From Candidatus Woesearchaeota archaeon (GTDB lineage Archaea > Nanobdellota > Nanobdellia > Woesearchaeales > UBA583): a stretch of 64,000 bases of DNA. The DNA is taken from contig CP060218.1 in the NCBI GenBank assembly GCA_023898345.1, positions 1,087,926 to 1,151,925 of the forward strand, in the 5' to 3' direction. The position numbers were made by a program, and so were the translations under genes. The notes beneath the pieces were generated by a model. The model searched no databases, had not been told where the DNA came from, and saw nothing but the letters and a program-made list of their open reading frames with translations. Shown piece after piece: positions 1 through 64,000 of this stretch (position 1 is the first letter of the stretch; the number at the start of each line of letters is the position of its first letter).

Positions 1-156
1 TACTTTTCTCGAAATTATGAAAGGTATTTGCTTCTTGACTTGCAAGAACTTTTTTATATTCAGTTCTTATTTCACTATTTTCAAAAATCTTTTCTCTTAA
101 ACTTTCTCTTAGAAGTTCTTGGATATTCATATATCCCTTTTTTTCTACATATTCCA
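1..156 (-). CDS. Partial hypothetical protein running off the window edge; N-terminus reads MEYVEKKGYMNIQELLRESLREKIFENSEIRTEYKK
   Basis: Manual translation of the minus strand gives an ATG at 156..154 and an open frame to position 1. No family recognised. Confidence 0.3.
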
Positions 157-270
157 TAGCTAATTCATAAAAACTATCTTGAAATTTCAAATTAACTTGG
201 GTTACCATAGGGTAGAGAATACTTGAGGATATTTAAAAATATCTTTTGGTTAAACCATAGTTAAAAAAAA

Positions 271-591
271 TTATGATGATGTCACAGGTGTTGCACAGCA
301 AACTTGCCCATCTGGAACACTTGCCGTTGAAATTCTCTTTTCTCCTTCTGAACAACCCGTGGTCTTAGCTGTTATTCTGGCGCTCGTGTACTGATCTTCT
401 GGAAGAACAAAGGTTCCAATTTTACATCCTCGAAAATCGTCGTTGGTGTTTGTAATGGTAGTTCCGGCGTCTGCTGTTCTTGTCGTGAAAAAAACCACAA
501 TAACTACAAGCACAATGATTACTAAAAGTGCTATAACGATAGTGTTCAAAGGGAGACTCTGAGCCTTATTCTGTTTTTGATTCATAACCAT
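271..591 (-). CDS. Small secreted or membrane-anchored Cys-containing protein with an N-terminal hydrophobic, class III-like signal (paralog A)
   Basis: Basic N-terminus MVMNQKQNKAQS followed by an ~22-residue hydrophobic stretch, and 4 Cys in the mature part. The N-terminal 30 aa and the promoter are duplicated at 666..1026. Confidence 0.5.
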   Translation of the reverse strand: MVMNQKQNKAQSLPLNTIVIALLVIIVLVVIVVFFTTRTADAGTTITNTNDDFRGCKIGTFVLPEDQYTSARITAKTTGCSEGEKRISTASVPDGQVCCATPVTSS

Positions 592-665
592 GAGATTTTT
601 GAGAAAAAAGTATTTTATAAAAATTTGTCATCACAGATAGGAGAAACTTCTTCTAGGAGTTGGAC

Positions 666-977
666 TTACTTAATTGCACAACATAGCTTTTTGTTGTCCT
701 TTCCTTCAACACTTAAGAAGATATCACCATTGACAGCATCGCACTCTTCCTTTGTGTCAACACCTATAGTTCTGGCATACTCCTCAGAAATTGCTGTCGA
801 TCCAGGTTCACATGAAAGACTCCCTTCCCGAACATTGTTAAAATCCCCTCCCGATTTATTCATCTTACTTACAAAAAAAGTAATAATCAGAACTAAGGCA
901 ATTATCACAAGAAGAGCTATAACGATAGTGTTCAAAGGGAGACCCTGAGCCTTATTCTGTTTTTGATTCATAACCAT
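666..977 (-). CDS. Small secreted or membrane-anchored Cys-containing protein (paralog B of 271..591)
   Basis: N-terminus nearly identical to paralog A (MVMNQKQNKAQGLPLNTIVIALLVII) with a diverged C-terminal domain. It shares a 110-bp identical upstream and N-terminal block. Confidence 0.5.
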   Translation of the reverse strand: MVMNQKQNKAQGLPLNTIVIALLVIIALVLIITFFVSKMNKSGGDFNNVREGSLSCEPGSTAISEEYARTIGVDTKEECDAVNGDIFLSVEGKDNKKLCCAIK

Positions 978-1026
978 GAGATTTTTGAGAAAAAAGTATT
1001 TTATAAAAATTTGTCATCACAGATAG
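916..1026. repeat. Tandem duplicate (1 mismatch in ~110 bp) of 530..640; spans the TATA-like promoter, start codon and signal peptide of the paralogous secreted proteins
   Basis: Direct comparison of 530..640 with 916..1026. On the minus strand the block reads ...tttttataaaatactttttt ... ATGgttatgaatcaaaaacagaataaggctcag. Confidence 0.85.
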
Positions 1027-1044
1027 GAGAAACTTTTGTTCTAC

Positions 1045-2775
1045 CTATTCTTCAGAATCTAAGTCGCGCTGCCCAAAGGGCTTGAACTCGCGACCGCCGC
1101 CAGAGTAAAACTTTGTGAAAAATTCTACATAATGCAGACGTAGTGTGTGAAGGAAGGACTCAAAATTTCCAAGAACAATGTTGAACACGTGTCCGACAAC
1201 AAAGAGAAGAACTCCTCCTAAAGCGGGTAGGAGTCCTGCTTCAAATAAGGGGATGGAAAACTCGTTCACCATGATTGCAATAACAATTGAGGAAAAGCCA
1301 ACTGCCATGAGACGTGCGTAGGAGAGAATGTTTGAAAAAATGGAAGGAAGTTCTATGAGGCCGACAAAGCCGTGTCCAATAAAGATGAGAACAACTGCTA
1401 AAAGAACTGTCGCTAGTCCTGCGTAGAAAAGTCCTGAACTTTCCCCTATAGAACCAAGGATTGCTAATGCTACTCCGAGTTGTAATATAATCCACGATAA
1501 TTTGTCGCAAATTGCGTGTTTTAGATGATGGCGTGTGTTGTAAAAACCTATGAGTAATCCCATGTTGATGTGCACAACTCCAAATCCAACTGCTATGAGT
1601 AAGAGTGCCATAACATTTTCTGTTCTTGAAAAAATATGGTAGGGTTCAAAACCAAAGTATTCTCCGTATATGATTCCAAAAAGAATGGAACTTAGTGCGG
1701 AGAGTTGTAAAATGCTGAGGAAGTCTTTGAGATTCTTGTATTTGAGTTTTGCTAGAGAAAAGGCAAAAAGGGAAACTAGTCCGTAACCTACATCTCCGAG
1801 AACAAATCCGAAGAAGAGTGGAAAAATCAAAAACATAATGAAGGAAGGATCGAATTCTCCATACTTTGGCAGGGAGTACATTTTGAGAAGAGTCTCAAAT
1901 TTGTCGGCACCTGTGATATTTTGAAGAAGTGATGGTGCATCCTTTGCCGGCTCTGCTTCCATTTCAAAGCTATCTGCAAGTTCTCGTTCTAAGTTTGAAC
2001 GTAGTTTTTTTACGAGAGCATTTGGGATGTACCCATTGAGAACGGTGATGTTTTTGCTTGCGATCAAATGATTTTTAGCTTCTTCTGAACTTACTTGCTT
2101 ACTTAACTTTAGTTCTTTTCTTTGTAGGTGGCGAAGATTTTCATTTGCTAATTCCTTCAGTTCCGCAAAGAGTGTTTTTTTGAGAGCTCTCTCTTTTGCC
2201 AATTTTTGTTCGAGATGAGCATCAACTTTTTGTGGAAGATAAAATGGCGTGAAGTGAAGTGGGATATCTTTTGAATAAGCTATGAAATACAGTCTTTCGT
2301 CAAAGGTTGTACTTCTGTACCTGATCCCTGCTTTGTCGAGCACTTTTAGATCTAGAGGAGATTTGCTGTGAAGAAAACCTATACTGATTTTTGGATCTTT
2401 CAAGTCTTTTTCTTTTATGTTGAGTCCTTTTATGACTGCTTTTCTTCGCTTTGCATCTTCAATGAAGAGAAGTTCTTTTGATATCTTTGAGTACTGACTT
2501 TCTAGCTCAAATGTTTTCTTCATGACTTGTTCTTCTTCTTCTTTTCCTGAAACTTCTTTTGTGAAAAATGGCTTGAGAAGGGTAATTGTTGAACGCAGTT
2601 TGAGAAGATCCCCTGAATCTTTTTCGTGCTCCTCAGCTCCGACTTGCTCAAATTTGGCGTTCTTGACACTAAAGAATTCCATGAGTTTTAGGTCGTAGAG
2701 CATACTCAAAACTTTGTTCATATCGTTTTTGAGGACAAAAATTCTCACTTTAGACATGCTAACTGGCTTAAACAC
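1045..2775 (-). CDS. atpI: A/V-type ATP synthase subunit I (membrane a-subunit)
   Basis: 576 aa. N-terminal MSKVRIFVLKNDMNKVLSMLYDLKLMEFF, multiple C-terminal TM helices, and a terminal ...TLRLHYVEFFTKFYSGGG motif typical of subunit I/a. It overlaps the upstream H subunit gene by 8 nt. Confidence 0.9.
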   Translation of the reverse strand: MFKPVSMSKVRIFVLKNDMNKVLSMLYDLKLMEFFSVKNAKFEQVGAEEHEKDSGDLLKLRSTITLLKPFFTKEVSGKEEEEQVMKKTFELESQYSKISKELLFIEDAKRRKAVIKGLNIKEKDLKDPKISIGFLHSKSPLDLKVLDKAGIRYRSTTFDERLYFIAYSKDIPLHFTPFYLPQKVDAHLEQKLAKERALKKTLFAELKELANENLRHLQRKELKLSKQVSSEEAKNHLIASKNITVLNGYIPNALVKKLRSNLERELADSFEMEAEPAKDAPSLLQNITGADKFETLLKMYSLPKYGEFDPSFIMFLIFPLFFGFVLGDVGYGLVSLFAFSLAKLKYKNLKDFLSILQLSALSSILFGIIYGEYFGFEPYHIFSRTENVMALLLIAVGFGVVHINMGLLIGFYNTRHHLKHAICDKLSWIILQLGVALAILGSIGESSGLFYAGLATVLLAVVLIFIGHGFVGLIELPSIFSNILSYARLMAVGFSSIVIAIMVNEFSIPLFEAGLLPALGGVLLFVVGHVFNIVLGNFESFLHTLRLHYVEFFTKFYSGGGREFKPFGQRDLDSEE

Positions 2776-3070
2776 GTTCTATTTCCTCCATCACAAAGTC
2801 TAGTGCTTTTTCTGTCGGCGCTGAGGTTGCAAGTTTTTTGACTTCTTCTTCTGCTGCTTCTTGTATGTCTTTTGCTTTTTTCTTAGCCTCGTCTTTTTTC
2901 TTCTGAGCTTCTGCCTCAACTTTTTCTGAAATCATTTTTTGAGCTGCTTTTTCCTGCTCTTCAATATCTTTTTGCGCTTTTTCTATTCTCGTTTGCGCCT
3001 TGCTTTGCGCTTTAGAAATAATCGTCTGTGCTTCTTCTTCGAGTCTGATAACTTTTTCAAGAGAACTCAT
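2768..3070 (-). CDS. atpH: A/V-type ATP synthase subunit H (small coiled-coil stalk subunit)
   Basis: 100 aa with a highly charged E/K/A/Q-rich coiled coil, lying immediately upstream of and overlapping atpI as in archaeal ahaH-ahaI operons. Confidence 0.7.
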   Translation of the reverse strand: MSSLEKVIRLEEEAQTIISKAQSKAQTRIEKAQKDIEEQEKAAQKMISEKVEAEAQKKKDEAKKKAKDIQEAAEEEVKKLATSAPTEKALDFVMEEIERV

Positions 3071-3138
3071 AATAACTTCTCAAGAACTGGAAGAACTTTA
3101 TAAAACTTTTCAGCAGCTCTTTGCAAACTTTCAAAATT

Positions 3139-4137
3139 TCATTTTTTTATGGCTTCTGGTGGGCGAGGATATTTGTAAATGTCTTCAAAAAAAATGGAGA
3201 AGTCAAAGGAACGAATGCTTTTTGAAAACTCTGCTCGCAATTCACTCATTGTCTGTTCAAGCTCTTGGATTGTCGATGCTGAAAAATTAATGGTCATATT
3301 CCATTTTCCTAGGGTCTCAAAGAAGGTCGTTACATTATTTTTTTCTAAAATTTTTTCTTTGAGTTTTGGCAATTTTGCAGGCTCGACAGTGAAAAAAGCA
3401 AGACACCATATTTTATTGAAATGATTTGCATTGAAGACTATGGAATATCCTGTGATGAGTTCCATTTCCTCTAGGCGCTTTATTCTGTACCGCAATGACT
3501 CTGGACTGAGATTACAGGCTTGGCTTATTGCTGCATACGTTCCTCTAGGATTGTTCCCTAGGACGTAGAGCAGATTTTTGTCGTTGGCGTCAAGAACCAT
3601 TTTCTCTTCTTTCTTTGTTTTCTTTGGTGTTTTTTCAAAGGATTTTACTTCAATTTTGTCTGAAAATAAATTTTGAAGGTACTTTTGTGGGGCTGCTTTT
3701 ATTTTTTCAACTGTGTAGAGTGAATCTATTTCTTCTATAATACTAACTTGTGAACTTATGTCTCGTATAATTTTCGTAATTTGAACGGGGTTTTGTACCA
3801 TGACATTTACTTTGAGATCGTAGCGTCCAAAGGATTTTCCTATCCAATTTGTGTTTGGATGCCTTTCGAGAAAGGAAATAAGTTTTTCTATCTGTTCTGT
3901 ATCAATGTAGGAGAAACGGATAAGAATGTGATATTCATGAAATCCTAACTTTGCATAATTTATCCCTAAAGAAAATCCTCTAATGAGTTTTTCTGTGCTG
4001 AACTCCTCAATTTTTTTTCCTATGGTCTCTTTTGAAATTCCCAAGGATTTTGCTAGTTGACGGTTACTTTTACGTGAATTTTCATAAAGTGCGAGAAGAA
4101 GAGCTATGTCTTTTTGTCTTAATTGTTTGTAGTCCAT
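3139..4137 (-). CDS. Tandem-domain Lrp/AsnC-family transcriptional regulator (two HTH_AsnC plus ligand-domain repeats)
   Basis: Two AsnC-type HTH segments: LDYKQLRQKDIALLLALYENSRKSNRQLAKSLGISKETIGKKIEEF and LDANDKNLLYVLGNNPRGTYAAISQACNLSPESLRYRIKRLEE. Length 332 aa. Confidence 0.8.
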   Translation of the reverse strand: MDYKQLRQKDIALLLALYENSRKSNRQLAKSLGISKETIGKKIEEFSTEKLIRGFSLGINYAKLGFHEYHILIRFSYIDTEQIEKLISFLERHPNTNWIGKSFGRYDLKVNVMVQNPVQITKIIRDISSQVSIIEEIDSLYTVEKIKAAPQKYLQNLFSDKIEVKSFEKTPKKTKKEEKMVLDANDKNLLYVLGNNPRGTYAAISQACNLSPESLRYRIKRLEEMELITGYSIVFNANHFNKIWCLAFFTVEPAKLPKLKEKILEKNNVTTFFETLGKWNMTINFSASTIQELEQTMSELRAEFSKSIRSFDFSIFFEDIYKYPRPPEAIKK

Positions 4138-4236
4138 GCAAGACAGATTTGAATTTTTCTATATAAAATTTTGCTTTGTCTTCTTTTTTTTAAAGTCACT
4201 TTTAAATAGTATCAGTTCTTCGCTCTTTTTATTACG

Positions 4237-5577
4237 ATGGTAAATATTACGATAGTTGGTACGGGCTATGTTGGGCTTGTAACGGGAACTTGCCTTGCTG
4301 AGGCGGGCCATAAGGTCATTTGTTCTGATGTTTCAGAAAAGAAAATTGCTATGCTAAAAGCCGGAGAAATTCCGATTTATGAACCTGGACTTAAGGAACT
4401 TGTTGAAAAAAATGTTAAGCTGGGAAAGCTTTCTTTTACGACGGATGTTGCTGCTGCTGTTCGAGCAAATGATGTTGTCTTTAGTGCTGTTGGTACGCCG
4501 CCAGACAAAGACCACAAGGCAGATCTTCAGTTTGTACGCGCTGTTGCTAAAACTTTTGCAGAAAATCTTACTGGTTTCAAGGTTTTTGTGAACAAATCCA
4601 CTGTTCCTGTCGGTACTGCTGACATGGTAAGCAAGGTCATTAGCGAAATAACTGAAAAGGAGTTTGCTGTTGCCTCTAATCCTGAGTTCCTTCGTGAGGG
4701 TTGTGCTGTTGAAGACTTTATGGAACCTGATAGGATTGTTATTGGAACAGAAAAGGAAAAAGCTCGGGAACTGATGAAACAGGTTTATGCTCCTTTTGAA
4801 AAAAAAGGTTACCCTATTGTGTTTACGGACATTAAGAGTGCTGAACTTATCAAATATGCTTCAAACTCTTTTATTGCGACAAAGATTTCTTTCATTAATG
4901 AGATTGCAAATTTTTGTGAGCTTGTTGGCGCTGACGTCAAGGCTGTTGCAAAGGGAATGGGATATGACGAAAGAATTGGTTCAAAGTACCTTCACGCTGG
5001 TGTCGGCTACGGCGGTTCTTGCTTTCCGAAGGATGTTAAGGCATTGATTGAAAGTGGAAAGGAAAACTCATTTCCTTTTAGAATCTTGGAATCTGTTGAG
5101 GAAGTTAACGAGCACCAGAAAGGACTTGGTGTTGACAAACTTAAAGCTAAACTTGGTTCTTTGGAAGGAAAAAGAATTGCTGTTTGGGGTCTTGCTTTCA
5201 AGAATAAAACGGATGATATCCGTGAGTCTCCTGCTCTGACGGCTATTGCGAGACTTTTGGAAGAGAAGGCTGATGTTGTTGCTTTTGACTTTGCTGCTAT
5301 GGACAATGTTAAGGAACAGCACCCTGAATTTTCTATTGAGTATGCTTCTGAAATGTACGAGGCTGCCAAGGGGGCTGAGGCTCTTCTTGTTATGACGGAC
5401 TGGCAGGAGTTCCGTTTCCCTGATTATGCAAAGCTCAAGGAAGTTATGTCTGGAAATGTGCTTGTTGATGGAAAGAACTGTATGGATCTTTTCGAAGCTA
5501 AGGAAGCTGGCTTTGACGTGCAGGGCTTTGGACAGAAGCTTTCTGAAAAGCCAATGCTTGAGGTAATTGTTCGATAA
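4237..5577 (+). CDS. ugd: UDP-glucose 6-dehydrogenase / nucleotide-sugar dehydrogenase
   Basis: N-terminal Rossmann motif IVGTGYVGL and the catalytic GGSCFPKD motif. Length 446 aa. Confidence 0.9.
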   Translation: MVNITIVGTGYVGLVTGTCLAEAGHKVICSDVSEKKIAMLKAGEIPIYEPGLKELVEKNVKLGKLSFTTDVAAAVRANDVVFSAVGTPPDKDHKADLQFVRAVAKTFAENLTGFKVFVNKSTVPVGTADMVSKVISEITEKEFAVASNPEFLREGCAVEDFMEPDRIVIGTEKEKARELMKQVYAPFEKKGYPIVFTDIKSAELIKYASNSFIATKISFINEIANFCELVGADVKAVAKGMGYDERIGSKYLHAGVGYGGSCFPKDVKALIESGKENSFPFRILESVEEVNEHQKGLGVDKLKAKLGSLEGKRIAVWGLAFKNKTDDIRESPALTAIARLLEEKADVVAFDFAAMDNVKEQHPEFSIEYASEMYEAAKGAEALLVMTDWQEFRFPDYAKLKEVMSGNVLVDGKNCMDLFEAKEAGFDVQGFGQKLSEKPMLEVIVR

Positions 5578-5662
5578 TTTTTTTGAAAGATTATCATCCT
5601 TTTTATTGTAAGTCTGAGGTAAACCTATAAAGTTATTACCATTCTTTTCTTTTCCTAGAAAA

Positions 5663-6481
5663 ATGGATGAAAACTTTTTTTACTTAAGACCTTCTCTTGA
5701 GATACGTCCTTCTTCTGAAAGAATTGATCCTCTTCAGCAAAAAGACTGTCTCACTCCTCACATTGTACGGGAATATGAACAATTGCTTTCACAAAGATCT
5801 CCTTCTTTGGAAACTTTTTCTGTAGTTTATGTGAAAAATCCTTCTCTTCAGGAAGACGGCAAACTAAAAGGAACGTTTGTTGAAGGACCTCCCCTTTGGC
5901 GGCGTGCAACAGAAGAAGCTCTTCGAAAGAAAACACTTTCCTATGGACAGGTAGATTTTTTTGGTATTGATGCCTTTGTTGTTGTTCTTTGTGAACTTTC
6001 CAATAAGCCACCTTTTTTGTTCTCTCAATTGCAAACTAACGAAAAGGGAGAGCTTAATACTTCTATAACATATGCTCAGGGCAGTGTTTCTTTAGGTCTT
6101 TCAGACTGGTCGTTCTCCAAAGCATTTACTTCTCTGTTAAAGGAAAAAGCTTATGATGAGAGCACTACCCAGTTACTTCTGCCAAAGGAAACTAGGATTT
6201 TATCTCCTGATTATTGCATTTCAACTTCGTCTGCGCTTTCTTTTGGTCTCGTGAGGAAGATTACTTCTCAGGAAGATTTTGAGAACTTGCTGACTGCTTC
6301 TCTTTGGGGTGAAGCATTTAGACAAACTAGTTTCTCTTTTCTTTCTTTAGGAGGTGAAAACAACTTTTTTCTTTTGAAAAATGGAAGAGGCGCATACCGG
6401 CGTCAGTCTTTTCAACTTACTGATTATCCTCTTTCATCTATTGAAGCAAAAATTTTTGAGAACCTGCGGCAAAATTTTTAA
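5663..6481 (+). CDS. Hypothetical protein
   Basis: 272-aa ORF with normal composition and an ATG start. No recognisable motif. Confidence 0.5.
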   Translation: MDENFFYLRPSLEIRPSSERIDPLQQKDCLTPHIVREYEQLLSQRSPSLETFSVVYVKNPSLQEDGKLKGTFVEGPPLWRRATEEALRKKTLSYGQVDFFGIDAFVVVLCELSNKPPFLFSQLQTNEKGELNTSITYAQGSVSLGLSDWSFSKAFTSLLKEKAYDESTTQLLLPKETRILSPDYCISTSSALSFGLVRKITSQEDFENLLTASLWGEAFRQTSFSFLSLGGENNFFLLKNGRGAYRRQSFQLTDYPLSSIEAKIFENLRQNF

Positions 6482-6505
6482 ATTAATAGTTGCTTCTTTT
6501 GAGGA

Positions 6506-7108
6506 ATGACAGAGCTTACACTTTCTCTTCTGGAAAGGGATTCCCCCATCTCCAATATGTCTGAGATTAAAAGAACTTCTACTCTTCTTATTAACCTTGA
6601 TACTTGCGTTTCTCTGACTCCCATTTGTGAAAAAGATGGAAAACTCTGCATATTGTCCAAAATTGAATGGGGTGAAGATAGGGCATTCAAAAACCAGGGA
6701 GTATTTGTATGCGGACCTTTACTCCCTAGTTTAAATGGAAATAATACTCCCTATCTCTCACTTTCTTCTATCATAGAAGAAGTTGCAGAAGAATATATAG
6801 GTATTCTCTTGCCCAAAGATGAGTCCCCCCATTATGTTATAACAAGTCCTAACTCAAAAAAAGATTTTGGATATTTTGTTAAAATACCTTCTGAAGATTT
6901 AGAAAGGGTTCTCTTCTCATCCCTTTTGCGTCAAGATTTTGGAATTGCTGGTTATTCTCTTCTTCCCATACAAGAAAACTCAGGTGGATACTCAATTTTC
7001 CCAGATTATTTTGAAAAACGAATTGGGCACTTTTATCCTCTTTCTGACAAAGCCATACTTATTGTTCAAACGCTTAGAAGAAATTCTTTTTTCGTAAGTA
7101 GCTTGTAA
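6506..7108 (+). CDS. Hypothetical protein
   Basis: 200-aa ORF immediately downstream of 5663..6481 on the same strand, likely co-transcribed. Confidence 0.45.
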   Translation: MTELTLSLLERDSPISNMSEIKRTSTLLINLDTCVSLTPICEKDGKLCILSKIEWGEDRAFKNQGVFVCGPLLPSLNGNNTPYLSLSSIIEEVAEEYIGILLPKDESPHYVITSPNSKKDFGYFVKIPSEDLERVLFSSLLRQDFGIAGYSLLPIQENSGGYSIFPDYFEKRIGHFYPLSDKAILIVQTLRRNSFFVSSL

Positions 7109-7128
7109 CTAAACTTAAAAAAAAAAAC

Positions 7129-8151
7129 TTATTTTTCATACACCACTTCTGGGAGTTGCGGGTACTTGTATGTTTCAAAGAGCAAGAGCATTTCGTAATC
7201 TATGATTGCTTCGGGAAATGTGTTGCGAAAGGACATAAGTGTGTTGTGAATTTCTTGGACGTCGGATGCAAAAATACTTACTGAAAAATTCCAAGCGCCA
7301 AAAAGCTTGACAAAGGAAGTAACATTGTCGATGCTTGCAATAAAGGAAATCATTTCTTTCATTTGATTTTTTCGTAATTTGAATAAAAAAACAGCTTGCA
7401 TTTTGCCAAGGAGAGATGCGTTGGCAATTGCGGAATATGAGCGAATAACCCCTTTTTTTTCTAGGTCCTTCATTTTGTATTTGACAGCTTCGGCAGTTAT
7501 TCCAATTTTGGCAGCGCAGTGTACGAGACTTGCTCTTGGATCTATACTGAGGATAGAAAGAAGAGTTTTGTCTTTGTCGTCAAGCTCGATTGCTTGGCCA
7601 TGCTCAATAAAATTGTGGAGATGTGGATTTTCTCCCCCACTTCCTTTGGCGCTGAGCTTGAGAATCGTTGCTTTGTCAAGATCCAGAAGTTTTGAAAGAA
7701 GGGATGTTTGTGAGGTCTTGTATTTTTCGGTTAATTGAACTATCTCATAGCGCTCTATGTACGCTGCCTGTTTGATTTCAAGTTGTTCAATGAAGTCGGC
7801 AAAATCTTCTCGCTTTGCACTAATCAAGGAAAGTCTGAGATCATATTTTCCAAAACAACTTGCAACCCAACTCACTAATTTGTTTGCACACAACTCTTTT
7901 ATTATCTTTGAAAGATCTTTTTCAGAATAATTTTTGAGTCGTATGTATACATCATATTCTTCATAACCAAGTAGGGCATAATTAATGCCTAATTTGAATC
8001 CTTTGATGAATTGCTTTGTGAGTAGTTTGTTTATTCGAGAATTAGCAGTTTCCCCTGAAATGTGCAGTGTCTTACCTATTGTATTATTGGGGAGACGGGC
8101 ATTGCTACTCAAAAGAGTAATGATTTTCATGTCTCGCTTGTCAAGGACCAT
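7129..8151 (-). CDS. Tandem-domain Lrp/AsnC-family transcriptional regulator (paralog of 3139..4137)
   Basis: Two AsnC-type HTH segments: MKIITLLSSNARLPNNTIGKTLHISGETANSRINKLL and LDDKDKTLLSILSIDPRASLVHCAAKIGITAEAVKYKMKDLEKKG. Length 340 aa. Confidence 0.8.
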   Translation of the reverse strand: MVLDKRDMKIITLLSSNARLPNNTIGKTLHISGETANSRINKLLTKQFIKGFKLGINYALLGYEEYDVYIRLKNYSEKDLSKIIKELCANKLVSWVASCFGKYDLRLSLISAKREDFADFIEQLEIKQAAYIERYEIVQLTEKYKTSQTSLLSKLLDLDKATILKLSAKGSGGENPHLHNFIEHGQAIELDDKDKTLLSILSIDPRASLVHCAAKIGITAEAVKYKMKDLEKKGVIRSYSAIANASLLGKMQAVFLFKLRKNQMKEMISFIASIDNVTSFVKLFGAWNFSVSIFASDVQEIHNTLMSFRNTFPEAIIDYEMLLLFETYKYPQLPEVVYEK

Positions 8152-8281
8152 GGTAGGTGAAATTAAACTTTCTTTTTATGCTTTTTGGCCATTTTTTAGA
8201 CTTTTTCAAATCTTTTTCAACTTTTTTTTTGTTTTTAAGGAGTTTAATGACTCGAAATGAAAGAATATAGTCGTCTACAAA

Positions 8282-8348
8282 ATAAAGAAATCGCTAAGAT
8301 ATGGCCATCCCAATCGGAGTAAAGCTTCGGGGTGGGCATGCTAAGGAA
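8282..8348 (+). repeat. Divergent copy of dispersed repeat family REP-A
   Basis: aataaagaaatcgctaagatatggccatcccaatcggagtaaagcttcggggtgggcatgctaaggaag aligns to the REP-A consensus. Confidence 0.6.
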
Positions 8349-8440
8349 GTACTTCTTTTTGTCTCCTCTCTCTCGCTCTTGCTTTCCTCAAAAGATAAAA
8401 TCCCCTAAACTCGCCAAATGTGAGGCTTTCTTGTTTTCGA

Positions 8441-9445
8441 CTATTTGACTGCGTACAAAGAAATTTTTCCTTTTTGGCGTTTTTGCAGAGCTGTGATGAG
8501 TCTTCCAAAATACCTTTTTTCATAGCAAATCACAGCAACCTTATCTTTGGTCTTTTCCATTTCTTCAAGGGTCCTTTGTGCAACATATTCTGTTCTGTCT
8601 TCAATGACTTTGTCGAGATGGGAACGCAAGGTATAGTAAAAATCTTTTCTTGGTAGATGAAAAAAATGCTGAAATTCTTCTTTGATTTCGCGGCAAAGTT
8701 CTTCGTCAGCGTTTCCGTCCAGAAAATCAAGATAAAAGGCATAGAATTTTTCCAGATTGATGCGGTTGTGTGAAAAATTACGGAAGAGAATACTGCTTGA
8801 TTTTTTTGTGTTGAGAATGTTTGTGTTTTGTGTTTTTGTTTCTTTGTTTCTTTTTTCTAAACACTCTTCTTTTACTTTGGTACAATATTCAAGACCAAAT
8901 TCACGCACAAAGAGATCTTCTTCGTAGAAGAGCTGAAAGAGAGTGAGTTTAATATGCTCTGAGTAAGAGGACAGGTGTGTTATTCCAAGGAGATTAAGAT
9001 TTTTGAACTGCGAGAGAAAATGGGCAAGTTTTGATTGATTTGTAAAGGAACGTGTATAATTTTCACCTCTTTCGTTGTCCATGCCAACAAAATGAATGTG
9101 ACAATCAAGAAGTAGAATTCTGAGTTGGTGCTTTATCTTTTTGAACTCTCCTGCTTTTAGAGGAAGTAAGATTATTGTTGGAGCGCCAAGTTCGTGTTGC
9201 TGTCTGGAAGGATGGTACTTTGGACTTGGCTGTAGGCTTGAAAGAGAAGAGAGTGTTGCAAAGAGTTTTTGCGTAGGATATGAAAAGGAAACCTTATTTC
9301 TGGTATGAGAAATCCTAACACTTTTTTGCGGAACTGCTTGGTGAAGGTGAACTGAAACAAAATGGATGAACTCTCGTAGCATCTTCATATGGAATTTTGG
9401 GAATTCTTTTAAATGTTTCTTCTTTGAGGTTATTGTGCACCGCAA
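8441..9445 (-). CDS. Hypothetical protein; possible metal-dependent hydrolase (LLLDCHIHFVG motif); start uncertain
   Basis: 334-aa ORF. The HxH-type motif is reminiscent of amidohydrolase/PHP folds but sits ~110 aa from the annotated N-terminus. Confidence 0.4.
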   Translation of the reverse strand: MRCTITSKKKHLKEFPKFHMKMLREFIHFVSVHLHQAVPQKSVRISHTRNKVSFSYPTQKLFATLSSLSSLQPSPKYHPSRQQHELGAPTIILLPLKAGEFKKIKHQLRILLLDCHIHFVGMDNERGENYTRSFTNQSKLAHFLSQFKNLNLLGITHLSSYSEHIKLTLFQLFYEEDLFVREFGLEYCTKVKEECLEKRNKETKTQNTNILNTKKSSSILFRNFSHNRINLEKFYAFYLDFLDGNADEELCREIKEEFQHFFHLPRKDFYYTLRSHLDKVIEDRTEYVAQRTLEEMEKTKDKVAVICYEKRYFGRLITALQKRQKGKISLYAVK

Positions 9446-9498
9446 AAGTACTTTCTAGGAGACCTGTCTAAAATTACTTTTTTGTGACAAAATACCTT

Positions 9499-9618
9499 AA
9501 GTAAAGAAATCGCTGAAATCTGCCTATCCCAATCGCAACAGAGCTGATGGGCATAATACCCAGCCAAGGAATCAAAAATTTGTTAGATGGAATTATTTTT
9601 GATGTGCAGCATATAAGA
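9499..9618 (+). repeat. REP-A short form plus 3' module (ggaattatttttgatgtgcagcatata), running directly into the Ham1 start codon
   Basis: gtaaagaaatcgctgaaatctgcctatcccaatcgcaacagagctgatgggcataatacccagccaaggaatcaaaaatttgttagatggaattatttttgatgtgcagcatataagaATG. Confidence 0.8.
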
Positions 9619-10179
9619 ATGAAAAAAACTCTGACTCTTGTAACAGGAAATGAAAATAAAAGAAGAGAATTTGAAATGCTTCTTTACAATTTCCAAGTTG
9701 AGATGAAAGCTTTGGATCTTGAAGAAGTACAAAGTTTAGACACTGAGTACATCGCCAAAGAAAAAGCAAAAAAAGCATATTCTCTTTTGCAAAAACCTGT
9801 CATTGTAGAAGATGTCAGTGCTCATCTTGATGCTCTAGAGGGCTTGCCTGGACCTTTTATCAAGTATTTTGAGAAAAAACTTGGCGATACTGCTCTTTTG
9901 AGACTTCTTGGCGAGGAGAAAAACCGGGCGGCTTTTATTCGTTGTACTTGTGTTTATTTTGATGGGGAATCACTGCTTGTTTCAGTTGCTGAAATGAAAG
10001 GACACATAAGTAGAGAAAAGAGAGGTGAAGATGGTTGGGGCTTTGATGTCTGTTTTATTCCTGAGGGACAGGAGAAAACTTTAGCGGAAATGGGCAGAGA
10101 AGAAAAAATTAACATTTTTCCGAGGTCTTTAGCACTACACCATCTTTCTGACCGATTAAAAAAGGAAGGTAAAAATTGA
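9619..10179 (+). CDS. Non-canonical purine NTP pyrophosphatase (Ham1/RdgB/ITPase family)
   Basis: Motifs LTLVTGNENKRREFE, VEDVSAHLDALEGLPGPFIKYF and GWGFDVCFIPEG. The true start is the internal ATG at 9619; the ORF-track 5' extension from 9547 is made of repeat-element sequence. Confidence 0.88.
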   Translation: MKKTLTLVTGNENKRREFEMLLYNFQVEMKALDLEEVQSLDTEYIAKEKAKKAYSLLQKPVIVEDVSAHLDALEGLPGPFIKYFEKKLGDTALLRLLGEEKNRAAFIRCTCVYFDGESLLVSVAEMKGHISREKRGEDGWGFDVCFIPEGQEKTLAEMGREEKINIFPRSLALHHLSDRLKKEGKN

Positions 10180-10183
10180 GGAT

Positions 10184-10597
10184 TTATTCTGCATCTGCGG
10201 ATACAGTAATTATTGCATCTCCCCCTATACTAGAATAACGAATATAAAAGGTTTTTTCTGTAAGTGGAGAAGGTTCAACTACAATTGAGGCTCCTTCTAA
10301 AAAATCAGCAGGAAAATAACTTTGAGCCAGATTTGTGCTGCCCTTGTTATTTACAATATAACAAAGATCGGAGTTTTTTATTCCGTAATTGTTATCATAA
10401 CATTGTTTCACAAGAATCCCTATTTGTTCATTGTCAAAATCTTCGTTAAGCAATTTGTCCTCTGAGCCTACTGCTCCGGGAACTCTGTCTACGGTCCTTT
10501 TCGAATTTGCGAGAATATCTGAGGATACAGCAATCATAGTAAAACCGACTGCTAAAATTACAACCAAAGATACAATTATTTTTATGGTGTCATCCAT
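10184..10597 (-). CDS. Small membrane-anchored/secreted protein (N-terminal TM helix, 3 Cys)
   Basis: 137 aa with an N-terminal hydrophobic helix IKIIVSLVVILAVGFTMIAV. Third gene of a three-gene same-strand cluster. Confidence 0.5.
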   Translation of the reverse strand: MDDTIKIIVSLVVILAVGFTMIAVSSDILANSKRTVDRVPGAVGSEDKLLNEDFDNEQIGILVKQCYDNNYGIKNSDLCYIVNNKGSTNLAQSYFPADFLEGASIVVEPSPLTEKTFYIRYSSIGGDAIITVSADAE

Positions 10598-10599
10598 GC

Positions 10600-11031
10600 T
10601 TAGCTGTTATCAAATTGTATTTTAATTTTTTGTCCTTCCCTTGTCATGACAAACCTATAGATGCTTGCCACTGCTCCTTCCTCAAAAATGATACTTTTCC
10701 CTTCTGCACAAGTTCCTGTGGAATCACACATTTGGACTTCACAAAGAAATTTTTTACAGTAGATATAATCTGAGGGACTATCTTCTTGAAATGTGCAAAC
10801 TTTGTCAGTGTCCACATACATTTCAATTTGTCCAGGGTAATCAACATCAAATATTTCAGAAGTAAATGGGTCTCGACAATAAATATCAACCTTACTTTGA
10901 ATTTCTCTTACTGTCGCTTCAGCAAGACCTCTGTCAAGAATTTGTCCGTTTTCGTGAAATAGATTTAGAGCCATTGCTCCTGCAAAAACAAAAATTATTA
11001 CAGAAAAAAAAAAAGCAATGATTGTATTCAT
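10600..11031 (-). CDS. Small membrane-anchored/secreted Cys-containing protein
   Basis: 143 aa with N-terminal TM IIAFFFSVIIFVFAGAMAL and 6 Cys. Lies 3 nt from the neighbouring genes. Confidence 0.5.
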   Translation of the reverse strand: MNTIIAFFFSVIIFVFAGAMALNLFHENGQILDRGLAEATVREIQSKVDIYCRDPFTSEIFDVDYPGQIEMYVDTDKVCTFQEDSPSDYIYCKKFLCEVQMCDSTGTCAEGKSIIFEEGAVASIYRFVMTREGQKIKIQFDNS

Positions 11032-11043
11032 AGTTTGCTTTCT

Positions 11044-11583
11044 CTAACTAATTGTTTGAGATTCAAATCCATATAATTTACGCCAACTTCCATCTCCTTC
11101 TGTACACTGTCCGGTCTTTGAATACGTAAATTTATCGTCAAACATTGTTTGCGTGTATCCGTCATGATCGTTGTAAAACTTTGCAGTTATTTCCAGACAC
11201 TTATCCATAGAAAGCTCGACACCACAATCACACTTTTGTACTAGTGGACAGTAGATACTATCTTCACACATTGTGAACGTTCCCGTATCAGCTTCACCGT
11301 TTCCGTTGTCACTGTTTCCGTCCCAGTCTAAACTAAAACTTTTTACACAGTATGCAATAACATCCTCTGTTCGACAGTTGTTTGCTTTTGCCTGAGAACA
11401 AGAAGTCGTACAAATTTGCTTTGCTTCTTCTTCTGCTGCTTGTTGATTGAGTTGGTTTTGTCTGTCTGACACTCCTCCTGAAAACATCTTAAGCAGAACC
11501 ATGGCAACTGCTAAGATTACAAAGAGGGAAACAAAAATCTCAATCGGTTTTTCCGATGCTTTTTTTAGTACTTTTTGTACCAT
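11044..11583 (-). CDS. Small membrane-anchored/secreted Cys-rich protein, possible pilin-like
   Basis: 179 aa. Basic N-terminus KKASEKPIEIFVSLFVILAVAMVLL then a Cys-rich (10 Cys) domain. Confidence 0.5.
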   Translation of the reverse strand: MVQKVLKKASEKPIEIFVSLFVILAVAMVLLKMFSGGVSDRQNQLNQQAAEEEAKQICTTSCSQAKANNCRTEDVIAYCVKSFSLDWDGNSDNGNGEADTGTFTMCEDSIYCPLVQKCDCGVELSMDKCLEITAKFYNDHDGYTQTMFDDKFTYSKTGQCTEGDGSWRKLYGFESQTIS

Positions 11584-11873
11584 GTTTGAGACTCGTTCTT
11601 ATTTTACTTTTTTTCTTTTGTAGTCTTTGTAAGGTGAATAAAATGGCTCTCGAAGCTTATTTTAGGGATTGCCAGCACCCTTTTGCATCAAACTTCTCTT
11701 TCTGTTTTTGCTCAAATCTCAGAGACAGCTTTTTTTCTCTTCTTTAGTCAGCGCTTTTGCGATTTTTTTATAGGGCTACGAAAAACCAATATCATTTGTG
11801 AGATGAAAGCAAGGAGTCCTCACTCAAATTTGAGAGTTTTACCGACCTTATCTCTGAGAAGAACAAAAACCAA

Positions 11874-11955
11874 GTAAAGAAATCGCTAAAATGTGCCTAT
11901 CCCAATCGGAGCAGAGCTGCAGGGTATATATAATATCCAGCTAAGGAATCAAAAG
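11874..11955 (+). repeat. REP-A short form
   Basis: gtaaagaaatcgctaaaatgtgcctatcccaatcggagcagagctgcagggtatatataatatccagctaaggaatcaaaag. Confidence 0.85.
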
Positions 11956-12051
11956 TTTTGGTTTTTCCACCCTTCTCAATAATTACTTTAGCCTTTGCCA
12001 CAGTTTGAGAGCTTACTCAAATTTATAAATTGAAACTTAAGCAATTCTTTC

Positions 12052-13380
12052 ATGGATGTTATTGCAGTTTTCAGTGTTATTGCAGGAATTGTCTTTCTTG
12101 GTTATTTTAGTGAACTTATTTTCAAAAAAACAAATATTCCAGATGTACTTCTTCTTATGATTGTAGGAATCCTTATAGGGACTGTTTTGCAATGGGTTGA
12201 ACCTGAAAGTTTTGGCTTTGGTTCTGAATTATTCACGACATTTGCTTTGCTCTTTCTTCTCTTTGTTGGTGCTCTTTCGATTGATTTTAAAACTCTTTTA
12301 CGTTCTTTTTCTCGCTCTATGCTCCTCACGGTTGTCACCTTTCTTTTCTCTGTCGCTGTTGTTGCAGGGGTTTCCTATTTTCTTTATAGGGATATCTTGC
12401 TTTCATTATTGACGGGGATGATTTTAGGAGGAACTAGCTCTGCTGTCGTTATTCCCCTCTTGCAAACTATTCCCCTTAAAGAAAAAAAACACGAAACTAT
12501 TCTTATGCTTGAATCTGCTCTGAGTGATGTGCTTTGTATTATTGGGACAGTGACTATTCTTGAAATTATGAAAACTGGGCAAATTATTGCAAGTGGAATT
12601 TTCAAATCTGTTCTTTCTTCTTTTTCTCTTGCTCTGGTTGTTGGTGTTATTGTTGGTCTTCTCTGGATTGGTCTTTTGTACAAGTATGAAATTTTAATGA
12701 AATCGTATCTTCTTACTATTGCTGTTCTTATTGGTCTGTACGCCTTTGTTGAAAGTCCTTTTGTTGGTGGAAGTGGAGCGATTGCGTCTTTAGCCTTTGG
12801 GCTTGTTCTTGGAAATGCTAAAACTTTGCGTCTTATGCTTCAAGGTGACAACAACTCATCAAAGAAAGATGAAATTTCTAGGGATGAAGAGGAGAAAGAA
12901 GCTATTCATAATGTCCTTCTTCCAAGTGCAAAAAATTTCTACTCAGAAATTTCATTTTTTGTTAAAACTTTCTTTTTTGTTTATCTTGGAATTCTCATTG
13001 ATTTTTCTGAATGGAATCTCTTTGCCATTGGATTTTTACTTACACTTGCCATTTTTTTGGTAAGACCTTTTTGTGTTCGGCTTGTTTTTGCGGGTGAAAA
13101 ACTTGATTCTATGGAAAGAACATTCTTGGAGATCTTGGTCCCGAAAGGTCTGGCTGCTGCAGTTTTGGCGGGCATTGCTGTCCAGAGTGGGCTTTTGCAA
13201 GAGTATGTCCTTGGAAGTTTTGTAACGATCATTCTTTCTGTGGTTTTTATTTCCATTGTTCTGACTTCGATTCTTGTTTTTTTTACTGGGAAAGGTTGGT
13301 TTGTTGGCTTTCTTCCTTTTCTGCACCCTAAGGATGAACACACATTAACAAAAAAAGAAATAAAGGAAAGAACATCTTAG
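12052..13380 (+). CDS. Cation:proton antiporter (CPA1/NhaP-type Na+/H+ exchanger family)
   Basis: 442 aa, 10-12 TM. N-terminal FSELIFKKTNIPDVLLLMIVGILIG signature of Na+/H+ exchanger family proteins. A TATA-like atttataaat sits ~25 nt upstream of the ATG. Confidence 0.72.
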   Translation: MDVIAVFSVIAGIVFLGYFSELIFKKTNIPDVLLLMIVGILIGTVLQWVEPESFGFGSELFTTFALLFLLFVGALSIDFKTLLRSFSRSMLLTVVTFLFSVAVVAGVSYFLYRDILLSLLTGMILGGTSSAVVIPLLQTIPLKEKKHETILMLESALSDVLCIIGTVTILEIMKTGQIIASGIFKSVLSSFSLALVVGVIVGLLWIGLLYKYEILMKSYLLTIAVLIGLYAFVESPFVGGSGAIASLAFGLVLGNAKTLRLMLQGDNNSSKKDEISRDEEEKEAIHNVLLPSAKNFYSEISFFVKTFFFVYLGILIDFSEWNLFAIGFLLTLAIFLVRPFCVRLVFAGEKLDSMERTFLEILVPKGLAAAVLAGIAVQSGLLQEYVLGSFVTIILSVVFISIVLTSILVFFTGKGWFVGFLPFLHPKDEHTLTKKEIKERTS

Positions 13381-13385
13381 AAAAT

Positions 13386-14249
13386 ATGGCCCCTTTTTCT
13401 TCAAACATTCTTCTCTCTGTACGCCTCACCCTCAAAAATAAATTTCTCTTGCTTCCCTTTATTCTTTCTTTTGTTTGGTTTTTCTTTATTGTAAGCACTT
13501 TTCTTGACACAATACATCTGCAAGAAGTTCTTCAGCACTATCTTCTTGGAACTGAAAACACTTCTTCTCTTTCGTTTACTGCTACAACAAACATACTCCT
13601 CACTAGTATTTTCTTCTTATTGCTCTGGTTCTTAGGATCTTATTTTTTTACGTGTATGGGTATGTCGGGAATACTTCAGGTTTTAGAATCAAAGGAGAAG
13701 ATTTCTTTTTTCTCGAAATCTTTTTTCTCTTTAGTTCTTTCTTTTTATCCTACATATGTCAAAGTCATGTTGTTATATCTTATAGCATATTTTTCACCAA
13801 TAGCTCTCTTTTTTTTAGAAATAACTTACATTCCTGAGCCTTCAACACTACTTGAGCTCCTCGCATTTCTTGTTACTGCACTTTTTTCTCTTCTCTGGAT
13901 GCTAAGTCTTAGTCTACGCTTTTTTTTTCTTAATGCGCAAATTTATGTGGAAAAAAAGAAGAAACTTAGAGAGATTTTTTCAATTAGTTACAAAAAAACT
14001 TCTTCTGGAGCCTGGGTTCGTGTGCTTCCAATTTTTCTTATTATTTATGTTTTTATTGCAACAGAATCAACGTTAAAATTTTTCTTTAGAAAACTTGTGA
14101 CCTCCTACTTTGCTTCTGATCCTTCTGGCATTCTTTTAGGCATCCTTCTCCTTGCCTTTTTTCTTTGTCTGCTCTTGGGCTTTCTTAGTACTGTTGCTCA
14201 CTTTTTCTACTTTCTCTCGTACAAAGACCTTTCTAAAAACAAGAGCTAA
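13386..14249 (+). CDS. Polytopic membrane protein, hypothetical
   Basis: 287 aa with many hydrophobic segments, located 6 nt after the antiporter stop. Confidence 0.5.
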   Translation: MAPFSSNILLSVRLTLKNKFLLLPFILSFVWFFFIVSTFLDTIHLQEVLQHYLLGTENTSSLSFTATTNILLTSIFFLLLWFLGSYFFTCMGMSGILQVLESKEKISFFSKSFFSLVLSFYPTYVKVMLLYLIAYFSPIALFFLEITYIPEPSTLLELLAFLVTALFSLLWMLSLSLRFFFLNAQIYVEKKKKLREIFSISYKKTSSGAWVRVLPIFLIIYVFIATESTLKFFFRKLVTSYFASDPSGILLGILLLAFFLCLLLGFLSTVAHFFYFLSYKDLSKNKS

Positions 14250-14280
14250 TCAGGATATGTACGGAGATTGCCAACTCACT

Positions 14281-14877
14281 TTACTTCTTCTTGCTTTTTT
14301 TTTCAGTGAGCTTCCTAAAAAGAATATACAAAAGGAGAAGAGTGCAAACTGTCAAAATAAAAAAAAATGTAGGAGTGCTAAAAAAAGAATTGGCCTGTTC
14401 AATATTACTTGCAGCAAGGGAAACACTTTTTTCCATCATTGTATCTGCTGCTTCTTCTTGCATAACGAAAATACTATTTTCTCTTTGTTTTCCACCTAGT
14501 TCAAGAAAAATGATTCCTGCGAGCGTAATTAAAAAAGAAGGAAAAAATAAATCGAGCTTTTCCATAAAGGTTTTTTTTAGGTTTTCATTTGGAGTAATAA
14601 CTAGTGTTCGATTTGCTGCTTTGTATAATTTTATTTCTTTTCCTTTTGTAGAATACTGATAATGAGTCCATGAAACAAGTTGGACTTTTTGTAATTCTTG
14701 AATATTGTAGTGAACTGTCGAAAGTGCTAGGTTTAATTTTTTTGCAACTTCTGTTTCTGGAGCTTCTTTTTCTGAGAGAAAAACAAGAATTTTTTTTGCA
14801 GTCTCGTTTGACAAAACTTTGCTTATTTGTCGGGCCCTCTCATCATCGAAACTTAGACATTCTATGTTCTTTTTCAT
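14281..14877 (-). CDS. ArsR/SmtB-like winged-helix regulator with C-terminal transmembrane anchor
   Basis: wHTH region ARQISKVLSNETAKKILVFLSEKEAPETEVAKKLNLALSTVHYNIQELQKVQLV followed by a C-terminal TM (FFPSFLITLAGIIFL... and FFFILTVCTLLLLYILF). Start taken at the internal ATG (MKKNIECL). Confidence 0.6.
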   Translation of the reverse strand: MKKNIECLSFDDERARQISKVLSNETAKKILVFLSEKEAPETEVAKKLNLALSTVHYNIQELQKVQLVSWTHYQYSTKGKEIKLYKAANRTLVITPNENLKKTFMEKLDLFFPSFLITLAGIIFLELGGKQRENSIFVMQEEAADTMMEKSVSLAASNIEQANSFFSTPTFFFILTVCTLLLLYILFRKLTEKKSKKK

Positions 14878-15008
14878 TGTGAAATGTAAAACTTGCCAGC
14901 ATATAAATCTGTCGGAGCGTCTCTCTTGGTAAAAAACAAATCTTAAGAAATTACTCAAAATGTGTAAAGTTGTAGAGGAAGAGCCTTAAGACCCTTCCAG
15001 GATTACCA

Positions 15009-15085
15009 GTAAAGAAATCGCCAAAATGTGCCTATCCCAAACGGAGCAGAGCTGCGGGGTATAATACTCAGCTAAGGAACTGAAA
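15009..15085 (+). repeat. REP-A short form
   Basis: gtaaagaaatcgccaaaatgtgcctatcccaaacggagcagagctgcggggtataatactcagctaaggaactgaaaa. Confidence 0.85.
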
Positions 15086-15144
15086 AATCTTAGTTTTGTT
15101 GAGCTTTGCTGTTTCTTTCTTTTGTGATACCCACGAGACGGGAA

Positions 15145-15154
15145 TTTTATAAAG
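15145..15154 (+). promoter_or_regulatory. Putative archaeal TATA box (ttttataaag) ~30 nt upstream of the capK-like ATG (leaderless-type promoter)
   Basis: AT-rich TATA-like octamer at the expected distance. Similar elements sit upstream of the 12052, 32395, 44970, 51615 and 53142 starts. Confidence 0.4.
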
Positions 15155-15182
15155 TCCTTTAGACTCTCTCCTTTAAAAATCC

Positions 15183-16532
15183 ATGAGAAAGGTCATTATT
15201 ACAGGTCTTCTGAAAAGTCAGGGCAAGGACGTTGGAGCCGAATATGAGAATCTCAAGCAGCTTGAATTTGCTGATTATGATCTTGTTAAGAAACGACAAG
15301 AGGAAAAGCTAAGGGACTTACTTTTGCACTGCGCTAAATATGTACCTTACTACAAATCATCCCTAAAAGCTTTTCTTGAATCTGAGGGCAAGGATCTTTC
15401 TCTCTTTTATTCTCTGCCTGCTTTGACAAAAAAGGAGCTTAAGGAACACAAGGATTTACTTACAAGTACAGACTGTCATGAAAGAGCTTGCTACAAAAAT
15501 TTTTCTGGCGGTTCGACTGGCGTCCCTGTTGCTTTTGTTCAGGATAAACATTCTTGGTCTGTTACGATTGCGCAAAAATGGCTCTTCTACTCTTTTCTCT
15601 CGGATACTCTTCCTTTGAAAAATATTAAACTTTGGGGTTCTGATAGAGATGTTATGCAAGGAAGTCTTGGCTGGAAAGCTCAACTCAAAAATCTCTTGTA
15701 CAAAAGAAAAGTTCTCAATGCTTTTGCAATGGATGAGGATAAAATGAGGCAGTTTGTTAAGGAGATTAATGCTTTCAAACCTGAACTCATTGAGGCATAT
15801 GTTGAACCTGCTGCTGCTTTGGCGCGCTTTATTCTTAAGGAGGGGATTTCAGTCCACAAACCTTTGGGTGTAATGACTTCGGCAGGTACGCTTTATCCAG
15901 ATATGAAGGACGTTATTTGTAAGGCATTTGGTGATTGTCCAGTTCTTGACAAATATGGCTCGCGTGAGGTTGGTGATATTGCTTGTTCTTGCAAGGAGAA
16001 TTCTGGTCTTCATCTTAATTGTTTTTCTCTCTTCGTAGAAATTCTTGATGAGAATATGAGGGAAGTAAAAGCAGGTGAAATTGGAAAGGTATATGTGACA
16101 ACTTTGGACAATTACTCTATGCCGCTTCTGCGTTACGAACTTGGCGACATGGCGCGTGTTGCAAAGGAAAAAAAATGCTCTTGTGGAAGAAGTATGCCTT
16201 TAGTCTCAGAAATTCTTGGACGGGAAATGAATATGTTTGTTAAACGGGACGGGACTTTGGTTTCTGGTGAATTTTTCATTCATTTTTTTAGCTCTGTGTA
16301 TAATGACGACTCTGTACAGCGCTTTCAGGTTGTTCAAAAAGATTATGAAGAGTTGCTTATTCGAGTTGTGCTCAAGGACAAAGAAGCTTTTGAAAAAGCA
16401 AAGCCAAAACTTCTGCTTCCCATTCGAAAAATTATGGGCGAGAGCTGTCGTATTGATTTTGAAGAATGTGAAGATATCCCTCCTTTGAAGAGCGGAAAGT
16501 TTTTGTACACGGTGTGTGAAATTGACAAATAG
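15183..16532 (+). CDS. Adenylate-forming enzyme of the phenylacetate-CoA ligase / coenzyme F390 synthetase / CapK family
   Basis: FSGGSTGVPVAF matches the (S/T)SG(S/T)TGxP AMP-binding motif of PaaK/CapK-like enzymes. Length 449 aa. Confidence 0.75.
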   Translation: MRKVIITGLLKSQGKDVGAEYENLKQLEFADYDLVKKRQEEKLRDLLLHCAKYVPYYKSSLKAFLESEGKDLSLFYSLPALTKKELKEHKDLLTSTDCHERACYKNFSGGSTGVPVAFVQDKHSWSVTIAQKWLFYSFLSDTLPLKNIKLWGSDRDVMQGSLGWKAQLKNLLYKRKVLNAFAMDEDKMRQFVKEINAFKPELIEAYVEPAAALARFILKEGISVHKPLGVMTSAGTLYPDMKDVICKAFGDCPVLDKYGSREVGDIACSCKENSGLHLNCFSLFVEILDENMREVKAGEIGKVYVTTLDNYSMPLLRYELGDMARVAKEKKCSCGRSMPLVSEILGREMNMFVKRDGTLVSGEFFIHFFSSVYNDDSVQRFQVVQKDYEELLIRVVLKDKEAFEKAKPKLLLPIRKIMGESCRIDFEECEDIPPLKSGKFLYTVCEIDK

Positions 16533-16540
16533 GGGCGTCC

Positions 16541-16777
16541 TTAGTTCTTTTCTCTAAGATAGTCGAAGCGTGGTAGCTCTTTCCCGCCAATAATCACAGT
16601 CTTGCAAAAGTCCGATAAAGGACGTGTCCAGACTGGTTGGTTACCAAAGTCTTTATCAAAGTAAAGGCCCCTATATACAACAATTTCTTCCAATGTTTCT
16701 GAATCTCTTGCAACTGCTATGACTTCATAGATCTGTGCACTTTTGCTGTGTCTGTACAAACCAAGTTGAAATTTCAT
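16541..16777 (-). CDS. DUF1653-family small protein
   Basis: 78 aa; GLYRHSKSAQIYEVIAVARDSETLEEIVVYRGLY....PVWTRPLSDF matches the remembered DUF1653 pattern. Confidence 0.6.
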   Translation of the reverse strand: MKFQLGLYRHSKSAQIYEVIAVARDSETLEEIVVYRGLYFDKDFGNQPVWTRPLSDFCKTVIIGGKELPRFDYLREKN

Positions 16778-16815
16778 ACTCTAAAAGATTTACAAAGGCT
16801 TTTTCTGCTTTCTGC

Positions 16816-17607
16816 TTACTCTTCATTCCCTTGCACATCTGCTTGGACAAGCCTGTACTGTGCGTTCCCTCTTAGGCCTTGCGCTTCAAACCAGAGATCG
16901 TTTACACTTGCTCCGTGTTCAAATTCCTGAGAACAGTTTCCTTCAGCTTCGAAAAACCACCCTTTCTCGTCGCCAAAACGAAGCGCACATTTGTCAGCGC
17001 TCCAGTCAAAGTTAAATTCTGAAAGAAAAAGTTCGGATTTTTTGTAGTCTATCCAGAACTTTGGACTGTTAAAATTGAAAGTTCCTTTGAACTGTACATA
17101 TGCTCCGTTATTAAAATCTTCTACTTCAAAAAAACCGTTGCCATCTGAAAGAGAAAGAGTTTTGTTTGCTGGACCAAAGCGAAGAATGCCTCCTGACTCC
17201 TTTCCATCGGATGTCAACTCTACCCCCATTCTCAAAGTATAGGGTCCACCTAAAAATTCTGGATCTGTCTCACTTGCAGAAAGTTGAAACTCTTCTTTTT
17301 TTTTGCCTGCTGTAAGTTTCAGACTTTTCTCTTTTGAACTCTGATTATTGTCTTCACTTTGCAAAAGAGAACGTAGTGTGTTTTTCCTTTTTTTTTCAAA
17401 TACTTCTTTTTCTTCATTAAATTCTTCTGAAATATTATTCTCGTCTTTAGACGAATGTTCATTTGCAAAAAGAGTTTGCTCTGAACTTTGTATGACTTGG
17501 ATAGTTTGTTTCGATTCGTCAGCATACGATGAAGAAAGAAGTGGTAAAGAAAGGGAAAAAACTACTACCATAAATAAAAAGAATAAGCTTACCTCATTCG
17601 TCCTCAT
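16816..17607 (-). CDS. Secreted hypothetical protein (signal peptide)
   Basis: N-terminal signal FFLFMVVVFSLSLPLLSSSYA, then a charged low-complexity region and an aromatic-rich C-terminal domain. Confidence 0.55.
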   Translation of the reverse strand: MRTNEVSLFFLFMVVVFSLSLPLLSSSYADESKQTIQVIQSSEQTLFANEHSSKDENNISEEFNEEKEVFEKKRKNTLRSLLQSEDNNQSSKEKSLKLTAGKKKEEFQLSASETDPEFLGGPYTLRMGVELTSDGKESGGILRFGPANKTLSLSDGNGFFEVEDFNNGAYVQFKGTFNFNSPKFWIDYKKSELFLSEFNFDWSADKCALRFGDEKGWFFEAEGNCSQEFEHGASVNDLWFEAQGLRGNAQYRLVQADVQGNEE

Positions 17608-17704
17608 AGTTTCTCCTTCTTTTTTTTATATATAAAATTTCGCCTCTCTTTAATCAAAACAAAAACTCAAAAAGTAAAATTATTAATGTACAAAGTACAA
17701 TATT

Positions 17705-20700
17705 ATGAGAAAAGAAACCTACTCTCAGATGCGAAAGAGCAAAGCTAGGAAAGTCCTCGCAAGAATTATTTTCCTCTTTTTTATTCTCTTTTACTCTAGT
17801 ACTCTTCTTTTCTCCTCTTCAAGTGTAAAGGCTACTAGTTACGATCCTCCTTGGTGGGACTACCATTACCTTTATCGGCAGGAAATTAATGTGAGTTGGC
17901 CAAGCTCTGGTATTACACAGTACACGGCAAATCTTATCCTTAATAGTAGCAATACGGGAGGAAACTTTAGTTTTACAAGTGATAGAACTTCATTGAGAAT
18001 TGTCTCTTATAATAGCAGTTCAAATAGTAGTACAGAAATCGGCCATTATTCTGCTGACTGGAGTGCTGCAAACCAAAATGCAACTGTACAAATTTTAATC
18101 CCTTACCTTGTTAATTCTGGTGCTTCACGAATTTTTCTTTACTATAAGTATCCTTCTGGAATAAGTTCTGAGACTTATTGTGCTCCATATATCTATTGTG
18201 ACCAATTTGAAGATGCAAGTATTAATGCTTCTCTTTCAAGTGTGGACAATGATGCAAATTCAGGAACTGCTTTCTCTGAAGGCTCTGGAGTTCTTAGTCT
18301 TACTGCGGGAGGATCAGATACTTGGACTGGAGCTGATGAATATAGTTCTGTCTTTTTGAATAACATTGCTGGAGATGTTGAGGTCCTTCTCACAGCAGTT
18401 AGTCAGACAAACTCTAACTCTTGGGCTAAGGCCGGAATTATGTTCAAAAATGACATGACAAGTGCAGGATCCTCTACAGGATATATTTTCAATGTGCGAA
18501 GGCCTGTTGATGGTTATGCTATGCAAACAGATGAAAATAATAATGGTTATCTTGAAACAAATAGTAATGGCGGCAATCCTTCTGCAAATCCTAGCTATCT
18601 GCGAGTTATTAAATCAGGAACTACGTTTAGAGGAGATTATTCAAAAACGGGATACTCGGGTTGGACTAATCTTGGTGGGACGAGAACAATTTCTTCTACA
18701 AATAGCATACAAGATATTGGTATTTCTTTGACTTCCCATGGAGGAGCTACGCTTTGTACTGCTACCTTTGATAACTTTATTGTAAAGCGTTATTCCACAT
18801 CCAGTCCGTCGGCTTATACTTATGGTACAGAGGAAAAACTTGAGGGCATCTACATTATTTTAGATTCTCCTCTTAATGGAACAAATTTCTCTTCTGCAAA
18901 TTTACCCATTAATGTGAGTTTAACTGAAACAGGGAATCTTAGTTATAGTATTGATGGTGGCTCTTTTATTACTGCTTGTACAAACTGTGACAATTATACT
19001 GCAACTCTTGTTTTTTCAAGTGGTGTGCATAACATAAGCTTTTATGCAATTGATGTTCTTAGTGGAAATAGTAGTTCTCAAACTAGTGAGTTCTTTGTCG
19101 ATGCAGAAAACCCCATTATAACTCTTATCTCTCCAAATACAAGTCAAAGTACTTCTGACCTTTCAGTTCAGTTCACGTTCCAAGTTAATGATTCTTCGGC
19201 AATTAATTCTTGTTCTTTGTACATTGAAAATATGCTTGTTGCTACAATGAATAGTCCTAGTAAAAATACAAATCTTAGTTTTGTGACTACAATGTGTTCA
19301 AAAACTTCAGATTGGTTTATCAGTTGCACGGATGCCTTTAATAAAACAACAAATAGTAGTACTTTGCAAATACTGTCAAAGTTCTTAGCTCCTTGGTGGA
19401 ATACAAGTTTCCTTTCTCGCAAAGAAATTATTCTTCATTCTGATCTTACGAGTTCTCTTTCAAATTATCCTGTTTATCTGGATATTGAAAAAACTGCTCA
19501 AATGCAAAGTGACTTTTCTGATCTGCGGTTTGTTCATTATGAAAATCAAACGAATACGACAACTCCTCTTTCTTATTTCATTATCTCAACAAATGCTTCT
19601 CATGCTAGGATTTGGGTAAATGTTACAACGATTACTAGTCAAAATGAAACGGTCCTCTATTTGTACTATGAAAATGATTCAACTGTTTCTCCTCTTAGTT
19701 CTGCTGCAAGTGTTTTCTTTTCAAATCAGATTTGGCTTAATTCTTTTAGCTGGCCTTATCCGAGTGTTGCGGATTATGCGTACTCACACCAAGACTTTGA
19801 AGATGCTCTTGCTTTGAATCCGAGTATTTTCGGAAATGGAACTGCTACACAAATTTATGAAACTTCAAATCCGTATGGTAGTGATGATATGTTCTTCTTG
19901 CAATATCGTCTTCTTTTCTTGGCAAATGAGAGCGGTACTACATACTTTGGAACGGACAGTGATGATGCTTCGGAAATTATTCTCAAGACTGATGATGACA
20001 GAAATTATAGTTCTACTATTGCAAGCTGGTATGGCGCTCATGGAACTGTCGGCAATTACAACACGTACAGTGGATCTTTTTCAACGAGTTCTGGAAATGG
20101 ATATTGGGTTGAGTATCGGATGCAGGAAAATGCTGGCGGACAAGCTGCGGATATGGGTGTTCGTTTGCCTTCTGCTGGAGCTTACAGTAGGGCAAGCACT
20201 ACGAATTTCCCGAATACCTTCTATTACAGGGAATATAGAGAAGGAAGTGAACCTCAGATGCTTTGTGTTGGTGATGAAGAAAGCCAAAATAACCCTCCAA
20301 CTCTTACTCTTTTGAGTCCTGTTAATGCTTCTAAGATTGTGCAAAATTCAACCGTTACTTTTTTGTGGAATATTAGTGATGAGAGTACAAATCTGACGTG
20401 TAAGTTTTTCTTGGATGGGATTTTGAACAGCAGCTTTAATTGTACATCAGGTAATAATTCCTTGTCTCTTGACTTAGATAGGGGTGTGCATAATTGGACT
20501 GTTGAAGCAAGTGATGAACAAAATGAATCTACAAATTCTTCAACATATTATTTTACATTAATTTATGATAGTGCTCTGCACTTTGAAAAGGAATTGAAAA
20601 ATATTAACACAAATCAATTTATTGTTACTTTTAACATTTCTAATCTTTTGAACAATATTTCAATGAATGCTAGTGTGCATGACTTTGTCGCTCTAAACTT

Positions 20701-20884
20701 TAGTGATGGTTCTCACACGCCAATGTATGACAGCACGTTTGATATTTATGGTCCTTTTTTCTTTGGAACAATTCGGGAATGGAATGTGAGTTTGTCTCTT
20801 TCTGGAAATGCGAGTCTCAATTATTCAAGTGCCGGAATTTCGGATTATCATGCTTCTGATTTGTTTATGTTTGGTGGCGATTAG
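17705..20884 (+). CDS. Large N-glycosylated surface protein (S-layer/adhesin-like) with two DUF2341-like domains
   Basis: 1059 aa with an N-terminal signal/anchor, more than 40 N-x-S/T sequons, and two DUF2341-like segments (WWDYHYLYRQEINVS... and WWNTSFLSRKEIILHSDLTSSLSNYPVYLDIEKTAQMQSDFSDLRFVHYENQTN). Confidence 0.75.
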   Translation: MRKETYSQMRKSKARKVLARIIFLFFILFYSSTLLFSSSSVKATSYDPPWWDYHYLYRQEINVSWPSSGITQYTANLILNSSNTGGNFSFTSDRTSLRIVSYNSSSNSSTEIGHYSADWSAANQNATVQILIPYLVNSGASRIFLYYKYPSGISSETYCAPYIYCDQFEDASINASLSSVDNDANSGTAFSEGSGVLSLTAGGSDTWTGADEYSSVFLNNIAGDVEVLLTAVSQTNSNSWAKAGIMFKNDMTSAGSSTGYIFNVRRPVDGYAMQTDENNNGYLETNSNGGNPSANPSYLRVIKSGTTFRGDYSKTGYSGWTNLGGTRTISSTNSIQDIGISLTSHGGATLCTATFDNFIVKRYSTSSPSAYTYGTEEKLEGIYIILDSPLNGTNFSSANLPINVSLTETGNLSYSIDGGSFITACTNCDNYTATLVFSSGVHNISFYAIDVLSGNSSSQTSEFFVDAENPIITLISPNTSQSTSDLSVQFTFQVNDSSAINSCSLYIENMLVATMNSPSKNTNLSFVTTMCSKTSDWFISCTDAFNKTTNSSTLQILSKFLAPWWNTSFLSRKEIILHSDLTSSLSNYPVYLDIEKTAQMQSDFSDLRFVHYENQTNTTTPLSYFIISTNASHARIWVNVTTITSQNETVLYLYYENDSTVSPLSSAASVFFSNQIWLNSFSWPYPSVADYAYSHQDFEDALALNPSIFGNGTATQIYETSNPYGSDDMFFLQYRLLFLANESGTTYFGTDSDDASEIILKTDDDRNYSSTIASWYGAHGTVGNYNTYSGSFSTSSGNGYWVEYRMQENAGGQAADMGVRLPSAGAYSRASTTNFPNTFYYREYREGSEPQMLCVGDEESQNNPPTLTLLSPVNASKIVQNSTVTFLWNISDESTNLTCKFFLDGILNSSFNCTSGNNSLSLDLDRGVHNWTVEASDEQNESTNSSTYYFTLIYDSALHFEKELKNINTNQFIVTFNISNLLNNISMNASVHDFVALNFSDGSHTPMYDSTFDIYGPFFFGTIREWNVSLSLSGNASLNYSSAGISDYHASDLFMFGGD

Positions 20885-20916
20885 GGAAGAAAGGGGATAA
20901 GAGATTGGTAAAGTAG

Positions 20917-22308
20917 TTAGAATTCTTGAATGACTTTTGCTAGAATTTCGTTCACGACTTGCGGCTTTGCTGTTCCTTTGGTCTCGCGCATGACGATGCC
21001 GACAATGAAGTTCAGTGCTTTGTCGTTGCCGTTCTTGAAATCCTCTACTGCTTTTGGTGCTTCTCTTAAAGCTTTTCTCAGGAGTTCTTCTATGAGCGCC
21101 GTGTCCTGAACTTGGAGGAGATTGTTTTCTTCAACATATGCCTTGATGTCGAATTTCTCATCATACAATTTTTCGAGAAGTTTTTGTGCTGTCGTGTAAG
21201 AAATCTTGTCTGAACCGAGAAGCTCAAGTAGGTTTGAAAGTTCTTCTTTGATGTTCTTTTCTTCTAGTGTGTGCATATCTTCATGATGATAATTCAAAAC
21301 TCTTGGAACTTCTCGACGAAGGAAAAGTCCAACTTCTTTTGGGTTGGGTTTTTGTTCTAGTGCGTGCTCAAAGAGCTGGGTTAAATATGCGTTTGCAACT
21401 AAAACTTCAATGTCTTCTTTTGAAAGGGAATAGGCTGCATACCTTTGGCGTTTCTGTTCTGGAAGTTCTGGCAATGATGCTTTGAGCTCAGCTATCCATT
21501 TGTCGTCGATGATGAGATTGGGAAGGTCTGGCTCTGGAAGGAACATATAATCTTGTGCGTCTTCTTTGGAGCGCATAAACTGCGTTTCGTCTAGTTCGTC
21601 GTTGTAACGGCGGGTCTCTTGCTTTATTGGCTCTCCTTTACTTACACATTCTCTTTGTCTTGCTATTTCTGCTTCTGCTGCTTTGACGATGTTTGTGATG
21701 GAACTTACGTTTTTTATTTCTACTCTTTGATAGTCGGACTCTTCAATGGAAACATTGACGTCGGACTTTATTCCGTACTCTTCGTTGAGCGCTTTGAGGT
21801 ATTTGGAAACTAAAATGAGTTCTTCAAGCCAGTCGCGTAATTGTTCTGTACTGGTGAACTGGGGTTTTGTCACGATTTCTGCAAGGGGAAATCCACTTCT
21901 GTTATAATTAATTTCTCCTGTTACGGGATCCCATGCTGCTGGGTCTTCTTCTATGTGCAGTTCTTCAAGTTCAATTCCTTTGAAGCTTCCTCCTATTCCG
22001 TTTGGCGCTATGTGTCCTCCGGAAATGGTTCGCTGAAATCCTGTCGGCATGTCTGGCCAGGTGTAGTGTTTTCTTTGAAAGTAAGTGTTTTTTGTGATGG
22101 AAGAATTGAAAATCAAAGCTAATTTTATGACATGCGCAATTGCTGTTTTGTTTGGCAGCATTGGCTTTGCGCCCGGCTGGCCTGTACAGCGCTCGCAGAT
22201 TGTCGTGTTTATTGGAGAGTTTTGTTCAGGTATTTTGCAAGTACAAAAGAGCTTTTCCTTTGTCCTGAGATGCATGTGTATTTCAAGACCTATTTTTATA
22301 TTTCCCAT
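20917..22308 (-). CDS. gatB: Asp-tRNA(Asn)/Glu-tRNA(Gln) amidotransferase subunit B
   Basis: IGLEIHMHLRTKEKLFCTC...CERCTGQPGAKPMLPNKTAIAHVIKLALIFNSSI matches the conserved GatB N-terminal region. 463 aa with C-terminal GatB/YqeY-like helices. Confidence 0.9.
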   Translation of the reverse strand: MGNIKIGLEIHMHLRTKEKLFCTCKIPEQNSPINTTICERCTGQPGAKPMLPNKTAIAHVIKLALIFNSSITKNTYFQRKHYTWPDMPTGFQRTISGGHIAPNGIGGSFKGIELEELHIEEDPAAWDPVTGEINYNRSGFPLAEIVTKPQFTSTEQLRDWLEELILVSKYLKALNEEYGIKSDVNVSIEESDYQRVEIKNVSSITNIVKAAEAEIARQRECVSKGEPIKQETRRYNDELDETQFMRSKEDAQDYMFLPEPDLPNLIIDDKWIAELKASLPELPEQKRQRYAAYSLSKEDIEVLVANAYLTQLFEHALEQKPNPKEVGLFLRREVPRVLNYHHEDMHTLEEKNIKEELSNLLELLGSDKISYTTAQKLLEKLYDEKFDIKAYVEENNLLQVQDTALIEELLRKALREAPKAVEDFKNGNDKALNFIVGIVMRETKGTAKPQVVNEILAKVIQEF

Positions 22309-22397
22309 AGTTTTGGCGAAATGACGGAGCTTTATATATGTTTGTCGTTTGTCTTTGTGAAGATTTGGAAAAAGGAAATGTCTATTGTTTCCCTTCT

Positions 22398-25136
22398 CTA
22401 CTCATAACTAATGCCTTCTTCAAAAAGCTGGAAAACTTCGTCGCCGTTCAAGCTTGTATTCCACACACTGATTTCATCGAGAAGGCAATTCACTTCGTAG
22501 CTGGCTGTGGGGTGGCGGCCAAAGTAAAGCGAAGCTTCGGGGAGTGTATTTTCAGCGCCACTTTTGCTCCCGATAAAAGTGCCGTTAAGGTAGTATTGCA
22601 AACCGGAACTTGTGCTGACGAAGGTGACATGGTGCCAGGTGTTCAATGAGAGTTGGCCAAAGGCATCGTATTCGTATGTCCCGTTTCCAAGCAGCGCATC
22701 TATTGTTCTGTCGCCGGGCCAGTTCAAAACTGTTCCTTGGCCGAGGTATCCGACGTCGGAGTTTGTCACTAAGTATTTGTTGCCGCTGCCGCTGCGAAAG
22801 TTCACCCAAAAGGAAAGTGTTTTGATTGTTCCATTGATGGGAAGATCTAGATAGCTTGTGCCTGATGTTCCGGGGAGGTCAAAGGAGGAGCCGTCAATGC
22901 CCCAACTGTTATAGGTCACGGAGCTGCCTTTGCTGCCGTCATGGTGATAGGAGGAATTGTCGAGTACGGAATTTTCGCCTTTCCAATGACCGAGTAAACT
23001 TGCATTTGCTGGAAGGCCGGAGTTACTTGGTGGTGAGGTTGGTGTGTCAAAGTTTTCCATGCTTGCTGCATAGAGTTGGTAGATGCTGCTTTGGTTAAGG
23101 GAAACACCCCACACACTGATTTCATCGAGAAGGCAATTCACTTCGTAGCTGGGTGTTGGGTGTCTTCCAAGGTAAAGGGAGGCTTCGCTAAGGGAATTGA
23201 TGGCTCCGACTGTTAGGCCTTTGTACGCGCCGTTGAGATAGTACTCTTGGCCTGAGCCTGTGCTGACGAAGGTGACGTAGTACCAGGTGTTCAAAGAGAG
23301 GGTTCCGAAATCATTGAAGGCATATACTCCGTTTCCGAGAAGGGAGTCTATTGTTCTGTCGCCGGGCCAGTTCACAACGGTTCCTTGGCCGAGGTATCCG
23401 ACGTCGGAGTTTGTTACGAGGTATTTGTTGCCGGTGCCGCTGCGAAAGTTCACCCAAAAGGAAAGTGTTTTGATTGTTCCATTGATGGGAAGATCTAGAT
23501 AACTTGTACCTGATGTTCCGGGGAGGTCAAAGGCTGTTCCGAAGGGGCCGGAGGTGGTGTACGTCACGGCTGATCCGAGTGTGGCGCTTTTGTTGTTTGC
23601 TGAACTGTCGAGGGAAGTATTTTCGCCTTTCCAGTATCCGATTAAACCGTAGCTGTTGTTAAAGGGGGAAACTGGGGCAAGTTCTTCTTCGCTTACAAGG
23701 CTGTACTTTTGCGGACAGTCCAAAGCGTTACAGTCGCTTGCACTCACAACAACGAGCCACTGCCCGGACTCGATTTCGCTTGTATTCACGTACACTTGCT
23801 CGACGTTGTTGAGGTGATCGCTTTCGTTACGCCAAGCTTCTCGTGCGGGTGTGTTCGGGTCGAGTGTCCAGGGATAGAATGTTTGTCCGGATGGCGATAG
23901 GAGTTTGAGGTCAAGGTCGTTGATGAGGTTGGCTCCGGGAACGTCGTCCCAAGCTAGCGTTACTTTGAGTGAGCTTTGTGCGCTGATGTTGATTGCGTAC
24001 ACGTCCACGTCAGAGATGTCTGAAATGTTTGCTTCTAGGAATGTTCCGTTGATGATTCGGTCCACAGCTCCTTTGGCGTTGAGTAGTCCGTACCCGTTCA
24101 CGTAGTCGGGGCCGTCGATGATTTCACTCCCGTTGCCGCTACGGTGTAGGTCTGTCGTCGAATCTAGCAAAAGGGCTTTGATTGTCGATGGGAGCGGGTC
24201 TTCGTCGTAGCCGGACTTGTTCCACCGTTCGAGCATAAGCGCGATGGTTCCACTGACGTGTGGCGCTGACATGGAGGTTCCGCTAACAGTTGCATAATTA
24301 TTTGTTCCATTTGTAGTTGTGATTCCATTTCCAGGTGCAACTAAATCAGGTTTTATTCTTCCACCATTTGTTGGACCAAGTCCCGATGTAAAGCTAATAA
24401 CACCACTGTCGTAAACATTACCTACGGAAATGGTGTTTTTTGCAACTGCTTCTGGAGCAATAGTAAAATACCCCGTTGTTAGATTACAGTTTTGAGAATT
24501 ACCAACAGCCCAAACTATTGGAACTTTTCTAGTTGTATAATTTCCATAAACCAATTCATCTATTAATTGAGTAAAAGAATTATATTCTCCCAATACTTCA
24601 CATTGCTTATGTCCATAGGAATTTGAAATTACATTAATACTGTAATTATCAATTCCAGTTTTATAGTTAGATTCTAAGTCATAACTATATCCAAAAGGTA
24701 ATAAATCTTCTTGGTACCCATAAATTTTTGCTTCAGGAGCTACCCCAACATAACTTGAATTTAGATTTCCGTCCCCTATCATTATACCTGCAACCCTAGT
24801 TGCATGGTCTGATGTAGAAGGAGCCAAATTTAAGATTTGTAGTCTAGTTGCAAAATCTGTATGGTTACTCGCAACTTCTCTTTCATATTGTAAAATATTT
24901 ATATTGCTCCCCTGTAAATCATAAGGGTTTTCATAAAGAATAGGAATTTTACTAACATTTTTAGAACTATCTAAAAAATTTTTGCTATTCTGTAATTCAA
25001 CATCAATAAATAATATTTCGTCTGTATTGGATAAGATGAATAATGTTTCTTCATATGTGAGAGAATTTGAAAATGCATTAACTGAAAGTAATAATATCAT
25101 CAGTAATAAAAATTGACTATTTTTAAAATAACTCAT
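22398..25136 (-). CDS. Secreted S8 subtilisin-like serine protease with two C-terminal LamG/concanavalin-like lectin domains
   Basis: Signal peptide, catalytic His (HATRVAGIM) and Ser (GTSMSAPHVSGTIALM) motifs, then two ~190-aa tandem repeats (YLDLPINGTIKTLSFWVNFRSG...CLLDEISVW). The start overlaps the upstream gene by 4 nt. Confidence 0.9.
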   Translation of the reverse strand: MSYFKNSQFLLLMILLLSVNAFSNSLTYEETLFILSNTDEILFIDVELQNSKNFLDSSKNVSKIPILYENPYDLQGSNINILQYEREVASNHTDFATRLQILNLAPSTSDHATRVAGIMIGDGNLNSSYVGVAPEAKIYGYQEDLLPFGYSYDLESNYKTGIDNYSINVISNSYGHKQCEVLGEYNSFTQLIDELVYGNYTTRKVPIVWAVGNSQNCNLTTGYFTIAPEAVAKNTISVGNVYDSGVISFTSGLGPTNGGRIKPDLVAPGNGITTTNGTNNYATVSGTSMSAPHVSGTIALMLERWNKSGYDEDPLPSTIKALLLDSTTDLHRSGNGSEIIDGPDYVNGYGLLNAKGAVDRIINGTFLEANISDISDVDVYAINISAQSSLKVTLAWDDVPGANLINDLDLKLLSPSGQTFYPWTLDPNTPAREAWRNESDHLNNVEQVYVNTSEIESGQWLVVVSASDCNALDCPQKYSLVSEEELAPVSPFNNSYGLIGYWKGENTSLDSSANNKSATLGSAVTYTTSGPFGTAFDLPGTSGTSYLDLPINGTIKTLSFWVNFRSGTGNKYLVTNSDVGYLGQGTVVNWPGDRTIDSLLGNGVYAFNDFGTLSLNTWYYVTFVSTGSGQEYYLNGAYKGLTVGAINSLSEASLYLGRHPTPSYEVNCLLDEISVWGVSLNQSSIYQLYAASMENFDTPTSPPSNSGLPANASLLGHWKGENSVLDNSSYHHDGSKGSSVTYNSWGIDGSSFDLPGTSGTSYLDLPINGTIKTLSFWVNFRSGSGNKYLVTNSDVGYLGQGTVLNWPGDRTIDALLGNGTYEYDAFGQLSLNTWHHVTFVSTSSGLQYYLNGTFIGSKSGAENTLPEASLYFGRHPTASYEVNCLLDEISVWNTSLNGDEVFQLFEEGISYE

Positions 25137-25423
25137 TTTTCATAGCACCTCTCTAGTACACATTGGTGATCTTCATTACAGGAAGTTCCGCAATAATCAT
25201 TAAGGCAAACACTTCCAAAGTTAGTACTACCTTTTTTCTCATGATATAAATTTACACCTTGACAATCTATATAATCAAAGCGACATTCACTATCTTGTTC
25301 ACAATACTGCTTATCCAGCATGTACTTTGGATGTGTTATCCAAGCAGGATTGAGTATTAAGTAGATGGCAATTAAGACAAGAAATATACTTCCCAGAATA
25401 ATTGCTAATTTTTTCTTATTCAT
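25133..25423 (-). CDS. Small Cys-rich membrane-anchored/secreted protein (family member Cys0), translationally coupled to the subtilase
   Basis: 96 aa with N-terminal TM LAIILGSIFLVLIAIYLIL and 10 Cys (YCEQDSECRFDYIDCQG...CLNDYCGTSCNEDHQCVLERC). ATGA stop/start overlap with the subtilase. Confidence 0.65.
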   Translation of the reverse strand: MNKKKLAIILGSIFLVLIAIYLILNPAWITHPKYMLDKQYCEQDSECRFDYIDCQGVNLYHEKKGSTNFGSVCLNDYCGTSCNEDHQCVLERCYEK

Positions 25424-26172
25424 TCTTCATCACCAACATAAACACGTACTGTCAAAGCATGAAGAGTTTGAAGCTGACTTACAACATTCAAACCTTTTTT
25501 CTCAAGTACTATTTGAGCATCATCAAGAGATACATCTTTGTGAATATGAACAGTCAGATACGCATAAGCTTCTTCATCAAGATAATCACTACTTAAGGTA
25601 TTTGCTTGGAGAACAGGGCCAAACTTTTGCTCAAGGCTAAAATCTAAAACTGAACGAATTTTTGTACTCCCTAAAAAAGAGTTTAGTTGCGGATTATAAT
25701 TGAGATTTGAAAAATTTGTTTGGTCTGATTCAAGTACGTACTGAGTCGAACTAGGACTTACGGCTACAAGGTAAGCATTTGCTCCTTGATATTCGAGAAC
25801 ATTTATTCCTTTCTCAAAGAGAACAGATATGTCCTCTTTTGATAAGGGTGTAAAAAATTGAAAGACTAAATAAGACTGAGAATTTGCATTCCTTAGTTTT
25901 TCTCTTAAATCATCATCAATGCCTTCAGTAGGAACGGTTTTGCTTGTTTTTAGAATATACTTTTCTAAAGCTTGCTTTTTGTCATATACTTTTATATTAC
26001 TTAAAGACGAGTTGCTTTCATTCAACTCCTTTACCTCCAAAGATGAATTTTCAGAACTGAGATTTTGAGCGTAAACTAATCCTACAAAGACTAACAAGAA
26101 CAAAAGAATTGTACCTGCGAACAGTTTTCGTATCATAGTTTTATAGACTTTTTTTTTGAAATATTTTTTCAT
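25420..26172 (-). CDS. Secreted hypothetical protein (N-terminal TM/signal); shares the conserved upstream leader block with the Cys-rich genes
   Basis: Start chosen at the internal ATG (MKKYFKKK...MIRKLFAGTILLFLLVFVGLVYA). The ORF-track N-terminal extension (FKTNHIKK) is translated promoter sequence shared with 26645..27082 and 27485..27871. Confidence 0.5.
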   Translation of the reverse strand: MKKYFKKKVYKTMIRKLFAGTILLFLLVFVGLVYAQNLSSENSSLEVKELNESNSSLSNIKVYDKKQALEKYILKTSKTVPTEGIDDDLREKLRNANSQSYLVFQFFTPLSKEDISVLFEKGINVLEYQGANAYLVAVSPSSTQYVLESDQTNFSNLNYNPQLNSFLGSTKIRSVLDFSLEQKFGPVLQANTLSSDYLDEEAYAYLTVHIHKDVSLDDAQIVLEKKGLNVVSQLQTLHALTVRVYVGDEE

Positions 26173-26289
26173 GCTTTTTACTCTCCAAATTCTTTTCTTT
26201 ATATGATTTGTCTTGAAAACTGAGGTTATGCTAAAAAGAATTACAAACAAAAATATTATTGCTTTCATTTTGCACGCACACATGAATTA

Positions 26290-26564
26290 TTTATTGAACA
26301 CTTATTATTGACACAATTTGAAATTCCACAAGTAACTATTTTGCAAATTCCTGTTTCTTCATAATTTGTTTGGTAAACATTGATTGGTTCACAAGTAGCA
26401 AATTGGAAACAATCACTATCTTGCTCACAATACTACTGTTTATCCATCATATCTTTCGGATGAGTTATCCAAGCAGGATGTACAATTACATATATTACCA
26501 ATGTCATAAGCAAAATACTTCCAACTATGAAGCCGATTTTTTTTGAATTTATCTTAACCATTTT
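26290..26564 (-). pseudogene. Paralog of the Cys-rich protein family interrupted by an in-frame TAG (3-nt insertion)
   Basis: Manual translation gives MVKINSKKIGFIVGSILLMTLVIYVIVHPAWITHPKDMMDKQ*YCEQDSDCFQFATCEP...CVNNKCSINNSCVRAK. Versus 25133..25423 the only disruption is an inserted tag codon (cagTAGtattgt vs cagtattgt). Confidence 0.55.
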
Positions 26565-26644
26565 TTTGAATATTTTTTTTGAAATTCTTTTCTTTATATG
26601 AAAACAAAGAAAGAGAGAAAAAGTAAGGTTTTTTTCTATTCATT

Positions 26645-26959
26645 TTAACTTTCCCCTCCTGCCTGTAAGAGGACAGCACATTTATTGTCAGACCCACAGG
26701 AAATTACTATCCCCGAATTGCTACACTCCGTAGTATTCCAGTTATTAGAAAAATATTTATTGCCTAAAGAACAATTTGTAGAGATACAATCATCCCCTTT
26801 TTCGCAGTACAAAGGGTCGTTCAAATACCTCACATCAATGCCCATGTAATACGCTTTGATATTATTCTGATACATAAAACCAAGGGCAATAAGGCACAGC
26901 ACAATAACTATGCTCCCAACAAAAATCTTTTGTTTCTCACCTATGTTTATCTTAACCAT
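26645..26959 (-). CDS. Small Cys-rich membrane-anchored/secreted protein (Cys1)
   Basis: Start at internal ATG (MVKINIGEKQKIFVGSIVIVLCLIALGF...). Shares the DVRYLNDPLYCE..DC motif with the paralogs. 9 Cys. Confidence 0.6.
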   Translation of the reverse strand: MVKINIGEKQKIFVGSIVIVLCLIALGFMYQNNIKAYYMGIDVRYLNDPLYCEKGDDCISTNCSLGNKYFSNNWNTTECSNSGIVISCGSDNKCAVLLQAGGES

Positions 26960-27074
26960 TTTTTTGAATATTCTTTTTGAATTTTTTTTCTTTATATGAT
27001 TTGTCTTGAAAATTTTCACCTTTTTTTGTTTTTTCAAAGCGTAGTTTTTTCTGTATGAAATATCTCTACAATTC

Positions 27075-27262
27075 GCTCCCATTCACGTACACTTGCTCGA
27101 CGTTGTTGAGGTGATCGCTTTCGTTACGCCAAGCTTCTCGTGCGGGTGTGTTCGGGTCGAGTGTCCAGGGATAGAATGTTTGTCCGGAGGGTGAGAGGAG
27201 TTTGAGATCTAAGTCGTTGATGAGGTTGGCTCCGGGAACGTCGTCCCAAGCTAGCGTTACTA
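27075..27262 (-). pseudogene. ~190-bp internal fragment of the subtilase gene (copy of ~23774..23960, about 93-95% identity)
   Basis: Encodes LAWDDVPGANLINDLDLKLLSPSGQTFYPWTLDPNTPAREAWRNESDHLNNVEQVYVN, identical to subtilase residues ~390-450. No start and no catalytic residues. Confidence 0.8.
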
Positions 27263-27484
27263 ATTCCTTTTTTTGACTAAAAATTAGAATCTCCAATAAT
27301 TACCTCTGTATCTTGTTTAGATGAGTAAGGAGTAAGCTGAATTTTTTGTAAGTTTGTGGCATTTGTTTCATTTCTCGAAAAAAGGTTAAGAGATTCATTT
27401 TGTTCGAGATATTATCTGAAGCTAAAATAGGCCCAATAATTAAGTGAAAAAACATTGTTATGAAGTAAAATAGGAAAGAGGTTT

Positions 27485-27811
27485 TCATTTTTGATATTTT
27501 TCCTCCCAACAAACTGGACTATTATTTGCTACACATTTATTGTTAGAACAAGATTTATCACAAACCTCAAGTTGACATTGTGAATCACCTTGCGTATTGA
27601 AACGATTGATAACAGTGCAGCGTTCTATAACACAATCTTCTTTGCTTTCGCAATAATAGGGGTCCAGTAAATATCTTACATCTACACCTTTATACTCTGC
27701 TTCGATATGATGTCTGAAACTAAATATGCCAACTAGCAGTAATAAAAATAAACTTACTAGACAAAATATTACTTTTTTCTCCTTCAATTTTTTTGAATTT
27801 ATCTTAACCAT
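27485..27811 (-). CDS. Small Cys-rich membrane-anchored/secreted protein (Cys2)
   Basis: Start at internal ATG (MVKINSKKLKEKKVIFCLVSLFLLLLVGIF...). Contains the DVRYLLDPYYCESKEDC motif and 11 Cys. A TATA-like tcatataaag lies ~30 nt upstream, conserved across the family. Confidence 0.6.
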   Translation of the reverse strand: MVKINSKKLKEKKVIFCLVSLFLLLLVGIFSFRHHIEAEYKGVDVRYLLDPYYCESKEDCVIERCTVINRFNTQGDSQCQLEVCDKSCSNNKCVANNSPVCWEEKYQK

Positions 27812-27924
27812 TTTTTTGAATATTTTTTTTGAAATTTCTTTCTTTATATGATTTGTCTTGAAAATTTGCAAAACATTTTTTTTTTCAAAGCGTAGTTTTT
27901 TCTGTATGAAATATCTCTACAAAT

Positions 27925-28125
27925 TGCTCCCATTCACGTACACTTGCTCGACGTTGTTGAGGTGATCGCTTTCGTTACGCCAAGCTTCTCGTGCGGGTGT
28001 GTTCGGGTCGAGTGTCCAGGGATAAAATGTTTGTCCTGTGGGCGAGAGAAGTTTGAGGTCAAGGTCGTTGATGAGGTTGGCTCCGGGAACGTCATCCCAA
28101 GCTAGTGTTACTTTGAGCGAGCTTT
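27925..28125 (-). pseudogene. Second ~200-bp internal fragment of the subtilase gene (copy of ~23774..23985)
   Basis: Same boundaries at the 5' side as fragment 27075..27262 (both begin ...ctcccattcacgtacacttgctcgacg). Lies upstream of Cys2. Confidence 0.8.
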
Positions 28126-28479
28126 GTTTTTTCTTTGATTTTGAGGAAGCATTTTATGGGAAAAGAGAATCTGATATTGGGTATTTGCACTATAGATTAG
28201 AATTCTCAGAGGAGGACTTGAAATATGTCGTCTTATTTACAGACTATGACTTATGGAAAATCTTGAATTATGCTGTCCTTGTCGGAATTCGAAAAGTTGC
28301 AAATTCACCTGAAGATGAATTGAGGAAAAGAATTGAGAAATTGGGAAGAATGTATGAAAATTTAGAAAAGTTGACAAAGCTAAGAAAAAATACTCAGACC
28401 TGAACTTCTTCTTTTTCTTTGTGCTCTTCAAGTTTCAAACAACAATTCATTTAAAGCAAAAAAAACTTCTTTCTTTGTC

Positions 28480-28551
28480 GCACCTGTAGCTCAGTGGTAG
28501 AGCGCTTGCCTCGTAAGCAAGAGGTCGGGGGTTCAAATCCCCCCAGGCGCT
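28480..28551 (+). tRNA. tRNA-Thr (anticodon CGU)
   Basis: Manual cloverleaf: acceptor GCACCTG/CAGGCGC (one A:C mismatch at 3:70), D-arm GCTCAGTGGTAGAGC, anticodon stem CTTGC/GCAAG with loop CT-CGT-AA, T-arm GGGGGTTCAAATCCCCC, discriminator T, no encoded CCA. Followed by a T-rich tract. Confidence 0.85.
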
Positions 28552-28558
28552 TGTGTTT

Positions 28559-30874
28559 TTACAGTGTTCCTGAATCTCGCTTTTGTATTTTTTCTTCTTC
28601 GATTCTTGCAAGTTCTTTCTTAATGTATCGTTTGTACCAGTCTTCAAACTCGCTAAAGATTTGTCGTGGGTCGAGATGTCCTAGTTCGTCATTTACTTTC
28701 TCTGCTATTTTGTGAAACATATCGTTTGCATCAAGAACACATTGTGCTTCGAGAAGTGAGGGAAGAAGGAATTTGGCGGCGCAGTCTACTTGTAATTGCT
28801 TTATTCTTGAACGAAGTCGAATGTTCTCCCAAATGGCATCCCAGTTTCCCGCAAATTGTTTGACGTTTGCTCCTATTGCTTTGAGGATGTCGGATTCTCC
28901 ATTAATGAGTTCGTCAGAAATTTCTAGTTTGTCGGTCTTTGAATTATACTTGAAAAGATCGGAGAACCCTCCTTCTAATAATGGGTCGTTATCCCACTTT
29001 TTTCTTACTTCTGTTATTTGGGTAATTCTTCTTACTCTGTGAAGTCCATCGGCACTTTTTACGGGGTTTGCAACTACGATGATGTCTGTTGCTTTGAAGG
29101 AGGTGTTTGGAACTTTAAGATCATTCACGAGTCTGTCGTACACACCAAAGGGACTGTCTCCGTGGATGGTTCCTGCTACGACGTTTGCTAAAGCTCCGAC
29201 ACGCATGGCTTCGTACAGTGCCAGTGCTTCTGTCGAACGAACTTCTCCTACGATAAGACAGGAATCTCCTAAACGAAGTGTACTACGAATTCCCATGTCA
29301 GCGCTCATTCCTTCTTTGGACACGGAAAGTGCGCTTCGTACGCTTAGTGCTTGAAGATTGTAACCTAATTTTGAAAATTCAATTGAGGGTAATTCTAAGG
29401 TGTCTTCAACGGTTATGATTCTGTACTTTCTCATTATCTCCAATATGATTGCTGTTAAAAATGAGGATTTTCCTGAACCTCTTGTTCCTGCTATTAAAAT
29501 GGTTCTTGCTCCATCTACAATAAAACTCAAGAGTCCTGCTGCCTCTGCACTGATCATTCCATTTTTTATGAAAAGCGGCAAAGTCCAGGGTTTGTTTCTG
29601 TGGCGTCTGAAGGAATAACCGATTCCGTAGGGATTGAGTGGTTTTCCAACAGCTGAAACACGCGCTCTGGCAGTTGGCGTCTGAATTTCTGTATCGAGAA
29701 GAGGATTTGACGCGTCAAGTGGTTTTCCGGACATCATTCTCAAACGTGATGCCCAGCCGTCTACTTCATCTTGCTCTGGAATAATATTTGTTCGACAATC
29801 TTCGTAGTCAGAATGTGTCAGAAAAATGGGAGTTTTGTTTGCTGGCGAATTGACGCTAATGTCCTGCACTTTCTCATCATCTAGCAAAACTTCAATTGGC
29901 CCAAAACCGACAGTGTAACGAATGAGTATGTCGGCTAGTTCTTCGAGCTCTCTTTGGCGTAGTCGTACTCCTTTGAAATCTGCGATTTCTTCAATGAGAT
30001 CTCTTGAGATATTGTGAAAAATTTCTCGCAGTCTTTCTGGATCAATAAAATCATTTGATTCTGGTTGGTGTTCTGCAATGACTTCTTTTGCTAAGTTTAA
30101 AATTCCGTACTTTTCGTCACTTAGCATAAACTCTGTTGGCGTCAAATGATAGAGGTTGTTCGCTTCTTTGTCGAGCTCGAAGATGGTTACTTTGCCGTGG
30201 GGGAGTGTGTAGGAGTCTAATTCTTTTGCTTCGATGGGGTAACGTTTGAGCAGGGAGGTGTAAATAAAATTTGGCTTGATGTTGGCTGAAAAAAAATCTT
30301 TGTAAATATAGCGCGATCCAATTTTGTGTCCGGACAAATGTGCTTTTGTTTTTCGTACGATTGTTAGGGTTTCAACTCTCATGAGCAAATAGCCAAGTGC
30401 AGCTTCGTACTTGTTGTCTACTTCTGCACAACGTTGTTCTGAATTTTCTTTCTCGAACTTGTAGTCTCGCAAACGGCGTTTCAAAGAAACATAGGTTCCG
30501 ATGGGATCAGAGGGGAAATCTTTGAGGATGAGATTTTGTAGTTCGGCGTACCTGTTGAAAAAAAGTTTAATACAAAAATCGTCTTTGGAACTTATTTCAC
30601 TTGGAGAGAATAAATCTTTTTGTTTTGTAAGATGAAGAAAGAGACGAGAAACTTCTTTGAGGAGTTCAACTTGCTCATTGTTGTACTCGTAGTTCTTGTT
30701 GTGGATGAGAATTATCTTTGTCGTGGATGGCATGGCGATTAACTTTGTAATGATGTCTCGCATAACAAAGCCGTTGTCCTCAATCGAAGGAAAATTTTCT
30801 TTTCCTAGGTAATTTATCTTTAAAATGGACTCTACACCGTGTTTTACGAGCTCAAAGTCCTTTCTTTCAAACAT
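28559..30874 (-). CDS. Type IV pilus/archaellum-family secretion ATPase (FlaI/PilB/VirB11-like) with long N- and C-terminal extensions; orphan (no adjacent platform gene)
   Basis: Walker A IAGTRGSGKSSFLT. Paralogous to 57875..59599 (shared ...RLGDSC.I.GE.R..EA..LYEAMRVGA..NVV.GTIH.D...GVYDR.VNDL). 771 aa versus about 550 typical. Confidence 0.85.
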   Translation of the reverse strand: MFERKDFELVKHGVESILKINYLGKENFPSIEDNGFVMRDIITKLIAMPSTTKIILIHNKNYEYNNEQVELLKEVSRLFLHLTKQKDLFSPSEISSKDDFCIKLFFNRYAELQNLILKDFPSDPIGTYVSLKRRLRDYKFEKENSEQRCAEVDNKYEAALGYLLMRVETLTIVRKTKAHLSGHKIGSRYIYKDFFSANIKPNFIYTSLLKRYPIEAKELDSYTLPHGKVTIFELDKEANNLYHLTPTEFMLSDEKYGILNLAKEVIAEHQPESNDFIDPERLREIFHNISRDLIEEIADFKGVRLRQRELEELADILIRYTVGFGPIEVLLDDEKVQDISVNSPANKTPIFLTHSDYEDCRTNIIPEQDEVDGWASRLRMMSGKPLDASNPLLDTEIQTPTARARVSAVGKPLNPYGIGYSFRRHRNKPWTLPLFIKNGMISAEAAGLLSFIVDGARTILIAGTRGSGKSSFLTAIILEIMRKYRIITVEDTLELPSIEFSKLGYNLQALSVRSALSVSKEGMSADMGIRSTLRLGDSCLIVGEVRSTEALALYEAMRVGALANVVAGTIHGDSPFGVYDRLVNDLKVPNTSFKATDIIVVANPVKSADGLHRVRRITQITEVRKKWDNDPLLEGGFSDLFKYNSKTDKLEISDELINGESDILKAIGANVKQFAGNWDAIWENIRLRSRIKQLQVDCAAKFLLPSLLEAQCVLDANDMFHKIAEKVNDELGHLDPRQIFSEFEDWYKRYIKKELARIEEEKIQKRDSGTL

Positions 30875-31333
30875 ACTCTGATTAGGGAGAAATTTTATTT
30901 AAATAAAAGTGACTACTTTTGGAAAATAACAAATAGTTTCCAGTAATTTCCTCCAATCTCATGCCATTTCTTGGAGTCTACCAAAATATTTATAAATGAT
31001 TTCCACATTATTTAGTTTGCTCATGACTCAAATGAGCGGGCAACTTACTCCTTTTCAAGATGTAAAAGTCTTGGAAAGGATTTCTCTACTTCTGATTTCT
31101 TATTTCTGGAATTCTAATCTCAATACAGTTTTACAATCGTTTCTGAAAAAGTACTGCAAATTAAAGAAGAAATATTCTGAAAAAAATCTGTCCCTTGCAA
31201 AAACAACAGGAAAGAATTTTAAACGAAAATCCGCAAACTTTGTGTATCTAAGACAAGCCAAAGAGGTTTTTACGGTTTTGTTGAAGAACTTGGGTGTCTT
31301 AGACTTCTACCCAACCGAAAAACCGTTTCAAAT

Positions 31334-32290
31334 ATGGCTGAAAAAAAAGAATTAACTGTTTCCGACCTTCCTGGTGTTGGTCCTAGTACTGCAGAAAAAC
31401 TTGCTGCTGCAGGAATTGATACTTTGCTTGCTGTTGCTGTTTCTTCCATTGGCGTTCTTACGGAGGAAGCTGGCGTTTCTGACTCTGTTGCTCGTAAGAT
31501 GATTCAAGCTGCTAGAGATATGCTTGATATGGGCTTTGAGACGGGAGACGTCATACTGGAGAAGCGACAAAAGGTCAACAAGATTAAGACTGGTTCGCAA
31601 AGTTTTGATGAGATTATGGGAGGTGGTTTTGAAACTGGTGCGATTAGTGAATTATTTGGTGAATTCGGTTCTGGAAAAACTCAGGTTGCTCACCAACTCG
31701 CTGTGAATGTACAAAAACCTGAAGAGGAAGGTGGTCTAAATGGGAAGGTCATTTACATTGACACGGAAAATACTTTTCGTCCTGAACGTATTATTCAGAT
31801 GGCAACTGGCGCTGGTCTTGACCCTAATGTCTGTCTTAAAAATATAAAAATTGCAAGAGCCTACAATTCTGATCATCAAATGTTACTTGCTGAAAAAGCT
31901 GAGGATTTGCTTAAGGAAGGAACGTACAAGCTTTTGATTGTGGATTCCTTGACGGCGCATTTCAGAGCTGAATTTATTGGAAGAGGAACTTTGTCGGAAC
32001 GTCAGCAAAAACTCAACAAACACATGCACACACTTTTGAAGGTAGCTGATATGTACAACTGCTGTGTTATTGTGACGAACCAAGTTATGGCAAAACCTAA
32101 TGTTATGTTTGGTGATCCTACTCAGGCAATCGGTGGTCACATTGTCGGGCACAGCTCAACATTTAGAATCTATCTTCGAAAGGGGAAAAAAGGTTCAAGA
32201 GTTGGAAAGCTTGTCGACTCGCCAAACTTGCCTGAGAATGAATGTATGTTCTTTGTGAATGAGTCTGGTCTCAACGACAAGGAATTGTAA
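31334..32290 (+). CDS. radA: DNA repair and recombination protein RadA
   Basis: N-terminal HhH region [20 protein letters not shown], Walker [10 protein letters not shown], and typical RadA length of 318 aa. Confidence 0.92.
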
Positions 32291-32394
32291 ATATTCATTT
32301 CTCTTATCCAAACAAGTTCAAAAAATCTTCTTTTATTCAACTCCAAAAAATCTTTATAAATATAAAGCTGTGTCCATTAACTGCACAGTGTAAA

Positions 32395-33549
32395 ATGTAT
32401 AAACAATTACTCAAAAAAATTGCGCACTTTCAGATTCAGCATCCGGTGTTTACTATTTTACTGATTATTAGTTTGACCATTGCTATCTGGGGCGGAGTGA
32501 ACAAAGTTCAAACTGTGGCTTCTTTAGAGCAGATGATGCCTAAGACAACTCCTGAAATCAAAGCTTTTAATGTTCTGCGAGACAATAATCTTGGTGAAGA
32601 CATGATTGCTATTGTTTTCGAACTCAACAGAAATTCTACTCTGACAACAGGGACAAATGATATTCTTGACATTCGAGATTATCTTGGAGTAGTACAACAT
32701 GAACTGCTTCAGGAACATGATATTCTCGATGTGTATAGTATTGCTTCTCTTCCTGAAAACTCAGATATGTCGGCGTATGTCAATGATGACCATTCTAAAA
32801 CTATTATGTTAGTGAGAACGGACATTGCTGCAAACGACTACAGAATGAATCAACTTTCTTCTGAGGTTCAGGACATTGTGGATTCTGTTGGAAAACCTAG
32901 CAATATTGATATTCATTATACGGGAACTCCGATTATTCAACAGAAACTTGGTGTTCTTATTAATCAAGATAGAAATAGTACACAGTGGATTTCAACTCTT
33001 TTTGTTTTCGTTATTATTATGCTTGTCTTTCGTTCTTTTCTTTCTGCTATCGTTCCTATTCTTGTCGTTTTTGTCAGTGTTAACTGGCTCTACGGAACTA
33101 TGGGCTACACACACTTGCCGATTTCCACTTTGGCGGGTGGTGTTGCTGCAATGGTTATTGGAATTGGAATTGACTTTGCTATTCATATCATGAACAAATT
33201 CAAACATGAAAGAAAAAACGGGCACAGTATTGAGACGAGCATAGAACTTGCGGTCATTGAAACGGGAACTGCACTTAGTGCTACGTCTCTTACGACTATG
33301 GTTGCTTTCTTGGCATTTCTTTTTGGAGATATGCCGGAGATGGGAAGATTTGGAATGCTTATGGCAATCGGAATTGTCTACTCCTTTATTTTCTCCATTT
33401 TTGGACTTCCTGCTCTTTTAATCATGGAAGAAAAAATCATTTATCATATTAAGAAAAAAATGAAGTTTGGAATTGAGCATGAATTTCATCTTGAAGAGGA
33501 AAAGAAAAGCAAAACAAAAAAGCTAAATGGAGGTGCTGAGCATGTTTGA
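32395..33549 (+). CDS. RND-superfamily exporter (MMPL/COG1033-like), N-terminal half
   Basis: N-terminal TM, ~170-aa extracytoplasmic domain, then 5 clustered TM helices (sterol-sensing-domain-like). The next gene has the same architecture. Confidence 0.6.
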   Translation: MYKQLLKKIAHFQIQHPVFTILLIISLTIAIWGGVNKVQTVASLEQMMPKTTPEIKAFNVLRDNNLGEDMIAIVFELNRNSTLTTGTNDILDIRDYLGVVQHELLQEHDILDVYSIASLPENSDMSAYVNDDHSKTIMLVRTDIAANDYRMNQLSSEVQDIVDSVGKPSNIDIHYTGTPIIQQKLGVLINQDRNSTQWISTLFVFVIIMLVFRSFLSAIVPILVVFVSVNWLYGTMGYTHLPISTLAGGVAAMVIGIGIDFAIHIMNKFKHERKNGHSIETSIELAVIETGTALSATSLTTMVAFLAFLFGDMPEMGRFGMLMAIGIVYSFIFSIFGLPALLIMEEKIIYHIKKKMKFGIEHEFHLEEEKKSKTKKLNGGAEHV

Positions 33550-34645
33550 AAAGTTTGCTTCAGGCCTTGTTCAGTTGCAAGTTAAGTTTCCTAAATTTTT
33601 CTTGTTTGCCTTTCTTCTTATTAATCTGGCATTTATTCCTGGAATTTTTAACTTGGTAAGTAATGTTGAGCCTTCTCTTGAGAGGGTTCTTCCTCAGAAT
33701 ATTCCCGAAATTCAAACGATGAATGATATGAGAGGAGAATTTGGCGCTGACATGATTTATCTTGTTTTGGAGGGAAATGGAAGGACTGTCGACATGCGTG
33801 ATCCTGAGGTTCTTCGTTACATTAATCTTCTTAGTGAAAAAATAGAAACGGAAGAAAATGTTCTGGAAGTTCAAAGTGTTACGACATTTGTCGGCGTTCC
33901 GAAAACTCTTTATGAGAGTCAGGATCTTATTGCTCAAACGCCACAGGTAAATACGTTCATTAATGATGATTACTCTCTTGCGGTTATTGCAATTCGTACA
34001 AACACGGGTTCGTCGGCTGAGATTATTAACAAGGTTGTTGAACAAATTCAGGACGATATTGAATCTCTTGAAGTGTACAATCCACATCTTTCTCTTAGCA
34101 TTACTGGTTTTAGTGCAATTGACAGAGCAACCTTTAACATCATTATTAATGATTTTCTTAAGATTACGATTGTCTCTATGATTGGAATTTCCATCATTGT
34201 TTTTTTCACGTTCAAGTCCTTCGTCAAAGGGATGCTTCCTATGGCGGTTGTCATGAATGCTCTTATCTGGACGATGGGAATTGTTGGCTATCTTGGCTTT
34301 ACGATAACGGTTGTTAGTATGGTGAGCGCTGCTATGATTATGGGTCTTGGAATTGACTTTGGTATTCATCAGGTTCATAGTTATTTTGAAGCTAGAAAAA
34401 AACATCAGCCTAAGAAAGCTTTGGAAAGTGTCATGGAAGAATTACTTCGTGCTATGTTTGGTGCGAGTATGACGACAATTGCGGGATTTTTGGCGCTGCT
34501 CTTTGGCGTGCTTCCGGCAATGAAAACTTTGGGTGTTATTTTAGCAATAGGAATTTTTTCAACTCTTATTGGCGCAATATTATTATTGCCTGTTTTAATT
34601 TACCTTTATGACAAAGGACAAACTCTCGATTCACATTCAGCATAA
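33542..34645 (+). CDS. RND-superfamily exporter (MMPL/COG1033-like), C-terminal half
   Basis: Same TM / extracytoplasmic domain / 5-TM architecture. Its start (MFEKF at 33542, or 33527) overlaps the stop of the first half. Confidence 0.6.
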   Translation: MFEKFASGLVQLQVKFPKFFLFAFLLINLAFIPGIFNLVSNVEPSLERVLPQNIPEIQTMNDMRGEFGADMIYLVLEGNGRTVDMRDPEVLRYINLLSEKIETEENVLEVQSVTTFVGVPKTLYESQDLIAQTPQVNTFINDDYSLAVIAIRTNTGSSAEIINKVVEQIQDDIESLEVYNPHLSLSITGFSAIDRATFNIIINDFLKITIVSMIGISIIVFFTFKSFVKGMLPMAVVMNALIWTMGIVGYLGFTITVVSMVSAAMIMGLGIDFGIHQVHSYFEARKKHQPKKALESVMEELLRAMFGASMTTIAGFLALLFGVLPAMKTLGVILAIGIFSTLIGAILLLPVLIYLYDKGQTLDSHSA

Positions 34646-34647
34646 AA

Positions 34648-35928
34648 ATGGAAAAAAATACGCAAAGAAAAAAACTGGACTTTGGAACTTTTTTCAAAAG
34701 TTTTCTTGGTCTTTTTGTACTGCTCAGTTTTGCACAAGTTAGCTTTGCAGATCTGCAATTGAACTACATTCACTTTGACCCTGCAATTATTTCTGCAGGA
34801 GATGAGGTTGACATTGTTATTCAGTATGAAGCTCAAAATGCTCCTTTTGATTCTAGTAAAATTGGAGACGACGAGTATAGTTTCAATGTTAAGCTTGAAG
34901 CTGACGACGACCTTACGGAGAAATATATTTTAATTACGGACAGTAGGGGCGACGATGTTAAGGGAACTTTGTACTCTGGCGAAAAATACTATAAAACTTT
35001 TAAGGTTAAGGTTCTCAATAATGCTCCTGCTGCAAACTACGAATTTAAACTTGTTGGACAGTGGTACAAAAATGGAAATGCTCTTGATTACACTGAGGAG
35101 CTGACTTTTGAAATGCCTGTCAAAAAGGAAGGAATTATTTTGGATATTTCCAGCATAACGACAAATCCTAATCAGGTTCGTCCGGGCGACAAGTTTGTCG
35201 AACTGTACACTTCTTTGGAAAATGTCGGCGAAAAAACTGCGAAAAATATTAAGGTGAAACTTAGTGCTCAAGAAGGAATTGATCCTAGCTATTCTGATAA
35301 TAATGAATTGTCTGTTGGAAAATTAGCGTCTCAAGAATCAAAGGATATTGACTTTACAATTAATCTGGATGACGAACTTAAAGCTGGCGAATACACTTTG
35401 ACGTACACGCTTGAGTATATGGACTTGGATGATAATTCGTACACGCTTGAGAAAAATATTTCTTTGCTTGTGAAAGAAAAACCTAATCTTGTTATTGAAA
35501 AGGTCGAAGGTGAAGGACTTGCTGGTTCTAGCTCAACCCTAAAGGTTTGGGTGAAGAATGTCGGTGAAGAGAGTGCTGAAAGTGTTGATGTGAGAGTCTT
35601 AAAACAAAGTTCTCAACCTTTTGAATTTGACTTTAGAAGTTCTTTCATTGGTGAACTTGAACCTGGTGAGACTGGTCTTGCTGTGTTTGACATTGATGTT
35701 CTGGACAGTGCTGACATTAAGGCTCATGATTTAAAATTGGTCTTGAGGGCAAAGGGAGACACTGACGAGGGTGACGACAATATTTACACGTTCAATCGGC
35801 GTGCGTACTTTACGGTAACGGGTGTGAAACAGAACTCGTATGTGTATGTTGGTCTTGGACTCTTTGCTCTTTTGGTCATTGGATTTTTAGTTAAGGGGAG
35901 GAAAAAGAAACATGAAGGAAAAAAATAG
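34648..35928 (+). CDS. Secreted CARDB/S-layer-domain-like protein with C-terminal TM anchor
   Basis: Signal peptide, repeated beta-rich ~100-aa modules, and a C-terminal VYVGLGLFALLVIGFLVKGRKKK anchor. It starts 3 nt after the RND genes. Confidence 0.55.
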   Translation: MEKNTQRKKLDFGTFFKSFLGLFVLLSFAQVSFADLQLNYIHFDPAIISAGDEVDIVIQYEAQNAPFDSSKIGDDEYSFNVKLEADDDLTEKYILITDSRGDDVKGTLYSGEKYYKTFKVKVLNNAPAANYEFKLVGQWYKNGNALDYTEELTFEMPVKKEGIILDISSITTNPNQVRPGDKFVELYTSLENVGEKTAKNIKVKLSAQEGIDPSYSDNNELSVGKLASQESKDIDFTINLDDELKAGEYTLTYTLEYMDLDDNSYTLEKNISLLVKEKPNLVIEKVEGEGLAGSSSTLKVWVKNVGEESAESVDVRVLKQSSQPFEFDFRSSFIGELEPGETGLAVFDIDVLDSADIKAHDLKLVLRAKGDTDEGDDNIYTFNRRAYFTVTGVKQNSYVYVGLGLFALLVIGFLVKGRKKKHEGKK

Positions 35929-36103
35929 TGTGAGGGGTGTGCGTATTGTAGCTGGCTTTTTTGTTTTTACAAGCGCGCTTCTTGGATTTTTCTTTTCCAA
36001 GTATTGGCTTCTTTTTACGATGTTTGTCGGGCTTAATCTTTTTCAATTCGGCTTTACAAATTGGTGTCCTCTTGAAAAAATATTGAAGCAATTTGATAAG
36101 TAA
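35912..36103 (+). CDS. DUF2892 (YgaP-like) small membrane protein
   Basis: 63 aa; VRGVRIVAGFFVFTSALLGFFFSKYWLLFTMFVGLNLFQFGFTNWCPLEKIL with the conserved G-x-CP C-terminal motif. Confidence 0.55.
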   Translation: MKEKNSVRGVRIVAGFFVFTSALLGFFFSKYWLLFTMFVGLNLFQFGFTNWCPLEKILKQFDK

Positions 36104-36117
36104 AAAATTTCTTTTCT

Positions 36118-36441
36118 TTATTCTTCTGTGCTAAGACCTAGCATATCTTGCAACTCCCCACTTTCTGCAAGTTCAAGAGTTATATCACACCCGCCAATGA
36201 ACTCACCATCAATAAAAAGAAGCGGAATTGTTGGCCACTGAGTAAATTCTTTTATGGCTTCACGCATTTGCGGATCTTCAAGAAGATTGTACGCCGTATA
36301 TTCTACTTGTAAGCTGTCTAGCACGTCAACGACTCGGGCAGAGTAGCCACAAAAGGGTTGTTCTGGCGTCCCTTTCATAAACAAAACAATTCTATTGTTT
36401 GCAAGGAGATCTTCAATTTGAGTCTGGATATCTTCGTCCAT
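36118..36441 (-). CDS. grxD: Monothiol glutaredoxin (Grx4/GrxD, CGFS-type; active site CGYS here)
   Basis: RIVLFMKGTPEQPFCGYSARVVDVL...WPTIPLLFIDGEFIGGCDI, a classic monothiol Grx fold signature. Confidence 0.85.
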   Translation of the reverse strand: MDEDIQTQIEDLLANNRIVLFMKGTPEQPFCGYSARVVDVLDSLQVEYTAYNLLEDPQMREAIKEFTQWPTIPLLFIDGEFIGGCDITLELAESGELQDMLGLSTEE

Positions 36442-36488
36442 AGGATGTTCCTTAAACTTTTAGTTAAAAATATTTGTTTTCTCCACAC

Positions 36489-37778
36489 TCAACTCCAAGA
36501 TGCTAAAGGCGCATAATCATACGTTGTTCCTGTTACAAGAAAGGAACTGGGATTAGTACAGACAACATATGACCCACGAGTTTCGTTTGTAAGACAGGGC
36601 CCAAAACTTTCATAATAATTTCCAATATTATAAGCTCCAACTGAATAATTATAAGAAAAACTACCTGCGTAATTAGTAGTAGAACTATCAAAATAATTAT
36701 TATAAAATGAATTATTGTTGCCATTGCCAGAAGCATGATATTTCCCTGAAGGGGTGTTTGTTATAATACTGTTTCTTACCTGATTATTGTCCGTGCCTGA
36801 AAAAATATCTATTGTTCCATCATTGAAGACATTTGAATTATTATCAAACACAACAGTATCAATAAGATTATTATCTGACCCTGAGAAAATAGTTATACCA
36901 TTATCATGATTATGGGATAATTGTGAATTTCTTAAAATATTATAATTAGAATTTATCTCAAAGGAAATTCCATCATCATATCCAGAACCTAAGGCATTAT
37001 TTGTATTATAGTTTGAAATTATGCCATCAAATAGGTTATAATTGCTATTGACTAACCTAATTCCACCACCATTATTAGAAGTACTAGTGTTTAGGACAGA
37101 ACAATTATCTGCAGCATTCATGTAAATTCCATCATCAAAACCACTGATGTCACAATTTTGTATTGTAATTCCATCAAAGCTGTTTATGTAGAATCCAAAT
37201 CCACTTGTATCCCCATCTCCAGTTATAGAGTAGCCCATACAATCAAAGGTTAGATTCCCTGTTGAGAAAGTAAAGCAATTGCCATCTTGATTTGAAATAG
37301 AATTCATCAGGTAAACTTTAGAGTAATTTTCTAGTGTTGATGCACTAATATCTCCACAAGCACTTACACTTACATAATCTATTATAATTCTTTCCAGAAA
37401 AAAACTCTTCTCAACAATGGAGTTCTCTGTCACTAACACGACTGAGTGAGTAGAACTATCCAAACTTTCTAAACAAGTAGCTACATCAATTTCAGTTATC
37501 CCCGTATTTACTGTCGTATTTAACCCGCAATCAACTCCTCCAATTTCTATTCTATAAATTGTCAGATTATCTTCAATACTTTTTACATATAGACTCTCCC
37601 CAAATAAATTTTCAATAAAAAGACTTCCACTTGCTGACCCTGCAGTTCTCTCAATACTACTAGTACTACTTGAAAAATATTGGTTAAACCATCCCTGAAA
37701 GCTAAGAATTCCCAATGTAGTTACCAGAATTACCAATATTGTGGCTATGATTGGACTTATTGCCTTTTTCTGGGACAT
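36489..37778 (-). CDS. Pilin-like surface protein: archaeal class III signal peptide plus parallel beta-helix domain
   Basis: N-terminus MSQKKAISPIIATILVILVTTLGILSF (archaeal type IV pilin / flagellin N-terminal motif), followed by N/G/S-rich beta-helix-like repeats (NNLIDTVVFDNNSNVFNDGTIDIFSGTDNNQVRNSII). Confidence 0.7.
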   Translation of the reverse strand: MSQKKAISPIIATILVILVTTLGILSFQGWFNQYFSSSTSSIERTAGSASGSLFIENLFGESLYVKSIEDNLTIYRIEIGGVDCGLNTTVNTGITEIDVATCLESLDSSTHSVVLVTENSIVEKSFFLERIIIDYVSVSACGDISASTLENYSKVYLMNSISNQDGNCFTFSTGNLTFDCMGYSITGDGDTSGFGFYINSFDGITIQNCDISGFDDGIYMNAADNCSVLNTSTSNNGGGIRLVNSNYNLFDGIISNYNTNNALGSGYDDGISFEINSNYNILRNSQLSHNHDNGITIFSGSDNNLIDTVVFDNNSNVFNDGTIDIFSGTDNNQVRNSIITNTPSGKYHASGNGNNNSFYNNYFDSSTTNYAGSFSYNYSVGAYNIGNYYESFGPCLTNETRGSYVVCTNPSSFLVTGTTYDYAPLASWS

Positions 37779-37824
37779 TAGATTATTGGTTAAAAAAATA
37801 TCTTATAAAATTATCTTTTTTGAA

Positions 37825-37894
37825 TTCCTTAGCTTGGTATATACCCCGTAGCTCTACTCATATCAGGATAGGCACAATTTAGCGATTTCTTTAC
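37825..37894 (-). repeat. REP-A short form (inverted orientation), ~47 nt upstream of the pilin-like gene start
   Basis: The reverse complement reads gtaaagaaatcgctaaattgtgcctatcctgatatgagtagagctacggggtatataccaagctaaggaa. Confidence 0.8.
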
Positions 37895-38157
37895 TTTCTT
37901 TCTTAAAAAAACTCAGGATTCCCTAAGCTTACCAAAGGATATGTCGGAACCAAAACCGCTGCCAGCATAAAGAATATCACCATTTGAATCAATATCTATC
38001 CCACCTACCCCCGAAGAATTTGTTAGAAAAACAGTCTTATTCCAAATTTGATTTCCATATACATCGTATTTAAAAATCGTCCCTAGCCAATTAACCGCTC
38101 CACCAATATACAAGTAATTATTATGGTATTTAACTCTAAAAAAGGTTGAATTCATTG

Positions 38158-39110
38158 GTGTGCTAAGACATAATTGATGAACGCTTAAAGTTTTGGATGT
38201 ATCTTTCAGCTGGAACTTTATAGTAAATCCCTTGATGAATTCGTTTCTCGTTATAAAAGGCAATGAATTCATCGAGAGTATTAAACCTTTCGTCGAATTC
38301 TAATTTGTAGGTTCCAAACCATCTTTCTACCTTCCCATTTGTTTGTGGGTGATTCACCCTGCCCAGAATGTGCTTAATGCTATTCTGGTTACAAAATCGA
38401 GTAAAATTATGTTTTGGATCACCTCGATTCTGAGTATTTGTGAAATGAGTTCCATTGTCTGTAAGTATCTCTTTGGGCTTGCCAGATTTGGCAATCGCAT
38501 TCTGGAATGCCAGAATAGTGTTTTCGGTTGTTGCATTTTCGAAGTATTCTGCATGAATAAGAAAACGAGAATAATCATCTAGAAACGCAATGATCTGTTT
38601 ACCTGTAAATGGGCATTGTGACCAGTCTGTGTGCCATAATTCGTCTTTAGAGCTACGCTCATATCTGACGAACTTTATTTGCTCAGGACGAGTTCTCTTG
38701 TTTAATTGGAGACTGTTCTTTTTCAGAACTTTCTGTATTTGGCGTTCGGAAACTCCAAACCCTTCTTCATCAAGAAGAAGCTTGATTCTTTGTGACCCCA
38801 TTTTGTATTGCTTCCAGATTTTGACAACTAAGTCTTGGAAGCTTTGATTTATTTCTTTTTCTTTTGGACCTCGTTTCTGAGGCTCAACAAAAGTCGCACC
38901 ACGTCTCTTGTATGCTTCAAACCAAGAGCTAAGAGTAGATTTTGGAACTTCTCTGGTCTTTGAGAGATAAGAAAGAGAATACCAACCTCCTTCAAGAGTT
39001 TTCACACAACGAAGTTTGAACGTTTGATTGTATGTTTTTTGTTTCATTTCTCAAAATAACGAGAAATTCATCAAAAAAGGAGGCGTTCAATAATTATGTC
39101 TTAGCACACT
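38158..39110 (-). mobile_element. IS481-family insertion sequence (~953 bp) with 24-bp terminal inverted repeats
   Basis: Left end tgtgctaagacataattgatgaac matches the reverse complement of the right end gttcaataattatgtcttagcaca (1 mismatch). Flanking near-duplicate ttgaattc(a/g)ttgg (putative target-site duplication). Single DDE transposase ORF inside. Confidence 0.85.
38163..39047 (-). CDS. DDE transposase, integrase-core (rve) domain, IS481 family
   Basis: N-terminal HTH, then catalytic D (HTDWS), D (LTDNG) and E (TNGKVER) with typical spacing. The ORF ends 5 nt from the IS terminus. Confidence 0.85.
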   Translation of the reverse strand: MKQKTYNQTFKLRCVKTLEGGWYSLSYLSKTREVPKSTLSSWFEAYKRRGATFVEPQKRGPKEKEINQSFQDLVVKIWKQYKMGSQRIKLLLDEEGFGVSERQIQKVLKKNSLQLNKRTRPEQIKFVRYERSSKDELWHTDWSQCPFTGKQIIAFLDDYSRFLIHAEYFENATTENTILAFQNAIAKSGKPKEILTDNGTHFTNTQNRGDPKHNFTRFCNQNSIKHILGRVNHPQTNGKVERWFGTYKLEFDERFNTLDEFIAFYNEKRIHQGIYYKVPAERYIQNFKRSSIMS

Positions 39111-40406
39111 TGAATTCGTTGGCAGACTTATATTAAATATCTGATTTCCATCAGGATCAAACTTCATAAGAAGCCCTACGGTCTCAGTAAATGTGGGATT
39201 AAGTGAGTAGGCCACAGCGTAAACATTTTCTTGATTATCTAATGTAACATCCCATGCACAGTCATAATAATCTAAGAAGAAGAGCTTTGCACTATAATTC
39301 CACACCTCAGAACCTGTGGAATTGAATTTTACTACAAAGCTCCGATTCCCTAAATTATCTTTGTGACCTACAGCATAAATCTCTTCTTGTGAATTCACTT
39401 TAAGACCCCAAAGTAAAGCGTTCTTAGTGGCCTCAGTATAATTTTTTTCCCAAATAAGGTTCCCCAATAAATCATACTTTGCCAAAAAGATTCCCCCACT
39501 ACCACCAAGGTAGCCTCCCACGTATACAAAGTCATTTCTGACGTCTATTGCAGTCCCATAAGTATTTACCCCCTGATAATTGAAGTATGGTCCTGATCTT
39601 GACCCCGAAGTATTGTATCTTGCCCACGCAAGTTTGAAAACGCCTGCGTCAAATAATATTCCTACAACATAGGCATCATCATTATACACTTTTATCCCTT
39701 CTGTCCCTTCATAATAAACTCCATTTGAAATTAGATCATTCCACTCATAACTTCCATTTGATAAAAATTTCACGGCATCCCAATCCTGATTATTTGAAGC
39801 TGATCTTGGTCTTGATGCCATGTACACGTCATCATTGGAGTCAACTGCAAGACCTAATACATCGTCGCTGTACGTTCCCTGATCATAAGTATTTACCCAT
39901 ACTTGAGAGGGCATTTTCACATGAACAGCATTCAAATCTATAAAGTATTCCTTTGAAAGTATGTTCTTTTCAGTAATCATGCTAATTTCTATTTTCTCCT
40001 TATTTACTCTCTTAATGCAGGAACTGATGTCCATATTAGTGACTCCCAAATCTAATTCCGTAGAAGGCACGCAAGGTTGACCATTTATCAAAAGTTCTTT
40101 CATACTCTCATTTGTAGTTCCCTTATTGGTGATGTACAGCTCTGCCCCGACTAAATTCTCAATGTCAAGGTTGTTTGTCGATGCTGTTTTTGTCTCAAGG
40201 TCAGAGTGAATCCCTGTAGATAGGGAAGTGAACCATATTTTAAAGCCCACAACTGCTGCGATGGTGGCAACCAATAAAAGGGCAGTTCCGATTATAGGAG
40301 AAATAGCTTTCTTTTTCTTCATCTGAGTCTTTGGGAATATTTTTTATTTACATATTCTTTTAATTACTTGCCAAGGACATCTTTCCCACCTGTGAGTCTG
40401 CTCACA

Positions 40407-40643
40407 TTATTCGCTTTTTGTTTTTAGGGAAAATGCATGTAGGTACGTTCCTTCATCAATGTGTTCCATAAGAAGATTTTTGACTATTCGATGTTGCTCA
40501 AGGAGTTTTTTTCCTTTAAATCCGTCCCAAGTGACTACTGCATCAAAATGTGCATCGTCTCCAGAGGGATTGAGGATTTGAGCTTTTGCTCCGGGAAGCT
40601 TTGTCTCTATGAGATTTTTTATGTCTTGTGCTGTTCGTACCAT
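40407..40643 (-). CDS. bolA: BolA-family protein
   Basis: 78 aa; GDDAHFDAVVTWDGFKGKKLLEQHRIVKNLLMEHIDEGTYLHAFSLKTKSE matches the BolA signature (H-F...F.G...RHR.V...L...IHA.S..T.TP.E). Confidence 0.85.
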   Translation of the reverse strand: MVRTAQDIKNLIETKLPGAKAQILNPSGDDAHFDAVVTWDGFKGKKLLEQHRIVKNLLMEHIDEGTYLHAFSLKTKSE

Positions 40644-40781
40644 AGCTTTTTCCTTGACCTTTTGATTAAAAATTTTTTGCTTCCTCGGTTTAACATTTCT
40701 TTTTTTTACTTTCTGTAACTTAGCACGTTACACACCAAATGAATCGTATTCTTTATAAATATCCCTATTTCTTTTGCTTAT

Positions 40782-41240
40782 ATGAGAGGAAATCAAAGGG
40801 GATATGTACAAATAATTGCGATTATTGTATTGCTGATTATAATTCTTTTTTTATTTAATATAATTTCAATTAATAATGGAGAACTAAAATTTCCCTTATT
40901 TCAAAAAGAATATTTCGCATATATTGATTATCAAGAAAAAATTTCACCCAATGAAGATATTGAATTTGAAATTTACTACAAAAATCCAACTAATGAAAAT
41001 TTAAATTTAAATCTTGTAATTGAATACGATAATGATAAATGGAAAACTTATAATAGGTATATAAGATTAAATGAAGAAATTCCCTTTGAAGCTGTTCCCC
41101 CAAAAAATATTCAAAAATATTCAATTAAGTTTGAATCAAATAGATATGTTAACAATCAAAATTATACTTTCAATTTTAGCTTTTATGGTGGAAATCACAA
41201 ATTATTAGAGAATATAAGTAAAAATGTTCAAGTTGAATGA
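40782..41240 (+). CDS. Membrane-anchored hypothetical protein (N-terminal TM; N/K/E-rich)
   Basis: 152-aa ORF with TM IIAIIVLLIIILFLFNIISI. Confidence 0.45.
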   Translation: MRGNQRGYVQIIAIIVLLIIILFLFNIISINNGELKFPLFQKEYFAYIDYQEKISPNEDIEFEIYYKNPTNENLNLNLVIEYDNDKWKTYNRYIRLNEEIPFEAVPPKNIQKYSIKFESNRYVNNQNYTFNFSFYGGNHKLLENISKNVQVE

Positions 41241-41736
41241 AGTTAAGAAAAATGTAAAAAAACTTTTCAGTTTTTTAGGAAGCCAAAAACTCTTCAATTT
41301 CATTACTCTGATATTAACATTCTTAATAGCTTGGCAACAATTTCAAATTAATGAATTAGATATGACACAAACAATGAACCCCATTATTCTTTCTTCTTCT
41401 TTAAAAGATAGTTCTTATCCTTTAAATGAAACTCCTATTGATTTTGAAATTACAGTAGAGTCTAATTATGAGGGTACTTCTCCAGTCCAATTAAAAATTT
41501 CTAATGTTTTATTAAATGGAAAAGAAATACATTCTAATTATAAGTTAAGAGGTGATGATGAAAAAATCATAACGATTAAAAAAGGAGACGAAGAGAGATT
41601 TAATTTTAGTTTTAATACTGAAAAAGAAGGAGAATACGAATTAGTAATTCTTGTGAGACATAATTTTCCAATGAATACTAAAGATTTTTCAAAAGGAAAA
41701 GAGGAACCTTGGAGATTTAATTTTGAAATAAAATGA
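41224..41736 (+). CDS. Membrane-anchored hypothetical protein
   Basis: 170-aa ORF overlapping the previous gene by 17 nt; TM LFNFITLILTFLIAW. Confidence 0.45.
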   Translation: MFKLNEVKKNVKKLFSFLGSQKLFNFITLILTFLIAWQQFQINELDMTQTMNPIILSSSLKDSSYPLNETPIDFEITVESNYEGTSPVQLKISNVLLNGKEIHSNYKLRGDDEKIITIKKGDEERFNFSFNTEKEGEYELVILVRHNFPMNTKDFSKGKEEPWRFNFEIK

Positions 41737-41832
41737 TAATGGTTAAATAATTTGAAAGATGATAACAACAAGTCCTCAAATTTGAGATTTTTCCAACCTG
41801 ATCTTTTGAGAAGATTAAATAAACCAAATAAA

Positions 41833-41975
41833 GTAGAGAAATCGCTAAGATTTTCCTATCTCAATCAGAGCAGAACTCAGGACATTACTGCAATTTTCAA
41901 GACACGAGTTCTAACTCTCAGCGAGATGGTCGCACAGTGCTGCGGAACATAATGGCCAGCTAGGGAATTAAAAAT
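41833..41975 (+). repeat. REP-A long form (divergent)
   Basis: gtagagaaatcgctaagattttcctatctcaatcagagcagaactcaggacattactgcaattttcaagacacgagttctaactctcagcgagatggtcgcacagtgctgcggaacataatggccagctagggaa. Confidence 0.75.
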
Positions 41976-42171
41976 CGAAATTTTTCGAAATTCTCTATTT
42001 AATTATACTTAAGTCTGTTGCATAATCCTTAGATAAAAATTAAGACTTTTAAATCTGAGATTTAAAGTGTATAATAAAATGACATCTCCCATGTCGTTAC
42101 ACACCTGTTTTTACTCTGAAGTTATGCAGTTTTTACTGATAAACTTTTAAATAAGCTTTGCCTTGCTTTTC

Positions 42172-43137
42172 ATGATGAAAATTCTTGTTACTGGTGGGGC
42201 GGGCTTCATAGGTAGTGCTTTTACGAGATATTTTGTGAAAAAGTATCCTGAGCATGAGATCGTTGTTTTTGACAAACTTACGTATGCTGGGAATCTTGAT
42301 AATCTTAAGGAAGTTTCAAATTCGCCAAATTTTCGTTTTGTCCGTGGTGATGTGTGCAATTTAGAATTGCTTGAGGAAGTGCTTAAGGACTGTGATGTTG
42401 TTGTGCATTTTGCAGCTGAAAGTCATGTTGATGCATCTATTGGAAATTCTTTGTGCTTTACGATGACGAATGCTTATGGGACTCATGTGCTTTTGGAGGC
42501 AGCACGTACTGCTAATATTAAGAAGTTTATTCATATTAGTACGGATGAAGTGTATGGAGATATTTTGAAGGGTTCGTTTAAGGAGGAGGATAAACTTTCT
42601 CCGAATAATCCTTATTCTGCTTCAAAGGCTGCTGCTGAAATGATTGTTAGTTCATACATGAAGACGTATAAAATGCCTATTTGTATTGTTCGTGGAAATA
42701 ATAATTATGGACCTTACCAATATCCTGAAAAACTTATTTCTTTGTTTAGTGTTTTGCTTCTTCAGGACAAAAAGGTTCCTCTTTACAATCCTAAGCCTGT
42801 TCGTACTTTCATTCATGTTGATGATATGGCGCGTGCTGTTGATGTTATTCTCCAGAAAGGAAAAATTTTTGAGACCTATAATATTGGAACGAAGGATGAA
42901 TACTCTTGTCTTGAAGTGACAAAGAAGCTTCTCAAACTTGCAGGAAAAAACCATACGTATATTCAAAAGGTCGAGGACAGAGCTGTTAATGACCGTCGTT
43001 ACAGTGTGCATTATAAGAAACTTACTGCTTTGGGTTGGAAACCGGAGATTTCTTTTGACGAGGGCCTTGCACAAACTTTTGCTTGGTACAAAGAGAATGG
43101 AGCTTGGTGGAAGAAGATTTTGCGCAACAAGAAGTGA
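42172..43137 (+). CDS. rfbB: dTDP-glucose 4,6-dehydratase (NAD-dependent epimerase/dehydratase family)
   Basis: MKILVTGGAGFIGS Rossmann motif, KLTYAGNLDNL signature, catalytic YSASK. The ORF-track start at 42163 is a TTG; ATG at 42172/42175 is preferred. Confidence 0.88.
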   Translation: MMKILVTGGAGFIGSAFTRYFVKKYPEHEIVVFDKLTYAGNLDNLKEVSNSPNFRFVRGDVCNLELLEEVLKDCDVVVHFAAESHVDASIGNSLCFTMTNAYGTHVLLEAARTANIKKFIHISTDEVYGDILKGSFKEEDKLSPNNPYSASKAAAEMIVSSYMKTYKMPICIVRGNNNYGPYQYPEKLISLFSVLLLQDKKVPLYNPKPVRTFIHVDDMARAVDVILQKGKIFETYNIGTKDEYSCLEVTKKLLKLAGKNHTYIQKVEDRAVNDRRYSVHYKKLTALGWKPEISFDEGLAQTFAWYKENGAWWKKILRNKK

Positions 43138-43140
43138 AGC

Positions 43141-44589
43141 TTACCTTTGTGCGTACTTGAGGACAAGATAAGGATAAATCCCTCCAACGTCCATGTACCC
43201 TGCGACATAGATATTGCCTGAGCTGTCAAGTTCTATTCCTGTCATCCATTCATCATTTCCACTATCATAGGTTACATTCCAAATTTCATTTCCATTTGTA
43301 TCATATTTCACAAGTAGAGTGATAGCAGTAGTTGAGGCCCCAACGACATATACATTCCCCAAATTATCAATTACAATCTCATTTCCCCATTCACCATTTC
43401 CTGAGTCATAAGTTACATTCCAAATTTCATTTCCGCTAGAGTCATATTTGAATGTTATGAAGTCATCATTTGCTCCATTATTTGTCCCTCCCGTTATATA
43501 CACATTTCCTAAGCTATCAACAGTAACTCTGTTTCCCCATTCACTATTTCCTGAGTCATAAGTTACATTCCAAATCTCGTTTCCGCTAGAGTCATATTTG
43601 AATGTTATGGCGTCATAATTTGCTCCATTATTTGTCCCCCCCGTTATATACACATTTCCTAAGCTATCAACAGTAACTCCATTCCCATACTCATCACTTC
43701 CACCGTCATACGTCACATTCCAAATCTCGTTTCCGCTAGAGTCATATTTGAATGTTATGAAGTCATCATTTGCTCCATTACTTGAATATCCACTTACGTA
43801 GATATCTCCCTTTGGACTAAGTGCAATTGAGGAGGTATCATCATAATTTCCTCCATCATACGTCACATTCCAAATCTCGTTTCCGCTAGAGTCATATTTG
43901 AATGTTATGAAGTCATCATTTGCTCCATTATTTGAATATCCACTTACGTAGATATCTCCCTTTGGACTAAGTGCAATTGAGGAGATATCATCATAATTTC
44001 CTCCATCATACGTCACATTCCAGAGTTGCTCCATGTTGTTATCATATTTAGCTACGAGAAAATCAGAGTCTCCATTATCAATCCCTCCCGCTAAGTATAT
44101 ATTTCCTTCTGAATCAAGTGCTAGATCATAAAACCAAACATTATTGCTCAGATCTGGCGATTTGTTCCACAACAGTACGGGCATAAGTTCGTGGCTTTGG
44201 TATTGTTCTTTTACAAAGAACTTCTTGCTATAAATTCCTTTATCTGTAAATACTGCTACTTCAACAGAGTTGCCACTTGCATTAAGACAAGAACCCAAAT
44301 CAAATATGTGTAACCCTGAAAAAATACCTGTTGAAAACTCGCAGTCAGTTCCTGAGGCTTTCACATTAGAGACTGCTGTTCCTGTTCCTGCTTGAAAAAA
44401 GAGCTCGTCGCCAACGAGATCGACAATCCCCACACTTTGGCCGCTTGCTGTGTCGGACTCGGCTTTTGCGAAAAGAGCAGATCGAAAGGAATCAAACCAG
44501 CTACTGAAAAAAATGACTGCGACAACAGCAACGACAAGAAGTAGGGCAACGGCAATGACGGGAGAAATAGCTTTTTTTGGCGAGCGCAT
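43141..44589 (-). CDS. Pilin-like adhesin: class III signal peptide plus about 8 SBBP beta-propeller repeats
   Basis: MRSPKKAISPVIAVALLLVVAVVAVIFF, then ~41-aa repeats (YDSSGNEIWNVTYDGGN.DD.SSIALSPKGDIYVSGYS.NGANDDFITFK). Four units are near-identical at the nucleotide level. Confidence 0.75.
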   Translation of the reverse strand: MRSPKKAISPVIAVALLLVVAVVAVIFFSSWFDSFRSALFAKAESDTASGQSVGIVDLVGDELFFQAGTGTAVSNVKASGTDCEFSTGIFSGLHIFDLGSCLNASGNSVEVAVFTDKGIYSKKFFVKEQYQSHELMPVLLWNKSPDLSNNVWFYDLALDSEGNIYLAGGIDNGDSDFLVAKYDNNMEQLWNVTYDGGNYDDISSIALSPKGDIYVSGYSNNGANDDFITFKYDSSGNEIWNVTYDGGNYDDTSSIALSPKGDIYVSGYSSNGANDDFITFKYDSSGNEIWNVTYDGGSDEYGNGVTVDSLGNVYITGGTNNGANYDAITFKYDSSGNEIWNVTYDSGNSEWGNRVTVDSLGNVYITGGTNNGANDDFITFKYDSSGNEIWNVTYDSGNGEWGNEIVIDNLGNVYVVGASTTAITLLVKYDTNGNEIWNVTYDSGNDEWMTGIELDSSGNIYVAGYMDVGGIYPYLVLKYAQR

Positions 44590-44745
44590 GTTTGGAATGA
44601 AGAGAAACACTATTTATACTTTTGTTTGGAGCTTGAAGAAGTGAAGCTCTTTTTTTCTTGAAACGAACGGTTCTGTCCATAATTTTATTTTGAAACATTT
44701 TAAGATAACTATTTTTAGTCAAAAATAAATCTCTTGTTAGCAAAA

Positions 44746-44890
44746 ATAAAGAAATCGCTAAAATGTGCCTATCCCAATCGGAGCAGAGCTCCGGGGCATT
44801 ATGGCAATTTTCAAGACGCGATTTCTTTACTCCCAGTTGGGTGGTCGCAGCAGAGCTGCGGGGTATAAATACCCAGCTAAGGAATTAACT
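44746..44890 (+). repeat. REP-A long form (reference copy): 5' module, internal perfect hairpin ccggagcagagctccgg, inverted copy of the 5' module, then tail
   Basis: ataaagaaatcgctaaaatgtgcctatcccaatcggagcagagctccggggcattatggcaattttcaagacgcgatttctttactcccagttgggtggtcgcagcagagctgcggggtataaatacccagctaaggaa. gtaaagaaatcgc and gcgatttctttac form a 13-bp inverted repeat. Confidence 0.85.
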
Positions 44891-44969
44891 TTTAAAATTG
44901 ATTTTGAATTTATGGACAGAGCCAAACGAACGGTATTTTTATAAATTCTTTTCCTGTTGTGTTGTTACC

Positions 44970-45713
44970 ATGATAGGAGGAGTTTTTATTTTCATTCTGG
45001 TCCTGATTGTTCTTGTCTTCATTTTTGGAGGAATAAAACAATTAATGGAATACGAGAGGGGAATCAAGTTTACACTTGGGCGTTATAGTTGTGACTTGGG
45101 GCCGGGCCTGAATATTGTTGTGCCTATTTTTCAAAGTTACCAACGTGTTGACATTAGGGTTAAGACTGTAGATGTGCCTAAACAAGATTGTATTACAAAG
45201 GACAATGTTTCTGTGAATGTTGATGCTGTTACGTACTATTATGTTAGTGACGTGAAAAAGGCTATTTTAGATGTTGAGGATTTTTATTATGCTGTTTCGC
45301 AACTTTCTCAAACGACAATGAGAGATGTTGTTGGTGAAGTAACTTTGGACGAATTGCTTGCTAATCGGGATGCTATTTCCGACAAAATTAGAACGGTTAT
45401 TGATAAGGCTTCAGATGCTTGGGGTTTGAAAGTTGAGCGTGTGGAATTGAAGCATATTGAGCTTCCTTCGGACATGCAGAGAATTATGGCGCGAGAGGCC
45501 GAGGCTGAACGTGAAAAAAGAGGCATTATTATCAAGTCTGAGGGTGAAGTTATTGCGTCCGAGAATCTTGCAAAAGCAGCTTCTATTCTTGCAAAACACC
45601 CTGGAGCAATGCAGCTTCGTTCTCTTCAAACTATAAACGACATTTCCTCAGATGCCTCTCAGAAATTTATCTTTTTCCCTATTGAAATGATGGATTTTTT
45701 TAGAAAAAAGTAA
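44970..45713 (+). CDS. SPFH/Band 7 (stomatin-like) membrane protein
   Basis: N-terminal TM, then the stomatin core (ITKDNVSVNVDAVTYYYV...VVGEVTLDELLANRDAISDKI...VERVELKHIELP). The ORF-track 5' extension from a TTG at 44898 is rejected; a TATA-like tttttataaa sits ~28 nt upstream of ATG 44970. Confidence 0.85.
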   Translation: MIGGVFIFILVLIVLVFIFGGIKQLMEYERGIKFTLGRYSCDLGPGLNIVVPIFQSYQRVDIRVKTVDVPKQDCITKDNVSVNVDAVTYYYVSDVKKAILDVEDFYYAVSQLSQTTMRDVVGEVTLDELLANRDAISDKIRTVIDKASDAWGLKVERVELKHIELPSDMQRIMAREAEAEREKRGIIIKSEGEVIASENLAKAASILAKHPGAMQLRSLQTINDISSDASQKFIFFPIEMMDFFRKK

Positions 45714-45901
45714 TCTCGCCTCTGGCATTTTCAAAAATATTTTCTTTTTTAGTTTTAAGTAAATGGTGTTCTCGAAGTAAAAAACTTCTGCGACTATACA
45801 TAAAATTTAGAGATTTTTACTTCGTTACAAGATCTTGTGCATTCTAAAAGTAATTTCTGGGAGACCTGTTTAAAATTACTTTTTCGTAACAAAATGCCTT
45901 A

Positions 45902-46086
45902 GTAAAGAAATCGCTAAAATGTGCCTATCCCAATCGGAGTAGAGCTCCGGAGCATTACGACAATTTTCAGGACACGAGTTCTAACTTCCAACTTGTGGTG
46001 GTCGTAGCAAAGCTGCGGAGTATAATACCCAGCTAAGGAATCAAAAATTTGTTTGCTGGAATTATTTTTGATGTGCTGTATATCAA
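45902..46086 (+). repeat. REP-A long form plus 3' module
   Basis: gtaaagaaatcgctaaaatgtgcctatcccaatcggagtagagctccggagcattacgacaattttcaggacacgagttctaacttccaacttgtggtggtcgtagcaaagctgcggagtataatacccagctaaggaatcaaaaatttgtttgctggaattatttttgatgtgctgtatatc. Confidence 0.85.
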
Positions 46087-46180
46087 GAAAACACTACCTG
46101 TCCCTCCCTCTGTTAACATCTCTTTGACAATGAAGAGAAACCTATTCTCTGAAGAAAAAAATATATTCTTCTTTTCACTA

Positions 46181-49100
46181 CTAAAACTCATTGACATTGC
46201 GTCGCTTGTACAGATAAACTACGATAAGTCCAATGCCTACTACAACCAAAATTAAAAAGAGAACTGTCCATGTCGCTGGAGTAAATATCTGCCCAAAATA
46301 CTTTTGTTTCTCTCTTTCATCAGTTTCTGCTTGTTCTTCTGCTGCAACTTGCGCTGCGGCAAGTTCTTGCACCTCACTCACAACAACACTGTCGACAGGA
46401 CGCAAAGAGTAGTAATAGTTCCCATCACTCTCTTCCACAAACTCAGACAAATATTCCTTGCCACTAAGCTCATCATAAACAACAAAACTTTCATCACTGA
46501 GTTTTTCATCAACATAATACAACTCAGTATACGTTCCTGAAAGCTGAGTCTGATATCGCTTGCTACTGACAATTTGCAAGTCTAATTTTTTTGCATTTAA
46601 TTTACGATTACTGTCCTCATCGCCAGAAACAGTACACGCCCGAGTTTGAGTTTCAACATCAACACAAGCAGCACTGTCAGTGACAAGGCGACTTTGTTCT
46701 CCATTTACACAAACACTCCACTGACCATACTCAAAAGAAGAAACACAACTCTCAGTTCCAGTTTCATTACCCAAAATCTCAGCAAGTTCTACAAGGTCAG
46801 AACTCTTCTTCTTCTTGGAGTTACTACTACCTCCACCGCCGCCGCCAGAAGAACTACTACTACCACCAGAAGTACTGGAAGAACTCACCTCAACAATCGT
46901 GTACTCACTCCAGCTTGTAACCGTAAAGCTAAGACTCGTCCCATTTGCAACAATCTCACTACAAACAGACGAAGGACAATCAACACCGTCGCGCTGCACT
47001 TTGTACTTACTGTAACTAATATTATGCAAAGTGAGACGAGCAGAAACATTAAACTCAGGAAGAAGGAAAGAGTCAAGACTAGCATGACCAGCACCAACAG
47101 AAATTTTGTCTCGAAGATCAAGTGTTCTCTCAATCTTCAAAGGAGAAAGAAAAGCAATCTCACCATATTGGTTTGAAAAGATTGCATCGCCCACAGAAAG
47201 AAGTTCACTAGAGTTCAAAGCACTAAAGTTTGTCGTACGACTCATGTTCCAAGTGCTAGCATTAAAAATAACTTCAACAGTGCCAGGCTCATCAAAAGAG
47301 TCAGTTGTAAACACAAGATCATAACCGGAACCCAAACTATTTCCAGCAAGATCAGTTCCTAAGGCGGACAAATGGAAATGGTACGTAGTCTCGTACTCAA
47401 GATCGACAGCAGGAGAAAGTTTCAAACTTCGCGATGCGTTGTCGTAGCTCGAACTAAAAGCAACACCCTCATCATTTGTCACAGATAAAGTTCCAACAGA
47501 CATTGCCTCACTAAAGGTAAAGTAGATGTCTGAACTAATCGAAACGTTGCTTGAACCGTTGAGAGGAGAAGTACTAATGAGCTGAGGAGAAACAGTATCA
47601 ACATATGCTGTACGAAAACTTCCGACGACAAAACCTTTGTTCCCGGACTGGTCAAGAGAACTAAGTTTGTAGTAATAGAGAGTATCTGAATCGAGAGCTG
47701 TTACACTGACGCTGTGCGAATCACTAAGACTACTTGAAAGACTCGTATTTTTTCCATACGAACTACTTAAACCATATTCAAGATAACTTTGAGAAGGTTC
47801 ATCTGTCCACCAACTCACAGTTGCATTTGTACTGCCAACTGCCACTTGGACGTCATACAGAACTGGTGCGGTAACGTCAGAACTGGTAACTACAAGTTCA
47901 CTTGGGGAATCAGTTCCGGAACTGATACTGCTACTCACATTCTCAGAGAGAACGGCGACAAAATAATACTCGGGATTACCTGCTGTACAAATTCCAAAGA
48001 GATTACCGTCGCATTCCCATTCTGAAATCCAAGAAGCAAGTGCTTGATTGCCCGAGAATTGCGTACTCAGTGTCATAACAGTTGTATCAAGTAGGTCATC
48101 TTCGTAAATCGTAATGGTAAGGGATTTTCCGTCACAGTTCGTTCCGCTGACAATTGCTTCAACTTCTTCTCCATCTTGAGCAAGAAGGGAAGACCAAGAG
48201 GCAGAACTTAAATGACAGGAGGGAACGCTTCCAACGGAAAAGGAGATTTGGTAGTCATCGGGATTGCGATTACCAGAACTGTCGGAACACTTCACATAGT
48301 ACGAGTAACTTTGGCCGTCACTGAGGCCGGAAACCAAGGTGCTGTGTGAGAAAGCGCCTGTGCTAGAAAAGGGAATCATTGTGCTATAACTTGTTCCGGA
48401 AACGGGGGAATACCGACAGGTAGCAGCTTCATTGCTTGTCACTTGTAATGTGATTTGACTTGTTCCTGCTGCAAGTTGCCCGCTTGGAGAGCCGCCACTT
48501 AGGAGGGCTGGACTCACATCAGGAGTTAAAATGTCGAGGTAAAAAGACATGGGGCCTTGGTTTCCTGCAGCATCGTATGCTTGAACGGAGTAGCTGTAAA
48601 AGGATTGTTCGGTGACGGTGGAATCCACATACACGGGGTTAGTGCTTATGCCAATTTGGCTAGTCGGTGTACATTCTTGACCGCTGCAACGGTAAATGCG
48701 ATAAGAGCTTACTCCGACGTTGTCGCTGGCAGCGGACCAGGACAGAGTAACTGAACTTCCAGTAAGGGAGGTGTTCGTAAGCCCCATAACTTGGGACGGA
48801 GGGGTTGTGTCAACTTCTGTCTGGGAAGCTTCTGTCGTAATCCCCACAATAGAAGAATACGAGCCATTATTGCCACTAGCATCAATTGCGCGAACACGAT
48901 ACCTGTAACTGATGCTTGCCGCCACAGTAGTGTCTTCAAATGAAAGGCTGCCTGTATTTCCTATTAACACAAAATTAGAACAACCACTACCAGTACAACG
49001 TTCAATTTCATAGTTCACAACTCCAACATTATCACTAGCTGCCAACCATGTCAAACCGACATTACTAGAAGTCACTTCACTTGCAACTAAACCACTTACT

Positions 49101-51454
49101 TGAGAAGGGGCCTGTGTGTCTTCACTGTTATTACTTTGACTTTCATTATCATCACTAACCACTACAATTTCAGCAAGCCATAAAACACTTGCATACTTTA
49201 CATTTCCTTCTCCTGCAGCCTGATACAAACGCAAGATCTTTGTCGATGGCATGGCACTTACATTAATTATGCTGCTTGGAACATCATTCGAACCCCCAAT
49301 AGTTGTAAACGTTTGAAACGCACTGCCATCAAAATATTGAATCTGCAATGTCTCAGGCTGCATGTAATAATTTCCATTATTATCACCCCAGTATATAGTA
49401 AGACTACTAAGATTCATACTTGTATTAAACTCAAGTTCAACCCAATTTGGGTTACTAATGTTCTGTGCAGAAGCCCATTCTGTTTGAATATCTCCATCAA
49501 TAAGATGAGACAAATCATAGGCATTATCATTGTAGGTACTGTCAACACGAACAGTAAGTGAAATATTGTTATCCACCACACTAATATTCTCCTCTCCTCC
49601 ACTTTGTTCAGCTAGGGTAGAAACTGAAAGGGTAGTAGAATTTGCAGTATTGCTTGCTCCGTCGTAAGCCTGAACATAATAACTGTAAGTAGTATTGGCA
49701 TTCAAACCTGTGCCATTATAGTTTGTCCCCGTGATAGTTCCGACTAAGCTTCCATCACGAAATACCCTATAACCAATAACTCCAACATTATCAGTTGAAG
49801 CAGACCATGAAAGAGAAATAGAATCCACTGTTTGAGAAGGACTATTCAGATTAGCTGGAGCCGTTGGAGATTCGGAATCATTAGAAACGCCTCCCCCACT
49901 AGAGTTCAAATTTATCTCAGCTCCTTTCTTCCCATAGTATTGAGTATACGTTCCAGCCAATCTACCTTGACTGTCCACTGCTTGAGTACTACTTAATAAA
50001 AGAAGGTTAGGTTCATGAATTGAAGTAGAGATATCCTCATCCCAACTATTAAGGCTTTGCGTATTATATGCTGTTATAACATTACCATCAGTCATATAAT
50101 CTTCATTGCCTCTAAAACGCAGAATGGTCGCACCACCTCCTGCAAATGTATTTCTATAAAAATAATTATTTGTAGTCGTTCCTACATTTTCCATAGAAGC
50201 AAGAAAAATCCCCGCGGTATCATCAGTCTTTATAGTATTGTAAGAAACTTCATTGTAGCCAGAATAATCAGCAATCGTATTTCCAATAGCAATCTGATAT
50301 CCTATAGTATTACTAAAAAAATTATCCCTGATGGTCACATATCTTCCCGTATATTTCATCCATAATCCATACCCGGTCTCACTATTCTCTCCTCTGTTTC
50401 CCTCAACTATTACATAATCGGTATCATAGAGATCTACATAATGTCCATTCCCTCCGTTCCTGTTACTAATATTTGTCAAAAGATTATCACTGTATAATAT
50501 ATTCTGCTTGTAAGCAGTAGTCTTACTTAAAAAAACGGTTCCTGTATTGTCGTTACCCGCAGTACCTGGACCCAGATTTGTAAAATGATTTCTCCACCAT
50601 GAAGCTCTATTGGAAACACCTGTCACCCAAAAATAATGTGCATTCGCCACATCCTGTCTTCCATTAGTAAACGTTAGATCAGCAACAAATATGTCATCCA
50701 TATTGCTTTGAACCATAATTTTCGCCTTCGAAGCATCTATGACTGCAGTTTCCCCCGGATAACCAATCAAAGTTCTTGTTTTAGAATCTTCTTCTAGACG
50801 AACGTTATAATTATTAGCTGAACTTCCTATTAATTCATACTCTCCACCTCTAAACACAATGATCTTATCATGATAAGTATTATCAGAAGCATCTCCTTTG
50901 TACCAATCTGAAATATCTTCTAGTGGCTGAGTAATTGTCCCCACCTTTGTTCCTGAATAACCGTCCTCAATAAAAACAAATTTAGAAGCATCAACCGTTA
51001 CAGACCAATTAACGTCAATTATATTATATTCTTGATCTGTAACTCGTACTACAAAAGTGTAGGTTCCAGAACTAGGAGGGTTCCAGCTGACTACCCCATA
51101 TTCCTCAGTTCTTGGAATTGTTCCAATTGAAGCACCACTTGGGCCAGAGAGAATCTCATAACTAAAAGGCCAAGACCCTCCTTGAATACCTATTGGAATT
51201 TCATAGGGCATATCAGGATGGGCAAATTTATGCCTTGCATGAATAGAAGTTTCATCATCCGGTCTTGGATACACAACATGCATTGGTATCTTTGCAGGAA
51301 TAAACTCTCCCGAACTTAATTTCCACAAACTTTCGTCAACAGCAGCAAAAGAAGTGCTGCTCAAAAAAGCTATGAATAGCAACAACCAAGAACATAGATG
51401 TAACAATTTTTTTCTTGACTTTAAGGAATTTCCTAGTGTGAAATTATACCCCAT
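46181..51454 (-). CDS. Giant cell-surface protein (about 1757 aa): signal peptide, parallel beta-helix, FN3 domains, discoidin (F5/8 type C)-like domain, Ig-like domains, Gly/Ser linker and C-terminal TM anchor
   Basis: Signal LLHLCSWLLLFIAFLSSTSFA. Beta-helix repeats (NNYFYRNTFAGGGATILRF). FN3-like SPSQTVDSISLSWSASTDNVGVIGYRVFRDG and TWLAASDNVGVVNYEIERC...YRYRVRAIDASGN. GS linker SSSSTSGGSSSSSGGGGGGSSNSKKKK. Anchor VLFLILVVVGIGLIVVYLYKRRN. Start taken at ATG 51454 (MGYNF...). Confidence 0.8.
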   Translation of the reverse strand: MGYNFTLGNSLKSRKKLLHLCSWLLLFIAFLSSTSFAAVDESLWKLSSGEFIPAKIPMHVVYPRPDDETSIHARHKFAHPDMPYEIPIGIQGGSWPFSYEILSGPSGASIGTIPRTEEYGVVSWNPPSSGTYTFVVRVTDQEYNIIDVNWSVTVDASKFVFIEDGYSGTKVGTITQPLEDISDWYKGDASDNTYHDKIIVFRGGEYELIGSSANNYNVRLEEDSKTRTLIGYPGETAVIDASKAKIMVQSNMDDIFVADLTFTNGRQDVANAHYFWVTGVSNRASWWRNHFTNLGPGTAGNDNTGTVFLSKTTAYKQNILYSDNLLTNISNRNGGNGHYVDLYDTDYVIVEGNRGENSETGYGLWMKYTGRYVTIRDNFFSNTIGYQIAIGNTIADYSGYNEVSYNTIKTDDTAGIFLASMENVGTTTNNYFYRNTFAGGGATILRFRGNEDYMTDGNVITAYNTQSLNSWDEDISTSIHEPNLLLLSSTQAVDSQGRLAGTYTQYYGKKGAEINLNSSGGGVSNDSESPTAPANLNSPSQTVDSISLSWSASTDNVGVIGYRVFRDGSLVGTITGTNYNGTGLNANTTYSYYVQAYDGASNTANSTTLSVSTLAEQSGGEENISVVDNNISLTVRVDSTYNDNAYDLSHLIDGDIQTEWASAQNISNPNWVELEFNTSMNLSSLTIYWGDNNGNYYMQPETLQIQYFDGSAFQTFTTIGGSNDVPSSIINVSAMPSTKILRLYQAAGEGNVKYASVLWLAEIVVVSDDNESQSNNSEDTQAPSQVSGLVASEVTSSNVGLTWLAASDNVGVVNYEIERCTGSGCSNFVLIGNTGSLSFEDTTVAASISYRYRVRAIDASGNNGSYSSIVGITTEASQTEVDTTPPSQVMGLTNTSLTGSSVTLSWSAASDNVGVSSYRIYRCSGQECTPTSQIGISTNPVYVDSTVTEQSFYSYSVQAYDAAGNQGPMSFYLDILTPDVSPALLSGGSPSGQLAAGTSQITLQVTSNEAATCRYSPVSGTSYSTMIPFSSTGAFSHSTLVSGLSDGQSYSYYVKCSDSSGNRNPDDYQISFSVGSVPSCHLSSASWSSLLAQDGEEVEAIVSGTNCDGKSLTITIYEDDLLDTTVMTLSTQFSGNQALASWISEWECDGNLFGICTAGNPEYYFVAVLSENVSSSISSGTDSPSELVVTSSDVTAPVLYDVQVAVGSTNATVSWWTDEPSQSYLEYGLSSSYGKNTSLSSSLSDSHSVSVTALDSDTLYYYKLSSLDQSGNKGFVVGSFRTAYVDTVSPQLISTSPLNGSSNVSISSDIYFTFSEAMSVGTLSVTNDEGVAFSSSYDNASRSLKLSPAVDLEYETTYHFHLSALGTDLAGNSLGSGYDLVFTTDSFDEPGTVEVIFNASTWNMSRTTNFSALNSSELLSVGDAIFSNQYGEIAFLSPLKIERTLDLRDKISVGAGHASLDSFLLPEFNVSARLTLHNISYSKYKVQRDGVDCPSSVCSEIVANGTSLSFTVTSWSEYTIVEVSSSSTSGGSSSSSGGGGGGSSNSKKKKSSDLVELAEILGNETGTESCVSSFEYGQWSVCVNGEQSRLVTDSAACVDVETQTRACTVSGDEDSNRKLNAKKLDLQIVSSKRYQTQLSGTYTELYYVDEKLSDESFVVYDELSGKEYLSEFVEESDGNYYYSLRPVDSVVVSEVQELAAAQVAAEEQAETDEREKQKYFGQIFTPATWTVLFLILVVVGIGLIVVYLYKRRNVNEF

Positions 51455-51547
51455 GGGTTTTTTATTAAAAAGCACTATATAAATTCTTTTCACTCGAAAA
51501 TTGACCAATTTGGTGAAACCTAGCACTCGATTGCACAAAACAAAGAG

Positions 51548-51574
51548 TCAGAATTATTTTTGATGTGCGGTATA
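51548..51574 (+). repeat. Isolated REP-A 3' module (cagaattatttttgatgtgcggtataa) upstream of the 51615 gene
   Basis: Matches the 3' extension seen at 9590..9615 and 46058..46086. A TATA-like acatatatataaag follows at 51581..51594. Confidence 0.6.
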
Positions 51575-51614
51575 ACAGCGACATATATATAAAGCGTTGA
51601 GTTTCTTTTTTTCT

Positions 51615-52160
51615 ATGGAGTTCCCAAAGGGATATGGTTCTTTAAAGCTTGACCTTCGCTATAATGGTTTTTTGGATAAAGCGTTGAGCTCTTATGAACA
51701 AAATATTGCACTGGGACTTTTGGGAATTGGAGTGCTTCTTGGCTTTATTATTCTCCTTCAATTTTTTTCTCTTTTCTCTCTCTTTAAATTTGTAAAACTT
51801 ATTGAGCTCCTTCTTGCAAGTTTGATTCCTGCTGGAATTGTGTATCTTCTTTTCTTTAAACCAACAGAGTATAAAATTCTTTTTTTTGAGAATGGTTTGT
51901 ATTATGAAGACTTAGCTCTTACAACTACTTTGCAAACAATTGGCTGGAAAATGTACTTTGCCACATATGCTGAAATTAGTTATGCGAATGTCAAAGAGAA
52001 GGAGATTGTTCTCAATTTTAGCAACTCCTTTACTGGGCGCTATGAACAAGAGTATCAGGTTCAGGAATACTTTCATGCAATGAGAAATTTAAGCCTTGCA
52101 GAAAAACAAACCATTCTTGCTTTCTTACGGCAGAAACATGTTCAAATAAATGAACTTTAG
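51615..52160 (+). CDS. Membrane hypothetical protein
   Basis: ORF with 3 predicted TM segments. Start taken at the first ATG (MEFPKGYG); the ORF-track start at 51597 is a TTG. Confidence 0.45.
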   Translation: MEFPKGYGSLKLDLRYNGFLDKALSSYEQNIALGLLGIGVLLGFIILLQFFSLFSLFKFVKLIELLLASLIPAGIVYLLFFKPTEYKILFFENGLYYEDLALTTTLQTIGWKMYFATYAEISYANVKEKEIVLNFSNSFTGRYEQEYQVQEYFHAMRNLSLAEKQTILAFLRQKHVQINEL

Positions 52161-52230
52161 ATTTGTTGCTGGTCTCTGTCTTAGAGAAGATGTTCGCTTT
52201 GCATTTTACTGAGAATTTTGAAAAACCTCT

Positions 52231-52821
52231 CTACTTTTTATTTCTTCCTCTTTTTTCAATATTCTCTAGTCGCTTTACAACAGCTTCTCCAAAGCTAAGA
52301 AGTTTATATTTTTCAAGAAGATTCTTCTTGAGGGAGAATAATTGTGGATGTTCGTTTTTTATACAGGTAAAAAATAAATGAAGGTCTGATGCTCTATCTT
52401 CAATTTTCTTTGAGAATTTTGAAAGACCAAAATCAATCAGAAATACATCCTTTTCTTTTGTTAGCATGTTTAGTGTCGTTAGGTCACCGTGGACGACTTC
52501 TGCTTCATGCATGTTCATAATTTCTTCAAAGGCTTTGGACAGGAGTGTTTCATCAAGAACTTCCTTGAGCACTTTTGCATTAAGATATTCTATGGTTATA
52601 CTCATTTCTTCTTTTTCTACTTTCATCTCGAGGAGTTTTGGTACGTGAATTTCTTTTTGGTGGAGGTATTCTAAAATTTTTGCTTCTCTTTTTGTACGCT
52701 CTTTTCTTAGGCGCAAATCAATGCTTTCTATGCGATATGTTTTCGCTTCTCGTATCTTGATTAAACTTGTTTTGTCTTTACGATACAAAGAACTTTCTGC
52801 GCCTTCTGAAAAGAGCTCCAT
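52231..52821 (-). CDS. bud32: KEOPS-complex kinase Bud32 (RIO-like atypical Ser/Thr kinase)
   Basis: 196 aa; GAESSLYRKD...KIREAKTYRIESIDLRLRKERTKREAKIL...VHGDLTTLNML...VFLIDFGLSKFS matches the compact Bud32 kinase. Confidence 0.85.
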   Translation of the reverse strand: MELFSEGAESSLYRKDKTSLIKIREAKTYRIESIDLRLRKERTKREAKILEYLHQKEIHVPKLLEMKVEKEEMSITIEYLNAKVLKEVLDETLLSKAFEEIMNMHEAEVVHGDLTTLNMLTKEKDVFLIDFGLSKFSKKIEDRASDLHLFFTCIKNEHPQLFSLKKNLLEKYKLLSFGEAVVKRLENIEKRGRNKK

Positions 52822-52854
52822 ACATTTATAAATGCCTTCTTTCTTTTAAAAATT

Positions 52855-53106
52855 ATGGGAGACAAGAAAATTTTTGAGCGTTTTGAGGCAGAACTTGTTC
52901 ATCAGGCAAAAGGGTATGTGCGTGATAGAGTAACAAAAAAGTTAATTCAAATTGGCGAAGTTTCTCTCGCTTTTTTTATGGCATTTCTTCTCTTGGTTCT
53001 TGGACTTGCTCAAATACTTGGGACGTATGTCTCTTTTTTGAGTGGTGGCTGGAACTACCTTCTTTTAGGTGCTTGTTTTCTTCTTGTCGGTTTGGTTTTG
53101 AAGTAA
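52855..53106 (+). CDS. Small membrane hypothetical protein (2 TM)
   Basis: 83-aa ORF with hydrophobic segments VSLAFFMAFLLLVLGLAQIL and LLLGACFLLVGLVL. Confidence 0.35.
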   Translation: MGDKKIFERFEAELVHQAKGYVRDRVTKKLIQIGEVSLAFFMAFLLLVLGLAQILGTYVSFLSGGWNYLLLGACFLLVGLVLK

Positions 53107-53141
53107 ACATATAAAAATTAAGAGGGAATTCATAAGTAAAA

Positions 53142-54002
53142 ATGGAAGAAATTATTGAAATGGAAGTTGATTTGGACCATAGGGAACAGCTTCGCAGGCT
53201 CCACACAGCAACACATATTCTTAATCATGTTGCTCACAAGGTCTTAGGAAATCATGTTTGGCAAAACGGCTCTAACCTTAAACCTGAACTTGGCTCTTTG
53301 GACCTTACCCATTATGAGATTCCTAGTAAGGCACAGCTTGATGAAATTGAGAGACAAATTAATGAGGTTATTTTTGCTGATAGGACTGTGAGTGTTGAAG
53401 AAGTCGATAGGGATGAAGCTGAAAAGAAATATGGATTTTCTTTGTACCAAGGTGGTGCTATTCCGATGAAATCTATTCGTGTTGTTCACATTGACGAGAG
53501 TGACATTGAAGCTTGTGGTGGAACGCATATGCAAAGGACGGGAGGCATTGGTTTCTTTACTATTGTGGATGTTCAGAAGATTCAGGATGGAGTTGTTCGT
53601 TTTTTGTACAAGGTCCATTTGCACGCGTTGTCTTATGTGCAAGAAAGAGAAAATCTTCTTTTGGCTGCTTCGGAAAATCTTGGAGTTCCATCTGTACAGT
53701 TGGCGCAGGCTTCAGAGAAATTCTTTAAGGAGTGGAAGGAACAGAGAAAAGAGATTGAACGCTTGCAGGGGAAGGTAAAGGTTTTACTCCTGGAGCAGCT
53801 TTCAGTTTCTAAAAAAAATGAATTGAAACTTGAAGAGACAGATATGGCGTTGTTACAAGAGATTTTTGCGGCAGCCCTTGCAAAGTATTCAAGTTTTAAG
53901 CTTTCTTCTCCTCTTGCAATTTTGGCGACAAAGGATAGGGAAGATATTGGCAAGTACAAGAAAAAAATTGATAGGGGGAGCTTTATGCTTTATCTCCTAT
54001 GA
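53142..54002 (+). CDS. alaX: Alanyl-tRNA editing protein AlaX (AlaRS second additional / editing domain)
   Basis: HxxxH motif RLHTATHILNHVAH and CGGTH motif EACGGTHMQRTGGIG, characteristic of AlaX/AlaRS editing domains. 286 aa. Confidence 0.8.
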   Translation: MEEIIEMEVDLDHREQLRRLHTATHILNHVAHKVLGNHVWQNGSNLKPELGSLDLTHYEIPSKAQLDEIERQINEVIFADRTVSVEEVDRDEAEKKYGFSLYQGGAIPMKSIRVVHIDESDIEACGGTHMQRTGGIGFFTIVDVQKIQDGVVRFLYKVHLHALSYVQERENLLLAASENLGVPSVQLAQASEKFFKEWKEQRKEIERLQGKVKVLLLEQLSVSKKNELKLEETDMALLQEIFAAALAKYSSFKLSSPLAILATKDREDIGKYKKKIDRGSFMLYLL

Positions 54003-54169
54003 AGGTATTAAGTCGAAAAGGAGATCTTGAAATTAGCTATGTTGTTAAATTGCTTTTAGCAATTATTGCACTTATTGTTCTTATCGTTGTTATTACGATT
54101 GTTATTAAAGGAGAATTCGATAATCAAGGTGGCATTATTGAAAACATTTTTTCTTCTATTGGGAAGTAA
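53999..54169 (+). CDS. Candidate 56-aa membrane microprotein overlapping the alaX stop (ATGA)
   Basis: Manual translation MKVLSRKGDLEISYVVKLLLAIIALIVLIVVITIVIKGEFDNQGGIIENIFSSIGK. Below the 60-aa ORF-track cutoff. Coordinates ±1. Confidence 0.4.
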   Translation: MKVLSRKGDLEISYVVKLLLAIIALIVLIVVITIVIKGEFDNQGGIIENIFSSIGK

Positions 54170-54240
54170 TTCCTTAGCTGGGTATTATACCCCGGAGCTC
54201 TGCTCCGATTGGGATAGGCACATTTTAGCGATTTCTTTAC
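54170..54240 (-). repeat. REP-A short form, inverted orientation
   Basis: ttccttagctgggtattataccccggagctctgctccgattgggataggcacattttagcgatttctttac is the reverse complement of the consensus. Confidence 0.85.
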
Positions 54241-54358
54241 TTTTTTTATAGTCGTCCACAAAACCCATTCCTTTTGTCTCCTCTCCACACCTCCTGTTCG
54301 TTTGCTTTATAGTGTTCTCAAAGTTAAAAACTTCTGCGGAGCACTATAGATTTCTCTT

Positions 54359-54739
54359 GTGAGAAAGTTTAAAAGGAAGGAATTTTTTTCACTCTTATTT
54401 ATGTCACTGACAGCTAAAATTTTGTCCTTTCCAGTGAATTGCAGCAGTGTTCCCCCAAGAGATATTGTTGACAGAACTTTGAGAAATAGGACCTTTTACA
54501 AAGCTGAAGAACTTGATGCACCTACTGAGTTTGGAATTACATATGGAGAATGGAAAAAAAGAGTTGCTCTTGCTTACCTTAGTTGGGAATTCGAGATCCC
54601 AAGCGACCTTCTTTTTCTGCTTGCCATGAGAGAAGACTTAGAGAGGGGCTTTCTTACAGAAGTGGAAAGAAGACATGGTCGAAGGCAGAGAAAATTTTAT
54701 GAGGCCATCTTTACAGACATTCATTCTTCAAGATATTGA
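54359..54739 (+). CDS. Hypothetical protein
   Basis: 126-aa ORF flanked on both sides by REP-A copies (54170..54240 inverted, 54745..54763 partial direct). Confidence 0.4.
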   Translation: MRKFKRKEFFSLLFMSLTAKILSFPVNCSSVPPRDIVDRTLRNRTFYKAEELDAPTEFGITYGEWKKRVALAYLSWEFEIPSDLLFLLAMREDLERGFLTEVERRHGRRQRKFYEAIFTDIHSSRY

Positions 54740-54744
54740 CAAAA

Positions 54745-54763
54745 AGTAAAGAAATCGCTAAAA
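54745..54763 (+). repeat. REP-A 5' module fragment (gtaaagaaatcgctaaaag)
   Basis: 19-nt match to the conserved 5' end of the family. Confidence 0.5.
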
Positions 54764-55474
54764 GGGTTTTGTAAAGGGACCTCTTCCCGGAGCTTTTGGG
54801 CGTGTTCTGTTGCCAAAACTTTCGAAGTAAAGAAAATCATCAATTCTTCTATCAACATTTTTTGGTTTCTCACGAGCAAATCCTAGGGGAATAATAGCAT
54901 CAACAAAGCGTTCAGACCCCACCCCTAATTCGTCGTGAAGAACTTCGTTTTCAAAAGACTCTACCCAGCAAGCTCCGAGGCCGTAGAAGTGAGCCAGCAT
55001 AAGGATGTTCTCTGTCGCTGCTGCTGCGTTTTGAATAGAAAATTTTTCTCCTTCTCCTGGATATAAGTCTAAAAGAAAGGTGTCTCTTCGAACAACTGCT
55101 AGTACTATGGGCGCCTCACAAATCCAAGACTGCTGGGCACAGATCATAGAAATTTTTTTTATTTTCTCTTTATTTTGTATGGCAATAATATCTATGTTGC
55201 AAAGGTTACCTGCTAGCGGACCATGAAGCGCGGCGTCGATGATGTTATAGATAATTTTCCAATCGGGCATTTCAGGAGAGAAACGCCTTATACTCCGTCG
55301 TGTCTTGAAATATTCTAGTGCTTCATCTCCTTTTTTTATTCCTGTGCTCCTTTCTTCTGCTTCTTTGTCGAGTTCTGTCTTGTCTTTGTATGGAAGTTCT
55401 TCACCTTCTTTTTTTTTACTTGGTTCGTAGTAAGCTCCTCGTTTTGCCAGAAAATCCTTTATTTTTTCTCTCAT
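54758..55474 (-). CDS. Nitroreductase-family flavoprotein
   Basis: FKTRRSIRRFSPEMPDW...AQQSWICEAPIVLAVV...ENILMLAHFYGLGACWV is the typical nitroreductase fold signature (R-S-x-R-x-F N-terminal motif). Confidence 0.78.
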   Translation of the reverse strand: MREKIKDFLAKRGAYYEPSKKKEGEELPYKDKTELDKEAEERSTGIKKGDEALEYFKTRRSIRRFSPEMPDWKIIYNIIDAALHGPLAGNLCNIDIIAIQNKEKIKKISMICAQQSWICEAPIVLAVVRRDTFLLDLYPGEGEKFSIQNAAAATENILMLAHFYGLGACWVESFENEVLHDELGVGSERFVDAIIPLGFAREKPKNVDRRIDDFLYFESFGNRTRPKAPGRGPFTKPF

Positions 55475-55659
55475 GTTTTGTTTTTGAAGACTTTTTTTTA
55501 TAAGCTTATCTTCTTACCTTAAGCTTTCTCTTGGTGTGCTAAGACGTATTTATTGAACATCTCTCTTTTTGTCTCCTCTGCACTCACTCAGTTCGTTTGC
55601 TATAGATGAAAGATATTGAGAATGAAGGAAAACTCTCAAGGGACATAAGAAAAGTAGAC

Positions 55660-56019
55660 TTATTTTGTTAAAGTGAAATTTTGTACCTCGCAGGTATTTT
55701 GTATGGTGCAACATTCTAAGTCGACTCTGTACTCGCCTGATCCTTGTTCGGCTGCTGCAAGGCGAAAGCTTGTTCTGACGTCACTCCTATCTTTAAAGAA
55801 GGGCTCTTCAGCTCCATCGTAAAAGAACTCTGCTTCACAGCGTTTCCTTACGTCAAAAATTCCTGAAATTACGACATGTGTCCCATTCTCAATATAGGAA
55901 AACTTTGAGTTGTCTAGTTCTTCGTCAAAAAAGCTAACACTACTTACAATCTGGAAAATAACTGCTCCTCCTGCAAGGGCAATAATGACAAGTACAATTA
56001 TTTCTGCTAGTAATCTCAT
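55660..56019 (-). CDS. Small membrane-anchored protein downstream of the FlaJ-like gene (possible minor pilin or pilus accessory protein)
   Basis: 119 aa with N-terminal TM IIVLVIIALAGGAVIFQIV and 4 Cys. 3-nt gap from the FlaJ-like gene. Confidence 0.45.
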   Translation of the reverse strand: MRLLAEIIVLVIIALAGGAVIFQIVSSVSFFDEELDNSKFSYIENGTHVVISGIFDVRKRCEAEFFYDGAEEPFFKDRSDVRTSFRLAAAEQGSGEYRVDLECCTIQNTCEVQNFTLTK

Positions 56020-56022
56020 TTT

Positions 56023-57891
56023 CTACAGTGATATTCCCAGGGTGCTTTTGAACATTGTCATAAACACATAATAGCCTCCGAAAAGACAGAGTGTGAAAAT
56101 GATGAATCCTAATTGCGATCCTTTTATTGCTTCTACAATTTTGAAGACGGAATAGCCATCTTTGATAGTTGCTTTCATCATACCTAAGATGATAATAATT
56201 TCAACAAGGTAAAATCCGATAATAAGTTCAAGATAAACAGGGGAGATAATTTCTTCGATATTAATTAATTCAAGAGTAATTCTTTGACCTGCGTTTCCCA
56301 GATTTGCAATAGTTTCTAATTGTTCCGAGAGAAATTTGATGAATTGAACTACAAAAAGAGACATAATAATTGCAAGAGCACTCAGAAGAGGAGCAAGCAT
56401 GGAAATTGTTGTTGAAATAAGTCCTAATGAAGGATTAAGCATGGTAAGGATGTAGTCATTTAGTTTTACGATTTCAACTCTTTGGGAACGAATTTTCTTT
56501 GCAACTTTTGATGCTTCTTTTAATGAAAATTCTCCAAATGCTACTATCTGTTCTAATATCTCATTAAAACTTAAAATGGAAGAAATTTTCTTTAGGTCTA
56601 TTTTGATGAAGCTTTTTAGGTTTGTCTTGAGGTGAGCGAGTTTAAATGAGATTTCATTGAGCAAGGCAACACTTGGATGTTTCTGAAAACCGTGTCTTGT
56701 ATAATCATTTGTTACTTCTTTGAAAATATTTTCCATTGGAACGCTTAATGTTAAGTAAGTAGAAAAATAATTAAGAAGGTGTGGAAGGTCTTCTTCAACT
56801 TGTCTGTAATTTTCATAAAGGGCCCTATTTCTTCGGCAGTACATGCTTCCCAAGATGAAAATTGAGAGAGAAACTCCGGCTGGTATGAGCCAAACATAAA
56901 AGACTGTTGCTAGGTTGAAAGAATCGTAGGAAACGTGAGATGGATCGTGCTGTATGAGATAGATTGTCGATGGAACGAGGAAAAGTAAAAGAACAACCCC
57001 TCCTATAATGTAATGTAATTTTGTTAGGGGTTTGTATTCTTTTGCTGAACTTATGTCAATACTGGAGAGTTGAAGACGTTTTGCAGCAAAATTTAGGGTT
57101 CCCACGAATAAGAATGCTGGAAGAAGAATATTGAAACCAAAAAAAAGAATGCTTGCTTTGATGAAGTCTGGCAGAAAAACGGACACCATAGGGACAAGCA
57201 TAAGAAACATTACGGGAAACATAATTCCAATGGTGATGACTTTACTAATGCTCTCCGACAGAAGTTCGGATTGTCTTTTTTGCTCTATGTTGTAGGTTAG
57301 CATGATCTGAGAGATAGATTCTTCCATAATTTCTTCAGCTTCTCTTCCACTTGAAAGTGCTGCAACTTCTAATAATTTTAATGAGTCTACAAATTCTGGT
57401 GAATATTGATTCCAAATGGTAGAGTACTCACGAAAAGCTTCTCCCAAATTAATGTATTCTTTTCTTTCTAAGCGCAGAAGAATATCTTGAAATTGAACTC
57501 TTAGAATTCCCTTTGTGTTTGCAAGTGAATTGTACAGTGCGTGCTCCATGTTTGATTTCATGGAAAGATAGGTTGTGAAACGCATGATGGTATTGAGCAT
57601 TTCTTGTTTGTACTCCATAATTCGAGTGAGTTTATAGATGTGTACGGGGTAAATGTATGTTATGGCTGCTGCTATGAGTCCAAAAAAAACACAGGTCGTA
57701 AAAAGAATTTCTGCTGTAAAGACTTGCTCAAGGACCATCCCAATAAGTGCTGACCCTAAGAAAAGGAGGAGTGAGGTATTGATAATTGTCGACGCTTTGT
57801 ATGGAAAGAGAGTAAACTTCAAACTTGCGTCCATAGTTTCCATTGTGTAGCGCAGCGGCAGCGCTTCTCCCAAATCATATATGCTTTTCAT
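56023..57891 (-). CDS. FlaJ/TadC-like polytopic membrane platform protein (T2SS-F domains) of a type IV pilus system
   Basis: 622 aa with about 9 TM helices in two clusters separated by cytoplasmic domains. Overlaps the upstream ATPase gene by 17 nt. Confidence 0.8.
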   Translation of the reverse strand: MKSIYDLGEALPLRYTMETMDASLKFTLFPYKASTIINTSLLLFLGSALIGMVLEQVFTAEILFTTCVFFGLIAAAITYIYPVHIYKLTRIMEYKQEMLNTIMRFTTYLSMKSNMEHALYNSLANTKGILRVQFQDILLRLERKEYINLGEAFREYSTIWNQYSPEFVDSLKLLEVAALSSGREAEEIMEESISQIMLTYNIEQKRQSELLSESISKVITIGIMFPVMFLMLVPMVSVFLPDFIKASILFFGFNILLPAFLFVGTLNFAAKRLQLSSIDISSAKEYKPLTKLHYIIGGVVLLLFLVPSTIYLIQHDPSHVSYDSFNLATVFYVWLIPAGVSLSIFILGSMYCRRNRALYENYRQVEEDLPHLLNYFSTYLTLSVPMENIFKEVTNDYTRHGFQKHPSVALLNEISFKLAHLKTNLKSFIKIDLKKISSILSFNEILEQIVAFGEFSLKEASKVAKKIRSQRVEIVKLNDYILTMLNPSLGLISTTISMLAPLLSALAIIMSLFVVQFIKFLSEQLETIANLGNAGQRITLELINIEEIISPVYLELIIGFYLVEIIIILGMMKATIKDGYSVFKIVEAIKGSQLGFIIFTLCLFGGYYVFMTMFKSTLGISL

Positions 57892-59599
57892 TTAGATACC
57901 GTTTTACCATTTGCTCGTACTCTTGGTATAAATTACGAATGGCAGCTTTGTTTGAAAAATCTGTTATGTTGCGATATAATTTCAAGAACATCGTCGACAA
58001 AGCTTTTGTATGCTCGGCTTCTAAAAATTCAGTTTTCTTTCCTACTGCATTAAGAATGATATTTTTAATTGTTGAACGAAGTTCAATATCTGTTATAACA
58101 TCACTCATGTTCTTATATGTACGTGTGTTTTTGAGAAGTTCTTTGAGAACAATACTTTTTCCTTCTTTGAGAACTTGCGTTGGTTCTAGATCGTCGGTGT
58201 CGGGATTGTACTGGAAAAGTGTCTGAAACTGCGGCTCGTCCTCCCAATCCTTGAGAACTTCAACTACTCCTACAACTCTTCTTACTTTTCGTGATCCTGA
58301 TGCGTCTTTAATTAAGTTTATGAGCACAATAAAATCGGTTACTTTGAAGGAACCTTTTGTAACTCCTAAATCGTTGACAACACGATCGTACACACCGTAG
58401 GCGGTATCTGCGTGAATGGTTCCTGTTACAACATTACTCATTGCTCCGACACGCATAGCTTCGTACAAAACTTTAGCTTCTTTTCCACGAATTTCCCCTA
58501 GGATCAAACAAGAATCTCCAAGACGCAGAGTTGTTCGTAGTCCTTTTTCGAAATCAATTTCCATTCCTTCATCCATAAGAGCTGAACGAACTTTAAGTGA
58601 AAGGATATCATAACCTAGTTTTTTGAAGGTCTCAATAGGAATTTCTTGTGTATCTTCAATGGTAACTAATCTGTCGTTTGTTGGAATTTCAAGCAAGGAT
58701 GCTCCCATAAGTGAAGTTTTTCCTGAACCTCTTGGTCCTGCCATTATGTAGGATCTTCCGTGAGCAATGACGAGGCTCATGAATCCAGAGAAGAGGGCGT
58801 TGATTGTTTTGTTGTACATAAAAAGTTCAAGTGTCCAAGGCTTCTCTCTGTGTTTACGCAAGGAAAAACCTGGTCCAAAAATAGAGAAAGGGTCGACAAC
58901 AACTGCAACACGAGCTTTAATTCCTCCTACAATAACTTCGGTATCCAGTTCTGGTGAGACCTTGTTGAGTGGACGCCCAGATTTCATTTTTAGACGTGTT
59001 ACAAAATAGTCCAGAAAACTTTGAGAAGGGTATATGTTTGTTACGCACTCCCCATATTTTTCATGGATGATACGAATTGGAGTATTAAAACCTGGAGGGT
59101 TAATGTTTACTTCTAAAACATTTTTGTCTTTGAGAAGATACTCCAAAATTCCAAATTCTTTGTACCAACGCTGGATTATTTTATTTTTTGTCTCTCCAGT
59201 TTCTTCGTACACCTTTGCATCTTTGTAAATATTTTTTATCATCTGCAAAGAAAAATAATACTCTTCAATGGTAATCTCGTAAAAATTTTCAATAATATCT
59301 TTTACATCAAGAACTCGCACAATGATGCCTCCGTCACGGTAGTTGTCAATAGCACTAAAAATTTTGTGCGGATTGTAGAGACTAACATCAACAAAAAAGG
59401 GTTCTACACTTATGAGGCGGAAATCACTGTCGTACTGCTTGGTAAGGTATTTTGTTCGTACGATGAGTCGCTCAAAATTATATCTGGAATATTTCTTTTT
59501 GAATTCGGGGTCTATTGGAGAACTTAGAGTTGGAGTGCTTCGCAAATCTAATTCTAAAACTCCATTTTGAAAATTTTCGTTTGGATCGTTTGTCTCCAT
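57875..59599 (-). CDS. FlaI/PilB-like type IV pilus assembly ATPase
   Basis: Walker A MAGPRGSGKTSLMG, plus ...RLGDSCLILGEIRGKEAKVLYEAMRVGAMSNVVTGTIHADTAYGVYDRVVNDL. 574 aa. Confidence 0.88.
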   Translation of the reverse strand: METNDPNENFQNGVLELDLRSTPTLSSPIDPEFKKKYSRYNFERLIVRTKYLTKQYDSDFRLISVEPFFVDVSLYNPHKIFSAIDNYRDGGIIVRVLDVKDIIENFYEITIEEYYFSLQMIKNIYKDAKVYEETGETKNKIIQRWYKEFGILEYLLKDKNVLEVNINPPGFNTPIRIIHEKYGECVTNIYPSQSFLDYFVTRLKMKSGRPLNKVSPELDTEVIVGGIKARVAVVVDPFSIFGPGFSLRKHREKPWTLELFMYNKTINALFSGFMSLVIAHGRSYIMAGPRGSGKTSLMGASLLEIPTNDRLVTIEDTQEIPIETFKKLGYDILSLKVRSALMDEGMEIDFEKGLRTTLRLGDSCLILGEIRGKEAKVLYEAMRVGAMSNVVTGTIHADTAYGVYDRVVNDLGVTKGSFKVTDFIVLINLIKDASGSRKVRRVVGVVEVLKDWEDEPQFQTLFQYNPDTDDLEPTQVLKEGKSIVLKELLKNTRTYKNMSDVITDIELRSTIKNIILNAVGKKTEFLEAEHTKALSTMFLKLYRNITDFSNKAAIRNLYQEYEQMVKRYLNEKHI

Positions 59600-59786
59600 T
59601 TTCTTCCTATATCTTAATAATTTTTGGAAGCTTTGTTTTTAATGACTTTGTAAAAACTTGGAAGTAATAAGAAGAACGAAAATAGTGCTCCACAGAAGTT
59701 TTTACCTTCGAGAACACTATCTAGCAAACAAACGGGGTGAGTAGAGAGGAGACAAAAAGAAGTACTTTTGTGAATGAGCATATATT

Positions 59787-60536
59787 TCAAGTAGTAAAGG
59801 TTTTCAGATCAATGTTCAAAAAATCATAGATCTTTTTTTCTTCTAAGTCATAATAAGAATTTTCATACTTGTTTTCAGGATTAGACAATTTGAAAGGGTT
59901 TATTTGAAAGAGATAGATTTCAGAGTACAAAGTTTTTCCCGGATAGCAAAATAATTTCCATTTTTCTTTTCCTTGAACAAAATCGTTGTGAAGTGCAATT
60001 CTTCCCTTTGCTACTAAGTAAATGAGCAAGATTTCTTCCAAGAAAAAAAGTTTTTGATTTTCGGTTAGTTCTACTCCGCAATCTATAGCATCTTTCTTAA
60101 GGTATTGTCTAAAGAGTTCGTCTGTTTCATAGAGTTTTTTTAGCTTTCCAAGATATGCCGGAAACTCTTTTGCTTCCAGTATAAACTGTCCCCAAGTCAT
60201 AAATGCTACTGCGCTTTGTACATACCATTTGTGTTTGTTGAGTATTTTTTGAAATTCATTTTTGTGCGCTATCATAAGAGCCTGAAACTTATTCTTGAGG
60301 GCCAGAGCTTGTTCGTCTGAGTTGAAGTATAAATAATCAGAATAGATAAAATTTAAACCAACATGCGGTTTTTCAATCTTGCAAACTAAGTGTTCTATAT
60401 ACTCAAAGCATTTCTTGGCTGATTGGGAGTTTGAAATTTTACTCATGGAGATTCCAAAAAGTAAGAGTCCCGTTTCAGCTGGAAATTTGTTGATGTCATG
60501 GAATTGATGTTTTTCGGGAGCTTTGGTTTTTTTCAT
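59787..60536 (-). CDS. Hypothetical protein, adjacent to and co-oriented with the GH15 gene
   Basis: 249-aa ORF; no motif recognised. Confidence 0.5.
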   Translation of the reverse strand: MKKTKAPEKHQFHDINKFPAETGLLLFGISMSKISNSQSAKKCFEYIEHLVCKIEKPHVGLNFIYSDYLYFNSDEQALALKNKFQALMIAHKNEFQKILNKHKWYVQSAVAFMTWGQFILEAKEFPAYLGKLKKLYETDELFRQYLKKDAIDCGVELTENQKLFFLEEILLIYLVAKGRIALHNDFVQGKEKWKLFCYPGKTLYSEIYLFQINPFKLSNPENKYENSYYDLEEKKIYDFLNIDLKTFTT

Positions 60537-60563
60537 CTCTTCTTTTCTTTCTCCCTTGGAATG

Positions 60564-62414
60564 TTAATCCCTTGTTGTCTTTTTCTTTAATGTGTTTACT
60601 CTGTACTTTGCTTGTTCTGGTTTGAGGTCTTTCTTCTTGCTGAGCAAAATTGCAGTATTAATAATTGCGATGTGTGTGTATGCTTGGGGAAAATTTCCTG
60701 TCAGTTCTTTTGTGTGCAGGTCGATGTCTTCGGAGAAGAGTCCGTTTGCGTTTGCGTACTGCAAGATATGACGGAAAAGTGTTTTTGCTTTTGTTTCTTG
60801 ACCGCTCATGTACAATGCATCAATGTACCAGAATGTACAAATAGAAAAAGCATTTTCTGTTTTTCCTGAGTCGTCAATGATGGTGTATCGCTTCATCATA
60901 CAGTCAGATAAGAGTTCTCTTTCCATTGCTTCAAGAGTTGAAATCATTTTTGGATCTTTTCCTGAAATGAAATTGTAGTAGGGCATGAGAAGAACGGACG
61001 CGTCCAGATCTGTACTTCCGTAGTACATGGTGAAAGCTTGCTTTTCTTCGTTGTACGCATTTTCCATGATGGAATTTCGTATTTCTGTTCTTAGGTTCTT
61101 CCATCTTTCTATATCCATATCTGTTTTCTCAAAGTGCTGGGAAAGCTTTATTGCTTTGTCGATTGCAACCCAACAGAGAAGTTTTGAAAAGGTGAAGTGT
61201 TCGAGTTTTCCTCTGAATTCCCAGATTCCACAATCTTTGTCCATCCAATGTTCTTCTACATAGTCCACAAGAGATTTGACAATTTCCCAAATTTGTGAGT
61301 CGAGTTCTTTTGCATATTTGTAACGTACATAGAATTCGTACAGGGAGTCAATCACTTCTCCGACAACGTCAATTTGTTTTTGAGAGAAGGCTTCGTTTCC
61401 GATTCGTACTGGAACGGATTGTTTGTATCCTTTCAGGTGCCAAAGCTCTTCTTCTTGTACGTAGCGTTCTCCGTTTATTCCATACATGATTTTCAAATCA
61501 AGTTTTCCGTCGACATAATGTTTGGGGTCGAAGACTTTGTTTTTCAGAAAGTTCATGTAATTTACTGCTTCTTCAAATTTGTACACGCGCGTCAAAGCGT
61601 TAATGGTAAAGGAGCTGTCTCGGAGCCAACAGTATCTGTAATCCCAATTTCTTTGCGAACCGATTGCTTCGGGAAGGGATGTTGTTGCTGCTGCTATGAC
61701 GGCGCCTGTTTCTTCGTATGTTAAAAGTTTGAGAGTGAGGACAGAGCGTTTGATGCTTACTTGGTATTGTTTTGGAATGGTGATGTCTTTGATGTACTGT
61801 TTCCAGTAATCTGTTGTTTTTTTCATATAATCTCTGATGTCACGAAGGCGCAACTTCTCAAAAGATTCATTGTAACTCACAGCGCAAAAATATTCGCCTT
61901 CGATGATTTGTCGTTTTGACTGTACTAGGTCTTTTGTTGAAAGATTTGTCGTGAGGTGAACTGTGTCTCCTGATTTGTTACTGACGGAAATTGTCGTGTC
62001 TGTTGTCTCAATATTATTTTTTCCTCTGGCGTAATCAGGTTTAGGTTTGAAGACGATTCGTACTGCTGGTTTTCCGTAGAGCACTTTGATGTATCGTACA
62101 AGAATGTTTTTTACAACGACGTTCCCGTTCTTATCTTTGTACCGGGGGAAAAAGTCAACTATTTTGAAACTGTGGTGTTCATTGTAAAAGACTGTTTCGA
62201 CGACGTTTGTGTCTTTGAGGTACTGCTGTTTGCTATAATAGAAACCAATCCCTAAGGGATATATTGCAAATACGCCTCCGAGTTCATCATCAAGAAGAGA
62301 TGCAAAAACAGAGGGGGAATCGAAGTTCGGAAAGCAAAGCCAACGCACACTTGCATCTTTGTCGATGAGGGCCGCTGTTTTACAGTTCCCTATAATGGAA
62401 TAATCTAATGACAT
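60564..62414 (-). CDS. Glycoside hydrolase family 15 (glucoamylase / glucodextranase / archaeal trehalase-like)
   Basis: The N-terminus MSLDYSIIGNCKTAALIDKDASVRWLCFPNFDSPSVFASLLD matches the conserved GH15 N-terminal domain. 616 aa with an (alpha/alpha)6-type C-terminal region. Confidence 0.88.
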   Translation of the reverse strand: MSLDYSIIGNCKTAALIDKDASVRWLCFPNFDSPSVFASLLDDELGGVFAIYPLGIGFYYSKQQYLKDTNVVETVFYNEHHSFKIVDFFPRYKDKNGNVVVKNILVRYIKVLYGKPAVRIVFKPKPDYARGKNNIETTDTTISVSNKSGDTVHLTTNLSTKDLVQSKRQIIEGEYFCAVSYNESFEKLRLRDIRDYMKKTTDYWKQYIKDITIPKQYQVSIKRSVLTLKLLTYEETGAVIAAATTSLPEAIGSQRNWDYRYCWLRDSSFTINALTRVYKFEEAVNYMNFLKNKVFDPKHYVDGKLDLKIMYGINGERYVQEEELWHLKGYKQSVPVRIGNEAFSQKQIDVVGEVIDSLYEFYVRYKYAKELDSQIWEIVKSLVDYVEEHWMDKDCGIWEFRGKLEHFTFSKLLCWVAIDKAIKLSQHFEKTDMDIERWKNLRTEIRNSIMENAYNEEKQAFTMYYGSTDLDASVLLMPYYNFISGKDPKMISTLEAMERELLSDCMMKRYTIIDDSGKTENAFSICTFWYIDALYMSGQETKAKTLFRHILQYANANGLFSEDIDLHTKELTGNFPQAYTHIAIINTAILLSKKKDLKPEQAKYRVNTLKKKTTRD

Positions 62415-62513
62415 GATGTTGGTTGTTCACACTTTCTATTTAAGTTTTCTTTTTTTCTCTTCCATGACAGCAAACAGTTTTTGCTTTCTTAGAGTTTGTA
62501 TTGTAGCTTTCTA

Positions 62514-63191
62514 TTATTCTAGTTTCTCTACTTGAAAAACTAAGGCATGTGCAAAGCCTACGCTTCCTGAAATTTCATAAAGATGTTCAAGAGTAAATTT
62601 TTTCTCTATGATATCAATGTATGTTTCAACAGGATTGTGATAGTCAAGGATTCCAACATCTGCATACTTTTTTCCATCCCATAATAAAACCTTAAAGGAA
62701 AGATCTTTTTTTTCGTACTCATACGTTTGAGAAAAAATAATCTTGTATCCAGGTAAATCTGTTCTGTGTCTCATACGTGGATTTGTAAGTGAAAAATATA
62801 ATTTTCCAGTATCTTTTAGAAGAGTATGGCAGTTTTTGAAAGCTTTTTCTAAGTCTTCTGTTTTCATTTCACTAAAGACATAATTGGCAACAATGAAATC
62901 AAAGAAGTGCTCGTATTTCTGCATAAATACAAAAGTTGGATTGCAGATATCTTCTCGAAAAACATTTCTCTTGGCATTCTGTGCATGTTCTACCATCTCC
63001 TTGTTCCAATCTATTCCCCAAGAACTTCCTCTTGGATATCTATCTAGCATTTCACCACTTCCAAAACCAACTTCTAAAAGTTTTGGATCTTCGTGTTTTT
63101 CCCATTCTGCTTCTATGAGGCGGTGCATTTGATTGTTAACTTCTTCTTTTGGACCCTCTTTCGTTGTAATATATTCTTTTGCATTTTCCAT
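62514..63191 (-). CDS. Class I SAM-dependent methyltransferase
   Basis: Motif I LEVGFGSGEMLD and motif II/III spacing. 225 aa. Confidence 0.72.
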   Translation of the reverse strand: MENAKEYITTKEGPKEEVNNQMHRLIEAEWEKHEDPKLLEVGFGSGEMLDRYPRGSSWGIDWNKEMVEHAQNAKRNVFREDICNPTFVFMQKYEHFFDFIVANYVFSEMKTEDLEKAFKNCHTLLKDTGKLYFSLTNPRMRHRTDLPGYKIIFSQTYEYEKKDLSFKVLLWDGKKYADVGILDYHNPVETYIDIIEKKFTLEHLYEISGSVGFAHALVFQVEKLE

Positions 63192-63238
63192 TCTCTGTGA
63201 GAAGAAAAGTTTAAAGATAAAGATAGGTTGTCATATTT

Positions 63239-63992
63239 GTGACTACTGGAGATAAGGTCTTACTAAGTTATGGGCTCAGCAAAAATGAAACAACTGTTTT
63301 TCTTTCATTAGTAGATTTAGGTGGGGCTTTTGCAAAGGACCTCATTCAAAAAACAAAATTTCACAAAAATATTGTTTATGAAAATCTTTACAAACTTATT
63401 GAAAAGGGTCTTGTTTCAGAAATTCTTCTTGAAAATAAAAAATATTTTTATTGTGAATCTCCTCAGGTCATTGATGAATATGTTAAAAAAAAAACAAGAG
63501 GAGTTTCAAGGATTTGAAAAAGAACTTACCCACTTAAAGGAAAAGATAAAACAAACTCACAGACAAGAAACAAAAAAATCCTTTGCTAGAATGTTCACGG
63601 GCATAGAGGGAGTAAAACAAATTTTCAGGCATGAACTTGAGCTTGGAAAGAATTATTTAGTGATAGGAGCTCCAAAAGAATCTCTGGATTCTCTTGGAAT
63701 GATATTTTGGAAAAATTTTCTCACAAAACAAAAGAGTAAAGGAATGAAGGGAAGGTTAATCTTCAACGATTCTTTAAGGGAGTATGCTAAGGAAATTGAA
63801 AACCCTCAACTCAATACCATTCGTTTTCTTAAGGATGCTTTTGAACCTCTAACTGAAATTATTATTTATGATAGGTATGTGGCAACGATCATTTGGTCTC
63901 AAGAAGTTTTAGCTACTCTTATTGAAAGTGAAGAGGTAGCTAAGAGTTATACAAAATACTTTGAACTCCTTTGGAAGCAAACTTTGAAATGA
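63239..63992 (+). CDS. TrmB-family sugar-responsive transcriptional regulator, interrupted by a frameshift in an A10 homopolymer (63239..63517 plus 63321..63992 frames)
   Basis: N-terminal wHTH LSLVDLGGAFAKDLIQKTKFHKNIVYENLYKLIEKGLVSEI (TrmB-type). The downstream frame encodes the effector-domain-like remainder. The frames switch at gttaaaaaaaaaacaagagg (~63484..63496). Confidence 0.6.
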
Positions 63993-64000
63993 TGGGCAAA

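Follow-up and report, generated by a model that had tools for sequence, protein, structure and literature searches.

Small palindromic repeats that fall into size classes through internal deletion are already known from bacteria. Correia elements of Neisseria end in 26-bp inverted repeats and duplicate a TA target, and the ERIC (IRU) element of enterobacteria is a single 127-bp palindrome. REP sequences have a core of 20-40 nt that occurs in inverted pairs, and the doublets known as REPINs reportedly decay to singlets. In archaea, the PATEs of the IS200/IS605 type (for example in Haloquadratum) have similar hairpins in the same orientation near both ends and have neither terminal inverted repeats nor target duplications. 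BOX of Streptococcus pneumoniae and BIME of E. coli, which are bacterial, are modular repeats with a variable number of B modules that cluster with other small repeats; BOX varies by tandem boxB copies. Dense MITE-like elements have been described in one Woesearchaeal genome, which is among the archaea richest in them at ~105 per Mb (PMC11602168).

Here we describe REP-A, a repeat family in a 64-kb window, by which we mean the whole stretch of DNA that was analyzed. Like Correia and ERIC/IRU elements, REP-A is a small, non-coding, palindromic intergenic repeat that is dispersed, can form long hairpins, and occurs in discrete size classes one internal segment apart. Unlike them, it has ends that are not inverted repeats, no duplication that could be seen, two hairpin domains, and a DPANN host. 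As in REP/REPIN systems with a RAYT, a hairpin-forming doublet seems to be the full unit, non-folding singles are commoner, and the copies are intergenic; however, the hairpin cores of REP-A are direct repeats with a 66-67 nt offset, its inverted pair is formed by other modules (A/A*, see below), and none of the 30 scanned window proteins matches a Y1 transposase. REP-A shares with the PATEs the arrangement of hairpins and the character of the ends, but its target tetranucleotide is not conserved, its sequence resembles no known insertion-sequence end, and no partner TnpA or TnpB was found among the window proteins scanned. The organization into modules A, B, and C with a variable number of B recalls BOX and BIME, as does clustering with other small repeats, because a second family, REP-B, adjoins two of the nine window copies and a third in one other strain. 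There is no sequence relationship to BOX or BIME, and the variation in REP-A is a switch between two hairpins and one, unlike that of BOX. REP-A is small, non-coding, multicopy, and intergenic, as MITEs are; terminal inverted repeats and a target-site duplication, which also define MITEs, were not found.

The REP-A family in the window

The window has a G+C content of 37% and encodes RadA with an HhH domain; it is chromosomal DNA of a DPANN archaeon (Woesearchaeota) with a genome of at least 0.84 Mb. Its Band_7 protein is identical to an NCBI entry named 'Candidatus Woesearchaeota archaeon', and the closest homologues carry Nanoarchaeota/Woesearchaeota labels. Blastn, profile searches, and multiple alignment identified nine copies of REP-A and one 23-nt fragment (Table 1; copies are referred to by the coordinate of one end). 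Three copies are of the long form, which measures 134-140 nt (~139), and six are of the short form, which measures ~66-76 nt (~72). All nine are non-coding and intergenic, and the density in the 64-kb window is ~140 per Mb. The 12-mer TAAAGAAATCGC from module A occurs 13 times at one mismatch or fewer, compared with 0.64 expected, and the hairpin motif seven times, compared with 0.10 expected. Profile searches without filters found no further degenerate copies in the window. The copies are 78-96% identical to each other, and thus differ by 4-22%. All three long copies are on the + strand, and seven of the nine copies are on one strand.

When the sequence was read directly and aligned, the two size forms that the initial annotation had reported were found at the loci it had named. 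One of its boundaries needs correction: there is a long copy at 45902..46086, but it ends at 46041, and positions 46042-46086 are flanking sequence in common with the 9502 locus. Two further long copies, in contigs L004 and L005 (see below), brought the sample to 11 copies and the alignment of long copies to five (44746, 45902, 41833, L004, and L005).

Table 1 REP-A copies and their parts in the window
Feature	Position	Strand	Remarks
Long REP-A	44746-44885	+	Best preserved in window; A 44746-44778; B1 44779-44793
Long REP-A 44746, right half			A* 44803-44830; C* 44832-44842; B2 44846-44860; C 44861-44885
Direct repeat 1	44778-44796	+	TCGGAGCAGAGCTCCGGGG; holds hairpin B1
Direct repeat 2	44845-44863	+	TCGCAGCAGAGCTGCGGGG; holds hairpin B2
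Long REP-A	45902-46041	+	Older; 89% identical to 44746
Long REP-A	41833-41968	+	Most decayed; 78-82% identical to other long copies
Short REP-A	8282-8348	+	3' module damaged; followed by REP-B fragment 8347-8374
Short REP-A	9501-9572	+	B2-type hairpin remnant; within larger repeat 9433-9619 in common with long copy 45902
Short REP-A	11874-11949	+	Chimeric hairpin: B1 left arm, B2 right arm, G.G mismatch
Short REP-A	15009-15080	+	Chimeric junction of the 11874 type
Short REP-A	37824-37894	-	Decayed; in spacer downstream of a gene that an unrelated insertion sequence has split
Short REP-A	54169-54240	-	Equals L004 long copy minus 66 nt between direct repeats
Solo module A fragment	54741-54763	+	23 nt; perfect inverted copy of 54223-54245

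Structure of the long form

Alignment of the five long copies gave the module order A (33 nt), B1, a short linker, A*, C*, B2, and C (25 nt). A* is an imperfect inverted copy of A of ~28 nt, and C* (CCCAGCTGGGT) is complementary to part of C. The long form therefore consists of two adjacent hairpin domains, or imperfect palindromes, A-B1-A* and C*-B2-C, of which B1 (CGGAGCagaGCTCCG) and B2 (CGCAGCagaGCTGCG) are the near-identical 6-bp caps; the short form is A-B-C. B1 of the 44746 copy is the perfect 6-bp hairpin recognized earlier at that locus; in this 140-nt copy it occupies nt 34-48, and B2 occupies nt 101-115. The two hairpins differ at two positions that pair with each other (G-C versus C-G), and both are perfect. 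Four of the five long copies have a B1 of the G..C type and a B2 of the C..G type; the left arm of B2 is damaged in the 41833 copy.

The initial annotation had described 13-bp terminal inverted repeats. An inverted repeat is indeed present in the 44746 copy, between TAAAGAAATCGC (44747-44758) in A and GCGATTTCTTTA (44818-44829) in A*, but it is perfect over 12 bp instead of 13, since a thirteenth pair would require G at position 44746 and the base there is A, and none of the other four long copies has a perfect repeat. The right arm reads GCGATTTCTAAC in L004, GCGACTTCTAAC in L005, and ACGAGTTCTAAC in both the 45902 copy (positions 45974-45985) and the 41833 copy, the two in which the initial annotation had remarked degraded pairing. 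The A/A* repeat is also internal and not terminal: in both forms the true ends of the element are those of A and C, GTAAAGAAATCGC... and ...CCAGCTAAGGAAT, which show no complementarity. No variation was seen in the 5' module (AGAAATCGC) among the 11 copies or in the solo fragment.

The minimum-energy fold of the 44746 copy contains both hairpin domains (-54.2 kcal/mol; z -4.3 on the + strand and -5.3 on the - strand). In this fold A/A* is capped by B1, and C*/C, capped by B2, forms a second domain alongside it. All of the well-preserved long copies (44746, L004, and L005) gave the two-domain fold on either strand, with z from -3.0 to -5.9. The folds of the 45902 copy (z -1.3) and the 41833 copy (z -0.6) were no better than those of shuffled sequences, and the short copies had no significant fold (z +0.9 to -0.9). 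Compensatory base-pair changes were absent among the five long copies, with 91.7% of cells paired compared with 91.5% in column shuffles. The loss of the fold in older copies and the absence of compensatory change follow the pattern of neutral decay, not of a selected RNA.

Relationship of the two forms

The two forms differ by a segment that lies between direct repeats holding the hairpins. That direct repeats bound this segment had been noticed before; they are longer than was then claimed, extending over 19 nt in the 44746 copy with 17 of 19 positions identical. The offset between them, which equals the deleted segment, differs by one nucleotide between L004 (66 nt) and the 44746 copy (67 nt). 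When the 66-nt inter-repeat segment of L004 was deleted in silico, the product showed no differences over 72 nt from the short copy at 54169-54240, and the earlier statement that the short form equals the long form minus the inter-repeat segment is exact for this pair.

The bases at the two positions that distinguish B1 from B2 fell into at least three junction types among the short copies. G..C in the 54240 copy corresponds to a crossover after both positions, G..G in the 11874 and 15009 copies to a crossover between them that left a mismatched chimeric hairpin, and C..G in the 9501 copy to a crossover before both. The 37894 and 8282 copies have G..A and G..T, respectively. Given the G..C, G..G (twice), and C..G junctions, conversion from long to short needs no extra mutation, whereas the reverse direction needs several; this argument uses two diagnostic positions, one of which shows all four bases among the short copies, and point mutation could mimic crossovers at them.

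Sequences flanking the elements were also informative. Regions 9433-9619 and 45835-46089 are 88-91% identical on either side of the element, and ~50 nt upstream of the 11874 copy match the sequence upstream of the 41833 copy (79% over a stretch including the start of the element). Because the flanks of these two short/long pairs, at 79-91% identity, are about as diverged as the elements themselves, a larger segment would have been duplicated first and the form would then have changed in place. Alternatively, the shared flanks could be separate repeat modules that attract insertions. We conclude that the short form was probably derived from the long form by deletion between the direct repeats, and that this probably occurred several times. 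Recombination between the direct repeats had been proposed to interconvert the forms; the long-to-short half of that proposal stands, and the reverse direction is without support.

Comparison between strains

The window is collinear with contigs of GCA_020637525.1 (L032, L035, L040, and L011) at 99.7-99.9% identity, and it overlaps GCA_002505525.1 at 98.5% (L025) and GCA_020430405.1 at 99.35% (L012). Other loci were fetched by ten exact-protein look-ups, which covered three GCA assemblies and many Logan/ENA contigs. The search for filled and empty sites at orthologous loci, which the initial annotation had recommended, revealed no empty/filled or long/short difference between strains at any covered REP-A locus. 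At least six other contigs or samples carry the long locus 41833 without a single change. The 44746, 45902, and 37894 elements have the same form in GCA_020637525.1, as do 54240 in L011, 9501, 11874, and 15009 in L040, and 15009 in L041. The 8282, 9501, and 11874 elements are identical in GCA_002505525.1, although the overall difference is 1.5%.

The signatures that had been taken to indicate an active or recently active element are not borne out by these data. At none of the nine loci does the form differ in any other covering assembly or sample (98.5-100% identity), the divergence among REP-A copies is far above that among strains, and the older long copies have lost their fold. REP-A shows the pattern of an old burst followed by neutral decay, not that of ongoing mobility.

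One strain-level rearrangement was seen in this part of the chromosome. In L037 and L038, the BolA gene (99.2% identical to window 40098-40685) joins unrelated sequence at window position 40685, ~1.1 kb from the 41833 element; beyond this breakpoint, the L037 sequence includes a DDE_Tnp_1 transposase.

Distribution of REP-A

A degenerate pattern matching all nine window copies was searched against 185,579 GTDB species genomes and found only two contigs, L004 (JAGRAE010000291.1) and L005 (JAGRAE010000267.1), both from one MAG. They carry long forms that are 94-96% identical to the 44746 copy, have low coverage, and are filed under the 'Bdellovibrionales' MAG HKST-UBA10. One of them encodes an S8 peptidase that, over the 170 residues of its C-terminal half, is ~97% identical to the window peptidase; because of this match, the two contigs are almost certainly misbinned DNA from a close Woesearchaeal relative. 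The pattern had no match in JGI metagenomes or IMG/VR, and blastn found no match in plasmids or phages. REP-A is absent from L007-L010, which come from relatives with an 83-84% identical Band_7 protein and have tight intergenic spacers. These contigs have no synteny with the window at REP-A loci and therefore provide no empty-site test.

Other repeats and features of the window

The window contains a single insertion sequence, at 38159-39109 on the - strand (951 bp, encoding a 294-aa rve-type transposase and bounded by 38-bp imperfect terminal repeats, GTGTGCTAAGACATAATT). The gene into which it inserted is now in two pieces, 39087-40322 and 37913-38272. Identical copies with different flanks are present in two unrelated metagenome contigs, L033 and L034, and the insertion sequence therefore looks recently mobile.

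REP-B is an intergenic repeat of ~100 nt with its own hairpin, ...TATAGTGTTCTC...GGAGCACTATAG. It is found at 54246-54347, 55564-55604, and 8347-8374 (+), at 59682-59767 (-), and at ~2250-2440 of L040. Unlike REP-A, REP-B varies between strains. A copy lies upstream of the 11874 element in GCA_020637525.1, whereas a different sequence of ~190 nt occupies this place in the window (11645-11845) and in GCA_002505525.1. The identity between L040 and the window shifts from 98.6% to 100% exactly at this difference.

A 24-nt motif, GAATTATTTTTGATGTGCnGnAT, occurs in the same orientation at 9591-9614, 46059-46082, and 51551-51574. Two of its copies bracket a gene for a 1785-aa protein (46181-51538) that is absent between the Band_7 gene and the next gene in the relatives L008-L010, which suggests that this region is a 5.5-kb insertion bounded by direct repeats. 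The 44746 copy of REP-A is bracketed by AAACGAACGG-TTCTGTCCATAA on the left (44661-44682) and TTATGGACAGAG-CC-AAACGAACGG on the right (44910-44933), that is, by an inverted 12-mer and a direct 10-mer that resembles part of REP-B. These brackets may be operator or promoter pieces or repeat debris. Nearby, the gene for a beta-propeller (SBBP) protein (43141-44610) contains six tandem repeats of ~150 bp, 60-96% identical, at 43198-44049.

The gene for a 912-aa S8 peptidase (22398-25136) has an internal 648-bp duplication comprising two Laminin_G_3 units, and a piece of ~200 nt from this gene is repeated twice downstream (27072-27261 and 27932-28127; 95% identity) beside tRNA-Thr. A diversity-generating retroelement was considered for the repeats at 23.7-28.1 kb and rejected, because the mismatches are not adenine-specific and there is no reverse transcriptase.

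Discussion

The best explanation of these results, to which we assign a probability of roughly 0.6, is that REP-A is a lineage-restricted, non-coding dispersed repeat whose long form is full-length and whose short form is an in-place deletion relic. The full-length unit would be the ~139-nt long form, with its two palindromes and near-identical 6-bp GC hairpin caps, and it is this form that would have spread, most likely as a selfish element that is non-autonomous and depends on a putative enzyme for movement. The 19-nt direct repeats at the hairpin tips would then recombine, or replication would slip between them, with the loss of 66 nt that include A* and C*; this would destroy both long stems and leave the short A-B-C relic in place. 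Instability of the palindromes may drive these deletions, and the family is presumably quiescent now. Past mobility of REP-A is suggested by its dispersal. No transposase with REP-A-like ends was found in the window; its sole insertion sequence was rejected as a partner, because its terminal repeats are unrelated and it only interrupts a gene beside a short copy.

The long form might instead be derived from a single-strand transposon of the HUH/Y1 type, as a REPIN or an IS200/IS605 PATE would be, with B1 and B2 as its end hairpins and the short copies as dead singlets, or be the active unit of an undescribed HUH-type or otherwise hairpin-dependent DPANN mobile element; we consider both unlikely. 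In such an element the two hairpin tips would be recognition sites for the enzyme, and hairpin-stimulated deletion would produce the immobile 72-nt relics. The near-identical subterminal hairpins do lie in direct orientation, ~33 and 25 nt from the element ends, the true ends have no terminal inverted repeats and no target-site duplication, most copies (7 of 9) are on one strand, and the doublet-singlet relation resembles REPIN decay. However, the 7 versus 2 strand split is not significant, the inverted pair is A/A*, whereas in REPINs it is the hairpin cores, the scan of 30 window proteins revealed no Y1/HUH or TnpB gene, and there is no conserved 4-5-nt target 5' of the element, where the tetranucleotides vary (AAAA, CTTA, TAAA, TTAA, CCAA, ACCA, and others) and have only A at -1 in common. 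A hairpin-dependent HUH-type mechanism would be the most interesting possibility left. Less likely still is that the short form is ancestral and that the long form arose by a ~66-nt target-duplicating insertion, or by fold-back or template switching at B, and then spread. Short copies outnumber long ones six to three in the window, and the extra segment contains nothing but element-related modules (a second B and inverted versions of A and of part of C), as template switching could yield. On the other hand, the 19-nt arms of the supposed target duplication differ from each other by an identical paired swap in four of the five long copies, unlike a fresh duplication; every short copy has module A and is thus not an empty site; and the G..G (11874 and 15009) and C..G (9501) junctions would each require extra mutations. 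The particular version put forward in the initial annotation, a ~85-bp MITE-like unit bounded by terminal inverted repeats that duplicates its target, is not supported: the ends do not form inverted repeats, neither the window nor the fetched loci contain a free 66-nt or A..A* unit, and no target-site duplication was seen at the element ends. The longest strings common to the 14-nt flanks are A-runs at inconsistent offsets, with a mean of 4.1 nt compared with 3.4 nt for random pairs.

The least likely of the explanations considered is that REP-A is a cis-acting sequence or small structured RNA kept by selection, such as a transcript-end or insulator hairpin, a protein-binding site, or an sRNA gene. 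Several observations would fit a function: the invariant 5' module, the paired B1/B2 swap that leaves both hairpins perfect, several C-to-T changes in the hairpins after which G.U pairing would persist on the + strand, an A-run followed by a T-run behind most copies, and element sequences that are unchanged between strains differing by 1.5% overall. Against it, compensatory pairs are absent among the copies, one change in L005 is tolerated on the opposite strand only, and the commoner short form has no significant structure. A search of Rfam 15 families gave no REP-A match even at E up to 10; tRNA-Thr was the only match in the window, and the best element scores were 12-17 bits, compared with gathering thresholds of 36-60. 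Five of the 11 copies lie between divergent genes, where orientation is uninformative, and the four in tandem contexts are evenly divided between sense and antisense; the neighboring genes (ITPase, Na+/H+ exchanger, epimerase, slipin, beta-helix protein, and others) are functionally unrelated. REP-A is also entirely missing from the relatives with an 83-84% identical Band_7 protein. An element-borne or fixed-distance promoter was rejected, because TATA-like strings lie at inconsistent distances in comparison with the tRNA-Thr promoter, and so was a small protein, because indels in L004 and L005 disrupt the 42-codon frame that crosses the 44746 copy. A regulatory role or a strand-specific RNA is therefore unlikely, but the striking constancy of the first 12 nt of module A keeps it in consideration.

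REP-A as a dispersed repeat with deletion relics opens no new biological question. What it adds to the systems already known is a worked DPANN example with a two-hairpin full unit and a commoner short form that arises by deletion, apparently more than once. If the HUH-type explanation were true, REP-A would be a REPIN-like birth-and-death system in an ultra-small archaeal genome. The family matters for assembly, because short-read contigs break at REP-A (for example L006), and, as the misfiled L004 and L005 contigs illustrate, it could help binning as a marker of the lineage. Such repeats also mark likely recombination points in streamlined genomes.
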